A stretch of 64,000 nucleotides of DNA from contig JBGAIQ010000009.1 in NCBI GenBank assembly GCA_044225365.1, forward strand, positions 96,462-160,461, given 5' to 3'. Shown one piece after another: positions 1 through 64,000 of the stretch. How positions within the stretch are numbered: the stretch's first letter is position 1; every line of letters begins with the position of its first letter. The stretch comes from Planctomycetota bacterium. GTDB lineage: Bacteria > Planctomycetota > B15-G4 > JADJEK01. The notes under the pieces were generated by a model. It did not search any database, was not told where the DNA came from, and saw only the letters and a program-made list of their open reading frames with translations. The translations under genes were made by a program, and so were the position numbers.

Positions 1-941
1 ACGTACTCGAGCTTCGACTTCGAGGGCGTCGTGACCGTGGCCGTGCGAGCCGGCGTGGAGCGCAGTTCGAAGGCGCCCGCAGCCGTCGTGACGATCGTCG
101 CGCGCGGATCCGGATGTGCGATCGTGATCGGCGCATTGCGCGTCGACGCGATCCCCGCGAGTCGACCGTCGCTTCCGTACGTGAAGTCCATCGCGAAGCT
201 CGCGTCGGACGCCGCGATCCGGACGAGTCGCCCGTTCTCCACCGTGAGGCCATAGCCGAGATCGTCCGTGACCTCGACCCGCGCGCCCGTCGGCAGCGAC
301 TTCCATACCGCGCTCGTATCGGCCCCCTCGATTCGTACGCGACGCATCTCACCGTCGGTCGTCACGACCCCCGTCGAATGCAGCGCCGATCCGAGATTGC
401 GAACGGAGCACGCCTCGAACACCGCCCCCGCCCGAAGATCTTTCAATTCGAACTCGACGACGTGATCCTTGCGGCGAGCACGAGCGAGCGGCGCGCCTTC
501 GCGCGCCCGTTCGATCGTGAGCCACCAATCACCCTCGTTCTCCTCCGCGCGGCCACGGTACACGCCTTCACCGAAAGAGGGCTCGGCGACGAACTCGACG
601 AGGCGCCCATCGTCGGTGAGCAGTCGCGGCGACTCCCCCCATTCGAGGCGTTGACCGAACGAACGCGTCCATCCCGGTCCGAGTCCCTCGGGGTCGGGAG
701 CGTCGGCGGTCGACGTGTCGTTGTAGTAGAGGACGAAGGGAGTGCGCGGAAGCTGCGTGACGAAGATCATGCCCCCCGTCGCGGGTAGGAGGCAGATCCC
801 GGAGTCCTCGATTGGGTAAGCGACGTCGCTGCCGATCGGGAGCCCGACTCCGCGCGAAGCCGAGCCGAGGTGATCGGCGCCGGACGAGGCCGGAACCGTC
901 GAGCACCACAGTGCGAGTATGCAGGTAAGGAGTGACATCAT
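1..941 (-). CDS. YD-repeat/Rhs-family secreted protein, N-terminal part (continues beyond window start)
   Basis: Reverse-strand reading frame from ATG at 941 running open to position 1, so it is not in the supplied track (no stop in window). Translation MMSLLTCILALWCSTVPASSGA... shows a Sec signal peptide. It contains a GLGPGW motif and YD-type repeats (FTYGSDGRLAGIAS, TVENGRLVRIAAS). Composition is not Arg-rich, unlike the competing plus-strand ORF 114..788. Start lies 12 bp after the stop of the upstream Rhs gene. Confidence 0.55.
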   Translation of the reverse strand, partial: MMSLLTCILALWCSTVPASSGADHLGSASRGVGLPIGSDVAYPIEDSGICLLPATGGMIFVTQLPRTPFVLYYNDTSTADAPDPEGLGPGWTRSFGQRLEWGESPRLLTDDGRLVEFVAEPSFGEGVYRGRAEENEGDWWLTIERAREGAPLARARRKDHVVEFELKDLRAGAVFEACSVRNLGSALHSTGVVTTDGEMRRVRIEGADTSAVWKSLPTGARVEVTDDLGYGLTVENGRLVRIAASDASFAMDFTYGSDGRLAGIASTRNAPITIAHPDPRATIVTTAAGAFELRSTPARTATVTTPSKSKLEY

Positions 942-952
942 GGCTCCTCCTC

Positions 953-3900
953 TCAGTGTCCTTGCTTCGTCCGAGTGTGTCGGCACTCGCAAGGGCTCTC
1001 GGCCATGTCGAGGAACCCCGCCAAACGGTCCGCATGTTCCTTGATGTCGTTCATTGCCTTCTGCATCGTCGGATGCTCGATGGATGTCGCAGGAATCGGT
1101 TTACCGTCTCGGCCGGGCGCTGTCGGTCCGGTCAAGGAATAACCATCTCCAATGACGGTGACCCGGGTCAGCTTTGGATCCGATGTATCCGGCACGTCGT
1201 GCGTCGGCTGACTCAGCATTCCATTGTGGACGACATCCGCCCACAGCATGATCGTGACGCTGCCGAACTGGTACTGATTCCAGATCTCGTTGATGATTCG
1301 CTTCCTCTGCAGTTCCCATTTCTCCTTCGCGTCGACATACGCCGCCATCGAATCATGCGTCATGAACGACTTGATTCCAGCGAGCGAGTTGAGCGCGTTT
1401 TGTAGGAAACGCTCCACGAAGGAGTACAAGAGCACGGCGTGGACCATTTCGTGGAAGTAGGCGGACTCCGTGATTCCTTTTCCAACCACTCTCAGCGTCT
1501 TATCAGGAGCCATGACGCTGGAATTCAGGGCTGCGATCTGCACCTTGATGCTGAAATCGGAATCTCCCGAGTGGGAGGTCCTCGCGTGATCCGTCTCGGC
1601 CGGATAGCACGGCGGATCCATCACGGGATTCACGTAGACGTACTTCTCGGAGTAGATGTCCACGCTGTCGAGCTCGGTGACGCCAAAGACCAGGCCTCCC
1701 AGCGCCTCCGAGAAGGCGACGCCAGCCAACTTCGGTCGCTGGATCTCACCGAGCACCCGACCGACCGTGCATAGGCCACTAGGATCGACGAAATCGACCG
1801 GATCGTCGCCGACCCGGCTGTATTCCTTCTGGAGCGAGCTGGCGCGAATCGGATCCGGCTCCACGAACCGGCAATCCTCCGGATCGTACATCCGAGCGCC
1901 GTTCCAGTAGATCCCGTGGTTCGCGTCCCAGCGCATGCCCTGGAACCGGTCGACGTTCCACGTCGCGCCGCTCGTTCCGAGCGAGCCCCCGAAGGGATAG
2001 TACTCGAACCCCGCGGTCGCGAGCGTCGACTCGTCGAGCGTGCGCACCACGCTGCCCGTGATCGGATCGGCGAGCACGACGTGATCGACGCCGGATCGCT
2101 CGGACCAGATCTTCTGATCGATGCCGGTACCGAAATCCTCCTCCTCGAGTACCCAGTTGTTGTAGGAAAGAACGGGCTCGCCGTTGGGATCGAGCGTGAA
2201 GTAACGAATCGTCGAGCCCGTCACGGCACCGAGGATCGAGCCGAACGGATCGCGATAGAACTGGGTGGTGACGGCGCCGGTCGTGAGGGTCGCGATGCGG
2301 CCCCAGGCATCGTAGGTGTAGGTGCGAGTCGAAGCGCCGTTCGATCGCGAGGTCACGCGGCCCGCTGCGTCGTACGCGTACGTCGTCGTTGCGCTACCCT
2401 TCTGTGCCGTGATCAGGCGACTCGCCTGGTCGTAGCCAAAGGTCGTCGTCACGCCGGACTGCGTGGAAGTCGCGATGCGGCCGGCGGCGTCGTAAGTCAG
2501 GCTGGAGGTATACGCATTCGGTCCGGTTCGCTTGCTCGACGCCAGCGCACCGAACGATGTGTAGGTGAACGTCTCGCTGTCGCCCGCCGCGTGATCGATT
2601 TGCGAGACGCGATCTTCGCCATTGTATTTGTAAACGCGGTGCACCAGCGTCGTGCTCGATCGCGCGGCCGAGTAGTCGTTCAGTCGACCGCATCCGTCGA
2701 ATGCGAATCTCTCGTCGACGAGGCCGCGGATCCTTCGAAGCACGATGCGACCGATCGAATCGTACGTAAAGCTCGTCATCGGTTCGGTGATGCTTCCCCG
2801 TACGAGGTCGATCGATGAGATTCGACTCATCGAATCGTAGGAATACGAGAATGCATCGCCGTTCGGAACGACTCGCGCGATGAGGCGCCCTGTCGAATCG
2901 TAGTAATACGAGAACACCTCCCCGAATCCATTGGAGAACGACGTGACCCGCCCCGACGCGTCGTAAGCGTACTGATACCAGGTCGTGCCTTCCTGGATCG
3001 CGGCGAGGCGATCGTGCGCGTCGTACGTGTAACTGCGCGTCGCACCACCGATGCTCGAGCTGGATTGCGTGAGCTTGCCCGAGGCGTCGTAGGCGAAGGA
3101 ATACGTGACACCACCGGGCTCGGTCTGACTCGTGAGTCGACCGTTCGCATCATGCGTGAGGGTGAACGTCTGCGTACCGTGGACGACCGTAGCGAGGTTG
3201 CCGAGCGCGTCGTAGGAATACGACCACGCGAGATCACCGCCGTTCTTCTTGTACGTGAGGCGGCCGAGGGAGTCGTACGCGTACGTCACGGCCGGCGCGC
3301 CGTCGGGGGTCGACGTGAGGGGCTGACCCGCGAGATTGTAGGTATACGAACACCCATACCCCGTCGGATGGACCATGCGCGAAAGTCGGCCGTTCACGTC
3401 GTACGAGTAGGTCGTCGTCAGCACGGTGCTCGTCGACTGGGCAACGGGGTATTTCTTCACGGATACGAGCCGACCGCCCGAATCGTAGGTCTGGTCGATC
3501 CGAATCTCGCTCGAGGTCCCCGGAGCGAGTTTCGATACGGTGAGTCGACCGACGACGTCGTAGGCGAAGGTCGCCACCAGCACGCCGTTCTGCCGGACTT
3601 CCGTGCAGCGCCCCGCCGCATCCCGCGTGTAGGTCGTGGTCACACCGCCGCAGGTCGTGGACACGAGATCCGTGTAGAGGAATTGCGACGTGCTCGGCAT
3701 GGACCCCGAGGCGGCGTGCGACGTCTCGAGCCCTGCGAGGTTGTAGGCGCGTTGCAGTACGACGGCGGGATCGGAGTCGTTCGCGAGGCCATCGCTGTTC
3801 GAATCGATCCAGGGGCCGGTCTCGGTGACGGGGCGGCCCAGCGCATCGCGAGCGACCACGGTCGTCCGACCTCCCGAATCCACCGCGCGCGTGAGTCGGT

Positions 3901-4978
3901 CGGCGGCATCGTAGTCGTAGGTCGCCGTGCCGAGACCGAAGTACGTGTGCGACGTCTCCTGGTTCCGCGCTCCGAACGCGACCGACTCCTGCGGAGTCAT
4001 CGCGCCATCGAAAGTGGTCGCCTGGCGATTCAGCGCGTCGAACTGCGCCGCCTCGAGCACCGACGTCTGGTTCGCGATCATGGTCTGAACGCCGGCGAGC
4101 GAGGCGGCGGGACCATGGCGCGAAACGACGTTGCCCGACGCGTCGTAGCGGTTGCCGATCCACGTGACATTGCTCGACGTCGTGCGGATTCCCTGCGCTT
4201 CGATCCGTCCGGCGGAGTCGTACGACGTGAATTCGCTGCCGAGCGCGGTCGAGACTCCCGGGCGCGTGACTTTGATCACGCGATGCTGCGAATCGTAGTC
4301 GAAGTACGTGACGAGACCGTTGGGATCGGTCTCCGAGATCTTGTCGTGCGTCGCGTTGTAGGACCGGAACGTGATCGCGCCGGCCTCATTGCGGATCTGG
4401 ACCAGGTCGCCGTTCGAGTCGTAAGTGAATTGGCGATATTGACCCGCGGTGATCATCGCCTGAACGTCGGTCTGCGTGAACGCGGGTCCCGCGCTCTGGA
4501 TCACGCGCCCCATCGAATCGAGCGTGTCGAGGGTGATGCCCCCGCGGAAATCGGTCGTCATCGTCCGATTGCCCGCGAGATACGCGAAGGTCCAGGTGTA
4601 CGTCTCGGTGCCATTCGTCGCGGTCCGTGACGCGAGGCGACCCATCGAATCGTAGGTGTACGACTCGGTCAGCGCCCCGCCCTGGCGACTGTGGCTCGTC
4701 ACTCGGTACTGCGCATCCCACGTCCAGTTCTCGATCTGCCCACCGGGATGCGTCGCCTGCTGCAGGAGCGAGTAGCCGCCGGAATACGTGTACGTGTAGT
4801 TGTGCGTCTGAGCGGCGAGTTCCGCCGGATTCGGCACCGGACCGTACACCGGTCCACGGTGCTGGGTCACGTTGCCGAAGGCGTCGTACTGGAAGTCCTC
4901 GTAGAGTGATTGGGCGCTGGCAATTCCCGCCAGCGACATGGCTGCGGCGAAGAGCGAGACGGGGAGACGGAGCGACAT
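953..4978 (-). CDS. Rhs repeat protein (1341 aa): Sec signal peptide, RHS core, C-terminal HExxH metallopeptidase-like polymorphic toxin domain
   Basis: N-terminus MSLRLPVSLFAAAMSLAGIASAQS is signal-like. Dozens of YD repeats (YTYDAHDRL, YAYDASGRV, FAYDGCGRL...). RHS core end signature GARMYDPEDCRFVEPDPI, then the DPSGL autoproteolysis-type motif. The ~350-aa variable tail contains AYFHEMVHAV (HExxH). Confidence 0.9.
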   Translation of the reverse strand: MSLRLPVSLFAAAMSLAGIASAQSLYEDFQYDAFGNVTQHRGPVYGPVPNPAELAAQTHNYTYTYSGGYSLLQQATHPGGQIENWTWDAQYRVTSHSRQGGALTESYTYDSMGRLASRTATNGTETYTWTFAYLAGNRTMTTDFRGGITLDTLDSMGRVIQSAGPAFTQTDVQAMITAGQYRQFTYDSNGDLVQIRNEAGAITFRSYNATHDKISETDPNGLVTYFDYDSQHRVIKVTRPGVSTALGSEFTSYDSAGRIEAQGIRTTSSNVTWIGNRYDASGNVVSRHGPAASLAGVQTMIANQTSVLEAAQFDALNRQATTFDGAMTPQESVAFGARNQETSHTYFGLGTATYDYDAADRLTRAVDSGGRTTVVARDALGRPVTETGPWIDSNSDGLANDSDPAVVLQRAYNLAGLETSHAASGSMPSTSQFLYTDLVSTTCGGVTTTYTRDAAGRCTEVRQNGVLVATFAYDVVGRLTVSKLAPGTSSEIRIDQTYDSGGRLVSVKKYPVAQSTSTVLTTTYSYDVNGRLSRMVHPTGYGCSYTYNLAGQPLTSTPDGAPAVTYAYDSLGRLTYKKNGGDLAWSYSYDALGNLATVVHGTQTFTLTHDANGRLTSQTEPGGVTYSFAYDASGKLTQSSSSIGGATRSYTYDAHDRLAAIQEGTTWYQYAYDASGRVTSFSNGFGEVFSYYYDSTGRLIARVVPNGDAFSYSYDSMSRISSIDLVRGSITEPMTSFTYDSIGRIVLRRIRGLVDERFAFDGCGRLNDYSAARSSTTLVHRVYKYNGEDRVSQIDHAAGDSETFTYTSFGALASSKRTGPNAYTSSLTYDAAGRIATSTQSGVTTTFGYDQASRLITAQKGSATTTYAYDAAGRVTSRSNGASTRTYTYDAWGRIATLTTGAVTTQFYRDPFGSILGAVTGSTIRYFTLDPNGEPVLSYNNWVLEEEDFGTGIDQKIWSERSGVDHVVLADPITGSVVRTLDESTLATAGFEYYPFGGSLGTSGATWNVDRFQGMRWDANHGIYWNGARMYDPEDCRFVEPDPIRASSLQKEYSRVGDDPVDFVDPSGLCTVGRVLGEIQRPKLAGVAFSEALGGLVFGVTELDSVDIYSEKYVYVNPVMDPPCYPAETDHARTSHSGDSDFSIKVQIAALNSSVMAPDKTLRVVGKGITESAYFHEMVHAVLLYSFVERFLQNALNSLAGIKSFMTHDSMAAYVDAKEKWELQRKRIINEIWNQYQFGSVTIMLWADVVHNGMLSQPTHDVPDTSDPKLTRVTVIGDGYSLTGPTAPGRDGKPIPATSIEHPTMQKAMNDIKEHADRLAGFLDMAESPCECRHTRTKQGH

Positions 4979-5096
4979 CGGGAATCCTCGAAGCGGTGGC
5001 GATGGTCGGGACCACCTGGGACGAGCGAGGATGCCGCGGCGACGTCACGCGGGATTCACGACTTTTTTTCCGTCCGTGGACGCCGCGGCGAACCGA

Positions 5097-8000
5097 TCAG
5101 GAGCGAAGAACGCGATCGGCCTCGCGCACGACGGCTGCGTTGAACAGATCGCTGGTCAGGAACGCCTCGCGCCGCTGGGCGTCCTCGATTCCCGTACTGC
5201 GCTCGAGCACGAGGTCGCGTGCCCGCACGAGGAACTCGCGAGCCTCGTCCTCACGATCGATCGCCTTCAGGCAGCGATAGTGGATGAACGACAGCTCGGC
5301 CTGGCGCTTCCTCGCGGCCTGGTGCGTCTCCAGGAACTTCATGCCCTTCTTGCTGACGGCGAGGGCGAACTTGGACTTGCCCTGCGCGAGGTAGGCGACG
5401 GCGAGCGCGGCGTAGGCGTAGGCCTCCTGTCGCGCAAGCTCGTACTTCTGCGCGATCGCCACGCCCGAGGCGGCATACGTCGCGGCGACGGCGGGGTCGC
5501 GCTCCGGATTCTGATTCGCGATGAAGAGGAGGGCGAGGGCGACGTGCGTGTACACCTCGAACGGCGCATCCGAGGTCATCTTGAACAGATCGAGCGCGCG
5601 TTCGAGGCGGGCCCTTGCTTCGGCATGGCGACGCGCTCGCATCGCGAGTTCGCCAGAGACGTACAGCGCGCGAGCCTTCAACGCCTGATCGGAGTTGGCC
5701 TCGGCGATCGTGAGCGCCGCGTCCGCGGACTTCTCGGCGCGTTCGAGGTCGCCGAGCTCGCGATAGGTCCTTGCGAGCTGAAAGAACGCGCGGCCCCGAC
5801 CGCGTTGATCCTCGAGTCGCTCGAAGAGCGCGAGGGCCTGCTTCTGCGTCTCGAGGGCGAGCTCGAGACGATCCGTCGCGAGATAGAGCTGGCCGAAGAT
5901 GAGGAAGCCGTAGGCGCGTCCCAGCTCGTCCCCCGCCGCAGCGGCGAGTTCGTCGGCACGCTTCAATTCGTCGTCATAATCGGTCTGACCGAGCGTCTCG
6001 AGCACGGCGGCCTCGACGCGGAGCGAGCGCGCCTCGAGCGCGAGATCACCCGCACGTCGCGCCGCCTCGCGCGAACGCTCGCAATGCTGCAGCGCCGCGA
6101 ACACGCGGCCGGTGGACGAGTCGTACGCAGCGAGTTCGACCTCGACCTGCGCGATGCGTCGATCGTCGTTGGCCGTGAGCGCTACGCGGGCGGCGGAGCG
6201 CAGCAATTCGCCCTGCCGCGCGCGCTGTCCCAGATGACCGTAGACCGAAGCCGCGCCGAGGAAGAGGGCCACGCGATCCGAGGCGACGATCGTGGCATCG
6301 TCGTCGGAAACCTGCGACAGGTGGTCGAGCGCCTTGTCGGCGAGCCGCTGCGCTCGCTCGTGGAGGTTGCGGTCCTCGCAGAAGTCCACGGCACCGATCA
6401 GATACCTGGCGGCGCGCGAGTGCGCCTCCGCGAAGGAGAAGTGGATGCCGGCTTCGTAGTTCGCGCGCGTCGCGGCGTGCGGGTCGGTGGACGACCGCGC
6501 GTGGATCTGCGCGACCGTCAGGTGATATTCGCGACGCAGGGCGGGATCGATCCCGAGGTACACCCGTTCACGCAGCAAGTGATGATCGAAGCGGTAGGCG
6601 TCGTCGAACGATCGAACGAGGTGATAGCGCTGGGTCAGTCGCGAGAGAACCTCGGAGGCCTTGAGGAGGTCGAGCCCGAGTCCCTCGATGACCGGCTCGG
6701 GTTTGAATCGCGCGCCGAACACCGACGCGAATTCGAGGAAGCGCTTCGCTTCGGCATCGATGTCCTCGAGCCTTCGCGCGAGCAGGTCGAGCACCGATTT
6801 CGGCAACGGCAGGCGCTTCAGCTCGGCGGGCTTGATCGAGCGCAGCTTGCCGCGCCGTTCCAGGTCGTCGATCAGCGCGAACAGGAAGCCGGGATTGCCT
6901 TCGCTCGCTTCGTGGAGGCGCTTGCCGAGAGATTTCAGGAGCGCCGGCGGAACGCCGACGTCCCGCAGCACGGAGCGGACGGCGGTGTCGTCGAGCCGCT
7001 CGAGCGTGACGTGGAGCGCTTCCTTCAGCTCGAACAGCTTCTTGAAGAACGGCGCCGACGGCGGCTCGCCCGGCATCGTCTCGGCGAGTGCGCTCTCGCG
7101 GGCCGTGAGCACGATGGCGATCGGGAACACCGCGAGCGTCGAGGCGAGTGCGAGCAAGGCGCGGAGCGAACCGCGATCGGCCCACTGGATCTCCTCGATC
7201 ACGAGGAAGATCGGCGAGCGCACCGACAGCGTGCGCAGGACCTCCGCGTACAGCGCGGGGACGGCTTCCGGCGGCAGTTGCTTCGCTGCCGAAGAACCGG
7301 CGAGCGCGCTCGCGCCCGGCGCATTCGTCCCGCCGGATGCGACGCCCGCGCCGCCTTCACCGAGAACGAGGGAAGCGAAAGCGTCGGCGAAGACGCGGCG
7401 CTCGGGCAGGTTCTCGCGCAACTTCTCGGCGAGCACGCGCGTGCGATCGGCGCGCGGGACCGCGTCGACGCCGAGGGCCATCAGCAGCGCCTCGTTCAGT
7501 GCGTAGTACGGCGTCGCTGCCGCTTGATCGAGGAAGCGCGAGACGAGGACCTGCGCGCCGAGCGGCTCGATCTCCTCGGACTCGAGTGCGCTATCGATGA
7601 GGCGCGATTTGCCGATCCCGGTCTCGCCGGTGACGACGACGACCCGTCCGCTCCGCGCGACGGCGGCCGTGCGCAATGCGTCGACGAGCGCGCCGCGCGC
7701 GGCGTCCCGTCCGTAGACCCGAGTCGCACGACGCACGCGCAATCGTCGCCGCGAACGCGACAGGTGCGCCTCCATGGCTTCGCCCTCGACGTAGGCCTTC
7801 CACCAGTCCGATTCCTCGCGTTCCTCGAGGATGCGAAGGAGGCGCGATGCCGGCTGGAGACGCCGCGCCGGGTCTTTCTCGAGCGCCTGCGCGACCACCC
7901 GCTCGAAGAAGTACGAAACGTCGGGCGCGAACGCCGAGACGGGACGCGGGACGAGCCTCGTCTGATTCGCCATCGTCGACGGCAGATCGGGACCGTGGAA

Positions 8001-8664
8001 CGGATTGAATCCCGTGAGGCACTCGTAGGCGGTGACGCCGAGCGAGTAGAGGTCGGTCGCCTTGCCGATCGGCCCGCTCGCGATCTGCTCGGGCGACGAA
8101 TACGCGGCGCTGCCGACGAACGTGCCGGGCAGCGAGATCTCCGTCCCCGGCTCCACGAGCCGCGAGAGTCCGAGATCGACGATGTGGAGATGGTCCTCGG
8201 CGTCGAGGAACAGGTTCCCGGGTTTGATGTCCCGGTGCAGGATGTCGTGCTCGTGGAGCGCCGCGAGCGCCGCGACGCCCTGTCGATAGACGTGGAACGC
8301 TCGGCTCTCGCTCATCCTCCCGTCGTCGTCGAGGACCTTCGAGAGCGTGCGCCCTCGCAGATACTCCATGACGATGAAGTGGAGCGTCTCGCCGCCCACC
8401 TTCTCGCTGCCGACGTCGTAGGTCGCGACCACGTTCTCGTGCTTGATCGCGAGGCCGACCCCGGCTTCGCGTTTGAATCGCCGGAGGATGTCCTCGTCGG
8501 CCGCGAGGTGCGGATGCAGGATCTTGAGCGCGACCTCGACGCCCACGCGCAGACCCTTCTTCGCCTTCACCACCTCGGCGAGGAAGACCGTTCCCATGCC
8601 GCCCGCGCCAAGGCGCTTGACGACGCGGTAGTTCTTGATGGTCTTGCCCTCGAGATCGTTCACG
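5097..8664 (-). CDS. Ser/Thr protein kinase fused to AAA/STAND-type NTPase and TPR repeats
   Basis: Kinase motifs LGAGGMGTVFLAEV, VALKIL, HRDIKPGNLFL, DLGLS, SPEQ. Walker A VVVVTGETGIGKSRL follows, then long TPR-like helical repeats. The track ORF starts at 8762, which is only 13 bp from the divergent cysS start. An in-frame GTG at 8664 (VNDLEGKTIKNYRVV, just before the G-loop) is the more likely start; the true start is uncertain between 8664 and 8762. Confidence 0.85.
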
Positions 8665-8775
8665 CACGTACTTTCGTTGTCAGGATCGAAGCTGGCGATT
8701 ATAGTCCGTGGCAGCGTAGGGCAAGCGTAAGCGATTGCGAGCGCGCTTTTAACGCACAGCAAACGGCAAAACCCA

Positions 8776-10203
8776 GTGATCCGCTTCTACAACACACTTT
8801 CGCGTCAGATCGAGGAGTTCGTCCCGCAGGAGAAGGGCAAGGTCCGCATGTACAACTGCGGCCCGACCGTCTACTCCAACCCCCACATCGGGAACTACCG
8901 CGCCTATGCGTTCTGCGATCTCCTGCGCCGCGTGCTCGAGATGGCGGGTTACTCCGTCACCCAGATCATGAACATCACGGACGTCGGGCACCTGCGCGAC
9001 GAGCGCAACGACGCCGGCGACGACCGGATGGAAGCGGCCGCGCGCGCGGAGCGGGTCGATCCGCAAACGATCGCGAAGCGCTACACCGATGAGTTCTTCG
9101 CCGGTCTCGAACTGCTCGGCATTCGCCGAGCGCACGAGCATCCGCGCGCTTCCGACAACGTGAAGCAGATGATCGAGATCATCGAATCGTTGATCGCGAA
9201 GGGCTTCGCCTACGTCGTCGATCACGAGGTCTACTTCGACGTGCCGAAGTTCCACGGCTACGGCAAGCTCTCCGGCAACGTCGGCGAAGAGGTCGAAGCC
9301 GGCGCTGGCGAGCGCGTCGCCGCCTCGGTCCTCGCGAAGAAACACGACAAGCGCGACTTCGCGCTGTGGAAGCACGATCCCGCGCATCTCCAGCAATGGG
9401 ATTCACCGTGGGGCCGCGGATTCCCGGGCTGGCACATCGAATGCTCGGCGATGGCGCGCCGCTATCTCGGCGACACGCTCGACATCCACACCGGCGGCAT
9501 CGACAACATGTTCCCGCACCACGAGTGCGAGATCGCGCAGAGCGAGGCATTCACGGGCAAGCCGTTCGTGCGCTACTGGCTCCACGCGGCGCACCTCGTG
9601 CTCGAAGGCGAGAAGATGTCGAAGTCGCTCGGCAACGTCCTGTTGCCGAGCGACCTCGTGAAGGACGGCGTGCCGGCGCGCGCGATCCGGTTCTACTTGC
9701 AGTCGGTGCACTACCGGCAGCCGATGAACTTCACGCGCGAAGAGTTGAAAGCGAAGTCCGCCGCGCTCGAGCGACTCCTCAACTTCTACGACGACATGCG
9801 GCATCGCGAGAAGAGCGGGAGCGACGCGCCGGTCACGGATTCGTTCCGCGCGCTCGTCGACACGGCCGCCGCACGCTTCCGCGATTGCCTCTACGACGAC
9901 CTCAATTCGTCCGGCGCGCTCGGTGCGATCTTCGAGATGATGAACGCCGTGAACGCGGCGTCGCCCGGAAAGGTCGGCGCCGCCCTCGTCACGAAGTTCC
10001 TGCGCGAGGCCGACTCGATCCTCGGCGTGCTGCCAATGGACACGCTCGATCTCGAATCGGAGATCGAAGCGAAGATCGCGCAGCGCGAAGCGGCGCGGAA
10101 GGCTCGCGATTTCAAGCTCTCCGACTCGATCCGCGACGAACTGCTCGCGCGCGGCATCACGCTGCTCGACACACCGCAAGGCGTGCGTTGGCGCAAATCT
10201 TGA
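8776..10203 (+). CDS. cysS: cysteine--tRNA ligase
   Basis: Class I aaRS motifs HIGN ([17 protein letters not shown]) and KMSKS. Zn-binding region HIECSAM...[15 protein letters not shown]. Full-length, ~475 aa, GTG start. Confidence 0.95.
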
Positions 10204-10215
10204 GCGTCGTGCGCC

Positions 10216-11007
10216 TCACGGCGCGCGGCGTCTCAGCTCCGACTCGAACGCGGCGCGGTGACTTCGACTGAGCGTCACCTGTTCGCCCGATGAGAGTTCG
10301 ATGCGAGCATCGCCCGCCGGCATCTTGGTGATCGTGACCACCGCGCCAACGCGGACGAGCGCCGAACGGTGCACGCGGACGAATCCAGAGGCGGCGAGCT
10401 CGCGTTCGGCTTGCGCGAGCGTCCGTCGCTCGAGGAGCGCTTCTCCCTTGCGATGCACCATCACGTAGTTCGAACGAGCCTCGATCCACTCGATCTCTTC
10501 GAGCGGGACGAGCACGATTCGACCGCGTTGCCGCACGATGAAGTTCGTTCGCCTGCGCGTCGCGGTCGCGTCGACGAGACGCTTCAGGTCCTGCTCGCGC
10601 GAGTGCGCTTCGTCACCGCCATCGCCGAACGCCGGTAGGGCACGCTTTGCGCGATCGAGCGCTCGCAGGAGTCGCTCACGATCGAACGGCTTCAGCAGGT
10701 AATCGAGCGCGTGGACGTCGAACGCCTTGAGCGCGTACCGATCGTACGCCGTCACGAAGATCACGACAGGAGGAGTGCCCTCGATTCGCGACAGCACCTC
10801 GAATCCATCGATTCCGGGCATCTGGACGTCCAGCAGTACCAGGTCCGGTCGTCTTTCCTCGATCCACTCCAGTGCCTCGATCCCGTCCTTTGCCTCCCCC
10901 ACGAGCTCGAATTCGGGCAGCGTCGCCAGGTCGTCGACGAGTCCGCGGCGTGCGATCGGCTCGTCCTCCGCGATGAGCACGGTGATGCGACGCCGCGCCG
11001 TCGTCAT
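10216..11007 (-). CDS. LytTR-family two-component response regulator
   Basis: Receiver domain (VLIAEDEPIARRGL...LLDVQMPGIDGFEVL...VIFVTAY) plus C-terminal LytTR DNA-binding domain (IVLVPLEEIEWIEARSNYVMVHRKGE...VHRSALVRV). The track ORF 10216..12099 carries a spurious Arg-rich N-terminal extension. Real start is MTTARRRITV at 11007, overlapping the HK stop in an ATGA junction. Confidence 0.9.
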   Translation of the reverse strand: MTTARRRITVLIAEDEPIARRGLVDDLATLPEFELVGEAKDGIEALEWIEERRPDLVLLDVQMPGIDGFEVLSRIEGTPPVVIFVTAYDRYALKAFDVHALDYLLKPFDRERLLRALDRAKRALPAFGDGGDEAHSREQDLKRLVDATATRRRTNFIVRQRGRIVLVPLEEIEWIEARSNYVMVHRKGEALLERRTLAQAERELAASGFVRVHRSALVRVGAVVTITKMPAGDARIELSSGEQVTLSRSHRAAFESELRRRAP

Positions 11008-12083
11008 TCGCTCGTGCCTTCTTCGATTTGGGCGAATGGGATCTTGAGGCGCACGCTCGCGCCGCCCCCCTGCCGACGCTCGAGCGTCAATTCCCCGGCT
11101 GTGCCATAGAGCGCGTCGATCCGCCGCCGCGTATTGCCGATTCCGATGCCTTCGACGAGATCGGCCGCCGCGGGCGGATCCTCGCCGTCGTCGTCCACGC
11201 CGAGAGTCAACCGATCGCCGTCGCGGCGCGCCCGTATCTCGATCCGCCGAGTTCCAGGACAGCGCTCGATGCCGTGGCGGATCGCGTTCTCGACGAGCGG
11301 GAGCAACGCCTGACTCGGAACGCGTGCGCCTCGCACGCCGGCCTCGATGTCGACGTCGATCACGATGCGATCGCCGAACCGGATCTTCTGGATCTCGAGG
11401 TAGGGATCGAGGCGCGCCACTTCGTGCTCGAGCGCGACCTCCTGCGTGTCTCGTTCGTCGAGATGCGATCGCAGGAGGTCGCCGAGGAGCGTCGTCATCC
11501 TCGTCGCGGACGTGGGATCGGTTCGCGCCGCGATGCCGACGGCATGCAATGTGTTGAACAGGAAGTGCGGTTCGAGCTGGCTCTTCAGCGCGGAGAGGCG
11601 GGCCGCGATCAGGTCGGTTCGCATGCGCTCGGCGAGCACGGCTTCGCGACGCTCCCTCCGCCGATGCGCAGCGAGCAAGGCGACGCCGACGATGGCGAGG
11701 GCATGCAGGCTCGTGAACGGGATCGATCGCCCGAGGTGATCGAGCGCCCCTTCGACGAGCGGCGTCTCGTCGAGGCGTTGCGGCGCGACGAAGCCGTACG
11801 CGATGAGCGTCCGCTGCACCCCGAACGAAGCGAGCGTGAAGAGCGTCGCGACCGCGCCGACGAGGAGCGCGACGAGCACGCTCCTCATGGGTTCCGTGAC
11901 CCGCAGGACGCGCGCGGAGACGTGGAACACGAACGGCGTCAGCGGCGCGAAGGGCAACCATTGCGTCGCCGTCGAGGTGGCGATCCCGGGCCAGATCGGT
12001 GCGTCGGGGGTCCAGAACGCATGCTCGTGGAGGAAGAGCAGGGAACCGAATGCGCAGAAGAACGCGAACGAGCCGATCCACAT
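11004..12083 (-). CDS. LytS/YehU-type sensor histidine kinase (multi-TM, His_kinase + HATPase_c)
   Basis: Four predicted TM helices (WIGSFAFFCAFGSLLFL etc.). His_kinase motif LEPHFLFNTLHAVGI and HATPase motif LPLVENAIRHG. The track ORF start (12758) adds an Arg-rich junk N-terminus. Likely start is MWIGSF near 12083 (+/- a few nt). Translationally coupled to the LytTR regulator. Confidence 0.85.
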   Translation of the reverse strand: MWIGSFAFFCAFGSLLFLHEHAFWTPDAPIWPGIATSTATQWLPFAPLTPFVFHVSARVLRVTEPMRSVLVALLVGAVATLFTLASFGVQRTLIAYGFVAPQRLDETPLVEGALDHLGRSIPFTSLHALAIVGVALLAAHRRRERREAVLAERMRTDLIAARLSALKSQLEPHFLFNTLHAVGIAARTDPTSATRMTTLLGDLLRSHLDERDTQEVALEHEVARLDPYLEIQKIRFGDRIVIDVDIEAGVRGARVPSQALLPLVENAIRHGIERCPGTRRIEIRARRDGDRLTLGVDDDGEDPPAAADLVEGIGIGNTRRRIDALYGTAGELTLERRQGGGASVRLKIPFAQIEEGTSE

Positions 12084-12208
12084 GCTCAGCCTCCGCCACG
12101 AAGCCGGATCCTCGGCAGCGGGTTCACCCGGCTCGATCTCACTCACAAGACGCACTCGGCTCGACAATCGACCCCTCACGACTCCTGTGTTCGCATTCGA
12201 TCCGGCGA

Positions 12209-13402
12209 TCAGCGCGCGCCCGTCGGACCCGATTTCGAAGCGCTCCGCACCGAGTTCGCCGGCGACTCCGAGCCCGACGCCGGCGGCCAAGGATACTCCA
12301 TCCCGCGGGCGGTCCTCTCGGCGACGTCCTTTCCGAGATCGCGCTCGACGAGATGGAGCGCCGCGTCGATCCCTGCGGAAACGCCCGCCGCGGTCACCAC
12401 CTTGCCATGGTCGACGTAGCGAACGCCCCTCACCACGTCCACCTTCGGGAAGTCGCGGGCGAGTCCGCCAAGAGCCGAGTGATGCGTCGTCGCCGACTTG
12501 CCGTCGAGCAGGCCGGTCTTCGCGAGCACGAAGGCGCCGGTGCACACGGAGAGGATCTGCGTCGAGGGCGTCGCGGCGGCCGCGAACCACTTCATGAAAG
12601 CCGTGTCTTCGAGGAGTCGTGGCGTATCGCCACCCGGCACGACGATCACGTCGGGAACGGGGCAGTTCTCGATCGTGTACGTCGGGACGATCGTCGCGTC
12701 GATTCCGTTTGGATGCACGGGAGTCGACGTCGAAGCCACGTAGAAGACCTGGTAGCACGGACCCTCGATGCGCCGGATCGCCGCTCCGAAGACTTCGGAC
12801 GGACCCGCGAAGTCGAGCATCTCGACGCCCTCGTGGATCACGATCGCCACCTTCGACGCATGACTCACGATCGAATCCATGGCGCGCTCGAAGCGCGGGT
12901 CGGCGCGCAGCTTCTTCAGGTCGGGATCATGACGGATGAGTCCCTCATTGCCGAGGCCCGCTGCGATCGCGCGCGAGAGACTCTCGAACGCGACGTCCGA
13001 TCGATCGAGCATCGCCTGCGCGCAGGCGATGTCGTACAGACTGAGGACGTGGACTTCGTGTTGCGATGGAGTCGCCGCATTCTCGGTGAGTTTCGCCGCG
13101 CGTTCGTGCGCGGGGAGCGCGTCGGTGAACCGCCCGAGTGAATGCAATGCGAACCCCAGGCGATGCCAGGCGACGGCATCGTCGTCGTGCGACGCGACGA
13201 GTCGCTGATAGGCCTCGGCAGCGGCCACCCAGTCGCCGGCATCGAAGGCCTGCGACGCTCGTTGCGCGAGATTCTCGTCCGCGGGTTTCGCCGCCTCACC
13301 GACGCCCGTCGGCGCGCTCCCTTGCGCATGGGCAGTACCGACGGCAAGCATGAGAATCGCGGGAATCAGCGCAAATCGGGTCCGTTCGAAATCCATGACC
13401 AT
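12209..13402 (-). CDS. exported TPR-repeat protein fused to a DJ-1/PfpI (class I glutamine amidotransferase-like) domain
   Basis: Real start MVMDFERTRFALIPAILMLAVGTAHAQG is a signal peptide. TPR-like helices (AEAYQRLVASHDDDAVAWHRLGFALHSLGRFTDAL). DJ-1/PfpI domain with nucleophile elbow ILSVCTGAFVLAKTGLLDGKSATTHH. The track ORF (to 14020) has a junk N-terminal extension. Confidence 0.8.
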   Translation of the reverse strand: MVMDFERTRFALIPAILMLAVGTAHAQGSAPTGVGEAAKPADENLAQRASQAFDAGDWVAAAEAYQRLVASHDDDAVAWHRLGFALHSLGRFTDALPAHERAAKLTENAATPSQHEVHVLSLYDIACAQAMLDRSDVAFESLSRAIAAGLGNEGLIRHDPDLKKLRADPRFERAMDSIVSHASKVAIVIHEGVEMLDFAGPSEVFGAAIRRIEGPCYQVFYVASTSTPVHPNGIDATIVPTYTIENCPVPDVIVVPGGDTPRLLEDTAFMKWFAAAATPSTQILSVCTGAFVLAKTGLLDGKSATTHHSALGGLARDFPKVDVVRGVRYVDHGKVVTAAGVSAGIDAALHLVERDLGKDVAERTARGMEYPWPPASGSESPANSVRSASKSGPTGAR

Positions 13403-13696
13403 CCTCTCGTATTCGAGCTCGCTTCGTCTTTGGGCGGCAGGGCGCGCTCGGCCAGCTCGATGACCGGCGCGCCTTGAATGGAACCGAGGCCAACGCCGGA
13501 TGCGTCCCTGCTGGGACCAACCGTTCTCTCCTTGTCGCGAGGGACGGCCGACGGGTCGATCTCGGGCGATTTCTCCCAAGTGCGCAGAATTTGGCGGAGC
13601 GACGGCGCCCGACTCCACCGTTTTGCCCACTGCTCGCGCCGATTCGTGCGGCACCTCGTTCGCTCTTCGAGCGAGCGAGCTTTCCGGAGGTGTTCC

Positions 13697-14509
13697 ATGC
13701 GTGTGATCGACATCATGACGAAGAACTGCGTCACCATCGAGCCGATGGCGTCGCTGAAGCAGGCGATGGACGAGATGGAACGGCACGACGTGCGACATCT
13801 CGTCGTCGTCGACGCGGATGGACGGCTCGAGGGCATCGTCTCCGATCGCGATCTGCTCGCGGCGACGGGATGGGTCGATGATCCGACCGATTCCCGGCGT
13901 GTCATGGATGTGATGCATCGCGACGTGAAGACGACGAATCGCCAGGCGGAGGTCGTCGCGATCGCGACCGAGATGATCGTCGATGCGATCGGCTGCTTCC
14001 CGGTCGTCGAGGACGACCACGTCGTCGGCATCGTCACGGAGACCGATCTCGTCGGGGCGTTCCTGAAAGCGCTGGAGCAGGGCATCCTCCCCCGCGACGC
14101 GGATCCGTTGATCGCGACGAAGATGACGCGCGATCCGCTCTGCATCTCACCCTCGGATACCTTGCTGGAAGCGCGACTCATCCTGCGAGCGCGCAAGATC
14201 CGCCATCTCCCAGTGATCGACGGGGATCGCGTGCTCGGCGTGCTGTCCGACCGCGATACGCGGCGCGTCGAAGGACGCCATCAACTTCGCGAGCCGGTGC
14301 TCGCGGAAGCGATCAAGCGTCACGTCGTCATCATCGCTCCCGATCAACGCCTCTCGACCGCCGCCGTGCTGATGTTGGATCGCAAGATCAGCTGCCTGCC
14401 CGTGGTCACGCCGGACACGAACAAGCTCGTCGGCATCCTGACCCTCGCCGATCTGCTCGACCATTGCGCCGCGACGCTCTGGCAACCGACGAGATTCGTG
14501 ACGGCGTAA
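13697..14509 (+). CDS. CBS-domain protein (four tandem CBS motifs)
   Basis: Repeated CBS signatures (VIDIMTKNCVTIEP, RHLVVVDADGRLEGIVSDRDLL, CFPVVEDDHVVGIVTETDLV, RHLPVIDGDRVLGVLSDRD, CLPVVTPDTNKLVGILTLADLL). ATG at 13697 after the upstream junk portion of track ORF 13478..14509. Confidence 0.85.
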   Translation: MRVIDIMTKNCVTIEPMASLKQAMDEMERHDVRHLVVVDADGRLEGIVSDRDLLAATGWVDDPTDSRRVMDVMHRDVKTTNRQAEVVAIATEMIVDAIGCFPVVEDDHVVGIVTETDLVGAFLKALEQGILPRDADPLIATKMTRDPLCISPSDTLLEARLILRARKIRHLPVIDGDRVLGVLSDRDTRRVEGRHQLREPVLAEAIKRHVVIIAPDQRLSTAAVLMLDRKISCLPVVTPDTNKLVGILTLADLLDHCAATLWQPTRFVTA

Positions 14510-14596
14510 ACGCGCGGCCGCGCACCCGGTTTTTTTGAACGCAACGGCGGGCGTAGGGGCGCACGGATTGTGCGCGCGAGTCTCACCCCGCCGACC

Positions 14597-14965
14597 CTAG
14601 AACGGCCGGTGGCGCGATTCGACGGCGTAGAGCTTCGAGTAGGCCTCGAGGAGTTGCCGCGAGCGCTCGTACGATTCCGATTCGTCGGCGGCGTCCGCCT
14701 CGGGCTTCAGCTTCGCGTCGTTGCGGAAGATCTCGAGCAAGGCCTCGTAACGCTCATGAGCGGCGAGCATCGAGCTGATGTTCGTGGCCTGATCGTGGCG
14801 GGCGACGTCGTCGAGGACGTTGATCGCTTCCTCGGCGGCGATATCGAGCGCCTCTTCCAGGCGATTCCAGCGCTTGTGACCTTCGGTCTGCGTATCGATC
14901 CGCTTCCGAGTCTCCTCGACTCGCGCAGCCACTTCGGAAGCGATCGCCTTCGGGTCGAACATCAC
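14597..14965 (-). CDS. hypothetical protein (122 aa, acidic, helical), co-transcribed downstream of rbfA
   Basis: Clean non-Arg-rich ORF. Its start overlaps the rbfA stop in an ATGA junction (14962..14965). No recognisable domain. Confidence 0.6.
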   Translation of the reverse strand: MMFDPKAIASEVAARVEETRKRIDTQTEGHKRWNRLEEALDIAAEEAINVLDDVARHDQATNISSMLAAHERYEALLEIFRNDAKLKPEADAADESESYERSRQLLEAYSKLYAVESRHRPF

Positions 14966-15411
14966 TCGTCCTCGTCCGGCTCCGATTCGTGCGGGGCCGC
15001 TTTATCCTCGGTCGGCTCGGGCGTCGCCTCGGGAGCTTCGGACTCGGGCAACTCTCCGCGGGCGCGGCGCTCCGCGTCGAGGTCCTTCAGGAGGTGGTCG
15101 ACGCGCATCGAGCCATCGATCGAATCGTCGTACTGGAAGATCAGGTGCGGAACGGTGCGGGTGCGCAGGACCTTTCCGAGCGTGTGCTGGATGAACCCGC
15201 GGGCTTCGTCGAGAGCGTGCTTCGTCTTGCTCTTGTCGCCCTCGCTGCCGAGCACGGAGTAGAAGACCTCGCAGCGCGACAGATCGCGCGCGAGCTTCAC
15301 GCGCGTGATCGTCGTGAACGCGATGCGCGGATCCTGCAATTCGAAGAGCACGATCTGCGCGACGCGCTCGCGGATCCGCTCTGCCAGTTTCGAGTCAGCG
15401 TTCCAGCCCAC
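14962..15411 (-). CDS. rbfA: ribosome-binding factor A
   Basis: RbfA signature ERVAQIVLFELQDPRIAFTTITRVKLARDLSRCEVFYSV. Classic position after infB. Acidic C-terminal tail. Confidence 0.9.
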   Translation of the reverse strand: MGWNADSKLAERIRERVAQIVLFELQDPRIAFTTITRVKLARDLSRCEVFYSVLGSEGDKSKTKHALDEARGFIQHTLGKVLRTRTVPHLIFQYDDSIDGSMRVDHLLKDLDAERRARGELPESEAPEATPEPTEDKAAPHESEPDEDE

Positions 15412-15420
15412 GTCGCGCCT

Positions 15421-15711
15421 TCATTCGATCGATTGAATGTTCCAGTCGAGCAGCTCCGCCTCGGGATGTACCCGAAGCTGCTGCAGGATCGCGTCGAGTT
15501 CGCCGCGAACGTATCCGCTGTCGGAGCCGACCGCCGCGAACCCCAGGACGATCGACTGCCAGAGATCCTGGTCGTCGACCTCCGCCACCGACACGTTGAA
15601 GCGCGCGCGGATGCGGTCCTTGATGCTCCGCAGCACCTTGCGCTTCTCCTTCAAGGAGTGCGAGGACCGCAGCCGCATTCTCACTTCGAGAACGGAGGCT
15701 TCGAGCGCCAC
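15421..15711 (-). CDS. DUF503 (YlxP-like) protein
   Basis: SHSLKEKRKVLRSIKDRIRARFNVSVAEVDDQDLW matches the DUF503 family that characteristically sits between infB and rbfA. Confidence 0.85.
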   Translation of the reverse strand: MALEASVLEVRMRLRSSHSLKEKRKVLRSIKDRIRARFNVSVAEVDDQDLWQSIVLGFAAVGSDSGYVRGELDAILQQLRVHPEAELLDWNIQSIE

Positions 15712-15723
15712 GAGTACCTTCGA

Positions 15724-18700
15724 TCAGCTCGCACCCGCCGAGAAGTCGAGCGTGCGCTTCTCTTCTGCGACCTCGAAGGCCTCGACGATGTCGCCGACCT
15801 TGATGTCGTCGTAGCCATCGACCTTGAGACCGCACTCGAGGCCTTCCTTGACCTCGCGCACGTCGTCCTTGAATCGCTTGAGCGAGGCGAGTTTGCCGGT
15901 GTGGACGATGCGACCATCGCGCGTGAGGCGAATCTTCGCGTTGCGCTTGACGATGCCGTCCTTGACGATACAGCCAGCGATCGTGCCGACCTTCGAGACC
16001 TTGAAGATCTCGCGGATCTCGACGTGACCGATGACCGCCTCCTTCTGGATCGGCGACAGCTTGCCTTCCATCGCGGCCTTCACGTCGTCCACCAGCTGGT
16101 AGATGATCTCGTAGGTCCGGATATCGACGCCGCGCTGATCGGCGAGGGATCGCGCCTTGTCGTCGGCGACCACGTTGAAGCCGATGATCGTCGCTTCGGA
16201 AGCGATCGCGAGCAGCACGTCGTCCTCGGTGATGCCACCGAGCGCGTCGCGGATGATCTTGATCTTCACTTCCTTCTTCGACAGCGACTCGAGCTCCTTC
16301 TTCACGACTTCGAGCGAGCCCTTCACGTCGCAGCGGACGATGAGGAGCACTTCCTCGGCCTTGCCGGCTTCGAGGTTCGCGAACAGGTTCTCGAGCGTGA
16401 TGTTGTTGCGCGACGGACCCGTGACGCGGTCCTTGTTCTTCGAATGCAATCGCTCCTCGGCGACCTCGCGAGCCTGCTTCAAGCTCTCGAGAACGAAGAA
16501 CGGCGCCGAAGCGTCCGGCGGGTCGTTGAGGCCGAGCACGTTGACCGGAGTGGATGGCGCCGCTTCGGTGATGCTCGTGCCGTCGTCCGCGATGAGCTTT
16601 CGGATGCGACCGTAGCTCGTGCCCGAGAGCATCACGTCGCCGACGCGGAACGTGCCCTCCTGCACCAGCACCGTCGCGATCGCGCCGAGCTGATCGTCCT
16701 TGCGCGCCTCGATCACGGTGCCGCGCGCCTCGCGCGTCGGGTCGGCCTTGAGGTCCATGACCTCGGCCTGCAACGTGATCTTCTCGAGCAATTCGTCGAT
16801 CCCGCGGCCGGTCGTCGCCGAGGTCTTCGCGACCTGGACGTCGCCGCCCCATGCCTCGACGAGCACGCCCGCGGTGGCGAGTTGCTGCATGACACGGTCG
16901 GCGTTCGCTTCGCCGCGGTCGATCTTGTTGAGTGCCACCACGATCGGGCACTTCGCGGCCTTCGCGTGCTGGATCGCCTCCTCGGTCTGCGGCATGACGC
17001 CGTCGTCGGCGGCGACGACGAGCACGACGATATCGGTCACGTTCGCGCCGCGGGCGCGCATCTCCGTGAACGCCTTGTGACCCGGCGTGTCGAGGAGCGT
17101 GATCTTGTGGCCGGTCGGCGACGTCACGCTGTACGCGCGCATCGACTGCGTGATGCCGCCGGCCTCACCCGCTGCGACGTTCGAGTTGCGAATGCGGTCG
17201 AGCAGCGAGGTCTTGCCATGGTCGACGTGGCCGAGGAACGCGACGACGGGCGGGCGCGGTTGCAGCCGACCGGTTTCCTCGCGGGCCGCGAGCTTCTTGT
17301 CCATCGCATCGACCTTGGCCATCAGCGTCTGTTCGAGGTTCTGCTTCGCGACGATGTTCACTTCGCGATTGCGAGCCGCCGCGACTTCGAGCACGGCCAT
17401 TTCGTTCAACGCGCTGTTCACACCGGCTTCGTGACCGCCGCCGAGAAGGATGCGCAAGATCTCGGAAACCTTTGCGCCGAGCAACGACGAGAGATCGCGC
17501 ACACTGATCGGAACCGCGACTTCGAGCGGACCGGTGGGGACCGGCGGAGCCTGGGGCTTCTTCGCTTTGCGCGGACCGACGCGGCGCGGCGGTCGCCGCA
17601 GACTGTTCGCCGCCTGCCGCAGGCGGATGCTCTGCAGCAGCGGATCGTCCTCGTCGTCCGGATTCCATGCCGCGGAGTCGGAACGTCCGCGGATCCCGCG
17701 TTTCTTCGCGTTCTCCGCTTCGGTGATCGGATCGAGGATCGGACCCCGTCCGGGACCGCGCGCCGCGGCAGCGCCCGCATCGGGGCTCGCGCCCGGCGCG
17801 TTCGTCGTCGTCGGACCCGGAGCGGTCCGCATCTGCCGCTGCCGCTCGAGTTCCTCGCGAGGCAGCTCGATACGACCGAGGATCTTCGCGCCACCCGCCG
17901 GGCGAGAAGGACGCTTGATCGGACTCTGCGGCGCCGCGCCCGTGGCGGCGGTGCCCGCTCCACCCTGCCCGCCCGGCGCGCCGTGCTGGCTGGAAGGATC
18001 GTTCGTGCGAGGCGGCGGCGGAGCCACCGGCCCACCGCGAACGGTGCGCCCGCCCGGGAGATTCGCGCCCGACATCGAACCGAGGGATCCGATCGGTCCG
18101 CGAGCTGCGATCGAAGGCCGCGCCGGCGGCGCGGAGTGACTGGGAGACGGCGGCGCCGTCGAAGGCGATGGCGTACGCGGCGGCGCGGGCGGCACGGGCG
18201 CAGCGGGCGTCACCGCGGCCGCGGCCGGCCGCACGGGCTCGGATGGATGACTCTCCTTCGGCTTCGCCGCGGGCACGTGCGCGGGCGCTACCGCGGGCTT
18301 CTCCGCTTCGGGGGCCACGCTCGCGGGAGCCGCCGGCGGCTCGACGCGCGCGACCGGAGGGGCGGCGCTCTGGGGTGCGGGCGACGGAGGAGCCGTCGGA
18401 GCCGCAGCGACCGGTGCCACGGGCTCGGGGGCACTCACGCTCGAGCTCTCGCTCTCGCTCGAACCTTCGAAGCCACTCTCACCGGGCACGGACTCGTAGG
18501 AGTCGCCATCGCCCTCGGTCGCTTCGCCTTCGTTCTCGGAGGTGCGCACGCGCATGCGGCGCTTGCGCGGCTCCGCCTTCGCGGCGTCGGCAGGAGCGAC
18601 TTCCACGGCCGCGACCGGCGGCGGCGTCGAATCGCCGTGTTCTTCGCGGTAGGCCGCCTTGAGCAGAGCGATCTCGCCGACCGTCAAGGTCGCCGAGTGA

Positions 18701-18789
18701 TTGCGCGCCTTGAGGCCGAGCTCCTTCGCGAGAGCGAGCAGGAGCTTGCTCTCGGCGCCGATTTCCTTGGCCAATTCGTGAAGTCTCAT
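15724..18789 (-). CDS. infB: translation initiation factor IF-2
   Basis: IF2_N ([26 protein letters not shown]). Long Pro/Ala-rich linker. GTPase motifs [22 protein letters not shown]-terminal domains. Start set at [11 protein letters not shown] (18789); an alternative ATG at 18837 would overlap the nusA stop. Confidence 0.95.
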
Positions 18790-18833
18790 CGTGTGATCAC
18801 CGCGTACGTCGCGACCTCGGAGGTCGGCGACGC

Positions 18834-20090
18834 TCACGCGCCTCCTGTCGAGGCGTCGCCAGCGCTTGCGTTCGCGTCCGGTTTGGCCGGGGATTCCGCG
18901 GACGCCGAACCGCTCGTCGCGGAATCGGGCGCCTCGGACTTCGATTCCTTGTCCTCACCGCGCGCGGCGGAGAGTTCAGCGCGGAGCCGGCGTTCGAACT
19001 CGTCGGCGCCGACGGGGCTCGCGGGGGTCGTCGAGGACGACGACTCCGGCGAAGCGTTGCCCGGCGCGACGCCGCCGGTGAGCAGCGCTTCGCGCGCCTT
19101 CTCGACCTCGGCATCGGCCGCACTGCCACGCGGCTCGTCGTACGCAGCCTGCGTCGGGCTCTTGATCTTGATGTCGTAGCCGGTGAGACGCGAGGCGAGT
19201 CGCACGTTCTGGCCCTTGCGACCGATCGCGAGCGAGAGCTGGTCGTCGTTCACGAGCACGTGAGCGATCTGGTTGGCGTCGTCGAGCTCGATCGAGTTGA
19301 TCGTCGCTGGCTTGAGCGCCTGCTGGATGAACTCTTCGGTGTCGTCGCTCCAACGGATGATGTCGATCTTCTCGCCGTTCAACTCGTCGGTGATCGCCTT
19401 GATGCGACTGCCGCGAATGCCGACGCAGGCGCCGATGCAGTCGACGCGCGAATCGATCGAATTGACCGCGATCTTGGTGCGGAAGCCCGGCTCGCGTGCC
19501 ACCGCTCGGATCTCGATCACGCGATCGGAGATCTCCGGCACTTCGAGCTCGAAGAGCTTGAGGACGAGCTCCGGTGCCGCGCGCGAGAGCATGATCTTGA
19601 CCTTCGGGCCGACCTTCTTGACGTCGTACACGATGGCCTTGATGCGGTCGCCCGGGTTGTAGTTCTCGGTGCGCACCTTCTCGTGCTTCGGGACGATGCC
19701 CTCGGCACGACCCAGGTTGACGATGATGTTGCCGAGCTCGATGCGCTGTACCGCACCGGACACGATCGTGTTGACCTTGTGCTCGTAGTCGCCGTAGATG
19801 ACGTCGCGTTCGGCGTCGCGGATTCGCTGGATGATGACCTGCTTCGCCGTCTGCGCGGCGATGCGGCCAAGCTCGGTCATGTTGATGCCTTCGGCTTCGA
19901 ACTCGCCGTCCCAGACATCGACCTTGCCGGATTCACGATCGATCTCGACGGCAAGGCCTTCGCGCTCGCCGTAGCGCTTCTTGACGGCGGTCAGCAACGC
20001 GCTCTCGATCGCTTCGAACAGGATCTCTTTGTCGATATCCTTGTCGCGATGGATGGCGTCGACCAGTCGAATGAGCTCTTCGCCGTTCAT
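18834..20090 (-). CDS. nusA: transcription termination/antitermination factor NusA
   Basis: N-terminal MNGEELIRLVDAIHRDKDIDKEILFEAIESAL, then S1 and two KH domains (IGACVGIRGSRIKAI, IGRKGQNVRLASRLTG), plus an acidic C-terminal extension. The track ORF start (20351) adds 87 junk residues; ATG at 20090 chosen. Confidence 0.95.
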   Translation of the reverse strand: MNGEELIRLVDAIHRDKDIDKEILFEAIESALLTAVKKRYGEREGLAVEIDRESGKVDVWDGEFEAEGINMTELGRIAAQTAKQVIIQRIRDAERDVIYGDYEHKVNTIVSGAVQRIELGNIIVNLGRAEGIVPKHEKVRTENYNPGDRIKAIVYDVKKVGPKVKIMLSRAAPELVLKLFELEVPEISDRVIEIRAVAREPGFRTKIAVNSIDSRVDCIGACVGIRGSRIKAITDELNGEKIDIIRWSDDTEEFIQQALKPATINSIELDDANQIAHVLVNDDQLSLAIGRKGQNVRLASRLTGYDIKIKSPTQAAYDEPRGSAADAEVEKAREALLTGGVAPGNASPESSSSTTPASPVGADEFERRLRAELSAARGEDKESKSEAPDSATSGSASAESPAKPDANASAGDASTGGA

Positions 20091-20307
20091 GGCCTCGGTA
20101 CCGTCCGATCCGTTCGAATCGGCGGCGCTGTCCTTTGGATCAGGTGATGAAAATCCGTCGCTCGCGTCTTCGGATCGCGAAACGACCGTTCGGTGAATGA
20201 CCGAGCGAGCGCACCCTCGGGCTTTCGCCTCGAAGGCCGCTACCCCGCGATTCACCGACCTGCACCCCCGACTCCGGACCACCAGAAACACGACGTACGA
20301 GGCGACC

Positions 20308-20339
20308 TCCAAAAAAAGAAAGTGGGCAGAGCCCACTTT
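20308..20339 (-). terminator. intrinsic-terminator-like hairpin in the nusA leader (minus strand)
   Basis: 9-bp perfect stem AAAGTGGGC/GCCCACTTT (20319-20327 / 20331-20339) with a 3-nt loop. On the minus strand it is followed by TTTCTTTTTTTGG. Lies ~230 nt upstream of the nusA start. Confidence 0.45.
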
Positions 20340-20523
20340 GCGGGGGTACACCTCGTGGTGCAGGCGGCGCTATCGTAAGCCGAGTCGTGAGGCCTTTCAA
20401 TTGCTTTCGCCCTACCGCCCACGCGGCCCGGTAAATAACCGTGAGACCGGGCTGCGTCGAATCGACCGCGATCCAGACTCCCCAAATGCCCAGTCGAAAG
20501 ACCTCTCGAGGCCAAGAACGTAC

Positions 20524-22506
20524 ATGACTGCCCGTTCCAAGCTGTTTCTCGGCCGCGTGGCGCTCGCGGTGTTCGGCCTCGGCACGCTGGGCCCGAGCCC
20601 ACGGGCAGCCGCTCGACAGCACGAAACAGAAACGCCCGTTCCCCCGCCAGCCCAGAAGCCGACGACCCCGGGCCAGGAAAATCCTCGCCGCGCATCCCGA
20701 GACGCGACGATCGAAAGCTTGATCTTCGGACCGAGCGGACTCGTGTCCGATGGCCCCCCCGGTGCCGCGGCCGTCGCGCTCGAAGAGGCTCTCACGGCGA
20801 GCGCACACCGCCTGCGGGCGATCACCGAAGCCTGCCCCCGCCCGCTCGGGGCGATCGGTCTCGACTTCGCGAGGGCTGCAGCGACCCGTCTCGACCCCAC
20901 TGCGCGACGCATCGCGACGGAACTTGCGGCGCGGGTGACTCCCTCCGACGCCGAGGACTGGCTGCTCGCGGGAGTCTCTCCCTGGCCTCCCGACGCGGGC
21001 GCCGCGACTCCCGTTCCGAGTCTGCCGCTCCCCGTGACGGACGTCCTCGACGCACTCGGTCGCGTCGGCAGCGAACACTCGAGCCACGCGATCGCCCGCT
21101 TCCTCGCCGCGAAGGACCCGCAGGTCGCGTACGCGGCGAAGAGCGCCGCCCTGCGCATCACGCCGCGCCTGCTCGCCCTCGGAAAGTCCGAGGAGGCCGC
21201 GCTCGCGCTGCGCGCCTTCGTCACCGGCGATCCGCGCGATCTCGTCCTGCGCGAGAATCTCGCCGTCGTGCTCGGCGTCTACCTCGAGCAGCCCGACGAG
21301 GGCCGCGCCGTCCTCGCGGCGTACCCCGAGACGGACGCGAGCCGCGGCCCGCTTTCGCACGACTTCGCCGAACTCGAAGTCGCACGCGCGATGATCGATT
21401 TCTTCGAAGGAGCGTCGGAGGGTGAACGCCACGCACTCGAACGACTGACGAGCGCCCGCGCGCGCGTGCTCGCCGCTCCGCCAGCGGTGGAAGCCGCGGC
21501 CGAGACTTTCGTGCGCGTCGAACTGTGTCGCGCGATCGTCCTGCTCGCGCAAGCGCAGCCCGATGTCGAAGCCGCCGCAAGAGCGATCGCGCTCGCCGTG
21601 GAGCACGCACCGCACGAGAACTCGCGCTACCGCTGCGACGACGCGCTCCATGGGCCGGCAGGACCGCGTGCCTGGCTCGAACGATTGCGGCGAATCGGTC
21701 GCCCCGAGATCCGTCGCGCGTTCTATCACGCGATGGCGAAGGCCGCGCACGCCGCGGATCCCGCCGCTTCTCCCGACGCCGAGATCCCGGCGCGCAGTTG
21801 GTCCGCGCTCTTCGCCGCGTCCGCCGCTCTCGACGACGGCGATCTCGACAGCGCGATCGAGAACGCGAGCGAACTCATCACGCGGATGCAGGGCTCGTCG
21901 GCGTGGTACGACCGCACGATGCTCGGAGAGGCCGAGTACGTGAAGGGAATGGCAACGCTCTTCCGGGGCGATGCGAAGGCAGCGTCCACGCTGCTCGAAT
22001 CCGCCTTCGCGCGGATCGAGGAGCTCGCGCGCGAGGAGGTCGACTCGTGGGCGCAGGACCGCATCGAACGCAACGCGCTCGTCGAAGCGGGCGCGGCGCC
22101 GATGCGCACGTCGCTCGCCTCGACCGAGGCGAGGATGGCACGCAGCGTCGTCGAAGCGGCGCTCGCGGCGAAGGATCGCAAGACGGCCCTGCGCTACGCC
22201 GCCGCCGCGGTCGCGGCCGATCCTTTCGATGACGCGTCGGTCGCACTCGAACTCGCCCTCGCCACGCCTGCCGAATCGAACCCGCGCGGCACGCGGGAGC
22301 GCGGCATGCGCGCCCTTTCGACCTTGCCCCGGTCGTCGGGGACGCTGCTCGATCTCGCTCGGCTCGCTGTCGCGCTGGGGGATGCGAGAGACGCTCAGAC
22401 GCTCTTCGAGCGACACGTCGAATGGAATGCCCTCACGCCTGCGCGCAAGGCGATCGAAGAGGGCCGCCGCGCCCGCGACCCTCTGCTCGCCACGATCGGG
22501 CGCTGA
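20524..22506 (+). CDS. hypothetical exported Ala-rich helical protein (~660 aa)
   Basis: Signal peptide [30 protein letters not shown] at ATG 20524. Long low-Arg Ala/Leu/Glu-rich helical sequence, preferred over the Arg-rich antisense ORF 20140..22698. No identifiable catalytic motif. Confidence 0.6.
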
Positions 22507-22582
22507 GCTGCGGAAAACGCGACGAGTGGCGCGGGCGAACCGTCGCGGGATAGAATGCGCGGTCGTTCCCAGGAGCCGAGAC

Positions 22583-22789
22583 GTGAAGATTCGAATCGTC
22601 CTCAACGGACGCGTAAGAGAGATCGACGACACGACGACGATCGCGCAGCTCCTGCTCACCCTCGAGCAGAAGCCCGCGCTGCTCGCGGTCGAGCGCAATC
22701 AGCGCATCGTGCCGAAGGCGCTCCATGCGACGACCTGCCTCGCCGATGGCGACCAGATCGAGATCGTCACGTTCGTGGGCGGAGGCTGA
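22583..22789 (+). CDS. thiS: sulfur-carrier protein ThiS
   Basis: 68-aa protein [24 protein letters not shown]...[10 protein letters not shown] ending in the diagnostic Gly-Gly. GTG start. 1 bp before thiG. Confidence 0.85.
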
Positions 22790-22790
22790 G

Positions 22791-23606
22791 ATGACGACGC
22801 AGGACGCAGCGACCGAATTCGCGATCGAACCGCTCGTGGTCGGTCCGTACACGATGAAGTCTCGACTCATCGTCGGCACCGGGAAGTACCGAGATTTCGA
22901 ACAGATGGAGCAGGCGATCGAGGCGTCGGGCGCCGATTGCGTGACCGTGGCGCTGCGCCGCGTCGACCTCTCCCAGAAGGAGACGATCCTCGATCATCTC
23001 GATCGGAAGAAGATCGTCCTCTTGCCGAACACCGCGGGCTGCTACACGGTCGAGGACGCGCTGCGCATCTCCCGCCTCGCGCGCGAGATGCTCGACACCA
23101 CGCTCGTGAAACTCGAAGTGATCGCAGACCCGGTGACGCTCCTGCCCGATCCCATCGCGACGCTCGAAGCCACCGCGGTGCTCGTGAAGGAAGGCTTCAC
23201 GGTGATGGCGTACACCAGCGACGATCCCGTGCTCGCGCGGCGGCTCGAGGCCGCGGGCGCGGCCGCCGTGATGCCGCTCGGATCCGCGATCGGTTCGGGG
23301 ATGGGCATTCTCAATCGCCACAACATTCGCCTGATCCGCGACACTTTGAAGTGCCCGGTGATCGTCGATGCCGGAGTGGGCACGGCGTCGGACGTGACGG
23401 TCGCGTTCGAACTCGGCGTCGCCGGTGTGCTGTTGAACACCGCGATCGCGCACGCGCAGGATCCCGTCCGCATGGCGCGGGCGATGCGGCTCGCGACCGA
23501 AGCCGGCATCCAGGCCTTCCGCGCAGGACGCATGCCGGCGAAGGCGTACGCGAGTCCGTCGTCGCCGACCGAGGGTCTCATCACGGGCGGGAGCAAGACG
23601 GCGTGA
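22791..23606 (+). CDS. thiG: thiazole synthase
   Basis: ThiG hallmarks [50 protein letters not shown]. Confidence 0.95.
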
Positions 23607-24457
23607 CGGGCGTGGAAGACGAACTCGATTCCGGGGCCGCGGCGGATCTCGACGCGAAGGAAGCGCGACTGCGTAGAGCGGTGCGGGAGCTCGAAGGCGG
23701 CGTCGTCGTCGCGTTCTCTGGCGGCGTCGATTCGGCGCTCCTGCTCCTCGTCTGCGCGGACGAGCTGAAGGGCCGGGTGCTCGCGGTCACCGCCGAGTCG
23801 CCGTCGTTCCCGCAGCAGGATCGCCGCGACGCCGCACTCGTCGCGAAGCAGCTCGAGGTCGCTCACGTCAGCGTCTCGACGCACGAGATGAACGATCCGC
23901 AGTACGTCCAGAACGACGCCTCGCGCTGCTACTTCTGCAAGCACTCGTTGTTCGAGACCCTAGAGCCGATCGCGCGCTCCTCCGGCCTTCGCCATCTCGC
24001 GTTCGGCGCCAACCTCGACGACGAAGGCGATTATCGACCGGGCCATCGCGCCGCGGCGGAGTTCGCCGTCAAGGCGCCGCTGCTCGATGCGGGATTGCGA
24101 AAGGCCGACGTCCGCGCGCTCGCGAAGAAGCTCGGACTCTCGATCTGGAACAAGCCCGGCTCGGCGTGCCTCGCCTCGCGGATCCCCTACGGAACGGCGA
24201 TCGATCCCGCCGTCCTGGCGCGCGTCGACGCCGCGGAGAATGCGCTGCGGGAGCTCGGATTCCCGCAACTGCGCGTGCGGCATCATGGCGACGTCGCGCG
24301 TCTCGAGCTCGATCCAAGCGACATCGCGCGTGCGGCGGAATCGCGCGAGGCGATCCACGCGGTGTTGCGCGCACAGGGCTGGCGCTATGCGACGCTCGAT
24401 CTGCTCGGCTATCGCACGGGCAGTCTCAACGAAGCGCTGCCGCGACGCGAGACCTGA
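23603..24457 (+). CDS. PP-loop ATP pyrophosphatase (TIGR00268/LarE-like adenine-nucleotide alpha-hydrolase)
   Basis: SGGVDS PP-loop ([14 protein letters not shown]). Conserved CYFCK cysteine pair and C-terminal [12 protein letters not shown] motif. GTG start overlapping the thiG stop (GTGA). Confidence 0.8.
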
Positions 24458-24481
24458 ACGATCGGCGACCCGCGTCGCCCA

Positions 24482-25765
24482 TCAGCCGCGGGTGCGGCGC
24501 AGGACGTCCGCGAGCGAGCGTGCCGAACGATAGCCGACGAGCTTCTCGACGATGCTTCCGTCCTTGTCGATGAAGACCATCGTCGGCACGATGGCCGCGT
24601 TGTGCCGCGCGGCGAGCGCGCGTTCGAGCGCCGGATTCAGTCGCACGCAGACGAAACGAGACCGCAAGAGCTCCGACACTTCGGCGTCCTGCAGAGTTCG
24701 CTGATCGAGATCACGCGCGATCTTCGACCAATCGGCGGTATAGAGCACGCAGAGCGTCTTCTTGTCCCTCTTCGCGAGCTCCTCGCCCTTGCCGATGTCG
24801 GTGAGCCATTCCACCGGCTTGTCGGTGCGGGGGCGCGGTGGCTCGAGCTGGAGCGGGTCGGAGTCGAGCAAGGCCTGCTGCGCGGAATCGACGCTCTCCT
24901 CGCCGACGTCGACCCGCCGCGCCTCCGGCATGAGACTCGTGATTCGATACGGAATGCCGCCGAACTGGATCGGAACGGTGCATGGAACGAGTTCGAGGCC
25001 CTGCGGGAGTGGCGCGCCTGGCGCGAGTTCGATCAGTGCCCAGCGTGCCGAGCCGACGGCGTACATCGCCGTACCGCTGTCGTCATAGAGCACGACCCGC
25101 GCGTCCTTGCCGAGCAGCTTCGCGGTTCCTTCGCGCCAGTTCGCATCGATCACGAAGAGCTTCGTCATCTCCGACGGATCGTTGGAGCGCGGGAGCCAGG
25201 AATAGAACGTGAATCGGCACGCGTCCTCGATCCGGTCCGAACCGCCGGACGTCTCAACCCTCGCGCCGAAGTAGACGGTGACGGGGACCGCGGTGAATTC
25301 GACGTAGTCGGTCTCGCGCTGCGGATCCTTCACGACGACACCCTTCACGGGCTCTTGTTCATCGCTCCCGGAGAAGGATTGATCGCGATCGCGATCGATC
25401 CACAGCAGGTCGTAGCGATGCGTCGAGGGATTCGATTGGTCGAGGATGATCGTCTGGCGCCCACCGCGGCCGAAGCGCACGATTCCGTAGAGCGGCGTGT
25501 CGCACCGGAGCTGCGGGAGTTGCTTGATCTCGAGCATCGGTTTCTGAGCGAGCGCGATGGCGGTCGGCGAGCGCGAGACGAACGGACGCTCAGCCGGGTT
25601 CCCGGCCACGAGTTCGAGGGGGAACGACGTCTTCTTGACGAGGTTTCCGGCCGTGATGCCAACCTGGTTCGGATCGTCCTGCTGCGGGTCGGGTTGTTGG
25701 GCGAACGCGCGGCTGAAGCACAGCGCGCCGAAGGCCACGGCGAAGGCGAACGGGAAACGAAGCAT
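24482..25765 (-). CDS. exported protein with C-terminal thioredoxin-fold domain (no CxxC)
   Basis: Signal peptide MLRFPFAFAVAFGALCFSRAFAQQ. The C-terminal ~100 aa (KTLCVLYTADWSKIARD...IVPTMVFIDKDGSIVEKLVGY) resembles a thioredoxin-like fold lacking the second active-site Cys. The track ORF (to 26029) has a junk N-terminal extension. Confidence 0.7.
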   Translation of the reverse strand: MLRFPFAFAVAFGALCFSRAFAQQPDPQQDDPNQVGITAGNLVKKTSFPLELVAGNPAERPFVSRSPTAIALAQKPMLEIKQLPQLRCDTPLYGIVRFGRGGRQTIILDQSNPSTHRYDLLWIDRDRDQSFSGSDEQEPVKGVVVKDPQRETDYVEFTAVPVTVYFGARVETSGGSDRIEDACRFTFYSWLPRSNDPSEMTKLFVIDANWREGTAKLLGKDARVVLYDDSGTAMYAVGSARWALIELAPGAPLPQGLELVPCTVPIQFGGIPYRITSLMPEARRVDVGEESVDSAQQALLDSDPLQLEPPRPRTDKPVEWLTDIGKGEELAKRDKKTLCVLYTADWSKIARDLDQRTLQDAEVSELLRSRFVCVRLNPALERALAARHNAAIVPTMVFIDKDGSIVEKLVGYRSARSLADVLRRTRG

Positions 25766-25829
25766 TCTCGAACTCTCTCTTCGAAGGAAGATCAGATTCT
25801 TCGGCGATCGACGGGCTCGCGCAAGAGCC

Positions 25830-27032
25830 CTACTTCTGGAAGATCGGCAAGTACTGCTGCGGCATGAGGAGGATGAGGCACGCGGACGCCGTGGAATAGA
25901 CTCGACCGTAGTCGCTCTCACCGATCGAGCCCTTCGGATCCTGGCTCTCCGCGAACTCGTCGACGATCGCCGTCTGCCACGCGCGGAACAGACTGGGATC
26001 ACGGTACAGGTAGTAGGCCTCTGCCGCATAGAGCCGCGCGTAGAAGGGATGAGTATCGCCGAGAGTGCGCAGGCTGGGATTCAGAACCGGATCCTTGATC
26101 TGCATGTACTCGATGCCGCGGTCGATCACGTCGCTGGCATAGTCGCCCGTGGCGTTGAGGGTCGCGATGGCGGCAGCCGTGAGTCCGTAACTCACCTGCT
26201 CCTTCATCATCTTGCTGTAGCAGAAGGCCCCGCTCGGCCGCTGGAGCTCCCTCACGTACTTCACGGCGTCGTCGATGCATTGCTTGTTGACGTAGATTCC
26301 GACGTCGCGTGCCGCTCGCAGGGCCTGGATCATCGTGATGGTGACCGACCCCTCGTGCTCGGCGTCTCCGGGCTCGTAATACCAGCCGCCATCCTTCGTC
26401 TGCGACCATTCGATGAGCTGGACGGCGTCGACGAGGATCCGGCGCAGCTCGGCCATCTCGCCGCGCACGCGCTTCACCGAGCCGTCCCCGTAGGCATCGT
26501 CGATGCGGTAGGTGCCATAGGCCTCGGCGAGGGCGAGGGTCGCGTACCCGTGGCCGTGCATCTTCGACGTCCCGTCACCGGGGAACGAGAAGTAGATGTG
26601 GTTGACGTCGATGTCCTCGGCCTTGTCCTCACCCAGAATCCGATGCGCGGTGAACGTCGTGGCGTTGCCGCACTTCATGAGGAACTGGATCGCCTTCTGC
26701 ACGTTCTCGCGATACGGCCCGCGGCCGAGCGTCGAGCCACCCGCCATGAACGCGAGCGCACTGAGGGCGGTCACGGCGACGGGAGCCGACGTCACTCCGG
26801 TATCGGACTTCGCCTTGTTGAACTGACCATCCTCGGCCTGTTGCTTCGCGAGCCACTCGAGCCCGCGCTGGCCGATCTCGAACGCGCGATCCTCGACCTC
26901 GCGCGTGGCGTGCTGGGAATTCCCGTCCGATCCGAAACCGGCGCCGCTCGGGCGGCACATCGCCTTCGCCGCGACGAGGATTGCCGCGACAGCGAGGACA
27001 GTGCTTACCGGGATGGCGCGGGCCGGGATCAT
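25830..27032 (-). CDS. exported prenyltransferase/squalene-oxidase-repeat (terpene-cyclase alpha/alpha-toroid fold) protein, paralog B
   Basis: Signal peptide MIPARAIPVSTVLAVAAILVAA. Repeated Q/W-rich toroid motifs (EWLAKQQAEDGQF, TKDGGWYYEPGD, RPSGAF). C-terminus YLPIFQK shared with paralog at 32941..34149. Start overlaps the upstream stop by 1 nt. Confidence 0.75.
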   Translation of the reverse strand: MIPARAIPVSTVLAVAAILVAAKAMCRPSGAGFGSDGNSQHATREVEDRAFEIGQRGLEWLAKQQAEDGQFNKAKSDTGVTSAPVAVTALSALAFMAGGSTLGRGPYRENVQKAIQFLMKCGNATTFTAHRILGEDKAEDIDVNHIYFSFPGDGTSKMHGHGYATLALAEAYGTYRIDDAYGDGSVKRVRGEMAELRRILVDAVQLIEWSQTKDGGWYYEPGDAEHEGSVTITMIQALRAARDVGIYVNKQCIDDAVKYVRELQRPSGAFCYSKMMKEQVSYGLTAAAIATLNATGDYASDVIDRGIEYMQIKDPVLNPSLRTLGDTHPFYARLYAAEAYYLYRDPSLFRAWQTAIVDEFAESQDPKGSIGESDYGRVYSTASACLILLMPQQYLPIFQK

Positions 27033-27742
27033 CAGGGCTGCTTGCTCTTGTTCCGCGTCCGGTAGTACTGCAACAGGAGCTCTCGATAGCGGTCCGGGAA
27101 CTCGTTCTGCGAGAGCTTCTGGAACATCTCCTGGACCTTCGGCGGCAGGACGCCCCAGCGGCCGGCGACGTTCTCGCGCTGGTACTTCTCCTTCTCCGAC
27201 GGCGGATCGACGCCATCCGCCTTCTGCTGATCCGGCTTGCTCTTGTCCGGCCCACCATCCTTCGGCTGGCCCGATTTCTCCTCGGGCTTCTGCTTGCCCT
27301 CGCCCTTGTCCTTCTCGCCTTGCTGCTTCAGCTTGTCGACCTCGGGATCCTTGCCCCGCTCGTCCTGCTGTTTCTGCTGGGGAGAGTTCTTGGGATCGGG
27401 CTCGCCCGACCCCTTGCCGCCGCTGTTGGACTGCCGCTTCGCCATGCGGACGAGTTCCTCGATGTCCGTCACGGCCTGCGACTGCTTGGATTGGATGTCC
27501 TTCAGCAGCTTGTCGAGATCGGCTTTCACCTGCTCGATCCTCGCGGCGGCATCCTTGGGCGCATCCTTCGCAGCCTGCAACAGCAGCTCGTCGATCTCGC
27601 CCATCTCCTTACGGATCTTGGCTTGGAGCTCCTTCGCCTTGATCTCGTCGGCTTGTCCCCCGTCCTGCGCGACCGCGCGCTGCGCGCTCACGCCCGTGAG
27701 GATCGCCGCGACGCAGAGGAATCGCTGGATGCGCGTGTTCAT
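27032..27742 (-). CDS. exported K/Q/E-rich low-complexity coiled-coil protein (236 aa)
   Basis: Signal peptide MNTRIQRFLCVAAILTGVSAQRAVAQ, then a highly charged, likely disordered region (KQQGEKDKGEGKQKPEEKSGQPKDGG...). Start overlaps the stop of the upstream gene (ATGA-type). Confidence 0.6.
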   Translation of the reverse strand: MNTRIQRFLCVAAILTGVSAQRAVAQDGGQADEIKAKELQAKIRKEMGEIDELLLQAAKDAPKDAAARIEQVKADLDKLLKDIQSKQSQAVTDIEELVRMAKRQSNSGGKGSGEPDPKNSPQQKQQDERGKDPEVDKLKQQGEKDKGEGKQKPEEKSGQPKDGGPDKSKPDQQKADGVDPPSEKEKYQRENVAGRWGVLPPKVQEMFQKLSQNEFPDRYRELLLQYYRTRNKSKQP

Positions 27743-30525
27743 TTGCCACCCGGGCCCTTCTCGTCCTTCACTTCGACCGGCGGCCCCTGCGAGTCGTCGA
27801 TCATGCCGCGGAAGAGTTTCGTGATCTCGGAGTGCTGTAGTCCGAGGCGGGTCAGGCGGTCACGCGAAATCGCGTCGAGACCACCCTCCGCATTGGCGCC
27901 CTGGAGCCGCATGAAGACGTCGAGACGCTTCATCATGCTCTCCTCCATTCGCTTCAACATGAGCAACTCGGCGACGGGCGGGATCAAGGGCTGCTTCTGT
28001 TGCTGCTGCGGCGAATTCCCGTTCTGGCCGTCCGGCGGCTGGCCCTCCTCGCCCTCCTTCGGCTTGAGCTTCGCCTGCTTGCGGCGCTCGACTTCTTCAT
28101 CGAGGGTCGCGAGAAGCGTGTCGTAGCGATCGAGGATGTCGCGCGCGATCGACTGCGTGAAGTCGTCGGTGCGGTAGGGAGCGGTCCCGAGCAGTTCGGT
28201 CACTCGATCGAAATCGCCGTCGTTCTGCTCGAGCGCGAACGTGAAGACCGTCGCTCCATCCTCGCGCAGCTTCGACACGACCTCCTGATTCTGCACCTTC
28301 AGTTCTCGCGACTTCTGCGCGAGCTTCTTCGACGTATTCTGTCCGACTCGCGACAGCTTGCCCTTGCTCTGGCGCTCGAGTTCGAGCTCCTCGGTCTTGG
28401 CTACGACCTCACCCTGGCCCGTACGAAGGAGGGTCAACTGCTCCTTCACCTTGAAGAGCAACTCCTCCTGGCGAAGGTTCTGGTACTTGTCCTTCTCCTG
28501 CTTCAGTTCCTGCTCGGCCTTCTTCAAGAACTTCTCGGCTTCTTCCTGGCGCGGGGTTGCTTCCTCGCCCTGCTCCTTCTTGAGGCTCGATGCCGCCTGA
28601 TCCATCTTCGATGCGGCGGCGGAGAGCGACTGCTCGCGTTCGGGCTTCTTCTCGTCGCGGATACGATCCATCAGCTCTTTCAGCTTCTTCTCGAGCTCCC
28701 GCTGACGGCTCTCGAGGTCGTCGTACTTCTGCTGCTGATCCGCGGCCGAAGGGGAGTCCTTCGCGGACTGCTCGGCTTCCGACTGCTGCTGGTCGAGCTC
28801 CTGCGAGGCCTTCTCGAGTTGTTCACCCGCCTCGCTCTGGCTCTTCGCTGCTTTCTCCTGCTGGCCGCTGCGCATCGATTGCGCCGCCTGCTGCATCGAC
28901 TGCGCCGCCGACTCCACGGCCTTCGAGGCTCCCGACGGCGAATCCTTCTTCATGGCCGCGTCGAGGCGGGAGAGCGTCTTCGCGAGAGCCTCGGCCTGCT
29001 GGCTCGCGTACTCCTGCTTCGCGGCGAGGGAGTCGCTCCGTTCCTGCGCAGCCTTCTCGGCACCGTCGATCGCGTTGCGCGCCTCCTTCATCTTCTCGAG
29101 CGCATCGCGTTGCGCCGCGGCCGCGCCTTCGAGGTCGGGCTTCTCCATCTCGGAACCGGCTTCGTTCGCCGCTTGCGCGCTCTGCTCGAGCGCCGCCGCC
29201 GCGTCGCTCGCTCGCTTCTGCGCCGCTTGGTTTCGTTCGGCGGCCTGCGGATCGCCCGCACTCTTCGAATCGCGTGAGTCCTGCGTCGGCAACTTCTCCA
29301 CCCGGGAAGCAGCTTCTGCGAGCTTCTTCGCTTCGTCACCGAGTTCGCGTTGCTGGTCGGCCGCCTTCGCGTCGGTCGCCGACTTCGAGAGCGCCTTGTC
29401 GAGCTGCGCCTTCGCGGCATCGACGTTCTCGTTCTCGGCGTTCGCGAGCTGCGCCGCCGTGGACGCGTCGCCGTTCTTCTCGGCGTCGCGCGCCGCCTTC
29501 ATCCGCTCCGAAGCACTCGCGAGTGCTTTGGCGAGGGCTTCGCGGGCGGTTGCGATCTCGGCGGCGTTCGCCGGATCCTTCGCGCCGTTCTCGCCGTTCT
29601 TTGCGTCGGCCGCGGTCGCCTCCTGTGACAACGCGTCCTTCGCCGCCGCGAGTTGTTCGGCAACCTTCTTCATCGCGTCGGCGTCGCCCGCGGCCTTCGA
29701 GTCGTCAGATGCGTCGGCCTTGGACTTCGGGGAGCCGTCGGCGGAGGCTGCCTCGGCCTTCTTGGCAAGGTCCTTCGCGAGAGCCTTCTGGGCTTCGATC
29801 GCGGCCTGTGCAGCGAGGAATCCGGGAGCCGCCCGCTCGAGCGAGTTCTCGGTCGCTGCGAGCGCGGCATTCTGCTTCGCGATCAGGTTCTCCAACTGGT
29901 GCTTCAGAGCGGCGAGTGCCGAGTCCTTCGACTGCGACTCGCTCGTGTTCTCCTTCGCCAGCTTCTGTTCGTTCTCCTTCAGGTCCTTCAACTGACTCTT
30001 CGCCTGCTCGGCGAGAGCCTTCGGATTCGTCGCCAGAACGGTCGTCTCGTTCGTCAGCTTCTGCTGCTCGCTCCGCACCTGCGCAATGTCGCGGACCGCT
30101 TGTTCGAGCTTCTTGGCTTCGGCGTCGAGCGAATCGAAGTCCGTTCGATCGAGGAGGATCGCGTACACGGACTCGAGATCCTTGAGCAGGTCCTCCTGCT
30201 CCTTCACCGAGGCGAACTCCTGGCGGTCGAGACTCGACCCGATCTTCTCGATCGTTCGGGTCAGCTCGCGCTTCTTGATCTCGGCGATCGCATTGTCGAG
30301 CAGGTCGGCGCTGTGCTGCTTTCCCTCCGCCCGCAGCCGCTTCGACAGCGACTCCATGTTCTTCTTCGTCGACTCGATGCGGCTCTTGAGGTTCTGCTGC
30401 TCCTGCGAGATGCGTTTGACGTCGGTCGCGGCGTCGGTCTCATCGCTCGCCCACGAGCGTGCGAACGGCAGTGCACAGAGCGACAGCGAGAGGAGACACG
30501 GAGCGAAGTGGAATCGGCTTCTCAT
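27739..30525 (-). CDS. exported giant coiled-coil protein (~928 aa)
   Basis: Start MRSRFHFAPCLLSLSLCALPFARSWA (signal peptide) at 30525. The remainder is almost entirely A/K/E/Q/S-rich heptad-like helix (SMC/apolipoprotein-like composition). The track ORF start at 30669 adds 48 junk residues. Confidence 0.7.
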   Translation of the reverse strand: MRSRFHFAPCLLSLSLCALPFARSWASDETDAATDVKRISQEQQNLKSRIESTKKNMESLSKRLRAEGKQHSADLLDNAIAEIKKRELTRTIEKIGSSLDRQEFASVKEQEDLLKDLESVYAILLDRTDFDSLDAEAKKLEQAVRDIAQVRSEQQKLTNETTVLATNPKALAEQAKSQLKDLKENEQKLAKENTSESQSKDSALAALKHQLENLIAKQNAALAATENSLERAAPGFLAAQAAIEAQKALAKDLAKKAEAASADGSPKSKADASDDSKAAGDADAMKKVAEQLAAAKDALSQEATAADAKNGENGAKDPANAAEIATAREALAKALASASERMKAARDAEKNGDASTAAQLANAENENVDAAKAQLDKALSKSATDAKAADQQRELGDEAKKLAEAASRVEKLPTQDSRDSKSAGDPQAAERNQAAQKRASDAAAALEQSAQAANEAGSEMEKPDLEGAAAAQRDALEKMKEARNAIDGAEKAAQERSDSLAAKQEYASQQAEALAKTLSRLDAAMKKDSPSGASKAVESAAQSMQQAAQSMRSGQQEKAAKSQSEAGEQLEKASQELDQQQSEAEQSAKDSPSAADQQQKYDDLESRQRELEKKLKELMDRIRDEKKPEREQSLSAAASKMDQAASSLKKEQGEEATPRQEEAEKFLKKAEQELKQEKDKYQNLRQEELLFKVKEQLTLLRTGQGEVVAKTEELELERQSKGKLSRVGQNTSKKLAQKSRELKVQNQEVVSKLREDGATVFTFALEQNDGDFDRVTELLGTAPYRTDDFTQSIARDILDRYDTLLATLDEEVERRKQAKLKPKEGEEGQPPDGQNGNSPQQQQKQPLIPPVAELLMLKRMEESMMKRLDVFMRLQGANAEGGLDAISRDRLTRLGLQHSEITKLFRGMIDDSQGPPVEVKDEKGPGGK

Positions 30526-30569
30526 GGTGTGCCTTACGACCGATTGCGCGCGGCGGGGTTCCATCGTTG

Positions 30570-32906
30570 TCATTCTCTCTTCAGCGACTGCTTGGTGCGC
30601 TGATTGAGCGACCGTTGATCCTCGACCAGATTGCGAAACGTCGCAACGATCTCTTGAAAACTCTCCCACTCATCGAGGCGGGCGATCAAGGCGTCGAGCC
30701 GTTCGAGCGCCCGTTTCTCCTCCTCGAGGGCTTGCCGCAAGGCCAAGGGCCGCTGCGCAGGATCGACGGCGAGCCGTGCATCGGACAGCGCTTTCGCGGC
30801 CGCCGGCGAATGCAGCTCGGCGACGTCGATCACGCAATGGATCATCTCGAAGATGCGACCGAGGATCTCGAGTCGACCGTACGCACTCGCGGCGTTCGCT
30901 TCGACGAGCGGTCGCCACAGCTTCGGATCGAACCCGTCCAATTGGGAGCTGCCGCGCTTCTTCTCGAGCATCACCGCGATCAATCCTTCGACGCCCGAAC
31001 TCGTGTCGAGCCGATTGAAGAGGTACTCCTCGAAGATCTCCGCGAACTCTCGGCACTGCTTCAGCGACCGTGCGGTCACCTGGTTCTGGCCCACCTCGAG
31101 CGTGGCGACGTCATCGGCCGTCGCGCCGGTCACCCCTTCGGCCTGGTCGAACTCCTTCAGGATCACTTCGAGTCGCTCGATCTTCTCCTGCTGGAGAGCG
31201 CGCAAGGAGCCGACCTCCTCCTTGGTGCGAGTCTGACGCTCCGCCAGGAGTCGCTGTTTCTCGCCGGGCGCGACGATGTCGACGCGCCGCTCCTCGATCG
31301 CCGTCTCGTTGCCGCCGGTCGAGGGCTTGCCGTCCTTGCCAAGGACGATGCCGTCGAAATTGTCCTTGGCCGCGACGCGATAGACGAGCGACTCCCCCGC
31401 CGCCATCGCGCGCGGCCCGCCTTCGTGCTCGAACACCTTCTGCTTGAGGTCGAGGTGCTCGTAGACGAGGACGCGACGCGATTCGTCCGGACCCTTGCCG
31501 ATCGGGAAGTCGATCTTCAGCGGGGTCGCACCGCCAAACGGCTTCATCTCGATCGCGAGGCTCGTGAGTCCGTAATCGTCGTCGGCGGCGATCCGCAACG
31601 GAACGATGCCGTTCGGTGTCACGTCGACGTCGGCGCGGCCGGGCTCGAGGACTCGCACGGTCGGACCGCGATCCTTGACGGCGAGGACCGAGTAGGTCGG
31701 GGGTTCGAGATTCTTGAACCCGATGTCCGAGACCAGCTCGATGGAATAGGCGCACGACTGCGTGATGTCGAACGACGCTCGCAGCTTCCGCGAATTCGAA
31801 TCGGCGACGAGTAGAAGCGGCAGTGCCGCGATCCCGCTGTCGAAGACGAGGCGACCGGCGGCCACCGCATCGGCGGTCTGGACGTCGATCGTGACGTGTG
31901 TCCCGACGAGTCCTTCCACGTCGCCTCGTGGTTCGACCCGCGGTCCGAGACCGGTGTAGGCCGGGAACTGGAGCTGCGACGTGACGCTCGCGACCGCGGG
32001 CGGCGTGAAGATCTCGACTTCGACTTCGCGGCCGCCGCCATCATCGTCGCCGCCGACCGGTCGGAACGTGAAGGGCGCGCGCACCGATCGGAACCGGCCC
32101 GCCCACTCACCATTGCCCGTCGACGACAGGGCGATCTTCGAATCCCCGCTCTCGCGCGACTCGGTCCGGACCTCGACGAGCTCGGGGTTCTCGCCGTTCG
32201 CCGTCACTGCGACCGGCAGACTCGCGCCACGAGCGATGCGGACGCGAATCGGGCGCTTCTCGTTCGAGGAGTCCTTCGCGTCGTATTCCACGACGTAGTG
32301 CGTGCCGTGCTCGGGGAACTTCACCGCGAGCATCGTGCGTTGCGGCCATCGTGCGCTCCCGCCGAGTAGGCGGCGGAAGAAGACGTCGGCGAGCGACGAC
32401 TGCGTCGCCACGAACGTGATGACGCCGAGGACGAGCACGGCCGCCGCCGCGCCGAGGCGCTGCAGGTGCCGATACTCGAAGATCGTCGAAAGGGGCAGGG
32501 TGGCCCGGATCGCCGAAGTCTCGCGCCGCAAGTCGGCGACGAGCTCGGGCGACACGTTGCGCTGCGGATCGATCGCCTCGCCCTCGAGTTCGAGGACCGC
32601 GAGCAGACGGCCGTCGAACTGCGGGAAGCGCCGCTCGATCGCACACGCGACATCGCGCTCGGTCGGCCGCTTCTTCAGGGGGTAGACGATGCCGCGATAT
32701 ACCTGCACGGCGAGGCCGGCGACGACGACGAGCAGCAGCACGATGCGAACCGGCGCGGGCAGGGCGAGCGACCGATCGAGGACGTAGAGGGCGGCGAGCC
32801 CGCAGCATACGAAGGCGACGACGCGCGCGATTCCATACAGCAGCGCGAGCTTGAGCCAGCGGCCCGCGAGACGCGAGAATTCGGCGCGCAGTTCGTTCAG
32901 GTCCAT
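30570..32906 (-). CDS. membrane-anchored large protein (778 aa; N-terminal double TM, large extracytoplasmic domain, C-terminal coiled-coil)
   Basis: TM helices LKLALLYGIARVVAFVCCGLAALYVL and IVLLLVVVAGLAVQVY near the N-terminus, a third after the FEYRHLQR segment. Long beta-rich middle. Helical E/R/L-rich C-terminus. No catalytic motif recognised. Confidence 0.7.
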   Translation of the reverse strand: MDLNELRAEFSRLAGRWLKLALLYGIARVVAFVCCGLAALYVLDRSLALPAPVRIVLLLVVVAGLAVQVYRGIVYPLKKRPTERDVACAIERRFPQFDGRLLAVLELEGEAIDPQRNVSPELVADLRRETSAIRATLPLSTIFEYRHLQRLGAAAAVLVLGVITFVATQSSLADVFFRRLLGGSARWPQRTMLAVKFPEHGTHYVVEYDAKDSSNEKRPIRVRIARGASLPVAVTANGENPELVEVRTESRESGDSKIALSSTGNGEWAGRFRSVRAPFTFRPVGGDDDGGGREVEVEIFTPPAVASVTSQLQFPAYTGLGPRVEPRGDVEGLVGTHVTIDVQTADAVAAGRLVFDSGIAALPLLLVADSNSRKLRASFDITQSCAYSIELVSDIGFKNLEPPTYSVLAVKDRGPTVRVLEPGRADVDVTPNGIVPLRIAADDDYGLTSLAIEMKPFGGATPLKIDFPIGKGPDESRRVLVYEHLDLKQKVFEHEGGPRAMAAGESLVYRVAAKDNFDGIVLGKDGKPSTGGNETAIEERRVDIVAPGEKQRLLAERQTRTKEEVGSLRALQQEKIERLEVILKEFDQAEGVTGATADDVATLEVGQNQVTARSLKQCREFAEIFEEYLFNRLDTSSGVEGLIAVMLEKKRGSSQLDGFDPKLWRPLVEANAASAYGRLEILGRIFEMIHCVIDVAELHSPAAAKALSDARLAVDPAQRPLALRQALEEEKRALERLDALIARLDEWESFQEIVATFRNLVEDQRSLNQRTKQSLKRE

Positions 32907-32940
32907 CGGTTGATCGGGTCCGTCTCGTGGTCCATCGGGC

Positions 32941-34149
32941 TCAGCGCTGCAGGATCGGCAAGTACCGGTAAGGGACCTGCAGGATGATCGACGCTACGGC
33001 GGTCGAGAAGGCGTCGCCGGGACCCTCCTTGTTGCGCCAGAAACCGTCGCGCGTCTGCACGTTCAACAGGTCCGCCTTGATGCTTTTATAGTACCGACTC
33101 CACCACGGGTCGCCCGCGACAAAGAACGCCTGCACCGCGTAGTAGTGGCCGTACCAGAAGAAGAAGTGTTCGTAGCGACTCCGCATCTGGTCGTACTCGC
33201 GCTCGAGGAGATCGAGCGACTCGCGAAGGGTTTCGTTCGAGTACACGCCTGCGTTGTAGAGCGATGCGATCCCCGCCGCCGTGAGCGCGAACGAACTGCG
33301 CGTGTTGTCCTGCTTCTGATACTTGAACGAGCCGCGCTTCAAGAAGTAGTAGTCGTTCGAGTCGCCGTATCCCGCGTAGGGGTCGTCCTCCGGCTGATAG
33401 GAGTCGATGACGTACTTCACGGCGTTGTCGATCGTGGTCTTCGGGACCTTGATCCCGATGTTGCGAGCCGAGCGCAGCGCCATGATCTGGCAGACCGTGA
33501 TCGACATGTCGGACTCGATCGCGAACGGCTCGTAGCGCCACGAACCGTAGCTGTTCTGCGATTCGACGATGAGGTCGACGGCGCGCTGCAGTTTCTCGCG
33601 CAGGTCGTTGCGATGCGTCATCCCGACGACTTCGGACAGGAAGAGCGTCGCGAACGCGTGGCTGTACATGCGCGTTCCGTCGCGCGAGATGTAACCGTGC
33701 TCGTCGACCGAGGTGAGGATGAAGTCGATCGCCTTCGTCAGCGTCTCGCCGTAGCGGCCGCGACCCGGCAGATTGCCGCCCGCGAGGTACGCCATGCCCG
33801 CGAGCGCCGTCACCCCGACGTGATGGACCTTCTCGTGCTCGACCATGTAACTCTGATTCAGCTTGAAGCCGACATCCCCGGTCCACGAGCCGTCGGCGTT
33901 CTGCTGCTTCTGGAGCCAGCGCAGCGCCTTGTCGACCGCGGTCGCCACCGCGGGATCGGGATCATCGGCACCCACGTTCGAATCGTCGCTCGCAGTGACG
34001 GGGACGGGTGCGATGGGCGACACCCCGAACGACACGAGCGGCGCGAGGAGGACGAAGCCCACGCCGAGTCCGAGCGACCGAAACATTCTCATGGATTCGA
34101 TTCCTTCAAGCGTTCGCGCGGGGTCCATCGACTTTCCTTTGCCGCTCAC
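32941..34149 (-). CDS. exported prenyltransferase/squalene-oxidase-repeat protein, paralog A
   Basis: Same architecture as 25830..27032 (LRWLQKQQNADGSW, SQNSYGSWRY, C-terminal YLPILQR). Start overlaps the stop of the 1544-aa gene (ATGA). A signal-like segment FRSLGLGVGFVLLAPLVSFG follows a possible internal start. Confidence 0.75.
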   Translation of the reverse strand: MSGKGKSMDPARTLEGIESMRMFRSLGLGVGFVLLAPLVSFGVSPIAPVPVTASDDSNVGADDPDPAVATAVDKALRWLQKQQNADGSWTGDVGFKLNQSYMVEHEKVHHVGVTALAGMAYLAGGNLPGRGRYGETLTKAIDFILTSVDEHGYISRDGTRMYSHAFATLFLSEVVGMTHRNDLREKLQRAVDLIVESQNSYGSWRYEPFAIESDMSITVCQIMALRSARNIGIKVPKTTIDNAVKYVIDSYQPEDDPYAGYGDSNDYYFLKRGSFKYQKQDNTRSSFALTAAGIASLYNAGVYSNETLRESLDLLEREYDQMRSRYEHFFFWYGHYYAVQAFFVAGDPWWSRYYKSIKADLLNVQTRDGFWRNKEGPGDAFSTAVASIILQVPYRYLPILQR

Positions 34150-37100
34150 TTCGAAGTCTCGTAGACGGCGAGAGCCGTTCCGGACAGGACCGCGAAGTGG
34201 CGCGGGGTTGCAACGCTCTGCACCGGCGCGCGTTCCGAGGTCAGCGGGATCTCGACCGCGGCGAACGTGCCGGCATCGGGCGCGAACGTGAATAGGTACG
34301 TGCGCCGGGGATTGCCCGACGCACGCCGGATCTCCGCGAGACCGTAGACGTCACCGGTTCGGGTGAGCGACGCGCGGAACGTCGGACTCCCGGGGGGCAG
34401 GGCCGTCATGTCGACCGTTCGTTCGATCGCTTTCTTGTCGAGGTCGATCACGACGAGGCGATCCCGCTTCGCCGCTCCCGACCCCGTGCCCGCGCCGACG
34501 AGCACGAAGCGGCGCTTGGACGTGCCGCTTCCCGTGTCGAAGGCTCGCAGGTTCTCGAGGCCCATGACACACTGTTCGACCGTTCCCGTCCGCGGCTCAA
34601 GTCGGCTGACCGAAACGATCCCGCGCGGGGATCGCGTGTAGGTCGGCGAGGTTCCCTTGGGCAACAGGAATCCGTTCGTGGTCGGAACGAGCCACTCGAA
34701 CGACATCGGGAACGGCACTTCCTTCACGTAGGCGAGCGGCCGACCGTCCTCGAGGTCGAACGACGCGAGCGACTTCGTCTCGGCGTTCTCGCGACCGAGC
34801 GTCAACACGACGCCGAACTCCTCGTAAGCGCGCGCTTCGAACCGCTTGTTCATCGCGAGGTTCGAGATCGCGAAACGCTTCACGCCCGTGAGCGCATCGA
34901 GCGACACGACCGTCGGCTGCTCGCTCGCGCCGATCGCCAGCACGGCATCGCGGACGGCTTGGATTTCGAGGCACTCGAAATCGAGCGGCGTCGACCACAG
35001 CACCATGCCGGTCGCGGTCTCGACGGCGACGATCATCGAAGCGCCTTGCGTCGGTGGCGTGAGCAGCGCGAAGATCAGGCTGCCCGCGGAATCGACCGCC
35101 CCCACCGAGGCCCCGGAACTCCCGGCGAGGCTCGTATCGAAGCGGGTGATACCGCTCTTCTTGTCGATCCCGAACAGCCGATCCCGCTGCCGAAAGACGA
35201 TGCGATCTCCGATCGAGAACGCTCGCAGCGGGTCGAGGTCCGACGCATAGGCCGGCACGCGAACGTGCCAGATCTCCGACAACGTCGCGAGGTCGATGCG
35301 ACGCAAGACGGCGTCGGGCGCTCCGAGTTGCTCCTCCTCGTACACCAGGATCGCATCCTCGGAGTCGAATTCGACGGGGACGAGCACGCTGCGCGTCACC
35401 TGGAGTTCGAGCGTCTTCGCCGCAGGATCGGGGAGTCGCTCGAGGCGCGCCCTCTCCGCGACCGCGGCCGGCTCGGCCCCGAGGGCTTCGAGATCACGGG
35501 TTGCGACGCTGCGCACGTCCGAGGCCGGCTCGACGACGCTCGCGGCCGCCGAACCCGTCGCGACGATGCGCTTCAGCATGAGGCGAGCGAGCGCGGAATC
35601 GCCAGCGAGCGCGGCGCCGCGCGCAGCGAGGAGGAGAGCGTTCTGCCGATCGCCGTCGTCGTTCGCGGAAGTGAGCAGCGGCGCGACGACGCGGAACACC
35701 TCGGAGTACTCCTTGCGTTCGAGGCGGATCATCGCGAGGTCGAGACGCGCCCGCGGCGCCGCGGCGGCGTTCGGGAATCGCATCACGATCTCGAGGAGGG
35801 CCGCCGCATTGCGCGACGCGCTCGCCGCGCTGCGGGCGTCGCTCGCGGCGGCGTCGAATTCGGCGTAGATCGATCGGCCGTACTTTGCGATGGCATCCGC
35901 GATGAGTCGCTCGGCGTGCTTGCCCGCAGTTCCACCCGGGAAAGGGGTGTCGCGATACAGATCGATGATCCGCTGCCAACTCGAAACCGCCGCCTTGGCG
36001 TCGCGGCGGCCGAGCGCATACACGGCGCGCCGATCGAGGGTGTAGAGACCCGCGGGGATCGGAGTGCCGTAGGCGTTCGCCGCGAAGGCGTACTGCGCAT
36101 TCGGACAGCGCTCGTCGATCCAGTCGAGGACCGCCGGGATCCGCGAAGGATCCGCAGCCTCGAGCGAGTGGATCAACTGTTCGCAGGCGCGGAGGAAGTC
36201 GGCGTCGTCGAGGGAATGCTCCGCCTCCGCGAATCGGTGCTGCGCGGCCACCGCTGCGAGCCCGGACTTGTCGGCGCGTTCTGCGAGTTGATGATGCGCC
36301 ACCGCGAGTCGCTCGTGTGCGCGACGAACCAGGCTCGCATCGGTCGCGGGGGACGAGATCGATGGATCGGCCAGTACGCCCTCGAACTCCGTGATCGCAC
36401 GCTCGACGTTACCGCGCAGTGCCAGCAACTCTCCGAGATCGACGTGATCGGCGAGCGTGCCCTTGCCGCTGCCGATCCGCGTCTCGACGCGCTGGATCAG
36501 GTTCTCGAGATCGTAGAACACCGTCATCTGGCTCGCGGAGACGACGATCTGGAAGTCGCGATGCACCAGGAGATTCCCGGGCAATCCCGCCGAGTCCGAG
36601 AAACCCCAGTCGAGCGTGCGATCGCGCAGATCCATTCCCGCCTTGGTCCGCTGGTACCGCAATTCGAGCAGGCCTTCGGCGAGCGGTTGGAAGAGGACAC
36701 CGTCGCCGAGGCAGCCGCGGCCCGCGTACGACCGCGCCTGGCGGAAGCGATAGGCCCCGAGGAGTCGACCGTTGCGAAGATCGTGGAAACCGATCCCGCT
36801 CGGCCCGGAGAAGATCACGGCCCCCTGATCCACACCGAGCACGGTGCAGTAGTCGAAGGGATGGTTCTTGTCCTGATTGCACTCGACCGACCAGAGGATC
36901 TTGCCCGTCGACGCCTCGTACGCGTAGGCCGAATCCGAGTCGAGCGGAGTGACGATGCAGACTCCCTCGCGCACGATGGCCGGATCGTTGATCCAGAACC
37001 GCGGCCGCTCGAAGGTGCGTCGATAGTGACGCGTCGCCTTGATGGGAATCGCTTCGTACTGCGCGAGCCAGCGAGGATTGCCGGTGAGACCGTCGAGGCA

Positions 37101-38780
37101 GCCGGAGAGCCCGAGATTCGTCGACAGGAAGATCGAGCCGTCCTTCTCCGCGACCATCTGGGTCGTGAATTCCTTGAACGGCTTGTTGAACATCGTCAGC
37201 TCCTGCTGACCGATGACGAGCGGCGTCTTCCACAGGAGCGAGCCGTCCTGCAGCGAGAGGCACATCGCGTAGACGTTGATCGCGCCCTCGAGCAGCGAAC
37301 CCGTCACGTAGATCCGATCCCCCACCGCGACGGGCGCCGAGAGGATCGAGACACGATTGATGAAATCGTGGAGCGGGCGATCATCGCGCCGCATGCGCCA
37401 CAGCAGCCTGCCGTTCTCGACGTCGACCGCGTAGAGCCCGCGCCGCGGAACGGTCTGGGTGATGCGCGTCTGATCGAACTCCACGTCCCGGCCGTGGGGC
37501 GCGGGTTCGAGGAGGGCGCCGAGAACCACGTGATCGGAGATCGTCGCGACGAGCGGCAAGGAGCGGGCCAGGGTCCCGAAATCGTTGTCCATTCCGGGCA
37601 TCGGGCTGTCCCAGAGCAGACTGTTGAAGTCGTAGAGCTGGGGCGCGACGGAGCCCGAGAGCGGCCCGATGTACTTCCACTTCGGCGTGGCCGAGTAGAA
37701 CGACCAGGCGCGGATCGAGAGACCATCGCAGAGGACGATGACATCGGAGGCGACGACCGGATGGAACGGACTCGATTCCCGGATCTCGCGAACCCGACGC
37801 CACGGATTCTCGTCACCACTGAAGGAGTCCGTCGTCCAGCGCGACGCGAACGTCAGCGCCTCGGGATCGAACTGGACGAGTCCATCGTGGGCGCCATTGC
37901 CGCCGACCACCGGCCACGCGGCGTCCCTCGGGGGCATCATCGAGCCGAACTCCGGCAGGATCCCACGGGCTTTCGCCGGCGAGCCGGAGACCGTGACGGA
38001 GGGATCGCCGAATCGCTCGATCCAGCGCGACGCCGGCGAGTCCGAACGGCCGAACGCCGCCGACGCGGCCGCGAGGAATGCATCCCCGGATGCCTTCTCC
38101 GCTGTGCTCGATACGGATTCGAATGCCAGCTTGCGGCCGTAGAAACGCTCGGATGCTTCGAAATCACCGCGCTCGAGGGCGAGGCGACCGAGACGATCGA
38201 GCGCGCGTTGCCCTTCGGGAGTGAGTTCCCAGAAGCGCACGAACTCGATCAGCTTCGAAGGATCCTGGGTCTCGGCGATCGCCCGCCAGAGCGACTCGGA
38301 TCGCAGGCGAGCGAACTCGGTGTAGGCGGCGCGACCCTCGGCCGGGAACGACGCGATGAGGTACTTTGCGTACTCCGCGGCCCCGACGTAGCGCGGCGGG
38401 TCGTTCGCCACTTGGTAGACGTGTGTCGGGTAGAGAGTGATCAACTCCTGGAGCGAGTCACACGCGACGCGGTATTCGCCGCGCCGCATCGCATCGCGCG
38501 CCGACTCGAACAGCACGCGGACCCGCGCCGTCGTCTGCACCGCGAACGTCGCGACGGCGCTGTGATCCGGGTCGTACTTGAAGTTCGGGTCCTGGATCGA
38601 CTCCCATCCGCCGAACGGCAAGAACGGTTCGTCCTGGGCCCGCAGGACCGAAGTCGTCAGGAGGCCAACGACGACCGCGGCCACCGCCGCGCCGGAGGCA
38701 GTGGAGATGCGAGCGGCCGGAACGGCGGCCGTTGCTCGCGGCGCGCCCTCGTCCGTGCGGTGTTTCGAAGCGAGCTTCAC
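34146..38780 (-). CDS. giant exported PQQ-like beta-propeller repeat protein (1544 aa) with TPR-like helical regions
   Basis: Signal peptide AAVAAVVVGLLTTSVLRAQDEP. Repeated beta-propeller blade patterns of PQQ/BamB type (GRLLWRMR, GSLLWKTPL, GKILWSV, GMVLWSTPL). Intervening helical repeat regions. Confidence 0.75.
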   Translation of the reverse strand: MKLASKHRTDEGAPRATAAVPAARISTASGAAVAAVVVGLLTTSVLRAQDEPFLPFGGWESIQDPNFKYDPDHSAVATFAVQTTARVRVLFESARDAMRRGEYRVACDSLQELITLYPTHVYQVANDPPRYVGAAEYAKYLIASFPAEGRAAYTEFARLRSESLWRAIAETQDPSKLIEFVRFWELTPEGQRALDRLGRLALERGDFEASERFYGRKLAFESVSSTAEKASGDAFLAAASAAFGRSDSPASRWIERFGDPSVTVSGSPAKARGILPEFGSMMPPRDAAWPVVGGNGAHDGLVQFDPEALTFASRWTTDSFSGDENPWRRVREIRESSPFHPVVASDVIVLCDGLSIRAWSFYSATPKWKYIGPLSGSVAPQLYDFNSLLWDSPMPGMDNDFGTLARSLPLVATISDHVVLGALLEPAPHGRDVEFDQTRITQTVPRRGLYAVDVENGRLLWRMRRDDRPLHDFINRVSILSAPVAVGDRIYVTGSLLEGAINVYAMCLSLQDGSLLWKTPLVIGQQELTMFNKPFKEFTTQMVAEKDGSIFLSTNLGLSGCLDGLTGNPRWLAQYEAIPIKATRHYRRTFERPRFWINDPAIVREGVCIVTPLDSDSAYAYEASTGKILWSVECNQDKNHPFDYCTVLGVDQGAVIFSGPSGIGFHDLRNGRLLGAYRFRQARSYAGRGCLGDGVLFQPLAEGLLELRYQRTKAGMDLRDRTLDWGFSDSAGLPGNLLVHRDFQIVVSASQMTVFYDLENLIQRVETRIGSGKGTLADHVDLGELLALRGNVERAITEFEGVLADPSISSPATDASLVRRAHERLAVAHHQLAERADKSGLAAVAAQHRFAEAEHSLDDADFLRACEQLIHSLEAADPSRIPAVLDWIDERCPNAQYAFAANAYGTPIPAGLYTLDRRAVYALGRRDAKAAVSSWQRIIDLYRDTPFPGGTAGKHAERLIADAIAKYGRSIYAEFDAAASDARSAASASRNAAALLEIVMRFPNAAAAPRARLDLAMIRLERKEYSEVFRVVAPLLTSANDDGDRQNALLLAARGAALAGDSALARLMLKRIVATGSAAASVVEPASDVRSVATRDLEALGAEPAAVAERARLERLPDPAAKTLELQVTRSVLVPVEFDSEDAILVYEEEQLGAPDAVLRRIDLATLSEIWHVRVPAYASDLDPLRAFSIGDRIVFRQRDRLFGIDKKSGITRFDTSLAGSSGASVGAVDSAGSLIFALLTPPTQGASMIVAVETATGMVLWSTPLDFECLEIQAVRDAVLAIGASEQPTVVSLDALTGVKRFAISNLAMNKRFEARAYEEFGVVLTLGRENAETKSLASFDLEDGRPLAYVKEVPFPMSFEWLVPTTNGFLLPKGTSPTYTRSPRGIVSVSRLEPRTGTVEQCVMGLENLRAFDTGSGTSKRRFVLVGAGTGSGAAKRDRLVVIDLDKKAIERTVDMTALPPGSPTFRASLTRTGDVYGLAEIRRASGNPRRTYLFTFAPDAGTFAAVEIPLTSERAPVQSVATPRHFAVLSGTALAVYETSK

Positions 38781-38951
38781 GTCGATTACCCCGCTAACGC
38801 GGAGACGATCGGGCGCAGCCTCCCCTCGGAACCGGCAAGGTTGCGAGGCGTCGCGGCAATCGTCTCCGTAAGTCCAATCAATGTATCGTCTTCTTTGCCC
38901 GGATGATCCAGTGTTCGGAGTTCGTGAGCGGCCGGGTCCGAGTCGTCGCCG

Positions 38952-40907
38952 TCAGTGCGGGTGGGAGACCTGGGAATCGTCGCTCGGACCGCGCGCCAGC
39001 TTCTCGAGCCGCAGGCGATAGGTACGAAGGATCTGCTCGCGTGACAGCAGCCCAATCAATTTCCAGCGATCGCCATCGGGAACCACGATCGGTACCTCGT
39101 CGCACTCCTCCTCGGAGAGCTTCTGGAGGGCCGTGAGCAGCGGGTCGTCCGGGCGGACGATCGGGTAGGCATCGCTCATCATCTCCGAGACCAGGACGAG
39201 TCGGTGGACGCTGGTGTCGAGCAAGAGGTCGCGAACGTCCTCGATCGTGACGATGCCGAGCACGAATCCGGCTTCGTCGAGCACCGGAAAGCACTGCTGC
39301 CGCGTCCGTCGCAGCATCTGGACCATGTCGGCGATCGTCTGACCCGGCTTCAGTGTCGCAACCTTCGAATGTTGAGCCGTGGCGTTCTCGACGGTGAGTG
39401 GCGCGAGCACGTCGACGCTGTACGAACCGAGGTGTGCCGGCGACTCGAAGCGCGATCCAACCTGGGCCGTGTAGACCGACGCGCGACCGGTGAACACGTA
39501 GGCGAGCGCGCAGACCAGCACGAGCGGCAGGAGCAGTCCGTACGAGCCGGTGATCTCGCACACCATGACGAGTCCCGCGATCGGCACCTTGGTGATACCG
39601 GCGAACACACCGCTCATGCCGACCAGGACGTAGGCCCCCGGATCGGTGACGACGTCGGGGAACAGGAGATGCGCGAGCTGTCCGTAGCCCGCACCCACCA
39701 TCGCGCCGATGTAGAACGCAGGGCCGAACACGCCTTCACCCCCGCGCGTCGCGAAGGTGATGCCCGTCGCGAGCGATTTGGCGAGCGCGAGTCCGAGCAG
39801 GAAGAGCACGCCGCGCATTCCGGGGCCCGCGAGGCTGCCATCGATCGCTTGCTGCACCCAGCCGTAGCCGGTGCCCCACACCTCTGGAACCGCGAGAACG
39901 AGCACGCCGAGGAGGAGCCCGCCGATCGCCGGCCGAGCGAACGACGGCAGCGTGAAGCGCGCGAAGATCTTGTCGAAGACGCCCACGCGCAGCGTTTTCA
40001 GCGCCATGACGTAGACGATGCCGGCGAGCGCGCAAACGAGTCCGAAGACAGCGTAGATCGGCAGCTCGAGCGGCGACATCAGTTTGAACGCCGTCGCATG
40101 GAAGACCGGTGTCCAGCCGTAGACACAACCGAAGGTCGCGTACGCCGAGAGCGACCCGATGATCGCGGGTACGAACGCCGTGTACTCGAACTCCGGATTG
40201 CGATACGGCGACTCGATGGCGAAGATCGCGCCCGAGAGCGGTGCGCGGAAGATCGCCGCGAACCCGGCCGCCGCGCCGACGAGTAGCGAGATCCGCCGAT
40301 CCGCAGAGCGCAGCTTGAACGTATCGGCGATCTTCGAACCGATCGCCGCTCCGAGTCCGACCGCCGGCCCTTCGCGACCGACCGACCCACCGGAGCCGAT
40401 GACGACGAGCGAACTGAGCGCTCGCAGGACTGGATCCTTCAATCCGAATTTCCCGCGTCGCTGATGGAACGCATCGAGCACGCCGTCGGTTCCGCCGCGG
40501 GTGGGATCGGGCCGTGCGATCGTGAAGAGCAGGCCCGCGAGGAGTCCACCGAGGCCGGGCACCAGGACGAGCATCCAGCGAATCGGTTCCGCGACCGCGC
40601 TGCCCGTGGGCTCGGGCGGATCGCCGCCGGGCACCGGCGGATGGAACGACGCGAGGCGATGCGTGAAGAACGCGACCGCGAGCCGCAGCGCCTCGAAGAA
40701 CACGATCGACACCGCGCCCGCGAGGACACCGATCAGCACCGCGAGGAAGAACCACTTCGCCGCGTGGCGGATGTCGGGCAGCGACGTGAACGAGGCCGGA
40801 CGCGACGCGTCCCGGCCGACAGGATGGAACGGCGCGATACGAGTCGTCGCGCTCGCCGCCGGATCGGGCCGTTTCAGATCAGATTGAATCTCTTGCGTAG
40901 GATCCAC
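38952..40907 (-). CDS. ClC-family chloride channel / H+-Cl- antiporter with C-terminal CBS pair
   Basis: Selectivity-filter motifs GSGGSVGREGP and GAIFAIE/GxFxP-type segments. ~10 TM helices. C-terminal CBS pair (CFPVLDEAGFVLGIVTIEDV, VPIVVPDGDRWKLIGLLSREQIL). GTG start at 40907 proposed (ORF track start 41192 is Arg-rich junk). Confidence 0.85.
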   Translation of the reverse strand: MDPTQEIQSDLKRPDPAASATTRIAPFHPVGRDASRPASFTSLPDIRHAAKWFFLAVLIGVLAGAVSIVFFEALRLAVAFFTHRLASFHPPVPGGDPPEPTGSAVAEPIRWMLVLVPGLGGLLAGLLFTIARPDPTRGGTDGVLDAFHQRRGKFGLKDPVLRALSSLVVIGSGGSVGREGPAVGLGAAIGSKIADTFKLRSADRRISLLVGAAAGFAAIFRAPLSGAIFAIESPYRNPEFEYTAFVPAIIGSLSAYATFGCVYGWTPVFHATAFKLMSPLELPIYAVFGLVCALAGIVYVMALKTLRVGVFDKIFARFTLPSFARPAIGGLLLGVLVLAVPEVWGTGYGWVQQAIDGSLAGPGMRGVLFLLGLALAKSLATGITFATRGGEGVFGPAFYIGAMVGAGYGQLAHLLFPDVVTDPGAYVLVGMSGVFAGITKVPIAGLVMVCEITGSYGLLLPLVLVCALAYVFTGRASVYTAQVGSRFESPAHLGSYSVDVLAPLTVENATAQHSKVATLKPGQTIADMVQMLRRTRQQCFPVLDEAGFVLGIVTIEDVRDLLLDTSVHRLVLVSEMMSDAYPIVRPDDPLLTALQKLSEEECDEVPIVVPDGDRWKLIGLLSREQILRTYRLRLEKLARGPSDDSQVSHPH

Positions 40908-43333
40908 TCGGCGGAGAGAAGGGCGAGGAACAGGAGCAACGTGCTCCAAGACGACCACAGTTCGCGGCGCCGTGGCTCGCCGGTCAAGCGCTCGCGCACG
41001 TCGCCTTCGATCGTCGCGAGTGCGTCCTTGATCTCGTGGACCCCAAAGTAGCGTCCGCGAGTCGCCGCTGCGACCTGTTCGAGTGCATCTCGCGCAAGTA
41101 CCGGATTCTCCCACTCGCGCTTCGGCACTTCGACGGTGAACGACTTCGGCGACAGATGTCCCGCGTCGCGACCGGCGGCATCCTCGAGCCATGCCTGGTA
41201 CGAACCCGGGAGCGCAAGTCGGATCGTACCCTGGAAACGACCCTCGGCGGGATCGACGTTCGTGAGTTCGAGTTGCGTGACCACACCTCGCGGATCGGCC
41301 AGGTGCGCGACGTACTTCGCGTCCGTGAGCGGACCGAAGTCGACGTTGCGGATGCGCGCGTTCAATCGGATCGGCTCATGGATGTCGTAGACCGACTTGT
41401 CGGTCGTGAGCTCGAAGCGCTTGTTGGTGCGGCGCAACTTGTTGAGCGCCACATAGCGAACGACGGCTCGCCAGAACCGTTCCGGATACCGGTTCCCGTA
41501 GTACTTGCGCCACAGCCACGTCGAGTCGAACCCGACGAACATCGTGCGCCCCGCCGGATAGAACGACGAAGCGAGCAGGACGTGCTTGCCGAAGGAGTTG
41601 CCGTTCTCCGGATGCCGGAGCATGACCTCGGCGCCGCCCTTCGCCTTGCGCGCCGCGAAGTACCACTCCTGCGGGGGAAGGCCGACAGCCGGGTCCTCCC
41701 ACAACTTGCGGTTCATCGCGAGATCCTTCTCGAGCCGCACCGGCTCCGGCGGATCGAGCGGGTTCTCGAGCATCGGGCGAAACGGCTTCTTCGCCGAATC
41801 GAGGCGCGCCCGCTGGTCCTCGGCGTCGTTACCGACGACGACCGGAAGGAGATCCTCGAGCGGCGTTCCGATGTAGGAGACGGGATCGTCGAGTTCGCCC
41901 GCGAGGAAAACCAAGCCGCCGCCGAGTTCGACGAACTGGCGGAGGTTCTTCAAGGCGTCGTCCGCCGCCTGCGTCGACGTCGGCACGATGAGGTACGGGT
42001 TCACGTCGCCCAGGATCACCACGTCGTACGTGAGCAGCGCTTCCTTGGTCGGGGGGAACGCCGTGAGCGCGGGGACGTTGTCGGACGACTCCTGGATGAA
42101 GTCCTTGTCCGCGTCGAGCAACAGGCACTGCACCTTGAAGTTCTTCGAGCGCAGCAGGATGTTCATCAGGAAACGGTATTCCCAGCGAGCGTAGCCCTCG
42201 ACGTAGAGGACCTTCACCTGCTCGGGATCGACGCGGAGATGGTGGTTGCGGACGTTGTCGTCCTGGAACTGCTCGCCCTGGAGCGGCGCCACCTGGATCT
42301 CGAGATCGAACTCCCCTTCGCGTTCCGGGCGCCAGTAGAGGGTCTCGAGTTGCTCGCGCCCGCTCTGCTGCGCGAGCGTGATCTCCTTGCTCGACAGGAC
42401 TTCGCCGCTCTCGCGCGACTTCAGCACGAGGCTCGTCGTGCGGCCTTCGTAGCCCTTGCTCGAGATCGTGACGTCGAACGCGACGTCGTCGTTCACGAGC
42501 GCGACGTCGGGTGCGCGCACGGCCTGGATCGCGATGTTGCGCGGTTCGTTCGGGTCGCCCACGCCGATGCAGTGGACTCGCACGCCGTCGAGCGACGCCT
42601 GACTCGCGGCTTGCGCGAGATCGAGCCCAGCGTTCGATCGTCCGTCGGAGATGACGATCATCTCTTGCACGCGATCGCCACGATTCTCGATGTCGGTCAA
42701 CGCATCGGCGATCGCCGACCCGAGCCGCGTGGAGTTGGACGATGCCGACCAATCGTCGAGCGAATCGAGGCTGCGCAATTCGTCGCCGAACGCCATGAGC
42801 CGCACGTCGTTCTTGACCTTCAAGGCGTCGAGCAGCGTGGACTGATTCTTCAGGATCGCCTTCACCAGATCGACACGCGGCGTCGTCGCGAGCGCGTCCT
42901 TCGAAGGCAGCTTGGCGAGGTCGGTGAGGGCGTCCGCGGCGTCCTTGTCGTTGTACGAGTCGGCCCGTGTCATCGATGCGCTCGCGTCGAACAGGATCGG
43001 CAAGACCGATTTCTCGATCTCGACCTGCTGCGTCTCGAGCACCGGACGGAATAGAACGACGAACAGAACCGCGAACGCGAGCGCGCGCAGACCGGCGAGC
43101 AGACCGCGCTGGCGCGCAGTCAGTGGCGCGCGTTCCTTTCGGTAGGCGTACACCGAGGCCGCGATCACTCCCGGGACGATCAACAGCGCGATGATCCAGC
43201 CGGCGGGCGCCTCGAGGAACTTGAAGGTCGTGATGTCGTGCGAAACGTTCGGCAACACGGAGTTCGGTGCGTTGGAAGACGTACCCTGCGGAATCGCAGC
43301 GAGCCAGAGTGCGACCAGGCGATCCTGAATCAC
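40874..43333 (-). CDS. vWA-domain membrane protein (BatB/BatD-like, ~819 aa)
   Basis: N-terminal TM (GWIIALLIVPGVIAASVYAY, LRALAFAVLFVVLF). vWA MIDAS motif ILFDASASM. Large C-terminal domain and terminal TM (LWSSWSTLLLFLALLSAEWIL). GTG start at 43333 overlapping the upstream stop (GTGA). Confidence 0.8.
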   Translation of the reverse strand: MIQDRLVALWLAAIPQGTSSNAPNSVLPNVSHDITTFKFLEAPAGWIIALLIVPGVIAASVYAYRKERAPLTARQRGLLAGLRALAFAVLFVVLFRPVLETQQVEIEKSVLPILFDASASMTRADSYNDKDAADALTDLAKLPSKDALATTPRVDLVKAILKNQSTLLDALKVKNDVRLMAFGDELRSLDSLDDWSASSNSTRLGSAIADALTDIENRGDRVQEMIVISDGRSNAGLDLAQAASQASLDGVRVHCIGVGDPNEPRNIAIQAVRAPDVALVNDDVAFDVTISSKGYEGRTTSLVLKSRESGEVLSSKEITLAQQSGREQLETLYWRPEREGEFDLEIQVAPLQGEQFQDDNVRNHHLRVDPEQVKVLYVEGYARWEYRFLMNILLRSKNFKVQCLLLDADKDFIQESSDNVPALTAFPPTKEALLTYDVVILGDVNPYLIVPTSTQAADDALKNLRQFVELGGGLVFLAGELDDPVSYIGTPLEDLLPVVVGNDAEDQRARLDSAKKPFRPMLENPLDPPEPVRLEKDLAMNRKLWEDPAVGLPPQEWYFAARKAKGGAEVMLRHPENGNSFGKHVLLASSFYPAGRTMFVGFDSTWLWRKYYGNRYPERFWRAVVRYVALNKLRRTNKRFELTTDKSVYDIHEPIRLNARIRNVDFGPLTDAKYVAHLADPRGVVTQLELTNVDPAEGRFQGTIRLALPGSYQAWLEDAAGRDAGHLSPKSFTVEVPKREWENPVLARDALEQVAAATRGRYFGVHEIKDALATIEGDVRERLTGEPRRRELWSSWSTLLLFLALLSAEWILRKRFNLI

Positions 43334-45648
43334 GGGCGGCCTCCGAGCGAGCGACGACCGAACCAGGCGGCGAGCGCCATCTCCGCGGCGAGCAGAGCGA
43401 TGATCACGTAGAGCATCGGCTTCCACAGCTCACCCTCGTGCGACGCGACCGATTCCTGCTTCTTCACTTCGATGCGATCGAGGATCGTCAGCGGGACGTT
43501 CGGGTAGATCGAAGCGAGAGACTTCGCATCGATGCGTTCGGGGTCGCTCTCGACGGGATCGAGATTCACGGCGTACGGAATGGTCTTCTTCTCGCCCGCG
43601 CTCGATGCAGCCGCGAGCGGGAACTCGAGGTCGAGGGAGTAGATGCCGGGCTCGTACGTCCGACTGAAGACGGGCAGGACGAATCGGCCGTGTTCCTTCT
43701 CGTCGAAGTTGGCCTCGAGCGCCACGCGCTCGTTGTTCGGTAGGACGATCGCGATCGACGAGGGGATCGCGCGCTCGGTGCGGCGCAAGCGATCGGAGAT
43801 GCCGATGTTGAATTGATCGAGGTCCGGCATCGTGAGGAACGCCGCGATCTCGTGGATCAGCGAAAGGTATCCCATCACGTTGTCGCCGTCGGCGAAGGAC
43901 GCCCAGCTCGAATCGATGCTCGTGCCGAAGAGGACGACGCGACCGTGCCCCGCGGGCTTCTCGAGGATGAGCGGGCTCGGCGATGCCGCGTCATCGTCGA
44001 GCGAGAGGACCGTGGCCGTCGCCGCATCCTTGTTCCCGACCACCACGCGAACGTAGCGCATCACGGGGATGCGGAGCTCCGAAGTGAGTCGCGGATCGCG
44101 GAACAGTTCGAGCAAAGGGTGCGAGAGGTCCTCGACTCGCGGGAGCACCGCGCGCGACTTGTCGGCAGCGGCGTCCCCTCGGAATTCGACGAGGCGGGCG
44201 GGCAATAGACCGGTCCCGTCCTCCCGATACAGGCGTTCGTTCCAGGCCCGCAGATCGAGATCGTCGCCGGCGAAGATCAGGAGGCCGGCACCATTGCGCA
44301 CCGTATCCTCGAGTTCGCGCGCGATCTTCTCGTCGATCCTTCCGACGTCCGCGAGCACGATCATGTCGTAGTCGGAGAGCGTCTCGGCCCCGAGATTGAA
44401 TCGCCGATCGTCCATCGTCTTCACGAGGTACGGCGAGAGGCTCGGCTGGTCGTCGACGCCCGGATTCAGCATCGCGGCGAACTCGGAGGTCGATCGCAGG
44501 TCGTCGCCCTTGTCGTACTGGCCGTCGACGACGAGGACGTTCACGCGATCGCGAACCGGGAACGCGAGGAAGCGGCGGTCGTCCCCGGGAATCTCGTCCT
44601 CAGCGATCTCGAACTCGACGCTCGCGAACCCCTCGTCCTTCATGCTCGCCGCGAACTCGACGCTCGCCGTTCCGTGCGCGGGGACGTCGAACGCCACGGT
44701 CCGCGCCTGCTCGCGCCGTCCATTCAGGACGAACGACCCTCGCACGCCGTGCTCCGCCGTCGCGCCCTGGTTCTTCACCGTCGCGGTGAACGAGACGACG
44801 TTGTCCTTCACCACGTTCTTCGGCGAGGAAACGAGATCCTCCACCGTCAAGTTGTGGGACGGCTCGGAGTCGCCGACGTCGACGATGACGAACGAGGCAT
44901 CTCGCGACGTCGCGCGACGAAGCGCTGCGGCGGGCAGCGCTTCGTTTCGACCCTCGTGCGTCGGCGGTGACGCCGGTTCCTTGCCCTTGCCGAGGTCAGC
45001 GGTGCTCGGATCGTCGGGATCGAAAGTCAGTCGCTGGAGATCGCTGAAGAGGAAGACCTCGTGATGCGAAGTCGCGGGAGCGAGCACGAGTTCGTCGACC
45101 AGTTCGACTCCGCGAACGAGATCGCAACCGCGCCACTCCGGCTTCAACCGCGAGATCGCGTCGCGCACGAGATCGAGGCGGGTGGACTCCTGGACGAGGA
45201 TCTGCGGAGCCGCGGAGAGCGAGACGAGGGTGACGCGATCGCCACGCTCGGCGGACAATTGATCGATGAGCTGCCGCGCCTGCTCCTTCGCGCGATCGAG
45301 CGCGCTGTCGCCGCCCCGGGTCGTCCGCGTCATCGAGTACGAAGTGTCGATCATCACGACGAGATTGCGCTGCGAATTCGTGAGCATCGACAGCGGATTC
45401 GACAGCGGCACGAACGGCCGCGCGAGCGCGAGCGCGAGCAGCACGATCAACGCGCAGCGCACGAGCAGGAGCAGGAGTGACTCGAGCGTGAGGCGACGAC
45501 GCGTCTTGCGATAGGCCTCGAGCAGGAACTCCTGCGCCGCCCACTTCACGGGCGTGAATCGCCGCCGATTCAGCAGATGGATGATCAGCGGCACCGCGAA
45601 GAGGAGCGCTCCGGCGGCGAGCGCTGGGCTCGCGAAGGAGAAGTTCAT
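43330..45648 (-). CDS. BatA-like vWA-domain membrane protein (772 aa)
   Basis: Aerotolerance-BatA-type N-terminus MNFSFASPALAAGALLFAVPLIIHLLNRRR. vWA MIDAS VVMIDTSYSMT. C-terminal TM LYVIIALLAAEMALAAWF. Start overlaps the DUF58 stop. Confidence 0.8.
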   Translation of the reverse strand: MNFSFASPALAAGALLFAVPLIIHLLNRRRFTPVKWAAQEFLLEAYRKTRRRLTLESLLLLLVRCALIVLLALALARPFVPLSNPLSMLTNSQRNLVVMIDTSYSMTRTTRGGDSALDRAKEQARQLIDQLSAERGDRVTLVSLSAAPQILVQESTRLDLVRDAISRLKPEWRGCDLVRGVELVDELVLAPATSHHEVFLFSDLQRLTFDPDDPSTADLGKGKEPASPPTHEGRNEALPAAALRRATSRDASFVIVDVGDSEPSHNLTVEDLVSSPKNVVKDNVVSFTATVKNQGATAEHGVRGSFVLNGRREQARTVAFDVPAHGTASVEFAASMKDEGFASVEFEIAEDEIPGDDRRFLAFPVRDRVNVLVVDGQYDKGDDLRSTSEFAAMLNPGVDDQPSLSPYLVKTMDDRRFNLGAETLSDYDMIVLADVGRIDEKIARELEDTVRNGAGLLIFAGDDLDLRAWNERLYREDGTGLLPARLVEFRGDAAADKSRAVLPRVEDLSHPLLELFRDPRLTSELRIPVMRYVRVVVGNKDAATATVLSLDDDAASPSPLILEKPAGHGRVVLFGTSIDSSWASFADGDNVMGYLSLIHEIAAFLTMPDLDQFNIGISDRLRRTERAIPSSIAIVLPNNERVALEANFDEKEHGRFVLPVFSRTYEPGIYSLDLEFPLAAASSAGEKKTIPYAVNLDPVESDPERIDAKSLASIYPNVPLTILDRIEVKKQESVASHEGELWKPMLYVIIALLAAEMALAAWFGRRSLGGRP

Positions 45649-46562
45649 CGCCGCGAACCTCGCCGTTCGCGCAGCGCGAGGTACGAAGTGAGTGCGACGT
45701 CGAGCGGCGTGTCGGTGAGGAGCACGCGGAAGTCGACTCCGTTGTTGAGACAGCCCTTCTTCAACTTGGCCTGATGCGCGTTGAAGACCTCAAGGTACGC
45801 GGCGCGCAGGGCCTGAGGATCGGCGATCAGGTCGCCCATCCCCTCGAGGCCCTCGAACTTCATCATGCGGTCGAACGCGAAGTCGACTTCGTCACGATCG
45901 AGCACCTGGAAGACCATGACGTCTTGCCGCTTGGTCTTGAGGGCGCGGATCCCCGCGAGCACTTTCTCGGGCGGCGCGAAGAAGTCCGAGATGACGGCGA
46001 CGATCGATCGCGGCGGGAGTCGCGTAGCGAGTTCACGCAGTGCGAGCCCAGGGTCGGTCTTCTTCACGAGCTTCACGCGCTCGATCGCGTCCGTGATCTT
46101 GAGCAGGTGCGAGGGCCGCGTCGCCGCGGGAACCCATTTGTCGACGTCCTCGCTCGTGAGCGCGAGCGCGGCGGCATCGCGGTGATCGAGGACGAGGAAC
46201 GACAAGGTCGCCGCGACGAATGCGCCGTAACGGAACTTGCTGACCCGATCGACGCCCGCGTAGCTCATGGACTCCGAGCAGTCGAGGACGATCGACAGCG
46301 TGAGGTTCGTCTCTTCCTCGTAGCGCTTGATGTAGTAGCGATCGGATCGTCCGAAGATCCGCCAGTCGAGATGGCGCAGGTCGTCGCCGGGCACGTATTC
46401 GCGATGCTCCGCGAACTCGACGGAGGCCCCGCGATGCGGGCTCTTGTGCATCCCGGCCATGAATCCTTCGACGGCCTGGCGCGCCTTCAGTTCGAGGCGC
46501 CCCAGCTTGTCGAGGACCTTAGGATCCAACCACTGGCGGTAGTCGTGTGTCGCTGAGGACAT
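45645..46562 (-). CDS. DUF58 protein (MoxR-associated)
   Basis: DUF58 signature FAEHREYVPGDDLRHLDWRIFGRSDRYYIKRYEEE...LDCSESM. Classic position between MoxR and the vWA proteins. Confidence 0.9.
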   Translation of the reverse strand: MSSATHDYRQWLDPKVLDKLGRLELKARQAVEGFMAGMHKSPHRGASVEFAEHREYVPGDDLRHLDWRIFGRSDRYYIKRYEEETNLTLSIVLDCSESMSYAGVDRVSKFRYGAFVAATLSFLVLDHRDAAALALTSEDVDKWVPAATRPSHLLKITDAIERVKLVKKTDPGLALRELATRLPPRSIVAVISDFFAPPEKVLAGIRALKTKRQDVMVFQVLDRDEVDFAFDRMMKFEGLEGMGDLIADPQALRAAYLEVFNAHQAKLKKGCLNNGVDFRVLLTDTPLDVALTSYLALRERRGSRR

Positions 46563-47562
46563 CGGATTCAGCGCGCGGAACGCTTTCGAGGATGCGCTTC
46601 ACGAGGTCGTCGGACGTGATGCCCTCCGCCTCAGCGCTGAAATTGGGAAGGATGCGATGGCGCAGCACGGGCTGCGCGACGGACCGAACATCGTCGCCGA
46701 GGACGTTCGCATGTCCCTTGAGGAGGGCGCGCGCCTTGGCAGCGAGGACGAGGAATTGCGATGCGCGCGGACCAGCGCCCCATGCCACCGACTCCCGGAT
46801 GAAGCCGGGCGAATCGGGTTGGGTCGGGCGCGAGACGCGCGCGAGGCTCATGGCGTAGCGGATCATCGAGTCGTGGATCGGGACCCGTCGCACGAGTTGC
46901 TGCAGCTTCAGGATCTCCTCGGCGGAGAGAACGGGGAGCGGCTCGGCGGATTCGCGCGCCGTCGTCCGACGAACGATCTCGAGTTCCTCGACATCGCTCG
47001 GATAGTCGATCCGGATGTTGAACATGAAGCGATCGAGCTGCGCTTCGGGCAGGGGATAGGTGCCTTCCTGTTCGATGGGGTTCTGCGTCGCGAGGACGAA
47101 GAACGGCTGACCGAGCGAGTGCTTCTTGCCCGCCACGGTGACCTGGTACTCCTGCATCGCCTCGAGCAACGCCGCCTGGGTCTTCGGGGGCGTACGGTTG
47201 ATCTCGTCGGCGAGGATCACGTTGGCGAACAGAGGCCCGGGGATGAATCGCATCTCGCGCTCGCCTGTGCTCTTGTTCTCCTGGATGACCTCCGTGCCCG
47301 TGATGTCCGACGGCATGAGGTCCGGCGTGAACTGAACGCGGTTGAAGGAGAGAGACAGGGTCCGCGCGAGGGTCGAGATGAGCAACGTCTTCGCGAGACC
47401 GGGGACTCCCGTCAGGATGCAGTGGCCGCGCGCGAAGAGCGCGATCAGGAGCTGATCGACGACTTCGTCCTGCCCGACGATGACCTTCTGGATCTCGGTC
47501 TTCAGGCTCGTGTACGCCGCGCGGATCTGCTCCACCGCGGCGAGGTCTTGCGACTCGGTCAT
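46519..47562 (-). CDS. MoxR-family AAA+ ATPase
   Basis: Walker A GVPGLAKT, Walker B ILADEINR, sensor and Arg-finger regions. C-terminal MoxR helical lid. Start set at MTESQDLAAVEQIRAAY (47562); the track ORF start at 47622 adds 20 residues. Confidence 0.9.
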   Translation of the reverse strand: MTESQDLAAVEQIRAAYTSLKTEIQKVIVGQDEVVDQLLIALFARGHCILTGVPGLAKTLLISTLARTLSLSFNRVQFTPDLMPSDITGTEVIQENKSTGEREMRFIPGPLFANVILADEINRTPPKTQAALLEAMQEYQVTVAGKKHSLGQPFFVLATQNPIEQEGTYPLPEAQLDRFMFNIRIDYPSDVEELEIVRRTTARESAEPLPVLSAEEILKLQQLVRRVPIHDSMIRYAMSLARVSRPTQPDSPGFIRESVAWGAGPRASQFLVLAAKARALLKGHANVLGDDVRSVAQPVLRHRILPNFSAEAEGITSDDLVKRILESVPRAESDVLSDTRLPPVVGS

Positions 47563-47677
47563 TGCGAAACTCCAGGTACGGCCGTGATTCCGCGGGACGT
47601 GAGGCCCCGCAGATCCAACCATCTAGGATACGATCGGCAAACGAGAGGCGAGAGACGAAATCGTTCGTGAGATCTCG

Positions 47678-49876
47678 TCACCGGCGCTGAACGACCGCGG
47701 TGAACTCCGGTGACGCGGACAGGATCGTCCCGCCGCTCGCCGTCAGATTTCCGAAGTACGAAGAATCCTGGTTCTCGTACGCCGTCGGCGGCGGCGCGAC
47801 GGCGCCGATCCACTTCAGCTCCGCACCGAGATCGAGCACCAGTAGCCGCCGATTCGTCGGCACGAACATGAGGTCACCCACGAATGCGACCTTGCCGAAG
47901 CGCTGCTCCTGCAGATCGAGAGGCGGAGTGATCCACGAACTCTTGTCGTTGCCATCGAGATCCGTGGCTTCGAAGAATACGCTGTCGACGTTCGCGCCGC
48001 TGACGTGCGCCGATTCGAAGATCAAACGGCCGTGCTCCTCGTCGAATCCGAGTAGCGTCGTACGCTCGCTCTTGAACAGCGGATCGTTCAGGAGGACGTC
48101 GCCGCGCTGCGACGGCGAGCGAGCGAGGACATAGAGGTATCGCGAGTCGGAGGGCGTGACGACGATTCGATCGCCGGTCACGATCGGGGGCGCCGTTGTC
48201 CACCCGCCCGTGATGTAGATCTGTTCGGGGGTGTACTTCCCCCGGTCCGTCGGCGTGATCCGATGGTACTTCACGATCCAGTCGATCGCGCCCGTTTGCG
48301 CGTCGACGGCCGCGAAGACTCCCACGTTGGTCTGAACGTAGGCAAGACCGTCGGCGACGACGACCGGCGAAGGTCGCGAGCGCCGTGCTTCGGTCGGCTG
48401 ATTGCGCATCTCGTACTCGGAGACGTCGGCCGCCGAGGCGATGAATCGGCTGTACACGAGCGCGCCACTCTTCCGATCGAATGCGAACAGGGCGCACTCG
48501 GAAGCGGTCGTGAGACGCGTCGCGGTGTAGAGGACGAGATCCCCCGCGATGGCGGGTGGAGTCTCGAACGCATAGCCCTCGAGCGCGTCATCGCGCTGTT
48601 CGGGTCCGGCATAGCGCCATGCGAGTTTGGGTGGAAGCGATGCGTCGCGGCCGATCGTGACGGCGCACGCGGCGCTGCGCGTACCGGCCGCCCCGACGGT
48701 CACGGCGAAATAGAGACGCTCGCCATCGAACACTCCGCCGACGCTCCGTGCCGTACGATCGATGGCCTCGGTCGTGGTCGAGAGGACCTTGGAGTACGGG
48801 AACTCCGCAGCGATCGGATCCCGCGGGTTGCCCGGCTGCGAAGCGTTGTGCTTGCCGCCCGCGAGGACGTGACGATGGAGATAGAGGCCACATCGCCCGA
48901 GAACAGCGAGACTGTCGCCGATGGGAATCACGGTCGTCGCCGGAATGGCTTCGAATTCGACGTCCGACAGCAGGTTCGTGCTGTTCCGGTTGAACGCCCT
49001 CTGCTCGGAGAGTTCCTTGACCGACTGACGCCCGACCTGGAAGGACTCGAACTTGCCGAGGTCGGCGCCGCTGGAGTCGGGCTCTTCGAATTCCGCATCG
49101 AACGATCGAACAAACTCGGAGAGCGGCATCGACTTGCCGGCGACCGTCACGGGTTCCGCCGCGAGCGAGTTCGCCCGCTCACGAATCGCGTCGAATTCCG
49201 AACGATCCCGCCGCGCCGCGGCCATGGCGAGGGCGCGTGCGAGATCGATCGTGCGCAATGCCGTGGAGTCGATCGCCTGTAGCTCGAGCAGCGCGTCGAA
49301 CGCGCGGTGACCGTTGTCGAAGTCGCCCTGTTCGACGGCGAGCGCGAGACTCTCGCGCAGCGCCGCTACCGCCGTGGCCGCGAGCGGAAAGCGGAGGCCG
49401 ACGTCGAGGAGTCGACGCGGCGAGTGCGAAGGGCGGGTCTGGGCGAGAGCGGCCGCGGCGGCGGATCCGAAGAGCTCTGTGTATCGCGCGCGCGCTTCGG
49501 GACCGAGGGCCAGGAGGCGCCGGCGCGCCGCGCCGGACGCCGAGAGCCAGGTCCGCGCGCCGAATTCGACGACGCCGTCCGAACTCTCGATCATCCGTTG
49601 ATAGCGCTGGACCGCTTCCGCCCAGTCCTTGCGCTTTGCCGCATCGTCGGCACCGAACAAATCGGCCTTCGCATTGTTGCTGACGACGACGAACGCGCCG
49701 TTCGTGAAGTTCTCGTCCTCACGCGGCATCACCTGCGCGCGAGCCAACGTGGCGAACACGACGAGGGCCGCGACGCAAGCGGTCGTCTTGCTTCGGAGAG
49801 AGGACGAGAACGCGCAGCGACGAGCGATCAGTCGTCGCGTGACGCTTCGTCGATACCGACCTTGCCTTGTGTCCAC
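47678..49876 (-). CDS. exported PQQ-like beta-propeller repeat protein (~730-755 aa)
   Basis: Signal peptide h-region ACVAALVVFATLARAQV. Repeated blade patterns (GDLVLYTAT, GALVYSRF, GAIDWIVKY, RIVVTPSDSRYLYVL). The start is uncertain: ATG 49945, GTG 49876 and a CTG at 49834 are all in frame. The later ones reduce overlap with the upstream ftsB-like gene that ends at 49828. Confidence 0.7.
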   Translation of the reverse strand: MDTRQGRYRRSVTRRLIARRCAFSSSLRSKTTACVAALVVFATLARAQVMPREDENFTNGAFVVVSNNAKADLFGADDAAKRKDWAEAVQRYQRMIESSDGVVEFGARTWLSASGAARRRLLALGPEARARYTELFGSAAAAALAQTRPSHSPRRLLDVGLRFPLAATAVAALRESLALAVEQGDFDNGHRAFDALLELQAIDSTALRTIDLARALAMAAARRDRSEFDAIRERANSLAAEPVTVAGKSMPLSEFVRSFDAEFEEPDSSGADLGKFESFQVGRQSVKELSEQRAFNRNSTNLLSDVEFEAIPATTVIPIGDSLAVLGRCGLYLHRHVLAGGKHNASQPGNPRDPIAAEFPYSKVLSTTTEAIDRTARSVGGVFDGERLYFAVTVGAAGTRSAACAVTIGRDASLPPKLAWRYAGPEQRDDALEGYAFETPPAIAGDLVLYTATRLTTASECALFAFDRKSGALVYSRFIASAADVSEYEMRNQPTEARRSRPSPVVVADGLAYVQTNVGVFAAVDAQTGAIDWIVKYHRITPTDRGKYTPEQIYITGGWTTAPPIVTGDRIVVTPSDSRYLYVLARSPSQRGDVLLNDPLFKSERTTLLGFDEEHGRLIFESAHVSGANVDSVFFEATDLDGNDKSSWITPPLDLQEQRFGKVAFVGDLMFVPTNRRLLVLDLGAELKWIGAVAPPPTAYENQDSSYFGNLTASGGTILSASPEFTAVVQRR

Positions 49877-50109
49877 CGGGCCTGCACCACTCGCGACAGC
49901 GTCGTCGGGTCGCGGGTCTCGAGAGCTTGCTTCTGGAGTCCCCATCGCTCGGCTTCGTCGCGCAGCTTCACGAGCTCCTGTTCGGAGTGCTTCTCCGCGT
50001 CGAGGAGCGCGCGCCGTCGGAACTCCGCGGGAATCGTTCGCCCGAAGTAGACGGCGACCATCAACCCGAGAAGGAGGAACAGGGCACCATTGCGTTGAAC
50101 TGCGATCAT
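49828..50109 (-). CDS. FtsB/DivIC-like septum-formation initiator (93 aa, TM + coiled coil)
   Basis: MIAVQRNGALFLLLGLMVAVYFG TM helix, then a coiled-coil EQELVKLRDEAERWGLQKQALETRDPTTL resembling PF04977. Located directly downstream of eno, as in many proteobacteria. The track ORF (to 50427) has junk upstream. Confidence 0.55.
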   Translation of the reverse strand: MIAVQRNGALFLLLGLMVAVYFGRTIPAEFRRRALLDAEKHSEQELVKLRDEAERWGLQKQALETRDPTTLSRVVQARWTQGKVGIDEASRDD

Positions 50110-50194
50110 CAAGCGGGACACGAAAGACCCTCCACCGTTGCCGCGCGGATTCTCGCGGTCACGGGGAGACAAGTCAAAGCGAACACCAACTTCT

Positions 50195-52166
<1,972 letters not shown>

Positions 52167-52167
<1 letters not shown>

Positions 52168-52754
52168 TACGACAGCGCGGGCCGCGAGAGGATCCCGGCC
52201 TCGATCTCGGCGACGAGCGCCGACGAACGCAAGCGCGTCACGATCGCGTAGGCGAATTCGAACGCCGTTCCCGGCGCCTGGCTGGTCAGGACATCGCCGT
52301 CGCAGACGACGCGTTCGCCCGCGTCGACCGCAACGCCAGCCGCCCTCAATTCATCCCGCACCGCGGGATGGCTCGTCACCCGGCGTCCGTGAAGGAGACC
52401 GGCGCGGAGGAGGACGATCGGCGCGGCGCAGATGGCGGCGACGAGCTTGCCGGCCGCCGCATGGTTGCGCAGCAGAGCGAGCACACGCTCGTCCTCGCGC
52501 ATCGCCTTCGCACCCGGAGCGCCGCCCGGCACCACGACGGCGTCGAAGAGCGGCGTGGCGTCCACTGTGCGGGCCAGGAGTTCGTCGAGCGTGATGTCGG
52601 GAACGAGGACGACGCCGCGCGAAGCGCGAACCGCGCCGGGATGGAGCCCTGCCACTGTGACGTCGATCGTCGCGCGACGCAATACGTCGATCACGGTGAC
52701 GGCTTCGATCTCCTCGGAGCCGTCTGCGATCAGAACGAGGGCGCGCGGATTCAC
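52167..52754 (-). CDS. DJ-1/PfpI family protein (YajL/ThiJ-like)
   Basis: ALVLIADGSEEIE...VVPGG...KLVAAICAAPIVL nucleophile-elbow Cys. ~195 aa. Confidence 0.85.
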
Positions 52755-52767
52755 GCGAAGGACGCGA

Positions 52768-54633
52768 TCAGAACGGCAGCGTGAGCTCGAGCATCAGCGC
52801 CGTTCGATTCTCCGGCGCCAATCCGCGCGCGCCGCCCAGGGCGTTCGCCGCGTTCGACCGTGTCGCACCCTCGCCGCTGCGCACCATCTTCTCGAGCGCA
52901 CGGAGCGTATCCGGGTTGCCCGCGTTCTTCGCGAGGATGCCCCGCAGGGCGTACGCCGCGGCGACGTGCGCCTCGGGGGACGCCGCCGCATCGCGCAAGA
53001 GCGCGAGCGCCGGGGCTTCGCCGTCGGCATGCCCGAGCTTGGAGAGCGCCACCATGGCCGGAACGCGGACCACGTCGTCGCGCTCGATCGCGGCGATCAA
53101 TGCGCGGCCCGCGGGCGCCAACGCGCCGCCGTCCATCGCCGCGAGAGCGAGCGCCGCCCGCCGCGAGAATTGCTCGGCCTCCATGCGTTCATCGTTGAGC
53201 GCGGCCTTCTCGAAGGCGGCGTCGTAGGCAGGCTTCAGGATCGCCCCGGACTTGATCGGTGCGGGCACGATCGCCGCGACCTTGTCGCCGAACAGGCTCT
53301 GCATGCGATCGCGATCGGCTTCGTCGACGACGAGGATGACGGGCAACGTCGCGGTGCGGACGTCGCGCTTCAGACTCGCGATGATCTGGTCGGCCTTCAC
53401 GTCGGAGACCGTCGAGCGAATCACGACGGCGTCCTTGATCGGCGGCTCCTTCGCGCGGACGAGCCCCATCGCGCCGGTCTCGGCCGTGATGGCGACGACG
53501 CGAAGCGACTGCGTCGCCGCGACGATCGAGTTGCGCTCAGCGGCATCGGGATCGATCACGAGCACCTGGCGCGTCGCGCTCTCGGACACCGCGTCACCGA
53601 GCGTCGCGACGATCTGCGGCGTCGGCTGGCCGGCGAGAGACAGGGCCGCGAGATAGCGCAGTCGCTTGTCGCCGCTGTTCTGCGCGAGGTCACTCGCACC
53701 ATTCACGTTCTCGGCCTTCGGCGCTTCGACTGCGGGAACATCGATCTGCGCGCCACCGAGGCGGAGCAGATCCTCGAGACGCGGCAGCGCCTTGTCCCAG
53801 CCGGCCGGGCCGACGACATCGCCGCCGCCCCGAATCACCTTGTTCAGCGCTTCGTAGGCCTGCGTCAGCGTCGCCTGCGCGGCGAGATTGGCCGGATCGA
53901 GTCGGAGGGCCCACTCGGCGTACATCTTGGCGTTCGCGGCGTTCGCCAGATTCGGCGTCGCCTCGCGATCCATCACCCGATGACCATTCCAGAAGTAGAC
54001 GTGGACCTTGCCATCGGCGCCCGCCGGCTGAGCGCGGCCACCCGCAAGGCACTCGTTGGCGGCGGTGAGCAGAGCCCCCGCGGCGGAACCCCCGGCTCCG
54101 GGCGCCATCGCGGCGAGCGCCTTGCTGGCCTCGGAGCGGGCGATCGGGTCGGAGTCGTGCTGCGCGATCGCGCCGAGCGCGGCCGCGGCTTCGACCGCGT
54201 TGACCTGCCCGAGCGTGATCACGAGGTTGCGCCGCACCATCGCGTCCTTCGATTGCAGCCCAGCGATCATCGCCGCGACCGAGTCGCTGCCGAGTCGCTT
54301 GAGGGCCATCACCGCTTGAGCGCGGGCGTCGTTGTCGGCGTTCGAACCGATCCAGCGCAGGAGCGCAGCGACGCCGCGTCCTCCATACTGCTTGCCCAAG
54401 GTCTCGAGGGCCGCGCGACGCGCGTTCCATTGACCCGTCGCAGCGTCTTCCGCGAGTTTCGCGAGGTCGCCGTCGATCGGGGCATCCGTCCAGGAAATCG
54501 CCGCGACCGGCGCGGCGTCGCCGCCCTTCTTGTCCGCAGCATCCGCGGCAGCATCCTGCGCGAAGGCATTCGCCCCGGCGAGAAGTGCGACGGCGATCAG
54601 GGACGACAAAGCCTTGCGGGTGATCGGAACCAT
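52768..54633 (-). CDS. exported HEAT/PBS-lyase-repeat protein with an internal CheY-like pseudo-receiver segment
   Basis: Signal peptide MVPITRKALSSLIAVALLAGANAFAQD at 54633. Repeated HEAT-like units (ARAQAVMALKRLG, MVRRNLVITLGQV, VRVPAMVALSKLG, AAAYALRGI). Central VLVIDPDAAER...DAVVIRSTVSD...LPVILVVD resembles a receiver fold. Confidence 0.65.
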   Translation of the reverse strand: MVPITRKALSSLIAVALLAGANAFAQDAAADAADKKGGDAAPVAAISWTDAPIDGDLAKLAEDAATGQWNARRAALETLGKQYGGRGVAALLRWIGSNADNDARAQAVMALKRLGSDSVAAMIAGLQSKDAMVRRNLVITLGQVNAVEAAAALGAIAQHDSDPIARSEASKALAAMAPGAGGSAAGALLTAANECLAGGRAQPAGADGKVHVYFWNGHRVMDREATPNLANAANAKMYAEWALRLDPANLAAQATLTQAYEALNKVIRGGGDVVGPAGWDKALPRLEDLLRLGGAQIDVPAVEAPKAENVNGASDLAQNSGDKRLRYLAALSLAGQPTPQIVATLGDAVSESATRQVLVIDPDAAERNSIVAATQSLRVVAITAETGAMGLVRAKEPPIKDAVVIRSTVSDVKADQIIASLKRDVRTATLPVILVVDEADRDRMQSLFGDKVAAIVPAPIKSGAILKPAYDAAFEKAALNDERMEAEQFSRRAALALAAMDGGALAPAGRALIAAIERDDVVRVPAMVALSKLGHADGEAPALALLRDAAASPEAHVAAAYALRGILAKNAGNPDTLRALEKMVRSGEGATRSNAANALGGARGLAPENRTALMLELTLPF

Positions 54634-54930
54634 CCTGCGGACCTCCCAGACTGCGAAGTTCTGGACTGGCGTGGACCTCGCACGCGCGTTCGCAGCGAAC
54701 CCGGCACTTCCCGGATCCATCCGCCACGACTGCGCACGATGCGCGACATCGAATTCCGCACTCCAAATCACGATACGTGTTTCGGCGAATGCGGAAAGCG
54801 CGCGATTAGAGCGGTGACCTTGGAAACGATCAAGCGAAACCTCCTCGTGTCCGCCGTTTGGCGTGCGAGGCGACGCGCGCGTCGTCGTTTACCGTCCGGA
54901 TCGGCAGCGGCAACGAGGTGAACTCGGATT

Positions 54931-54990
54931 CTGGACCGCCGGGCTCTACCCGACATCGTATGGGAAATGCCGGGCAGAGCCCGGCGGTCC
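54931..54990. repeat. 60-bp near-perfect palindrome (20-bp arms GGACCGCCGGGCTCTACCCG, 1 mismatch, loop ~18-20 nt), REP/MITE-like element
   Basis: Arms are reverse complements (GGACCGCCGGGCTCTACCCG ... CGGGCAGAGCCCGGCGGTCC). Sits 25 bp downstream of the sodC stop. A homologous copy of the arm plus flanking CATC motif recurs at 60283. Confidence 0.5.
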
Positions 54991-55015
54991 AATTGCCCGG
55001 CGGCCCGACTTCCCC

Positions 55016-55573
55016 TCACTTCGCAGGATTCGCGATTCCGATCACGCCGGCCGCGATGCGTGCACCGGCGTTACCCGTCGGCTGCGTCTTGAAGTCGTCG
55101 GCGTCGGCGTGGACGATCATGCCGCGGCCGTAGATCGAGTTCGGGCCGGTGAGGCGAAGTTGCTTGTCGACGCGCGAGTACTTCGCCGTGCCATCGGCGC
55201 CCGCCTCGAGATTGCCGAGATCACCGGCGTGGCGCACGGCATCCTCGGGCGCGCCGTGATTCTGGGCGCCGGGATTGAAGTGGCCGCCGGTGCACTTGCC
55301 GTCGGCGCAATCGAGGTCGCCCCATTCGTGGACGTGGAACCCGTGCTTGCCGGGCTTCAGACCATGGATCTCGGCTTCGATGAGAACGCCAGCCTCGCCG
55401 GGTTGCTCGGTGAAGTGGATCGTTCCCGTGACTTCGCTCCCAGAGCGCGGCGACAACACGCAGATCGCGCGGGCAGCCGGCTTGCTGTCCTTCGTATCGG
55501 TTTGCGTCATCGCGATACCTGCAGCGAGGGCGAAACCGGCGACGAGACCGAAGAGCATCGACTTCGAATGCAT
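55016..55573 (-). CDS. sodC: Cu/Zn superoxide dismutase
   Basis: Signal peptide MHSKSMLFGLVAGFALAAG. Metal-ligand motifs GFHVHEWGD, GGHFNPG, HAGDLGN, GRGMIVHADADD. Start 55573 after trimming the track ORF. Confidence 0.9.
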   Translation of the reverse strand: MHSKSMLFGLVAGFALAAGIAMTQTDTKDSKPAARAICVLSPRSGSEVTGTIHFTEQPGEAGVLIEAEIHGLKPGKHGFHVHEWGDLDCADGKCTGGHFNPGAQNHGAPEDAVRHAGDLGNLEAGADGTAKYSRVDKQLRLTGPNSIYGRGMIVHADADDFKTQPTGNAGARIAAGVIGIANPAK

Positions 55574-55775
55574 GATCCTGATTCCTCTGTAGAGCGCGGC
55601 GAGCGCCGCGAATCGCGGAGCGTGCCCAAAAGTGTAGGAAGATCGCGGACGAATCGCGCTACAAGATGTCGCTCGGTCGCCCAATCGCTTCGATCGCGAA
55701 ACCGAGCCTCATCGCGGCGCGACGACTCGTCACGATAGCGCGGAAATCCAACCCTGACTCCACGGGAGATCCTCG

Positions 55776-57161
55776 ATGGCACCGGTCCTCCAGTTCCTCG
55801 GCGCCGCCGGTTGCGTGACGGGATCGAAGTACCTGCTGTACGCGAATGGTCAGGAGGTGCTCGTCGACGCCGGGCTCTTCCAGGGCGAGCGCGAGTTGCG
55901 CGAGCGCAACTGGGACCGCATGCCGCTCGATCCGAAGAAGATCGATGCGATCGTCCTCACCCATGGTCACATCGACCACGTGGGGTACCTGCCGCGCCTC
56001 GTGAAGTTCGGCTACCGGGGGCCCGTGATCTGCACCGAAGCGACGCGCGCGCTGCTCCAGATCCTGCTCCCCGACTCGGCGCGGATCCAGGAGGAAGAGG
56101 CCGAGTACGCCAACAAGAAAGGTTACTCGCGCCACAAGCCCGCACTGCCGCTGTACACCGAGGACGATGCGAACCGCGCGCTCGGCCTCGTTCGCACGAT
56201 GGACTATGGGAAGTCGTTCGAGGCAGCGCCTGGGATCACGGCGATCTTCCATCCCGCTGGACACATCGTCGGCTCAGCCTTCGTCGAGATGCGTGCAGAA
56301 GAGCGCACGATCCTCTTCTCCGGCGACATCGGCGGCTACGACTCCGAGTTCATGAAGCCACCCGCGCCGCTCCCCGCGGCGTTCGACTACTTGTTGGTCG
56401 AATCGACGTACGGCGGGCGCATCGAGGAGGAGCCGCCGATTGGCGATCAACTGGAGAAGCTCCTCGGTCCCGTCCTCCGCGCGGGCGGAGTCGTCGTGAT
56501 CCCTGCATTCGCCGTCGGCCGTACCACGATCGTGCTCTACCACCTGCGCAAACTGATGGAATGCGGCAAGCTTCCGAACGTGAAGGTCTTCGTCGACAGC
56601 CCGATGGCGACCGATGCCGTCGAGATCTACCAGAAGTTCTCGTCCGAGCTCAATCTGCGCCCCGAAGAGCTCCGCGACGACGACCGCTGCGCGATCCGCA
56701 CCCAGCAGGTGCGTCTCGTCCGCGATCGGGAGGGCTCGAAACTCATCAACAAGGAGCCCGGTCCCGCGATCATCGTCTCGGCGAACGGCATGGCGTCCGC
56801 CGGCCGCGTGCTCCATCATCTGCGGCATCGTCTTCCCGATCCGAAGAACCTCGTCCTCCTGGTCGGGTATCAGGCCGAAGGAACGCGTGGACGTCAGCTC
56901 GCGCAGGGCGCGAAGGAAGTGAAGTTGCTCGGCGACTACATTCCCGTTCGCGCGAAAGTCGCGTCGATCCGTGGGCTCTCCGCGCATGGCGACTGCGGCG
57001 AGATCGTGCGGTGGCTGAAGACGGCGCAGAGCCGTCCGCGGATGACGTTCCTCGTCCACGGCGAAACCGACGCCCTGAGAGCGATGGGCAAGAGCCTCGG
57101 GGACGAACTCGGCTGGGCGAGCCACGCCCCGCAATATCTAGAGAAGGTTCCCCTGGATTGA
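55776..57161 (+). CDS. MBL-fold metallo-hydrolase of the beta-CASP RNA-metabolising family (RNase J/CPSF-like)
   Basis: HGHIDHVGYLP (HxHxDH). beta-CASP motifs (ESTYGG, VHGE...). 461 aa. Confidence 0.9.
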   Translation: MAPVLQFLGAAGCVTGSKYLLYANGQEVLVDAGLFQGERELRERNWDRMPLDPKKIDAIVLTHGHIDHVGYLPRLVKFGYRGPVICTEATRALLQILLPDSARIQEEEAEYANKKGYSRHKPALPLYTEDDANRALGLVRTMDYGKSFEAAPGITAIFHPAGHIVGSAFVEMRAEERTILFSGDIGGYDSEFMKPPAPLPAAFDYLLVESTYGGRIEEEPPIGDQLEKLLGPVLRAGGVVVIPAFAVGRTTIVLYHLRKLMECGKLPNVKVFVDSPMATDAVEIYQKFSSELNLRPEELRDDDRCAIRTQQVRLVRDREGSKLINKEPGPAIIVSANGMASAGRVLHHLRHRLPDPKNLVLLVGYQAEGTRGRQLAQGAKEVKLLGDYIPVRAKVASIRGLSAHGDCGEIVRWLKTAQSRPRMTFLVHGETDALRAMGKSLGDELGWASHAPQYLEKVPLD

Positions 57162-57180
57162 TCGCGCGCGTCGAAAACGA

Positions 57181-57217
57181 AACCGGCCGGTCCGCGCTTC
57201 TTGCGAACCGGCCGGTT
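57181..57217. terminator. inverted repeat between convergent genes (possible bidirectional terminator)
   Basis: AACCGGCCGG (57181-57190) and CCGGCCGGTT (57208-57217) are perfect reverse complements separated by 17 nt. Located in the 82-bp gap between the MBL RNase gene and the convergent dehydrogenase gene. Confidence 0.4.
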
Positions 57218-57243
57218 CCTCGTCTCACGTCACAGCTCTTCGA

Positions 57244-58809
57244 TCAGGGCTGCAGATCGACGCGGATGCCGTTGGACAATCCGACTCCGCCGGACGCGCC
57301 GGGATCGTCGATCGCCCACTGGCTGTAGAACGACACCGGGCCGCCGCCGCCCGCGACGGCGGGGATGTTGATCTCACCGTTCGCGTCGGTGAAGAGCGGA
57401 ACCGTGAGCACGATCGGGAAGCCGACCGTCAGCGTGCCGCCGAAGAACGGCGTCGCGCCCTGAGTGAACGAGAGGAAGAGCAGCGTCGGACGGCTCGGGG
57501 GACCATAGAGGAGCTGGTAGTCCGCCGTCTGACCCGTGCCCATCTGACCGCATGCGAACCAGTACGGCGTGCGACCGTTGCCGCCCACCTTGCCGCCGCC
57601 GAGATCCGCCATCGCCGTGACGGTCGGAACGATCTTGTAGAGTTCGCCACCCGTCTGATCGACGATCAGGATCTCGCCGCAGGCGTCGCGCCCGAAGCTC
57701 ACCGGATTGTTGATCGCGAGTGCGCCAGCGGGATCGAGTTCCGCCGTGCGATCGGTGAGGTTGCTCACCGCGCCGCCGACGATCTTGAATGACTGGATCT
57801 TGCCCGTGCAGTAGTCCGCGAAGAAGTACGTTCCGGCGAGATCCGGGATCGCGCAGCCGCGGTACACGACGCCGCCCGTGATCGAGCACGCGCCGCCGGT
57901 GTGCGAGTAGGTCAGGACAGGATACGTGAAGCTGGGGTCATTGCACAGGGGCGCCGACTGACAGGCCGCGAGGCCCGTGCAGTTGTTGCCTTCCATCACG
58001 CGCCAGCCGAAGTTGCGACCGCCCGTCGTACCCGACGCGACCCAGTCGACTTCCTCGATCAGGTTCTGGCCGACGTCCGCGATGAAGAGATCACCCGTCG
58101 CCGGATCGAAGTCCCAGCGCCACGGATTGCGCAGGCCGTAGTTGTAGATCAGCGGGTTGAAGGCCGTGTTGCCGACGAACGGATTCGTCGCTGGCGCCGA
58201 GGCTGGAACCGTGCTGACGTCGAGTCGCAGCATCTTGCCGAGCAGCGACATCTTGTTCTGCGCATTGCACGGCGGATCGTTGCCCGAACCGCCGTCGCCC
58301 TGACCCGAGTACAGGTAGCCATCGGGTCCGAACTGGAGGAGGCCACCGTTGTGGTTGGTGTTCGTCGGGTGCGGGATCGTCAGCATCGTCGTCGCGGAAC
58401 TGGCGTCCGCGACGTCGTTGACCATCGGATCGCCATTCACGTGATACCGGCGGATGTTGATCGTTCCGCCGGTGGCCGTGAAGTAGACGTAGAAGAGACC
58501 ACTCACTTCGTAGTTCGGGTCGAACGCCATCGAGAGCAGACCCTGCTCATTGCCACCTGCCATGCCCGACACGGTGACGAACGGCGCCGCGAGGAGCACG
58601 CCATCCTTAAGGATCTCGATGCGGCCCGTGTGCTGTTCGATCACGAAGATGCGATGCTTGTCACCTGGGGGCGAGCCCGCCCACACCGGCGCGGTGAATC
58701 CGCCTTGCAGCAGCACCGTCTTGAGAGGGGTCTGGGAGTGAAGGGTCGTGGCCATGAGCGCGCTGAGCGCGATGGCCGCGGTCAACGGACCGCGTTTCTG
58801 AGACAGCAT
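57244..58809 (-). CDS. exported PQQ-dependent soluble sugar (glucose/sorbosone) dehydrogenase-family beta-propeller protein
   Basis: Signal peptide MLSQKRGPLTAAIALSALMATTL. GSDH-family motifs (HNGGLLQFGPDGYLY, GDGGSG, NYGLRNPWRWDFD, NFGWRVMEG). Confidence 0.85.
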   Translation of the reverse strand: MLSQKRGPLTAAIALSALMATTLHSQTPLKTVLLQGGFTAPVWAGSPPGDKHRIFVIEQHTGRIEILKDGVLLAAPFVTVSGMAGGNEQGLLSMAFDPNYEVSGLFYVYFTATGGTINIRRYHVNGDPMVNDVADASSATTMLTIPHPTNTNHNGGLLQFGPDGYLYSGQGDGGSGNDPPCNAQNKMSLLGKMLRLDVSTVPASAPATNPFVGNTAFNPLIYNYGLRNPWRWDFDPATGDLFIADVGQNLIEEVDWVASGTTGGRNFGWRVMEGNNCTGLAACQSAPLCNDPSFTYPVLTYSHTGGACSITGGVVYRGCAIPDLAGTYFFADYCTGKIQSFKIVGGAVSNLTDRTAELDPAGALAINNPVSFGRDACGEILIVDQTGGELYKIVPTVTAMADLGGGKVGGNGRTPYWFACGQMGTGQTADYQLLYGPPSRPTLLFLSFTQGATPFFGGTLTVGFPIVLTVPLFTDANGEINIPAVAGGGGPVSFYSQWAIDDPGASGGVGLSNGIRVDLQP

Positions 58810-58981
58810 TCTTCTGTGCTCCTGGGATTCTGGTGGGGCTTCCGGGAATCGAGTTTCGTGGCTTGGCGTGAACCGTGAACGACTCGGGGCAGGTTCGCGC
58901 TGGAGAGAGGCTTGACTCGACCGGAGAGTCTACGTCGCCGCAGCTCTTCGGTCAACGTGACGTGGTACGCGCGCAGCTCGC

Positions 58982-60271
58982 GTGGGAAACGCAAGAATTC
59001 CGCATGACGGCGCGGCTCCAACCGCCGATGGCCAACCGCCGATCGCTCCTTATGATGCTCTCCCCCTAACGGAGCCCCGCGTGGACGATCTGCTGCGCTA
59101 TCGCGCCGAATTCCCCATCCTCGAGAAGTGCACCCATTTGATCTCGCATTCGCTCGGCGCGATGCCACGCGGCGTGTTCGATCGCATGCGCGACTACGCC
59201 GAGCTGTGGAACACCCGCGGGATCCGCGCCTGGGAAGAAGGCTGGTGGGACATGCCGCTCGCGGTCGGCGACCTGCTCGCGCCGATCCTCGGCCTCGGAT
59301 CCGACAAGGGTTCGATCGTGATGCATCAGAACGTCTCGGTCGCGATGTCCCTCATCCTCTCGTGCTTCGACATCGGCAAGCCACGGAACAAGATCGTCTA
59401 CTCCGACATGAATTTCCCGTCCGTGATGTACGTGAACGAAGCGCACAAGCGCCTCGGCGCGGAGATCCAGATGGTGAAGTCGGACGACGGCATCGGCGTC
59501 GACCTCGAGAAGCTGCTCGCCGCGATCGACGAACGCACATTGCTCGTGCCGATCTCCCACGTGCTGTTCCGTTCGGCGTTCATCCAGGACGCCGCAGCGA
59601 TCACGAAGCGCGCCCACGAAGTCGGCGCGATGGTCGTGCTCGACTGTTATCAATCGGCCGGCTGCGTCCCGATCGAGCTGAAGAAATGGAACGTCGACTT
59701 CGCCGTCGGCGGCAGCGTGAAGTGGCTCTGCGGCGGGCCGGGCGCGGGCTACCTCTACGTCCGCGAGGATCTGCGCGCGAAGCTCGAGCCGAAGATGACG
59801 GGCTGGGCCGCGCACGAGTCGCCGTTCGCGTTCGAGATCGGGCCGATCCACTACGCCTCGAGCATGCGCAGGTTCCTCCATGGCTCCCCCGCCATCCCGG
59901 CGCTCTACGCCGCGAAGACCGGCTACGAGATCGTCGGCAAGATCGGGATCGAGAAGATCCGTGCCAACTCGATGCGCCAGACCGCGCGCATGATCGCCAA
60001 GGCCGAAGACCTCGGGTTCACGGTGAAGTCCCCGAAGGATCCCGCACGCCGCGGCGGCGCGATCGTCGTCGACGTCCCGCACGGCAAGGCCGTCTGCCGC
60101 GAACTGAATCGCCGCGAGATCCTTTGTGACTACCGTCCGGGCGCTGGGATCCGCATGTCCGCGCACTTCTACAACACCGACGAAGAGATCGACCGCGCGA
60201 TCGCGGAGTGCCGCGCCATCCTCGAGTCGAAGGCTTACGAGAAGTTCCTGGACGCGAAAACCACCTATTGA
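58982..60271 (+). CDS. kynU: kynureninase
   Basis: PLP-fold class V motifs CTHLISHSLGAMP and VDFAVGGSVKWLCGGPGAGYLYV. C-terminal HFYNTDEEIDRA. The start could alternatively be the in-frame GTG near 59081. Confidence 0.9.
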   Translation: MGNARIPHDGAAPTADGQPPIAPYDALPLTEPRVDDLLRYRAEFPILEKCTHLISHSLGAMPRGVFDRMRDYAELWNTRGIRAWEEGWWDMPLAVGDLLAPILGLGSDKGSIVMHQNVSVAMSLILSCFDIGKPRNKIVYSDMNFPSVMYVNEAHKRLGAEIQMVKSDDGIGVDLEKLLAAIDERTLLVPISHVLFRSAFIQDAAAITKRAHEVGAMVVLDCYQSAGCVPIELKKWNVDFAVGGSVKWLCGGPGAGYLYVREDLRAKLEPKMTGWAAHESPFAFEIGPIHYASSMRRFLHGSPAIPALYAAKTGYEIVGKIGIEKIRANSMRQTARMIAKAEDLGFTVKSPKDPARRGGAIVVDVPHGKAVCRELNRREILCDYRPGAGIRMSAHFYNTDEEIDRAIAECRAILESKAYEKFLDAKTTY

Positions 60272-60282
60272 CCGCTCTGTCG

Positions 60283-60340
60283 GACCGCCGGGCTCTGCCC
60301 GGCATCTCGTGAAGGAACGGCGGGCGGATGCCGGCGTTTC
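60283..60340. repeat. second, degenerate copy of the GGACCGCCGGGCTCTGCCCGGCATC palindromic repeat family
   Basis: Sequence TCGGACCGCCGGGCTCTGCCCGGCATCTCGTG matches arm 1 and flank of the 54931 element. A weaker partner arm (GATGCCGGCG) lies ~25 nt downstream. It lies just after the kynureninase stop. Confidence 0.35.
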
Positions 60341-60402
60341 GATCGAGGCAGATCTTCCGTCACCACCTCGCGCGAAACGCGTCTCGACCATGGAGAGAAC
60401 CA

Positions 60403-61309
60403 TGGCGAGCGACGCGACGACCGACCACGATTTCGACGGCTTCTGGAAGGAACTCCTCGATGAGTTCCTGCCGGAGTTCCTCGCGTTCTTCGTGCCGGAT
60501 CTGCTTGGCGTGATCGACCTCTCACAGCCGATCGTCTCGCTCGAGAAGGAACTCCATGAACTGTTCCCCGAGGACCGCTCGGGCCGTGGGTTCGTCGACA
60601 AGCTGTTCAAGGTTGGATTACGCGATGGCGGGTCCGCCCGACTCCTCCTGCACATCGATGCACAAGGCGATCCCGAGGCGAGTTTCCCCGAGCGCATGTT
60701 TCGCTATCGCTATCGCCTGATCGACAAGTACCACCTGCCGATCTACTCCATCGCCGTCCTCGCCGATCGTGATCCGAACTGTTCCGGTTTCGGACGATCA
60801 AGCTGCTCGACTTCGCGGACCGCGTCGCCGAGCTCGAACGCAGCGAGAATCCCGTCGCGCTCTTGGCTCTCGCTCACCTGCGAACGCAGGCGACCCGCCC
60901 CGACCGTCGGCGGTTAGAATGGAAGAAGACGCTCCTTCGACTCGTGGTCGAGCGCGGCTTCCCGCGCCAGCGCATGATCCGAATGCTGCGGCTCGTCGAC
61001 TGGCTGATGACCCTGCCGCCCGACTTGAAACTGGAGTTCCGAAACGCCGTGAAAGAGATCGCCGAGGAGAAGACGATGCCGATCCTGATGGACATTGAGA
61101 TCGAGGCCATGGCCAGGGGTGCTCTGGGCGCGAAGCGGCACGACATCCGGCAGGTCCTTCGTGCACGGTTCGGCGAGTTGCCGCAGCGGATCGATCTCGC
61201 GCTCGAGGCGTGTGTCGAAGTCTCCGTGCTCGATCGCCTCGTCGTCGCCGCGGCCCTCGCGAAGGATCTCGCGGACTTCGAGCGCCAACTCGCGATCAGT
61301 TCGATGTGA
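60403..61309 (+). pseudogene. Rpn/YhgA-like (PDDEXK_7, transposase_31-type) recombination-promoting nuclease gene, copy 1, frameshifted by a 46-bp internal deletion
   Basis: N-terminal half MASDATTDHDFDGFWKELLDEFLPEFLAFFVPDLL...LLLHIDAQGDPEASFPERMFRYRYRLIDKYHLPIYSIAVLADRDPN is typical of this family. The reading frame breaks at ~60786: relative to copy 2 the 46 nt GCGTCCCGATCGTTTCGAGCTGCGCTTCCACGACGATCTCGTTCTC are missing. The intact C-terminal half continues in another frame (60863..61309, ...TLPPDLKLEFRNAVKEIAEEKTMPILMDIEIEAMARG...). Confidence 0.7.
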
Positions 61310-61665
61310 GGCTTCGCCCGAAATTGCAATCAGGGTGACCTGGATGAGAGTCCACGATTGCCCCCGTTGGGAATACGGGCTTGAAGATTGCGCCGATCAC
61401 CCGCGATCCGCGATCCATGAGGCGGCTTCGTGATGGGACACGGGCGGCCGGCGCGCACGCTCGCGGAAACGTCGCCTCCCGAATTCTCGATCCACCTCCA
61501 CGATCGACGCCACACGCCTGCAATTGCGGCAATCGACCGTAGGTGCACGATCATCGGTGATCGGCGCGGTGTGCGGCTTGCACCCTCCGACACGCGCCCT
61601 TTCATTTCTCGATGCCTCTCCTTCACCGCTGCGCCTTTTCTGCGTCACGTCCCTGGAGAAAACCA

Positions 61666-62640
61666 TGGCGAGCGACGCGACGACCGACCACGACTTCGAC
61701 GGCTTCTGGAAGGAACTGCTCGATGAGTTCCTGCCGGAGTTCCTCGCGTTCTTCGTGCCGGATCTGCTCGAACTCATCGATCTCTCGCAGCCAATCGAGT
61801 CGCTCGACAAAGAGCTTCATGAGTTGTTCCCCGAGGACCGCTCGGGCCGTGGGTTCGTGGACAAGCTCTTCAAGGTTGGACTACGCGATGGAGGGTCCGC
61901 ACGACTCCTTCTGCACATCGACGCGCAAGGCGATCCCGAGGCGAGTTTTCCCGAGCGCATGTTTCGCTATCGCTATCGCCTGATCGACAAGTACCACCTG
62001 CCGATCTACTCCATCGCCGTCCTCGCCGATCGCGATCCGAACTGGCGTCCCGATCGTTTCGAGCTGCGCTTCCACGACGATCTCGTTCTCTTCCGGTTTC
62101 GGACGATCAAGCTGCTCGACTTCGCGGACCGCGTCGCCGAGCTCGAACGCAGCGAGAATCCCGTCGCGCTCTTGGCTCTCGCTCACCTGCGAACGCAGGC
62201 GACCCGCCCCGACCGTCGGCGGTTAGAATGGAAGACGGCCTGTTCGTCTCGCAGGGTCGAGCGCGGCTTCCCGCGGCAACGCACGATCCGAATGCTGCGG
62301 CCTGCCGACTGGCTGATGACCCGCCGCCTGACCTGAAACTGGAGTTCCGAAACGCCGGGAAGAGCTCGCTGAGGAGAAGACGATGCCGACCCCGCGACAC
62401 GAGATCGAGGCCATGCCGCAAGGGCGAGGCCAAGGGCAATTGCTTGGCGAGGCCAGGGGTGCTTTGGGCGCGAAGCGGCACGACGATCCGGCAGGTCCTT
62501 CAGGCACGGTTCGGTGAGCGCCGTAGTGATCGATCTCGGTACCGGACTCGTGTGTCGAATCTCGGTGCTCGATCGCCTCGTCGTCGCCGCAGCCCTCGCG
62601 AAGGATCTCGCGGACTTCTGGAGCGCCAACTGTTGATCAC
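61666..62640 (+). pseudogene. Rpn/YhgA-like recombination-promoting nuclease gene, copy 2 (tandem duplicate), 3' half degraded by multiple indels
   Basis: First ~230 codons near-identical to copy 1 and retaining the segment deleted there (NWRPDRFELRFHDDLVLFRFRTIKLLDFADRVAELERSENPVALLALAHL). After RRLEWK the frame collapses: several indels relative to copy 1, premature stop at 62336, and remaining homology scattered over other frames to ~62640. Confidence 0.7.
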
Positions 62641-62808
62641 CTCGATGTGAGGCTTCGCCCATTACGATGTGGCGAGCGCGCGCGCTCTTTGCTTCCAGCT
62701 TCCTGTTTCTACTTTCCATCACCCACGCTTCGATAGACTTCCGCGTCTTCATCGACGGGGTCGAACCGATGCCGGACTCGAATCGCGCAGAGACATTGTT
62801 CCTCGGTT

Positions 62809-64000
62809 GGCTGAACTGCGTCGACGCCAGTATTGCATGGACATCGAACATGTCGCCGCGCGAATCCCGGAATGCGCCGAAGAACTGCGCCGACTGCACG
62901 CCAACTGGGTTCTCAACAAGGTCCTCGAGCAGCGGCTCGGCGTGCGCAACATCTCGTCGTTCTCCGATAGGTTGCGCGAAGTTCGGCTCCGGCGCCGACC
63001 CGGGCGTTGCGGCTCGACGACGACGCCACGACGACGGAAAGCGCGCTCCGCTTCGAGCGACGACTCCAGCTCGCCGAACTCCGCTCGCGCGGCCCCTCGT
63101 CTGGGCGCTACCGCCCTCGAGGGCGAAATCGCGCAAGGCGGCATGGGCATCCGTGACGCACGTGTTCGACAAGGACCTGCGCCACAACCTCGCCGATGAA
63201 GGTGATGCTCCACGAACACGAGGCGAAGCAGGGCAGGCTCTCGCTTCCTCGAAGAAGCGCAGGTCACGGCCAGCTCGATGCCCGGCATCGTTCCGGTGCA
63301 CGAACTCGGCATCGACGAGCACGGCAAGGTCGTCTTCACGATGAAACTGGTGAAGGGGAAGAACTCGCCGACGTGTTCGAGATGACGGTGACCGGTGAAG
63401 AAGGTTGAACGTCACCGGCGCGCTGGATGTGCTCCAGCGGGTCGCAGGCGATGGCCTCGCACGAGAAAAAGGTGATCCACCGCGACATCAAGCCCGCGAA
63501 CATCATGGTCGGCCGGCACGGCGAGTGTACGTCATGGATTGGAAACCGTCGCGAGTCCTCGAAGAAGGACTTGAAGGACGTGCGCCTACGGACCGCGCAA
63601 TCGATCGTCGACACCGAGCGCCGCGAGAAAGGCCGGCGATGCGCCGGACTCGCCGCTGCTCACGTGGACGGCGACGCGGTCGGCACGCCGTCCTACATGC
63701 CGCTCGAGCAGGCCGAAGGCGATCTCGATTCGATCGGGCCGCAGTCGGACGTGTATGCGGTCGTGCGATGCTCTACCACCTGCTCGCGGGCATTCCGCCC
63801 TACGTCGAGCCGGGGACGTCGCCGAGCGGCGCGGATCCTCGATCGAGTGAAGCGAGCGCCGCCCGCCGCGATCCGCTCGCTGGCGAAGTCCGCGCCCATC
63901 GAGCTGATCATGATCTGCAGGAAGGCAATGGGCAGGAAAGCCGGAGAGCCTACGCCTCGATGGTCGATCTCGGCGACGACCTGCGTGCCTACCTCGAGCG
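62809..64000 (+). pseudogene. Ser/Thr protein kinase pseudogene (multiple frameshifts), continues beyond window end
   Basis: Kinase subdomain remnants are scattered across all three plus frames: EGEIAQGGMG (G-loop); HVFDKDLRHNLA / MKVMLHEHE (VAIK region); PGIVPVHELGIDEHGKVVFTMKLVKGK (hinge); HEKKVIHRDIKPANIMVGRHGE (catalytic loop); GTPSYMPLEQAEG, SDVYAV (activation/substrate loops); APIELIMICRKAMGRKAGE (subdomain XI). No single frame is open for more than ~70 codons. Confidence 0.6.

What the first reader, a model, noticed from the sequence alone, without database searches (positions are those of the whole stretch)
60403..62650. Tandem duplication of an Rpn/YhgA-like PDDEXK nuclease gene with each copy killed by a different lesion
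Copy 1 has an out-of-frame 46-bp deletion in the middle but an intact 3' half. Copy 2 retains that segment but has a shredded 3' half. Neither can make a full-length product, yet together they contain one complete gene's worth of information.
This is a clear snapshot of duplication followed by reciprocal decay, or of ongoing recombination between copies.
Rpn proteins promote RecA-independent recombination, which may itself explain the local instability (the adjacent kinase is also a pseudogene).
Basis: seen in the sequence. Interest (0 to 1): 0.55.

Follow-up and report, generated by a model that had tools for sequence, protein, structure and literature searches.

The report
Decayed tandem pair of Rpn nuclease genes
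Two side-by-side copies of an Rpn-type toxic nuclease/antitoxin gene in a Planctomycetota genome are each broken in a different way and have recently swapped sequence; this is a tidy example of a known kind of gene decay, not a new system.

Summary
Copy 1 (60402-61309) differs from an intact 317-codon gene only by a 46-bp frameshifting deletion after 60781. Copy 2 (61665-62650) keeps that segment, but its last third carries 5-6 frameshifts. Copy 1 plus the 46 bp, or copy 2's 5' part plus copy 1's 3' part, gives a clean 317-aa ORF.

The genes belong to a divergent branch of the Rpn/YhgA (PF04754 + DUF4351) family. They have the RpnA-type catalytic residues, a PD-(D/E)XK-like fold, a conserved internal start, and variable 4-aa repeats.

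The tandem pair is old. A related metagenome contig (L001) has the same layout with copy A intact. A roughly 240-nt tract that is nearly identical between the copies, and has copy 2's sequence type, surrounds the deletion, so the copies have recently undergone gene conversion.

Copy 2's 5' part is under strong purifying selection (dN/dS about 0.03), while its 3' part evolves neutrally. Copy 1 keeps an intact 77-codon RpnS-like (antitoxin) ORF.

The pair sits in a variable insertion spot right after a kynureninase gene. The downstream kinase is also shattered (11-14 frameshifts).

A local sequence-quality artefact is unlikely but not excluded. Verdict: a new member of a known kind, of modest interest.

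The parts
60402..61309 (+). Copy 1 (A-type) Rpn-like gene. It is intact except for one 46-bp frameshifting deletion.
   Evidence: It is 93% identical in protein to the intact ortholog P0001 once repaired.
60781..60782 (+). Junction of the 46-bp deletion. It removes codons 128-142, including the near-invariant W127-R128-P129 motif and core beta-strands.
   Evidence: There is at most 3 nt (CTG) of possible microhomology.
60402..60917 (+). Truncated product of copy 1: 127 native residues followed by 44 out-of-frame residues (171 aa).
   Evidence: This exact ORF is in the protein collection, from a 161,059-bp NCBI contig.
60687..60926 (+). Recent gene-conversion tract in copy 1 (the recipient). 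It is identical to copy 2 positions 61950-62235 apart from one mismatch (60770/62033) and the 46-bp gap.
   Evidence: permutation P=0.0013. The tract is 97% identical to L001 gene B but only 89% to L001 gene A, so its sequence is B-type.
61064..61078 (+). Internal Shine-Dalgarno-like GAGGAG, a 6-nt spacer, then ATG (61076). This is the putative internal translation start for an RpnS-like protein.
   Evidence: M241 is conserved in 56/63 family members and is V in 6. GAGGAG/AAGGAG plus ATG occurs in 14/14 loci that matched the motif. It is analogous to the RpnA K240/E241/M244 internal start.
61076..61309 (+). Intact 77-codon RpnS-like (DUF4351-type, putative antitoxin/oligomerisation) ORF inside copy 1.
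   Evidence: dN/dS against L001 gene A in this part is about 0.4.
61310..61664 (+). Spacer between the copies. It is not part of the repeat unit. It is homologous to the L001 spacer at about 75% column identity with several indels, and has conserved blocks at about 61410-61480.
61665..62650 (+). Copy 2 (B-type) Rpn-like gene: intact 5' part, degraded 3' third.
61665..62336 (+). Open 223-codon N-terminal (nuclease-domain) ORF of copy 2. It keeps the catalytic residues and the 46-bp segment (62045-62090). It is under purifying selection.
   Evidence: dN/dS is 0.029 against L001 gene B (18 synonymous, 2 nonsynonymous changes) and 0.054 against copy 1. It has no frameshift before 62326.
62236..62650 (+). 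Degraded 3' part of copy 2, with garbled blocks and 5-6 frameshifts (about 62326, 62361, 62488, 62531, 62567, 62623). Its RpnS-like ORF (ATG 62383) is cut to 44 codons.
   Evidence: Substitutions are even across codon positions, 18/20/23. Ts/Tv is 1.5.
62416..62451 (+). In-frame 36-nt length difference, equal to three 4-aa repeat units, in the variable G-x-x-x repeat linker. This is normal Rpn repeat variation, not a lesion.
   Evidence: L001 gene A has 12 nt more than copy 1 at the same place.
63067..63998 (+). Ser/Thr protein kinase remnant with its catalytic domain spread over all three frames (11-14 frameshifts, no in-frame stops). It runs off the window.
60272..60274 (.). Boundary of the variable region. 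Synteny with related contigs ends at the kynureninase stop codon.
   Evidence: L116 and L117 have an empty site. L115 carries a different Rpn gene plus a separate 84-aa DUF4351-like gene at the same spot.

Best explanation
This is a real, degenerating tandem pair of Rpn-family genes. Rpn genes encode a long PD-(D/E)XK nuclease form (RpnL, the toxin) and, from an internal start, a short C-terminal form (RpnS, the antitoxin). The pair sits in a variable insertion spot just downstream of a kynureninase gene in a Planctomycetota genome. It predates the split from a related lineage in which copy A is still intact (shown). In this genome the two copies exchanged sequence by gene conversion, with copy 2 donating about 240 nt to copy 1 (shown). 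Inside that converted tract copy 1 lost 46 bp, during or after the conversion (the timing is inferred). The deletion abolishes the long nuclease form of copy 1 but leaves its internal ribosome-binding site, ATG and 77-codon RpnS-like ORF intact (shown in sequence; expression is inferred). Copy 2 keeps a selectively constrained N-terminal nuclease-domain ORF of 223 codons. Its C-terminal third, including its own RpnS part, has drifted neutrally and collected 5-6 frameshifts, as has the kinase gene next to it (shown). How copy 2 came to be half intact is inferred. Either it has long existed as an N-terminal-only gene, or an unequal crossover in the conserved core recently fused a live 5' part to an older dead 3' remnant. 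Net result: the locus can no longer make any full-length RpnL. It is most likely an inactivated toxin/defence module that may still express an orphan antitoxin-like peptide and a truncated nuclease domain.
Against: The repaired protein itself matches no Pfam, NCBIfam, PADLOC or PDB sequence model, and the Foldseek hits are weak (E>=0.036). Frameshift density switches sharply from zero to about 1.5-2% at 62236 and stays similar across two unrelated genes up to the window end, with no nonsense codons. That pattern would also fit a low-quality sequence block. No reads were available, and no independent assembly covers 60.3-64 kb. The 3' half of the orthologous gene B in L001 is missing because the contig ends, so the age of copy 2's decay rests on rate arguments alone. 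Expression of the 77-aa ORF or of the 223-aa ORF is not shown.
Confidence: 0.62

Rival explanations
1. Technical artefact. The block from about 62236 to at least 64000 is poorly resolved sequence (for example an unpolished or low-coverage stretch), and/or the 46-bp deletion is a minor population variant picked up by the assembler. In the real genome copy 2 and the kinase, and perhaps copy 1, would be intact.
For: Frameshifts begin sharply right where the perfect inter-copy identity ends. Two unrelated genes show a similar indel density (5-6 in 300 nt and 11-14 in 930 nt). There are no in-frame stops, and amino-acid similarity after frame correction is high (276/314 to copy 1; about 57% to kinases). 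Copy 2's 5' part looks like a fully functional gene. Even substitution across codon positions would also be expected from errors.
Against: The 60 kb upstream has uninterrupted ORFs of up to 1602 aa. The window lies inside a 161-kb contig. An independent Logan assembly of run SRR28480385 is 100% identical over 7746 bp of the window, so the reads are accurate. Differences are strongly clustered into garbled blocks between long perfect stretches, rather than scattered, and are not tied to homopolymers. Ts/Tv of 1.5 equals that of the real comparisons. The only consistent path through the two-copy repeat graph is the assembled order (inference). A search with the stitched kinase found no intact version in the protein collection.
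Confidence: 0.15
2. A working split or switchable system. The truncated copy 2 nuclease domain and the copy 1 RpnS-like peptide act together in trans. Alternatively, copy 2 serves as a silent cassette, and gene conversion between the near-identical flanks (94 nt with one mismatch upstream, 145 nt exact downstream) can switch the toxic full-length gene in copy 1 off and on again.
For: Copy 2's N-terminal ORF has been under strong purifying selection while its 3' part decayed. Conversion from copy 2 to copy 1 has demonstrably occurred across the very segment that is now deleted. The RpnS-like ORF with its ribosome-binding site and ATG is intact. Natural split layouts (an N-domain gene plus a separate DUF4351 gene) exist, for example in L115 and rpnE-ypaA. 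RpnD lacking its tail keeps weak activity.
Against: In the published model RpnS acts through the C-terminal domain it shares with RpnL, with matched repeat number. Copy 2's product lacks that domain, so the peptide would have nothing to bind. The purifying-selection signal may simply predate a recent fusion to a dead 3' remnant. A one-off deletion is the simpler reading. No population data show both states. The adjacent dead kinase points to general neglect of the region.
Confidence: 0.08
3. Variant history for copy 2. The locus once held three or more tandem copies, and an unequal crossover within the 145-nt conserved core fused the live 5' part of copy B to the 3' part of an older, already dead copy next to the dead kinase. 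Both lesions would then be recent recombination products, and no truncated gene was ever under selection.
For: The switch from 100% identity to heavy divergence falls exactly at the end of the most conserved, recombination-active tract. Rpn arrays formed by tandem duplication are documented. This history explains a pristine 5' part next to an old 3' wreck without needing selection on a truncated protein.
Against: No remnant of a further copy exists in the window. The L001 contig shows only two copies as far as it reaches. This history cannot be told apart from long-term truncation with the data in hand.
Confidence: 0.15

Closest known systems
E. coli RpnA-RpnE (YhgA-like, PF04754) RpnL/RpnS gene-within-gene toxin-antitoxin and antiphage systems (Kingston et al. 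2017, PMC5350276; Zhong et al. 2023, PMC10400941)
   Same: N-terminal PD-(D/E)XK core with the same five signature residues at nearly the same spacing (D12/D66/D86/Q88/R98 against D11/D63/E82/Q84/R94). Helical C-terminal domain. Conserved internal Met preceded by codons that form a ribosome-binding site (M241 against M244 in RpnA). 12-nt (4-aa) repeat-number variation starting 12-14 residues after that Met. Occurrence as tandem arrays and at variable, horizontally exchanged sites.
   Different: Sequence similarity is too low for a direct PF04754 or NCBIfam hit. Position 86 is D here rather than the E found in >=90% of the family alignment A3 and at the equivalent RpnA residue E82. No full-length gene survives at this locus, so nothing about toxicity, antitoxin action or defence can be assumed to operate now. 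No experimental data exist for this subfamily.
Cyanobacterial plasmid and chromosomal 'Rpn family recombination-promoting nuclease/putative transposase' and 'DUF4351 domain-containing protein' genes (e.g. Nostoc sp. PCC 7120 plasmids NC_003240 and NC_003267)
   Same: Full-length homology (37-40% identity, up to 96% coverage, E about 1e-57), the same length (about 300-330 aa) and the same two-domain layout. They are multi-copy in their genomes.
   Different: Those copies are intact single genes. The window copies are a decayed tandem pair in a Planctomycetota genome.
Stand-alone RpnS genes next to rpn genes
   Same: A C-terminal DUF4351-type peptide encoded separately from a nuclease-domain ORF. 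L115 has a 243-aa PF04754 gene, an in-frame stop, then an 84-aa gene with KGRT-EGEE-KGRQ-EGEA repeats, at the very same genomic site after the kynureninase gene.
   Different: In the window the separation results from a frameshifting deletion within copy 1. The surviving nuclease-domain ORF belongs to the other copy and lacks the domain through which RpnS is thought to act.

Membership tests
Rpn / YhgA-like family (PF04754 Transposase_31, COG5464) | Significant match to the PF04754 / Rpn-family sequence profile | tested here: inconclusive
   The repaired window protein has no Pfam or NCBIfam hit at E<=0.01. 28 of 63 aligned homologs do hit PF04754, with a best E of 1.6e-5. Homologs 37-40% identical (E about 1e-57) are named 'Rpn family' by PGAP. 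Membership is therefore by transitive homology.
Rpn / YhgA-like family (PF04754 Transposase_31, COG5464) | PD-(D/E)XK nuclease fold in the N-terminal core | tested here: met
Rpn / YhgA-like family (PF04754 Transposase_31, COG5464) | RpnA active-site signature D11, D63, E82, Q84 (Q in place of the usual K), R94 | tested here: met
   In the alignment D66, Q88 and R98 are invariant and D12 and E86 are >=90% conserved. The window has D86. Spacing is 54/20/2/10 against 52/19/2/10 in RpnA.
RpnL/RpnS gene-within-gene toxin-antitoxin | C-terminal helical RpnS/DUF4351 domain | tested here: met
   14/63 homologs hit PF14261, with a best E of 7e-12. The model shows helices 243-316 after a flexible linker. 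The window protein itself falls below the threshold.
RpnL/RpnS gene-within-gene toxin-antitoxin | Internal translation start with a ribosome-binding site just upstream of the C-terminal domain | tested here: met
   This is a sequence signature only. M241 is in 56/63 members and V in 6. GAGGAG/AAGGAG, a 6-7 nt spacer and ATG occur in 14/14 loci, including copy 1 at 61064-61078. Actual initiation is not testable here.
RpnL/RpnS gene-within-gene toxin-antitoxin | Variable number of 4-aa (12-nt) repeats beginning 8-20 residues after the RpnS start | tested here: met
   L001 gene A is copy 1 plus 12 nt, and copy 2 is copy 1 plus 36 nt, at the same point 12-14 residues after M241. The family alignment shows a variable (E/Q)G-x-x repeat block there, and 11/63 members hit the GxxxG-repeat model Yae1_N.
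RpnL/RpnS gene-within-gene toxin-antitoxin | RpnL is a toxic DNA endonuclease, RpnS binds and neutralises it, and the system protects against phage | not testable with these tools
PADLOC has no model that matches. No full-length RpnL is encoded at this locus.
RpnL/RpnS gene-within-gene toxin-antitoxin | Occurs in tandem arrays and at variable, horizontally exchanged sites without terminal inverted repeats or target-site duplications | tested here: met
   The tandem pair is shared with L001. The site after the kynureninase gene is empty in L116 and L117 and holds a different Rpn in L115. No flanking repeats of the unit were found.

The most novel reading that the evidence does not exclude
The pair works as a recombinational switch or repair cassette for a toxic defence gene. 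Copy 2 would be kept under selection as a promoter-proximal but C-terminally dead store of pristine nuclease-domain sequence. Gene conversion through the near-identical flanks (94 nt upstream with one mismatch, 145 nt exact downstream) would then reversibly knock out or restore the full-length RpnL in copy 1, while the RpnS antitoxin ORF stays on. That would amount to phase variation of a toxin-antitoxin defence system by intralocus gene conversion.
Probability: 0.06. Interest if true: 0.6.

Novelty: new member of a known kind. Interest (0 to 1): 0.3.

Why it matters
This locus extends the RpnL/RpnS gene-within-gene architecture to a very divergent subfamily found in Planctomycetota, Armatimonadota, Cyanobacteria and other phyla. 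That subfamily escapes direct Pfam detection, yet it has the catalytic signature, the conserved internal start and the 12-nt repeat variation. This supports the view that the intragenic antitoxin arrangement is ancient and general. The locus is also a clean natural example of three things: (i) loss of the toxin with retention of the antitoxin ORF, (ii) gene conversion between tandem rpn paralogs, and (iii) one insertion hotspot holding different Rpn genes in related genomes. None of this overturns current understanding. It is mostly useful as annotation guidance (these are pseudogenes, and the 36-nt difference is not a lesion) and as a candidate set for testing RpnS expression outside E. coli.

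Tried and rejected
- **Direct profile and sequence searches** with the repaired protein found nothing: Pfam and NCBIfam, PDB sequences as a single sequence and as a profile, and PADLOC.
- **Rfam** over the whole window gave 0 hits, and the sigma-70 promoter scan gave 0 sites. There is therefore no evidence for or against an internal promoter.
- **The search for the source genome or closer relatives** in genome contigs and metagenome contigs returned only hits at <=47% identity. Only L001 is close.
- **The search for an orthologous kinase**, meant to recover the missing 3' end of L001 gene B, found only paralogs at 47-49% identity.
- **Attempts to read beyond position 64000**, or to find an independent assembly of 60.3-64 kb by exact-protein look-up, failed. 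The source field of the listing of cluster members proved uninformative about Logan coverage, as the control showed.
- **A shared frameshift hotspot** at residues 121-141 in distant relatives (L019, L073, L082) was considered. Those breaks are unrelated single-base indels and too few to interpret.
- **Apparent in-frame stops** in a long minus-strand gene (14962-18954) turned out to be separate genes of an infB operon.
- **Diversity-generating retroelement and programmed frameshifting readings** were rejected. The differences are not adenine-specific, and the frame changes are many and uncompensated.
- **A mis-join of the two copies by the assembler** was rejected, because only the assembled order uses each unique segment once (inference).
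Full report
**Observation**

Two direct copies of a gene of about 950 nt lie on the + strand, 1263 nt apart at their 5' ends.
- Copy 1 runs from ATG 60402 to TGA 61309, and copy 2 from ATG 61665 to TGA 62650.
- Homology begins about 23 nt upstream of each ATG, including a GGAGA ribosome-binding site, and stops about 10 nt after each stop codon. The 355-nt spacer and the outer flanks are not repeated.
- Copy 1 lacks exactly 46 bp after 60781 (copy 2 positions 62045-62090). Restoring them gives a clean 317-codon ORF, and so does joining copy 2's 5' part to copy 1's 3' part.
- A frameshift-aware protein-to-DNA alignment finds 1 frameshift in copy 1 and 5-6 in copy 2, all between 62326 and 62623.
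The 36-nt 'insertion' in copy 2 is in frame and sits in a naturally length-variable repeat linker.

**What the gene is**

The repaired protein hits nothing in Pfam, NCBIfam, PADLOC or PDB sequences. It does have at least 89 full-length homologs of 300-330 aa. Several lines then place it in the Rpn family:
- 28 of 63 aligned homologs match PF04754 (YhgA-like Transposase_31) and 14 match PF14261 (DUF4351).
- Cyanobacterial plasmid homologs at 37-40% identity (E about 1e-57) are annotated by PGAP as 'Rpn family recombination-promoting nuclease/putative transposase' or 'DUF4351 domain-containing protein'.
- In the family alignment D66, Q88 and R98 are invariant, and D12 and E86 are nearly so; the window protein has D86. 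This reproduces the experimentally defined RpnA active site D11/D63/E82/Q84/R94 with almost the same spacing (PMC5350276).

**The Rpn toxin-antitoxin features**

Zhong et al. 2023 (PMC10400941) showed four things about rpn genes. They encode a toxic long form (RpnL) and, from an internal promoter and start, a short C-terminal antitoxin (RpnS, DUF4351). RpnS can also be a separate gene. The number of 4-aa repeats starting 8-20 residues after the RpnS start varies and sets L/S specificity. Tandem arrays arise by direct duplication.

All the sequence-level hallmarks are present here:
- Met241 lies in the flexible linker before the C-terminal helices. It is conserved in 56/63 members, and 6 of the other 7 have Val.
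- It is preceded by E-E-E-(K/R)-x, whose codons form GAGGAG/AAGGAG 6-7 nt upstream of the ATG in 14/14 loci examined. That includes copy 1, with GAGGAG at 61064-61069 and ATG at 61076.
- The variable (E/Q)G-x-x repeat block starts 12-14 residues later.
- L001 gene A has one more 12-nt unit than copy 1, and copy 2 has three more.

In copy 1 the resulting 77-codon RpnS-like ORF (61076-61309) is intact. In copy 2 the equivalent ORF (ATG 62383) is cut to 44 codons by a frameshift.

**History**

A 1723-bp metagenome contig (L001) from a related organism has the same layout:
- gene A, intact at 321 aa, 93% identical to repaired copy 1 and containing the 46-bp segment;
- a homologous spacer;
- gene B, intact for the 137 codons present before the contig ends.

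So the duplication predates the split of the two lineages, and the 46-bp deletion is specific to the window lineage.

A four-way alignment is a mosaic:
- In the first 150 nt copy 2 is 98% identical to L001 gene B, which reflects orthology.
- In columns 150-300 copy 1 is 97% identical to L001 gene A.
- From 60687 to 60926 (copy 2: 61950 to 62235) the two window copies differ at a single base, yet are only about 89% identical to gene A and about 97% identical to gene B.
- The run of identity is significant (permutation P=0.0013 within the 5' part, <1e-5 over the gene).

This is a recent gene-conversion tract with copy 2 as donor and copy 1 as recipient, and the 46-bp deletion lies inside it. The deletion therefore arose during or after that event, which is an inference. 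Microhomology at the junction is at most 3 nt.

**Selection**

- The 5' parts of both copies are under strong purifying selection. dN/dS is 0.105 for copy 1 against gene A, 0.029 for copy 2 against gene B (18 synonymous and 2 nonsynonymous changes), and 0.054 between the two window copies.
- Copy 1's 3' part is also constrained (dN/dS 0.20).
- Copy 2's 3' part has substitutions spread evenly over codon positions (18/20/23). It carries 51 lineage-specific changes in about 390 sites plus about 9 indel events.
- That divergence is of the same order as the divergence of the non-coding spacer between the two lineages (about 25%, with several indels).
- Copy 2 is therefore not simply dead. Its nuclease-domain ORF (223 codons, 61665-62336) has been conserved while its C-terminal third drifted. 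The alternative is that a live 5' part was recently fused by unequal crossover to an old dead 3' remnant. The two histories cannot be separated without the 3' end of L001 gene B.

**Context**

- The neighbouring genes are housekeeping genes (GSDH-like, beta-CASP, kynureninase). Their closest relatives are Planctomycetota.
- Synteny with three related contigs ends exactly at the kynureninase stop codon.
- Two of them (L116, L117) continue directly into an AMP-binding gene, which is an empty site.
- L115 instead carries a different, canonical Rpn gene (243 aa, PF04754) followed, after an in-frame stop, by a separate 84-aa DUF4351-like gene with KGRT-EGEE-KGRQ-EGEA repeats, plus about 4 kb of other genes.
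- The site is therefore a variable insertion hotspot that repeatedly acquires Rpn-type genes.
- Downstream of copy 2, a Ser/Thr kinase catalytic domain is spread over all three frames, with 11-14 frameshifts.

**Real or artefact?**

The frameshift-dense block begins abruptly at 62236 and continues to the window end. Indel density is similar in two unrelated genes and there are no nonsense codons. This would also fit locally poor sequence.

Several points argue against that:
- The 60 kb upstream is tiled by intact ORFs of up to 1602 aa.
- The window comes from a 161,059-bp NCBI contig.
- An independent Logan assembly of run SRR28480385 is 100% identical to 7746 bp of the window (51370-59115).
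- The differences are clustered in garbled blocks between perfect stretches of 15-27 nt and are not linked to homopolymers.
- Ts/Tv is 1.5, as in the comparisons between intact genes.

I could not obtain reads, or any independent assembly of 60.3-64 kb, so I leave about 15% for this rival.

**Mechanistic reading**

The locus is best seen as an inactivated Rpn toxin/defence module.
- No full-length RpnL can be made.
- Copy 1's truncated product (127 native residues) lacks the near-invariant WRP motif and core strands.
- Copy 2's product lacks the last helix of the N-domain and the whole C-terminal domain. In E. coli RpnD, a smaller tail truncation already reduces activity strongly.
- The RpnS-like ORF of copy 1 may still be expressed from its own start (inferred).
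- Loss of the toxin with retention of the antitoxin is the expected outcome for a gene whose long product is toxic. Zhong et al. report rapid selection of mutations that inactivate RpnL when RpnS is absent.

**Verdict**

The family assignment is supported through distant homology. This is a new member of a known kind, of modest interest.

Noticed in passing
window 63067-63998 (runs off the window end): A Ser/Thr protein kinase catalytic domain is shattered over all three forward frames, with 11-14 frameshifts, no in-frame stop, and about 57% identity to Planctomycetota kinases after frame correction. Only a 57-aa HRD-region piece scores as Pkinase in a single frame.
   Followed up: partly
window 54932-54991 and 60279-60343: A GC-rich palindromic (REP-like) element forms a strong hairpin at 54932-54991 (dG -49.7 kcal/mol, z -6.9). 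One arm, GGACCGCCGGGCTCT(A/G)CCCG, recurs as a degenerate hairpin (dG -39, z -2.3) right after the kynureninase stop, at the boundary of the variable region.
   Followed up: partly
L115 7696-8706 (JGI 3300083085, Ga0654611_0002866): At the same genomic site (after the kynureninase gene) a related genome carries a different, canonical Rpn gene (243 aa, PF04754, ExK motif). An in-frame stop and 24 nt separate it from an 84-aa DUF4351-like gene with four clear 4-aa repeats. This is a natural split of the nuclease domain and RpnS.
   Followed up: partly
L011 10001-10769, L019 10001-10850 (Gemmataceae MAG), L073, L082: Other members of this Rpn-like subfamily are also frame-broken by single-base indels. 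Three of the four breaks fall at residues 121-141, the same region as the 46-bp deletion in copy 1. It is unclear whether these are real or sequencing errors.
   Followed up: partly
window 61410-61480 (spacer between the copies) vs L001 1120-1190: Within an otherwise fast-diverging spacer (about 75% identity, several indels), two blocks are conserved between the lineages: GCGATCCATGAGGCGGCTTC and GCGCGCACGCTCG-GGAA. They could be a regulatory site for copy 2.
   Followed up: no
L119 (Logan SRR28480385_81205) = window 51370-59115; L110 (same run): The same strain was independently assembled from SRA run SRR28480385 (100% identity over 7746 bp). The same run also holds a 54%-identical intact member of the family (P0003, 330 aa) next to a radical-SAM/SPASM and glycosyltransferase gene cluster, on a different contig.
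   Followed up: partly
L001 1-46: Upstream of L001 gene A, the ribosome-binding region contains a 13-nt tandem duplication (GAGAAATCCCGGG GAGAAATCCCGGA) that is absent from both window copies.
   Followed up: no
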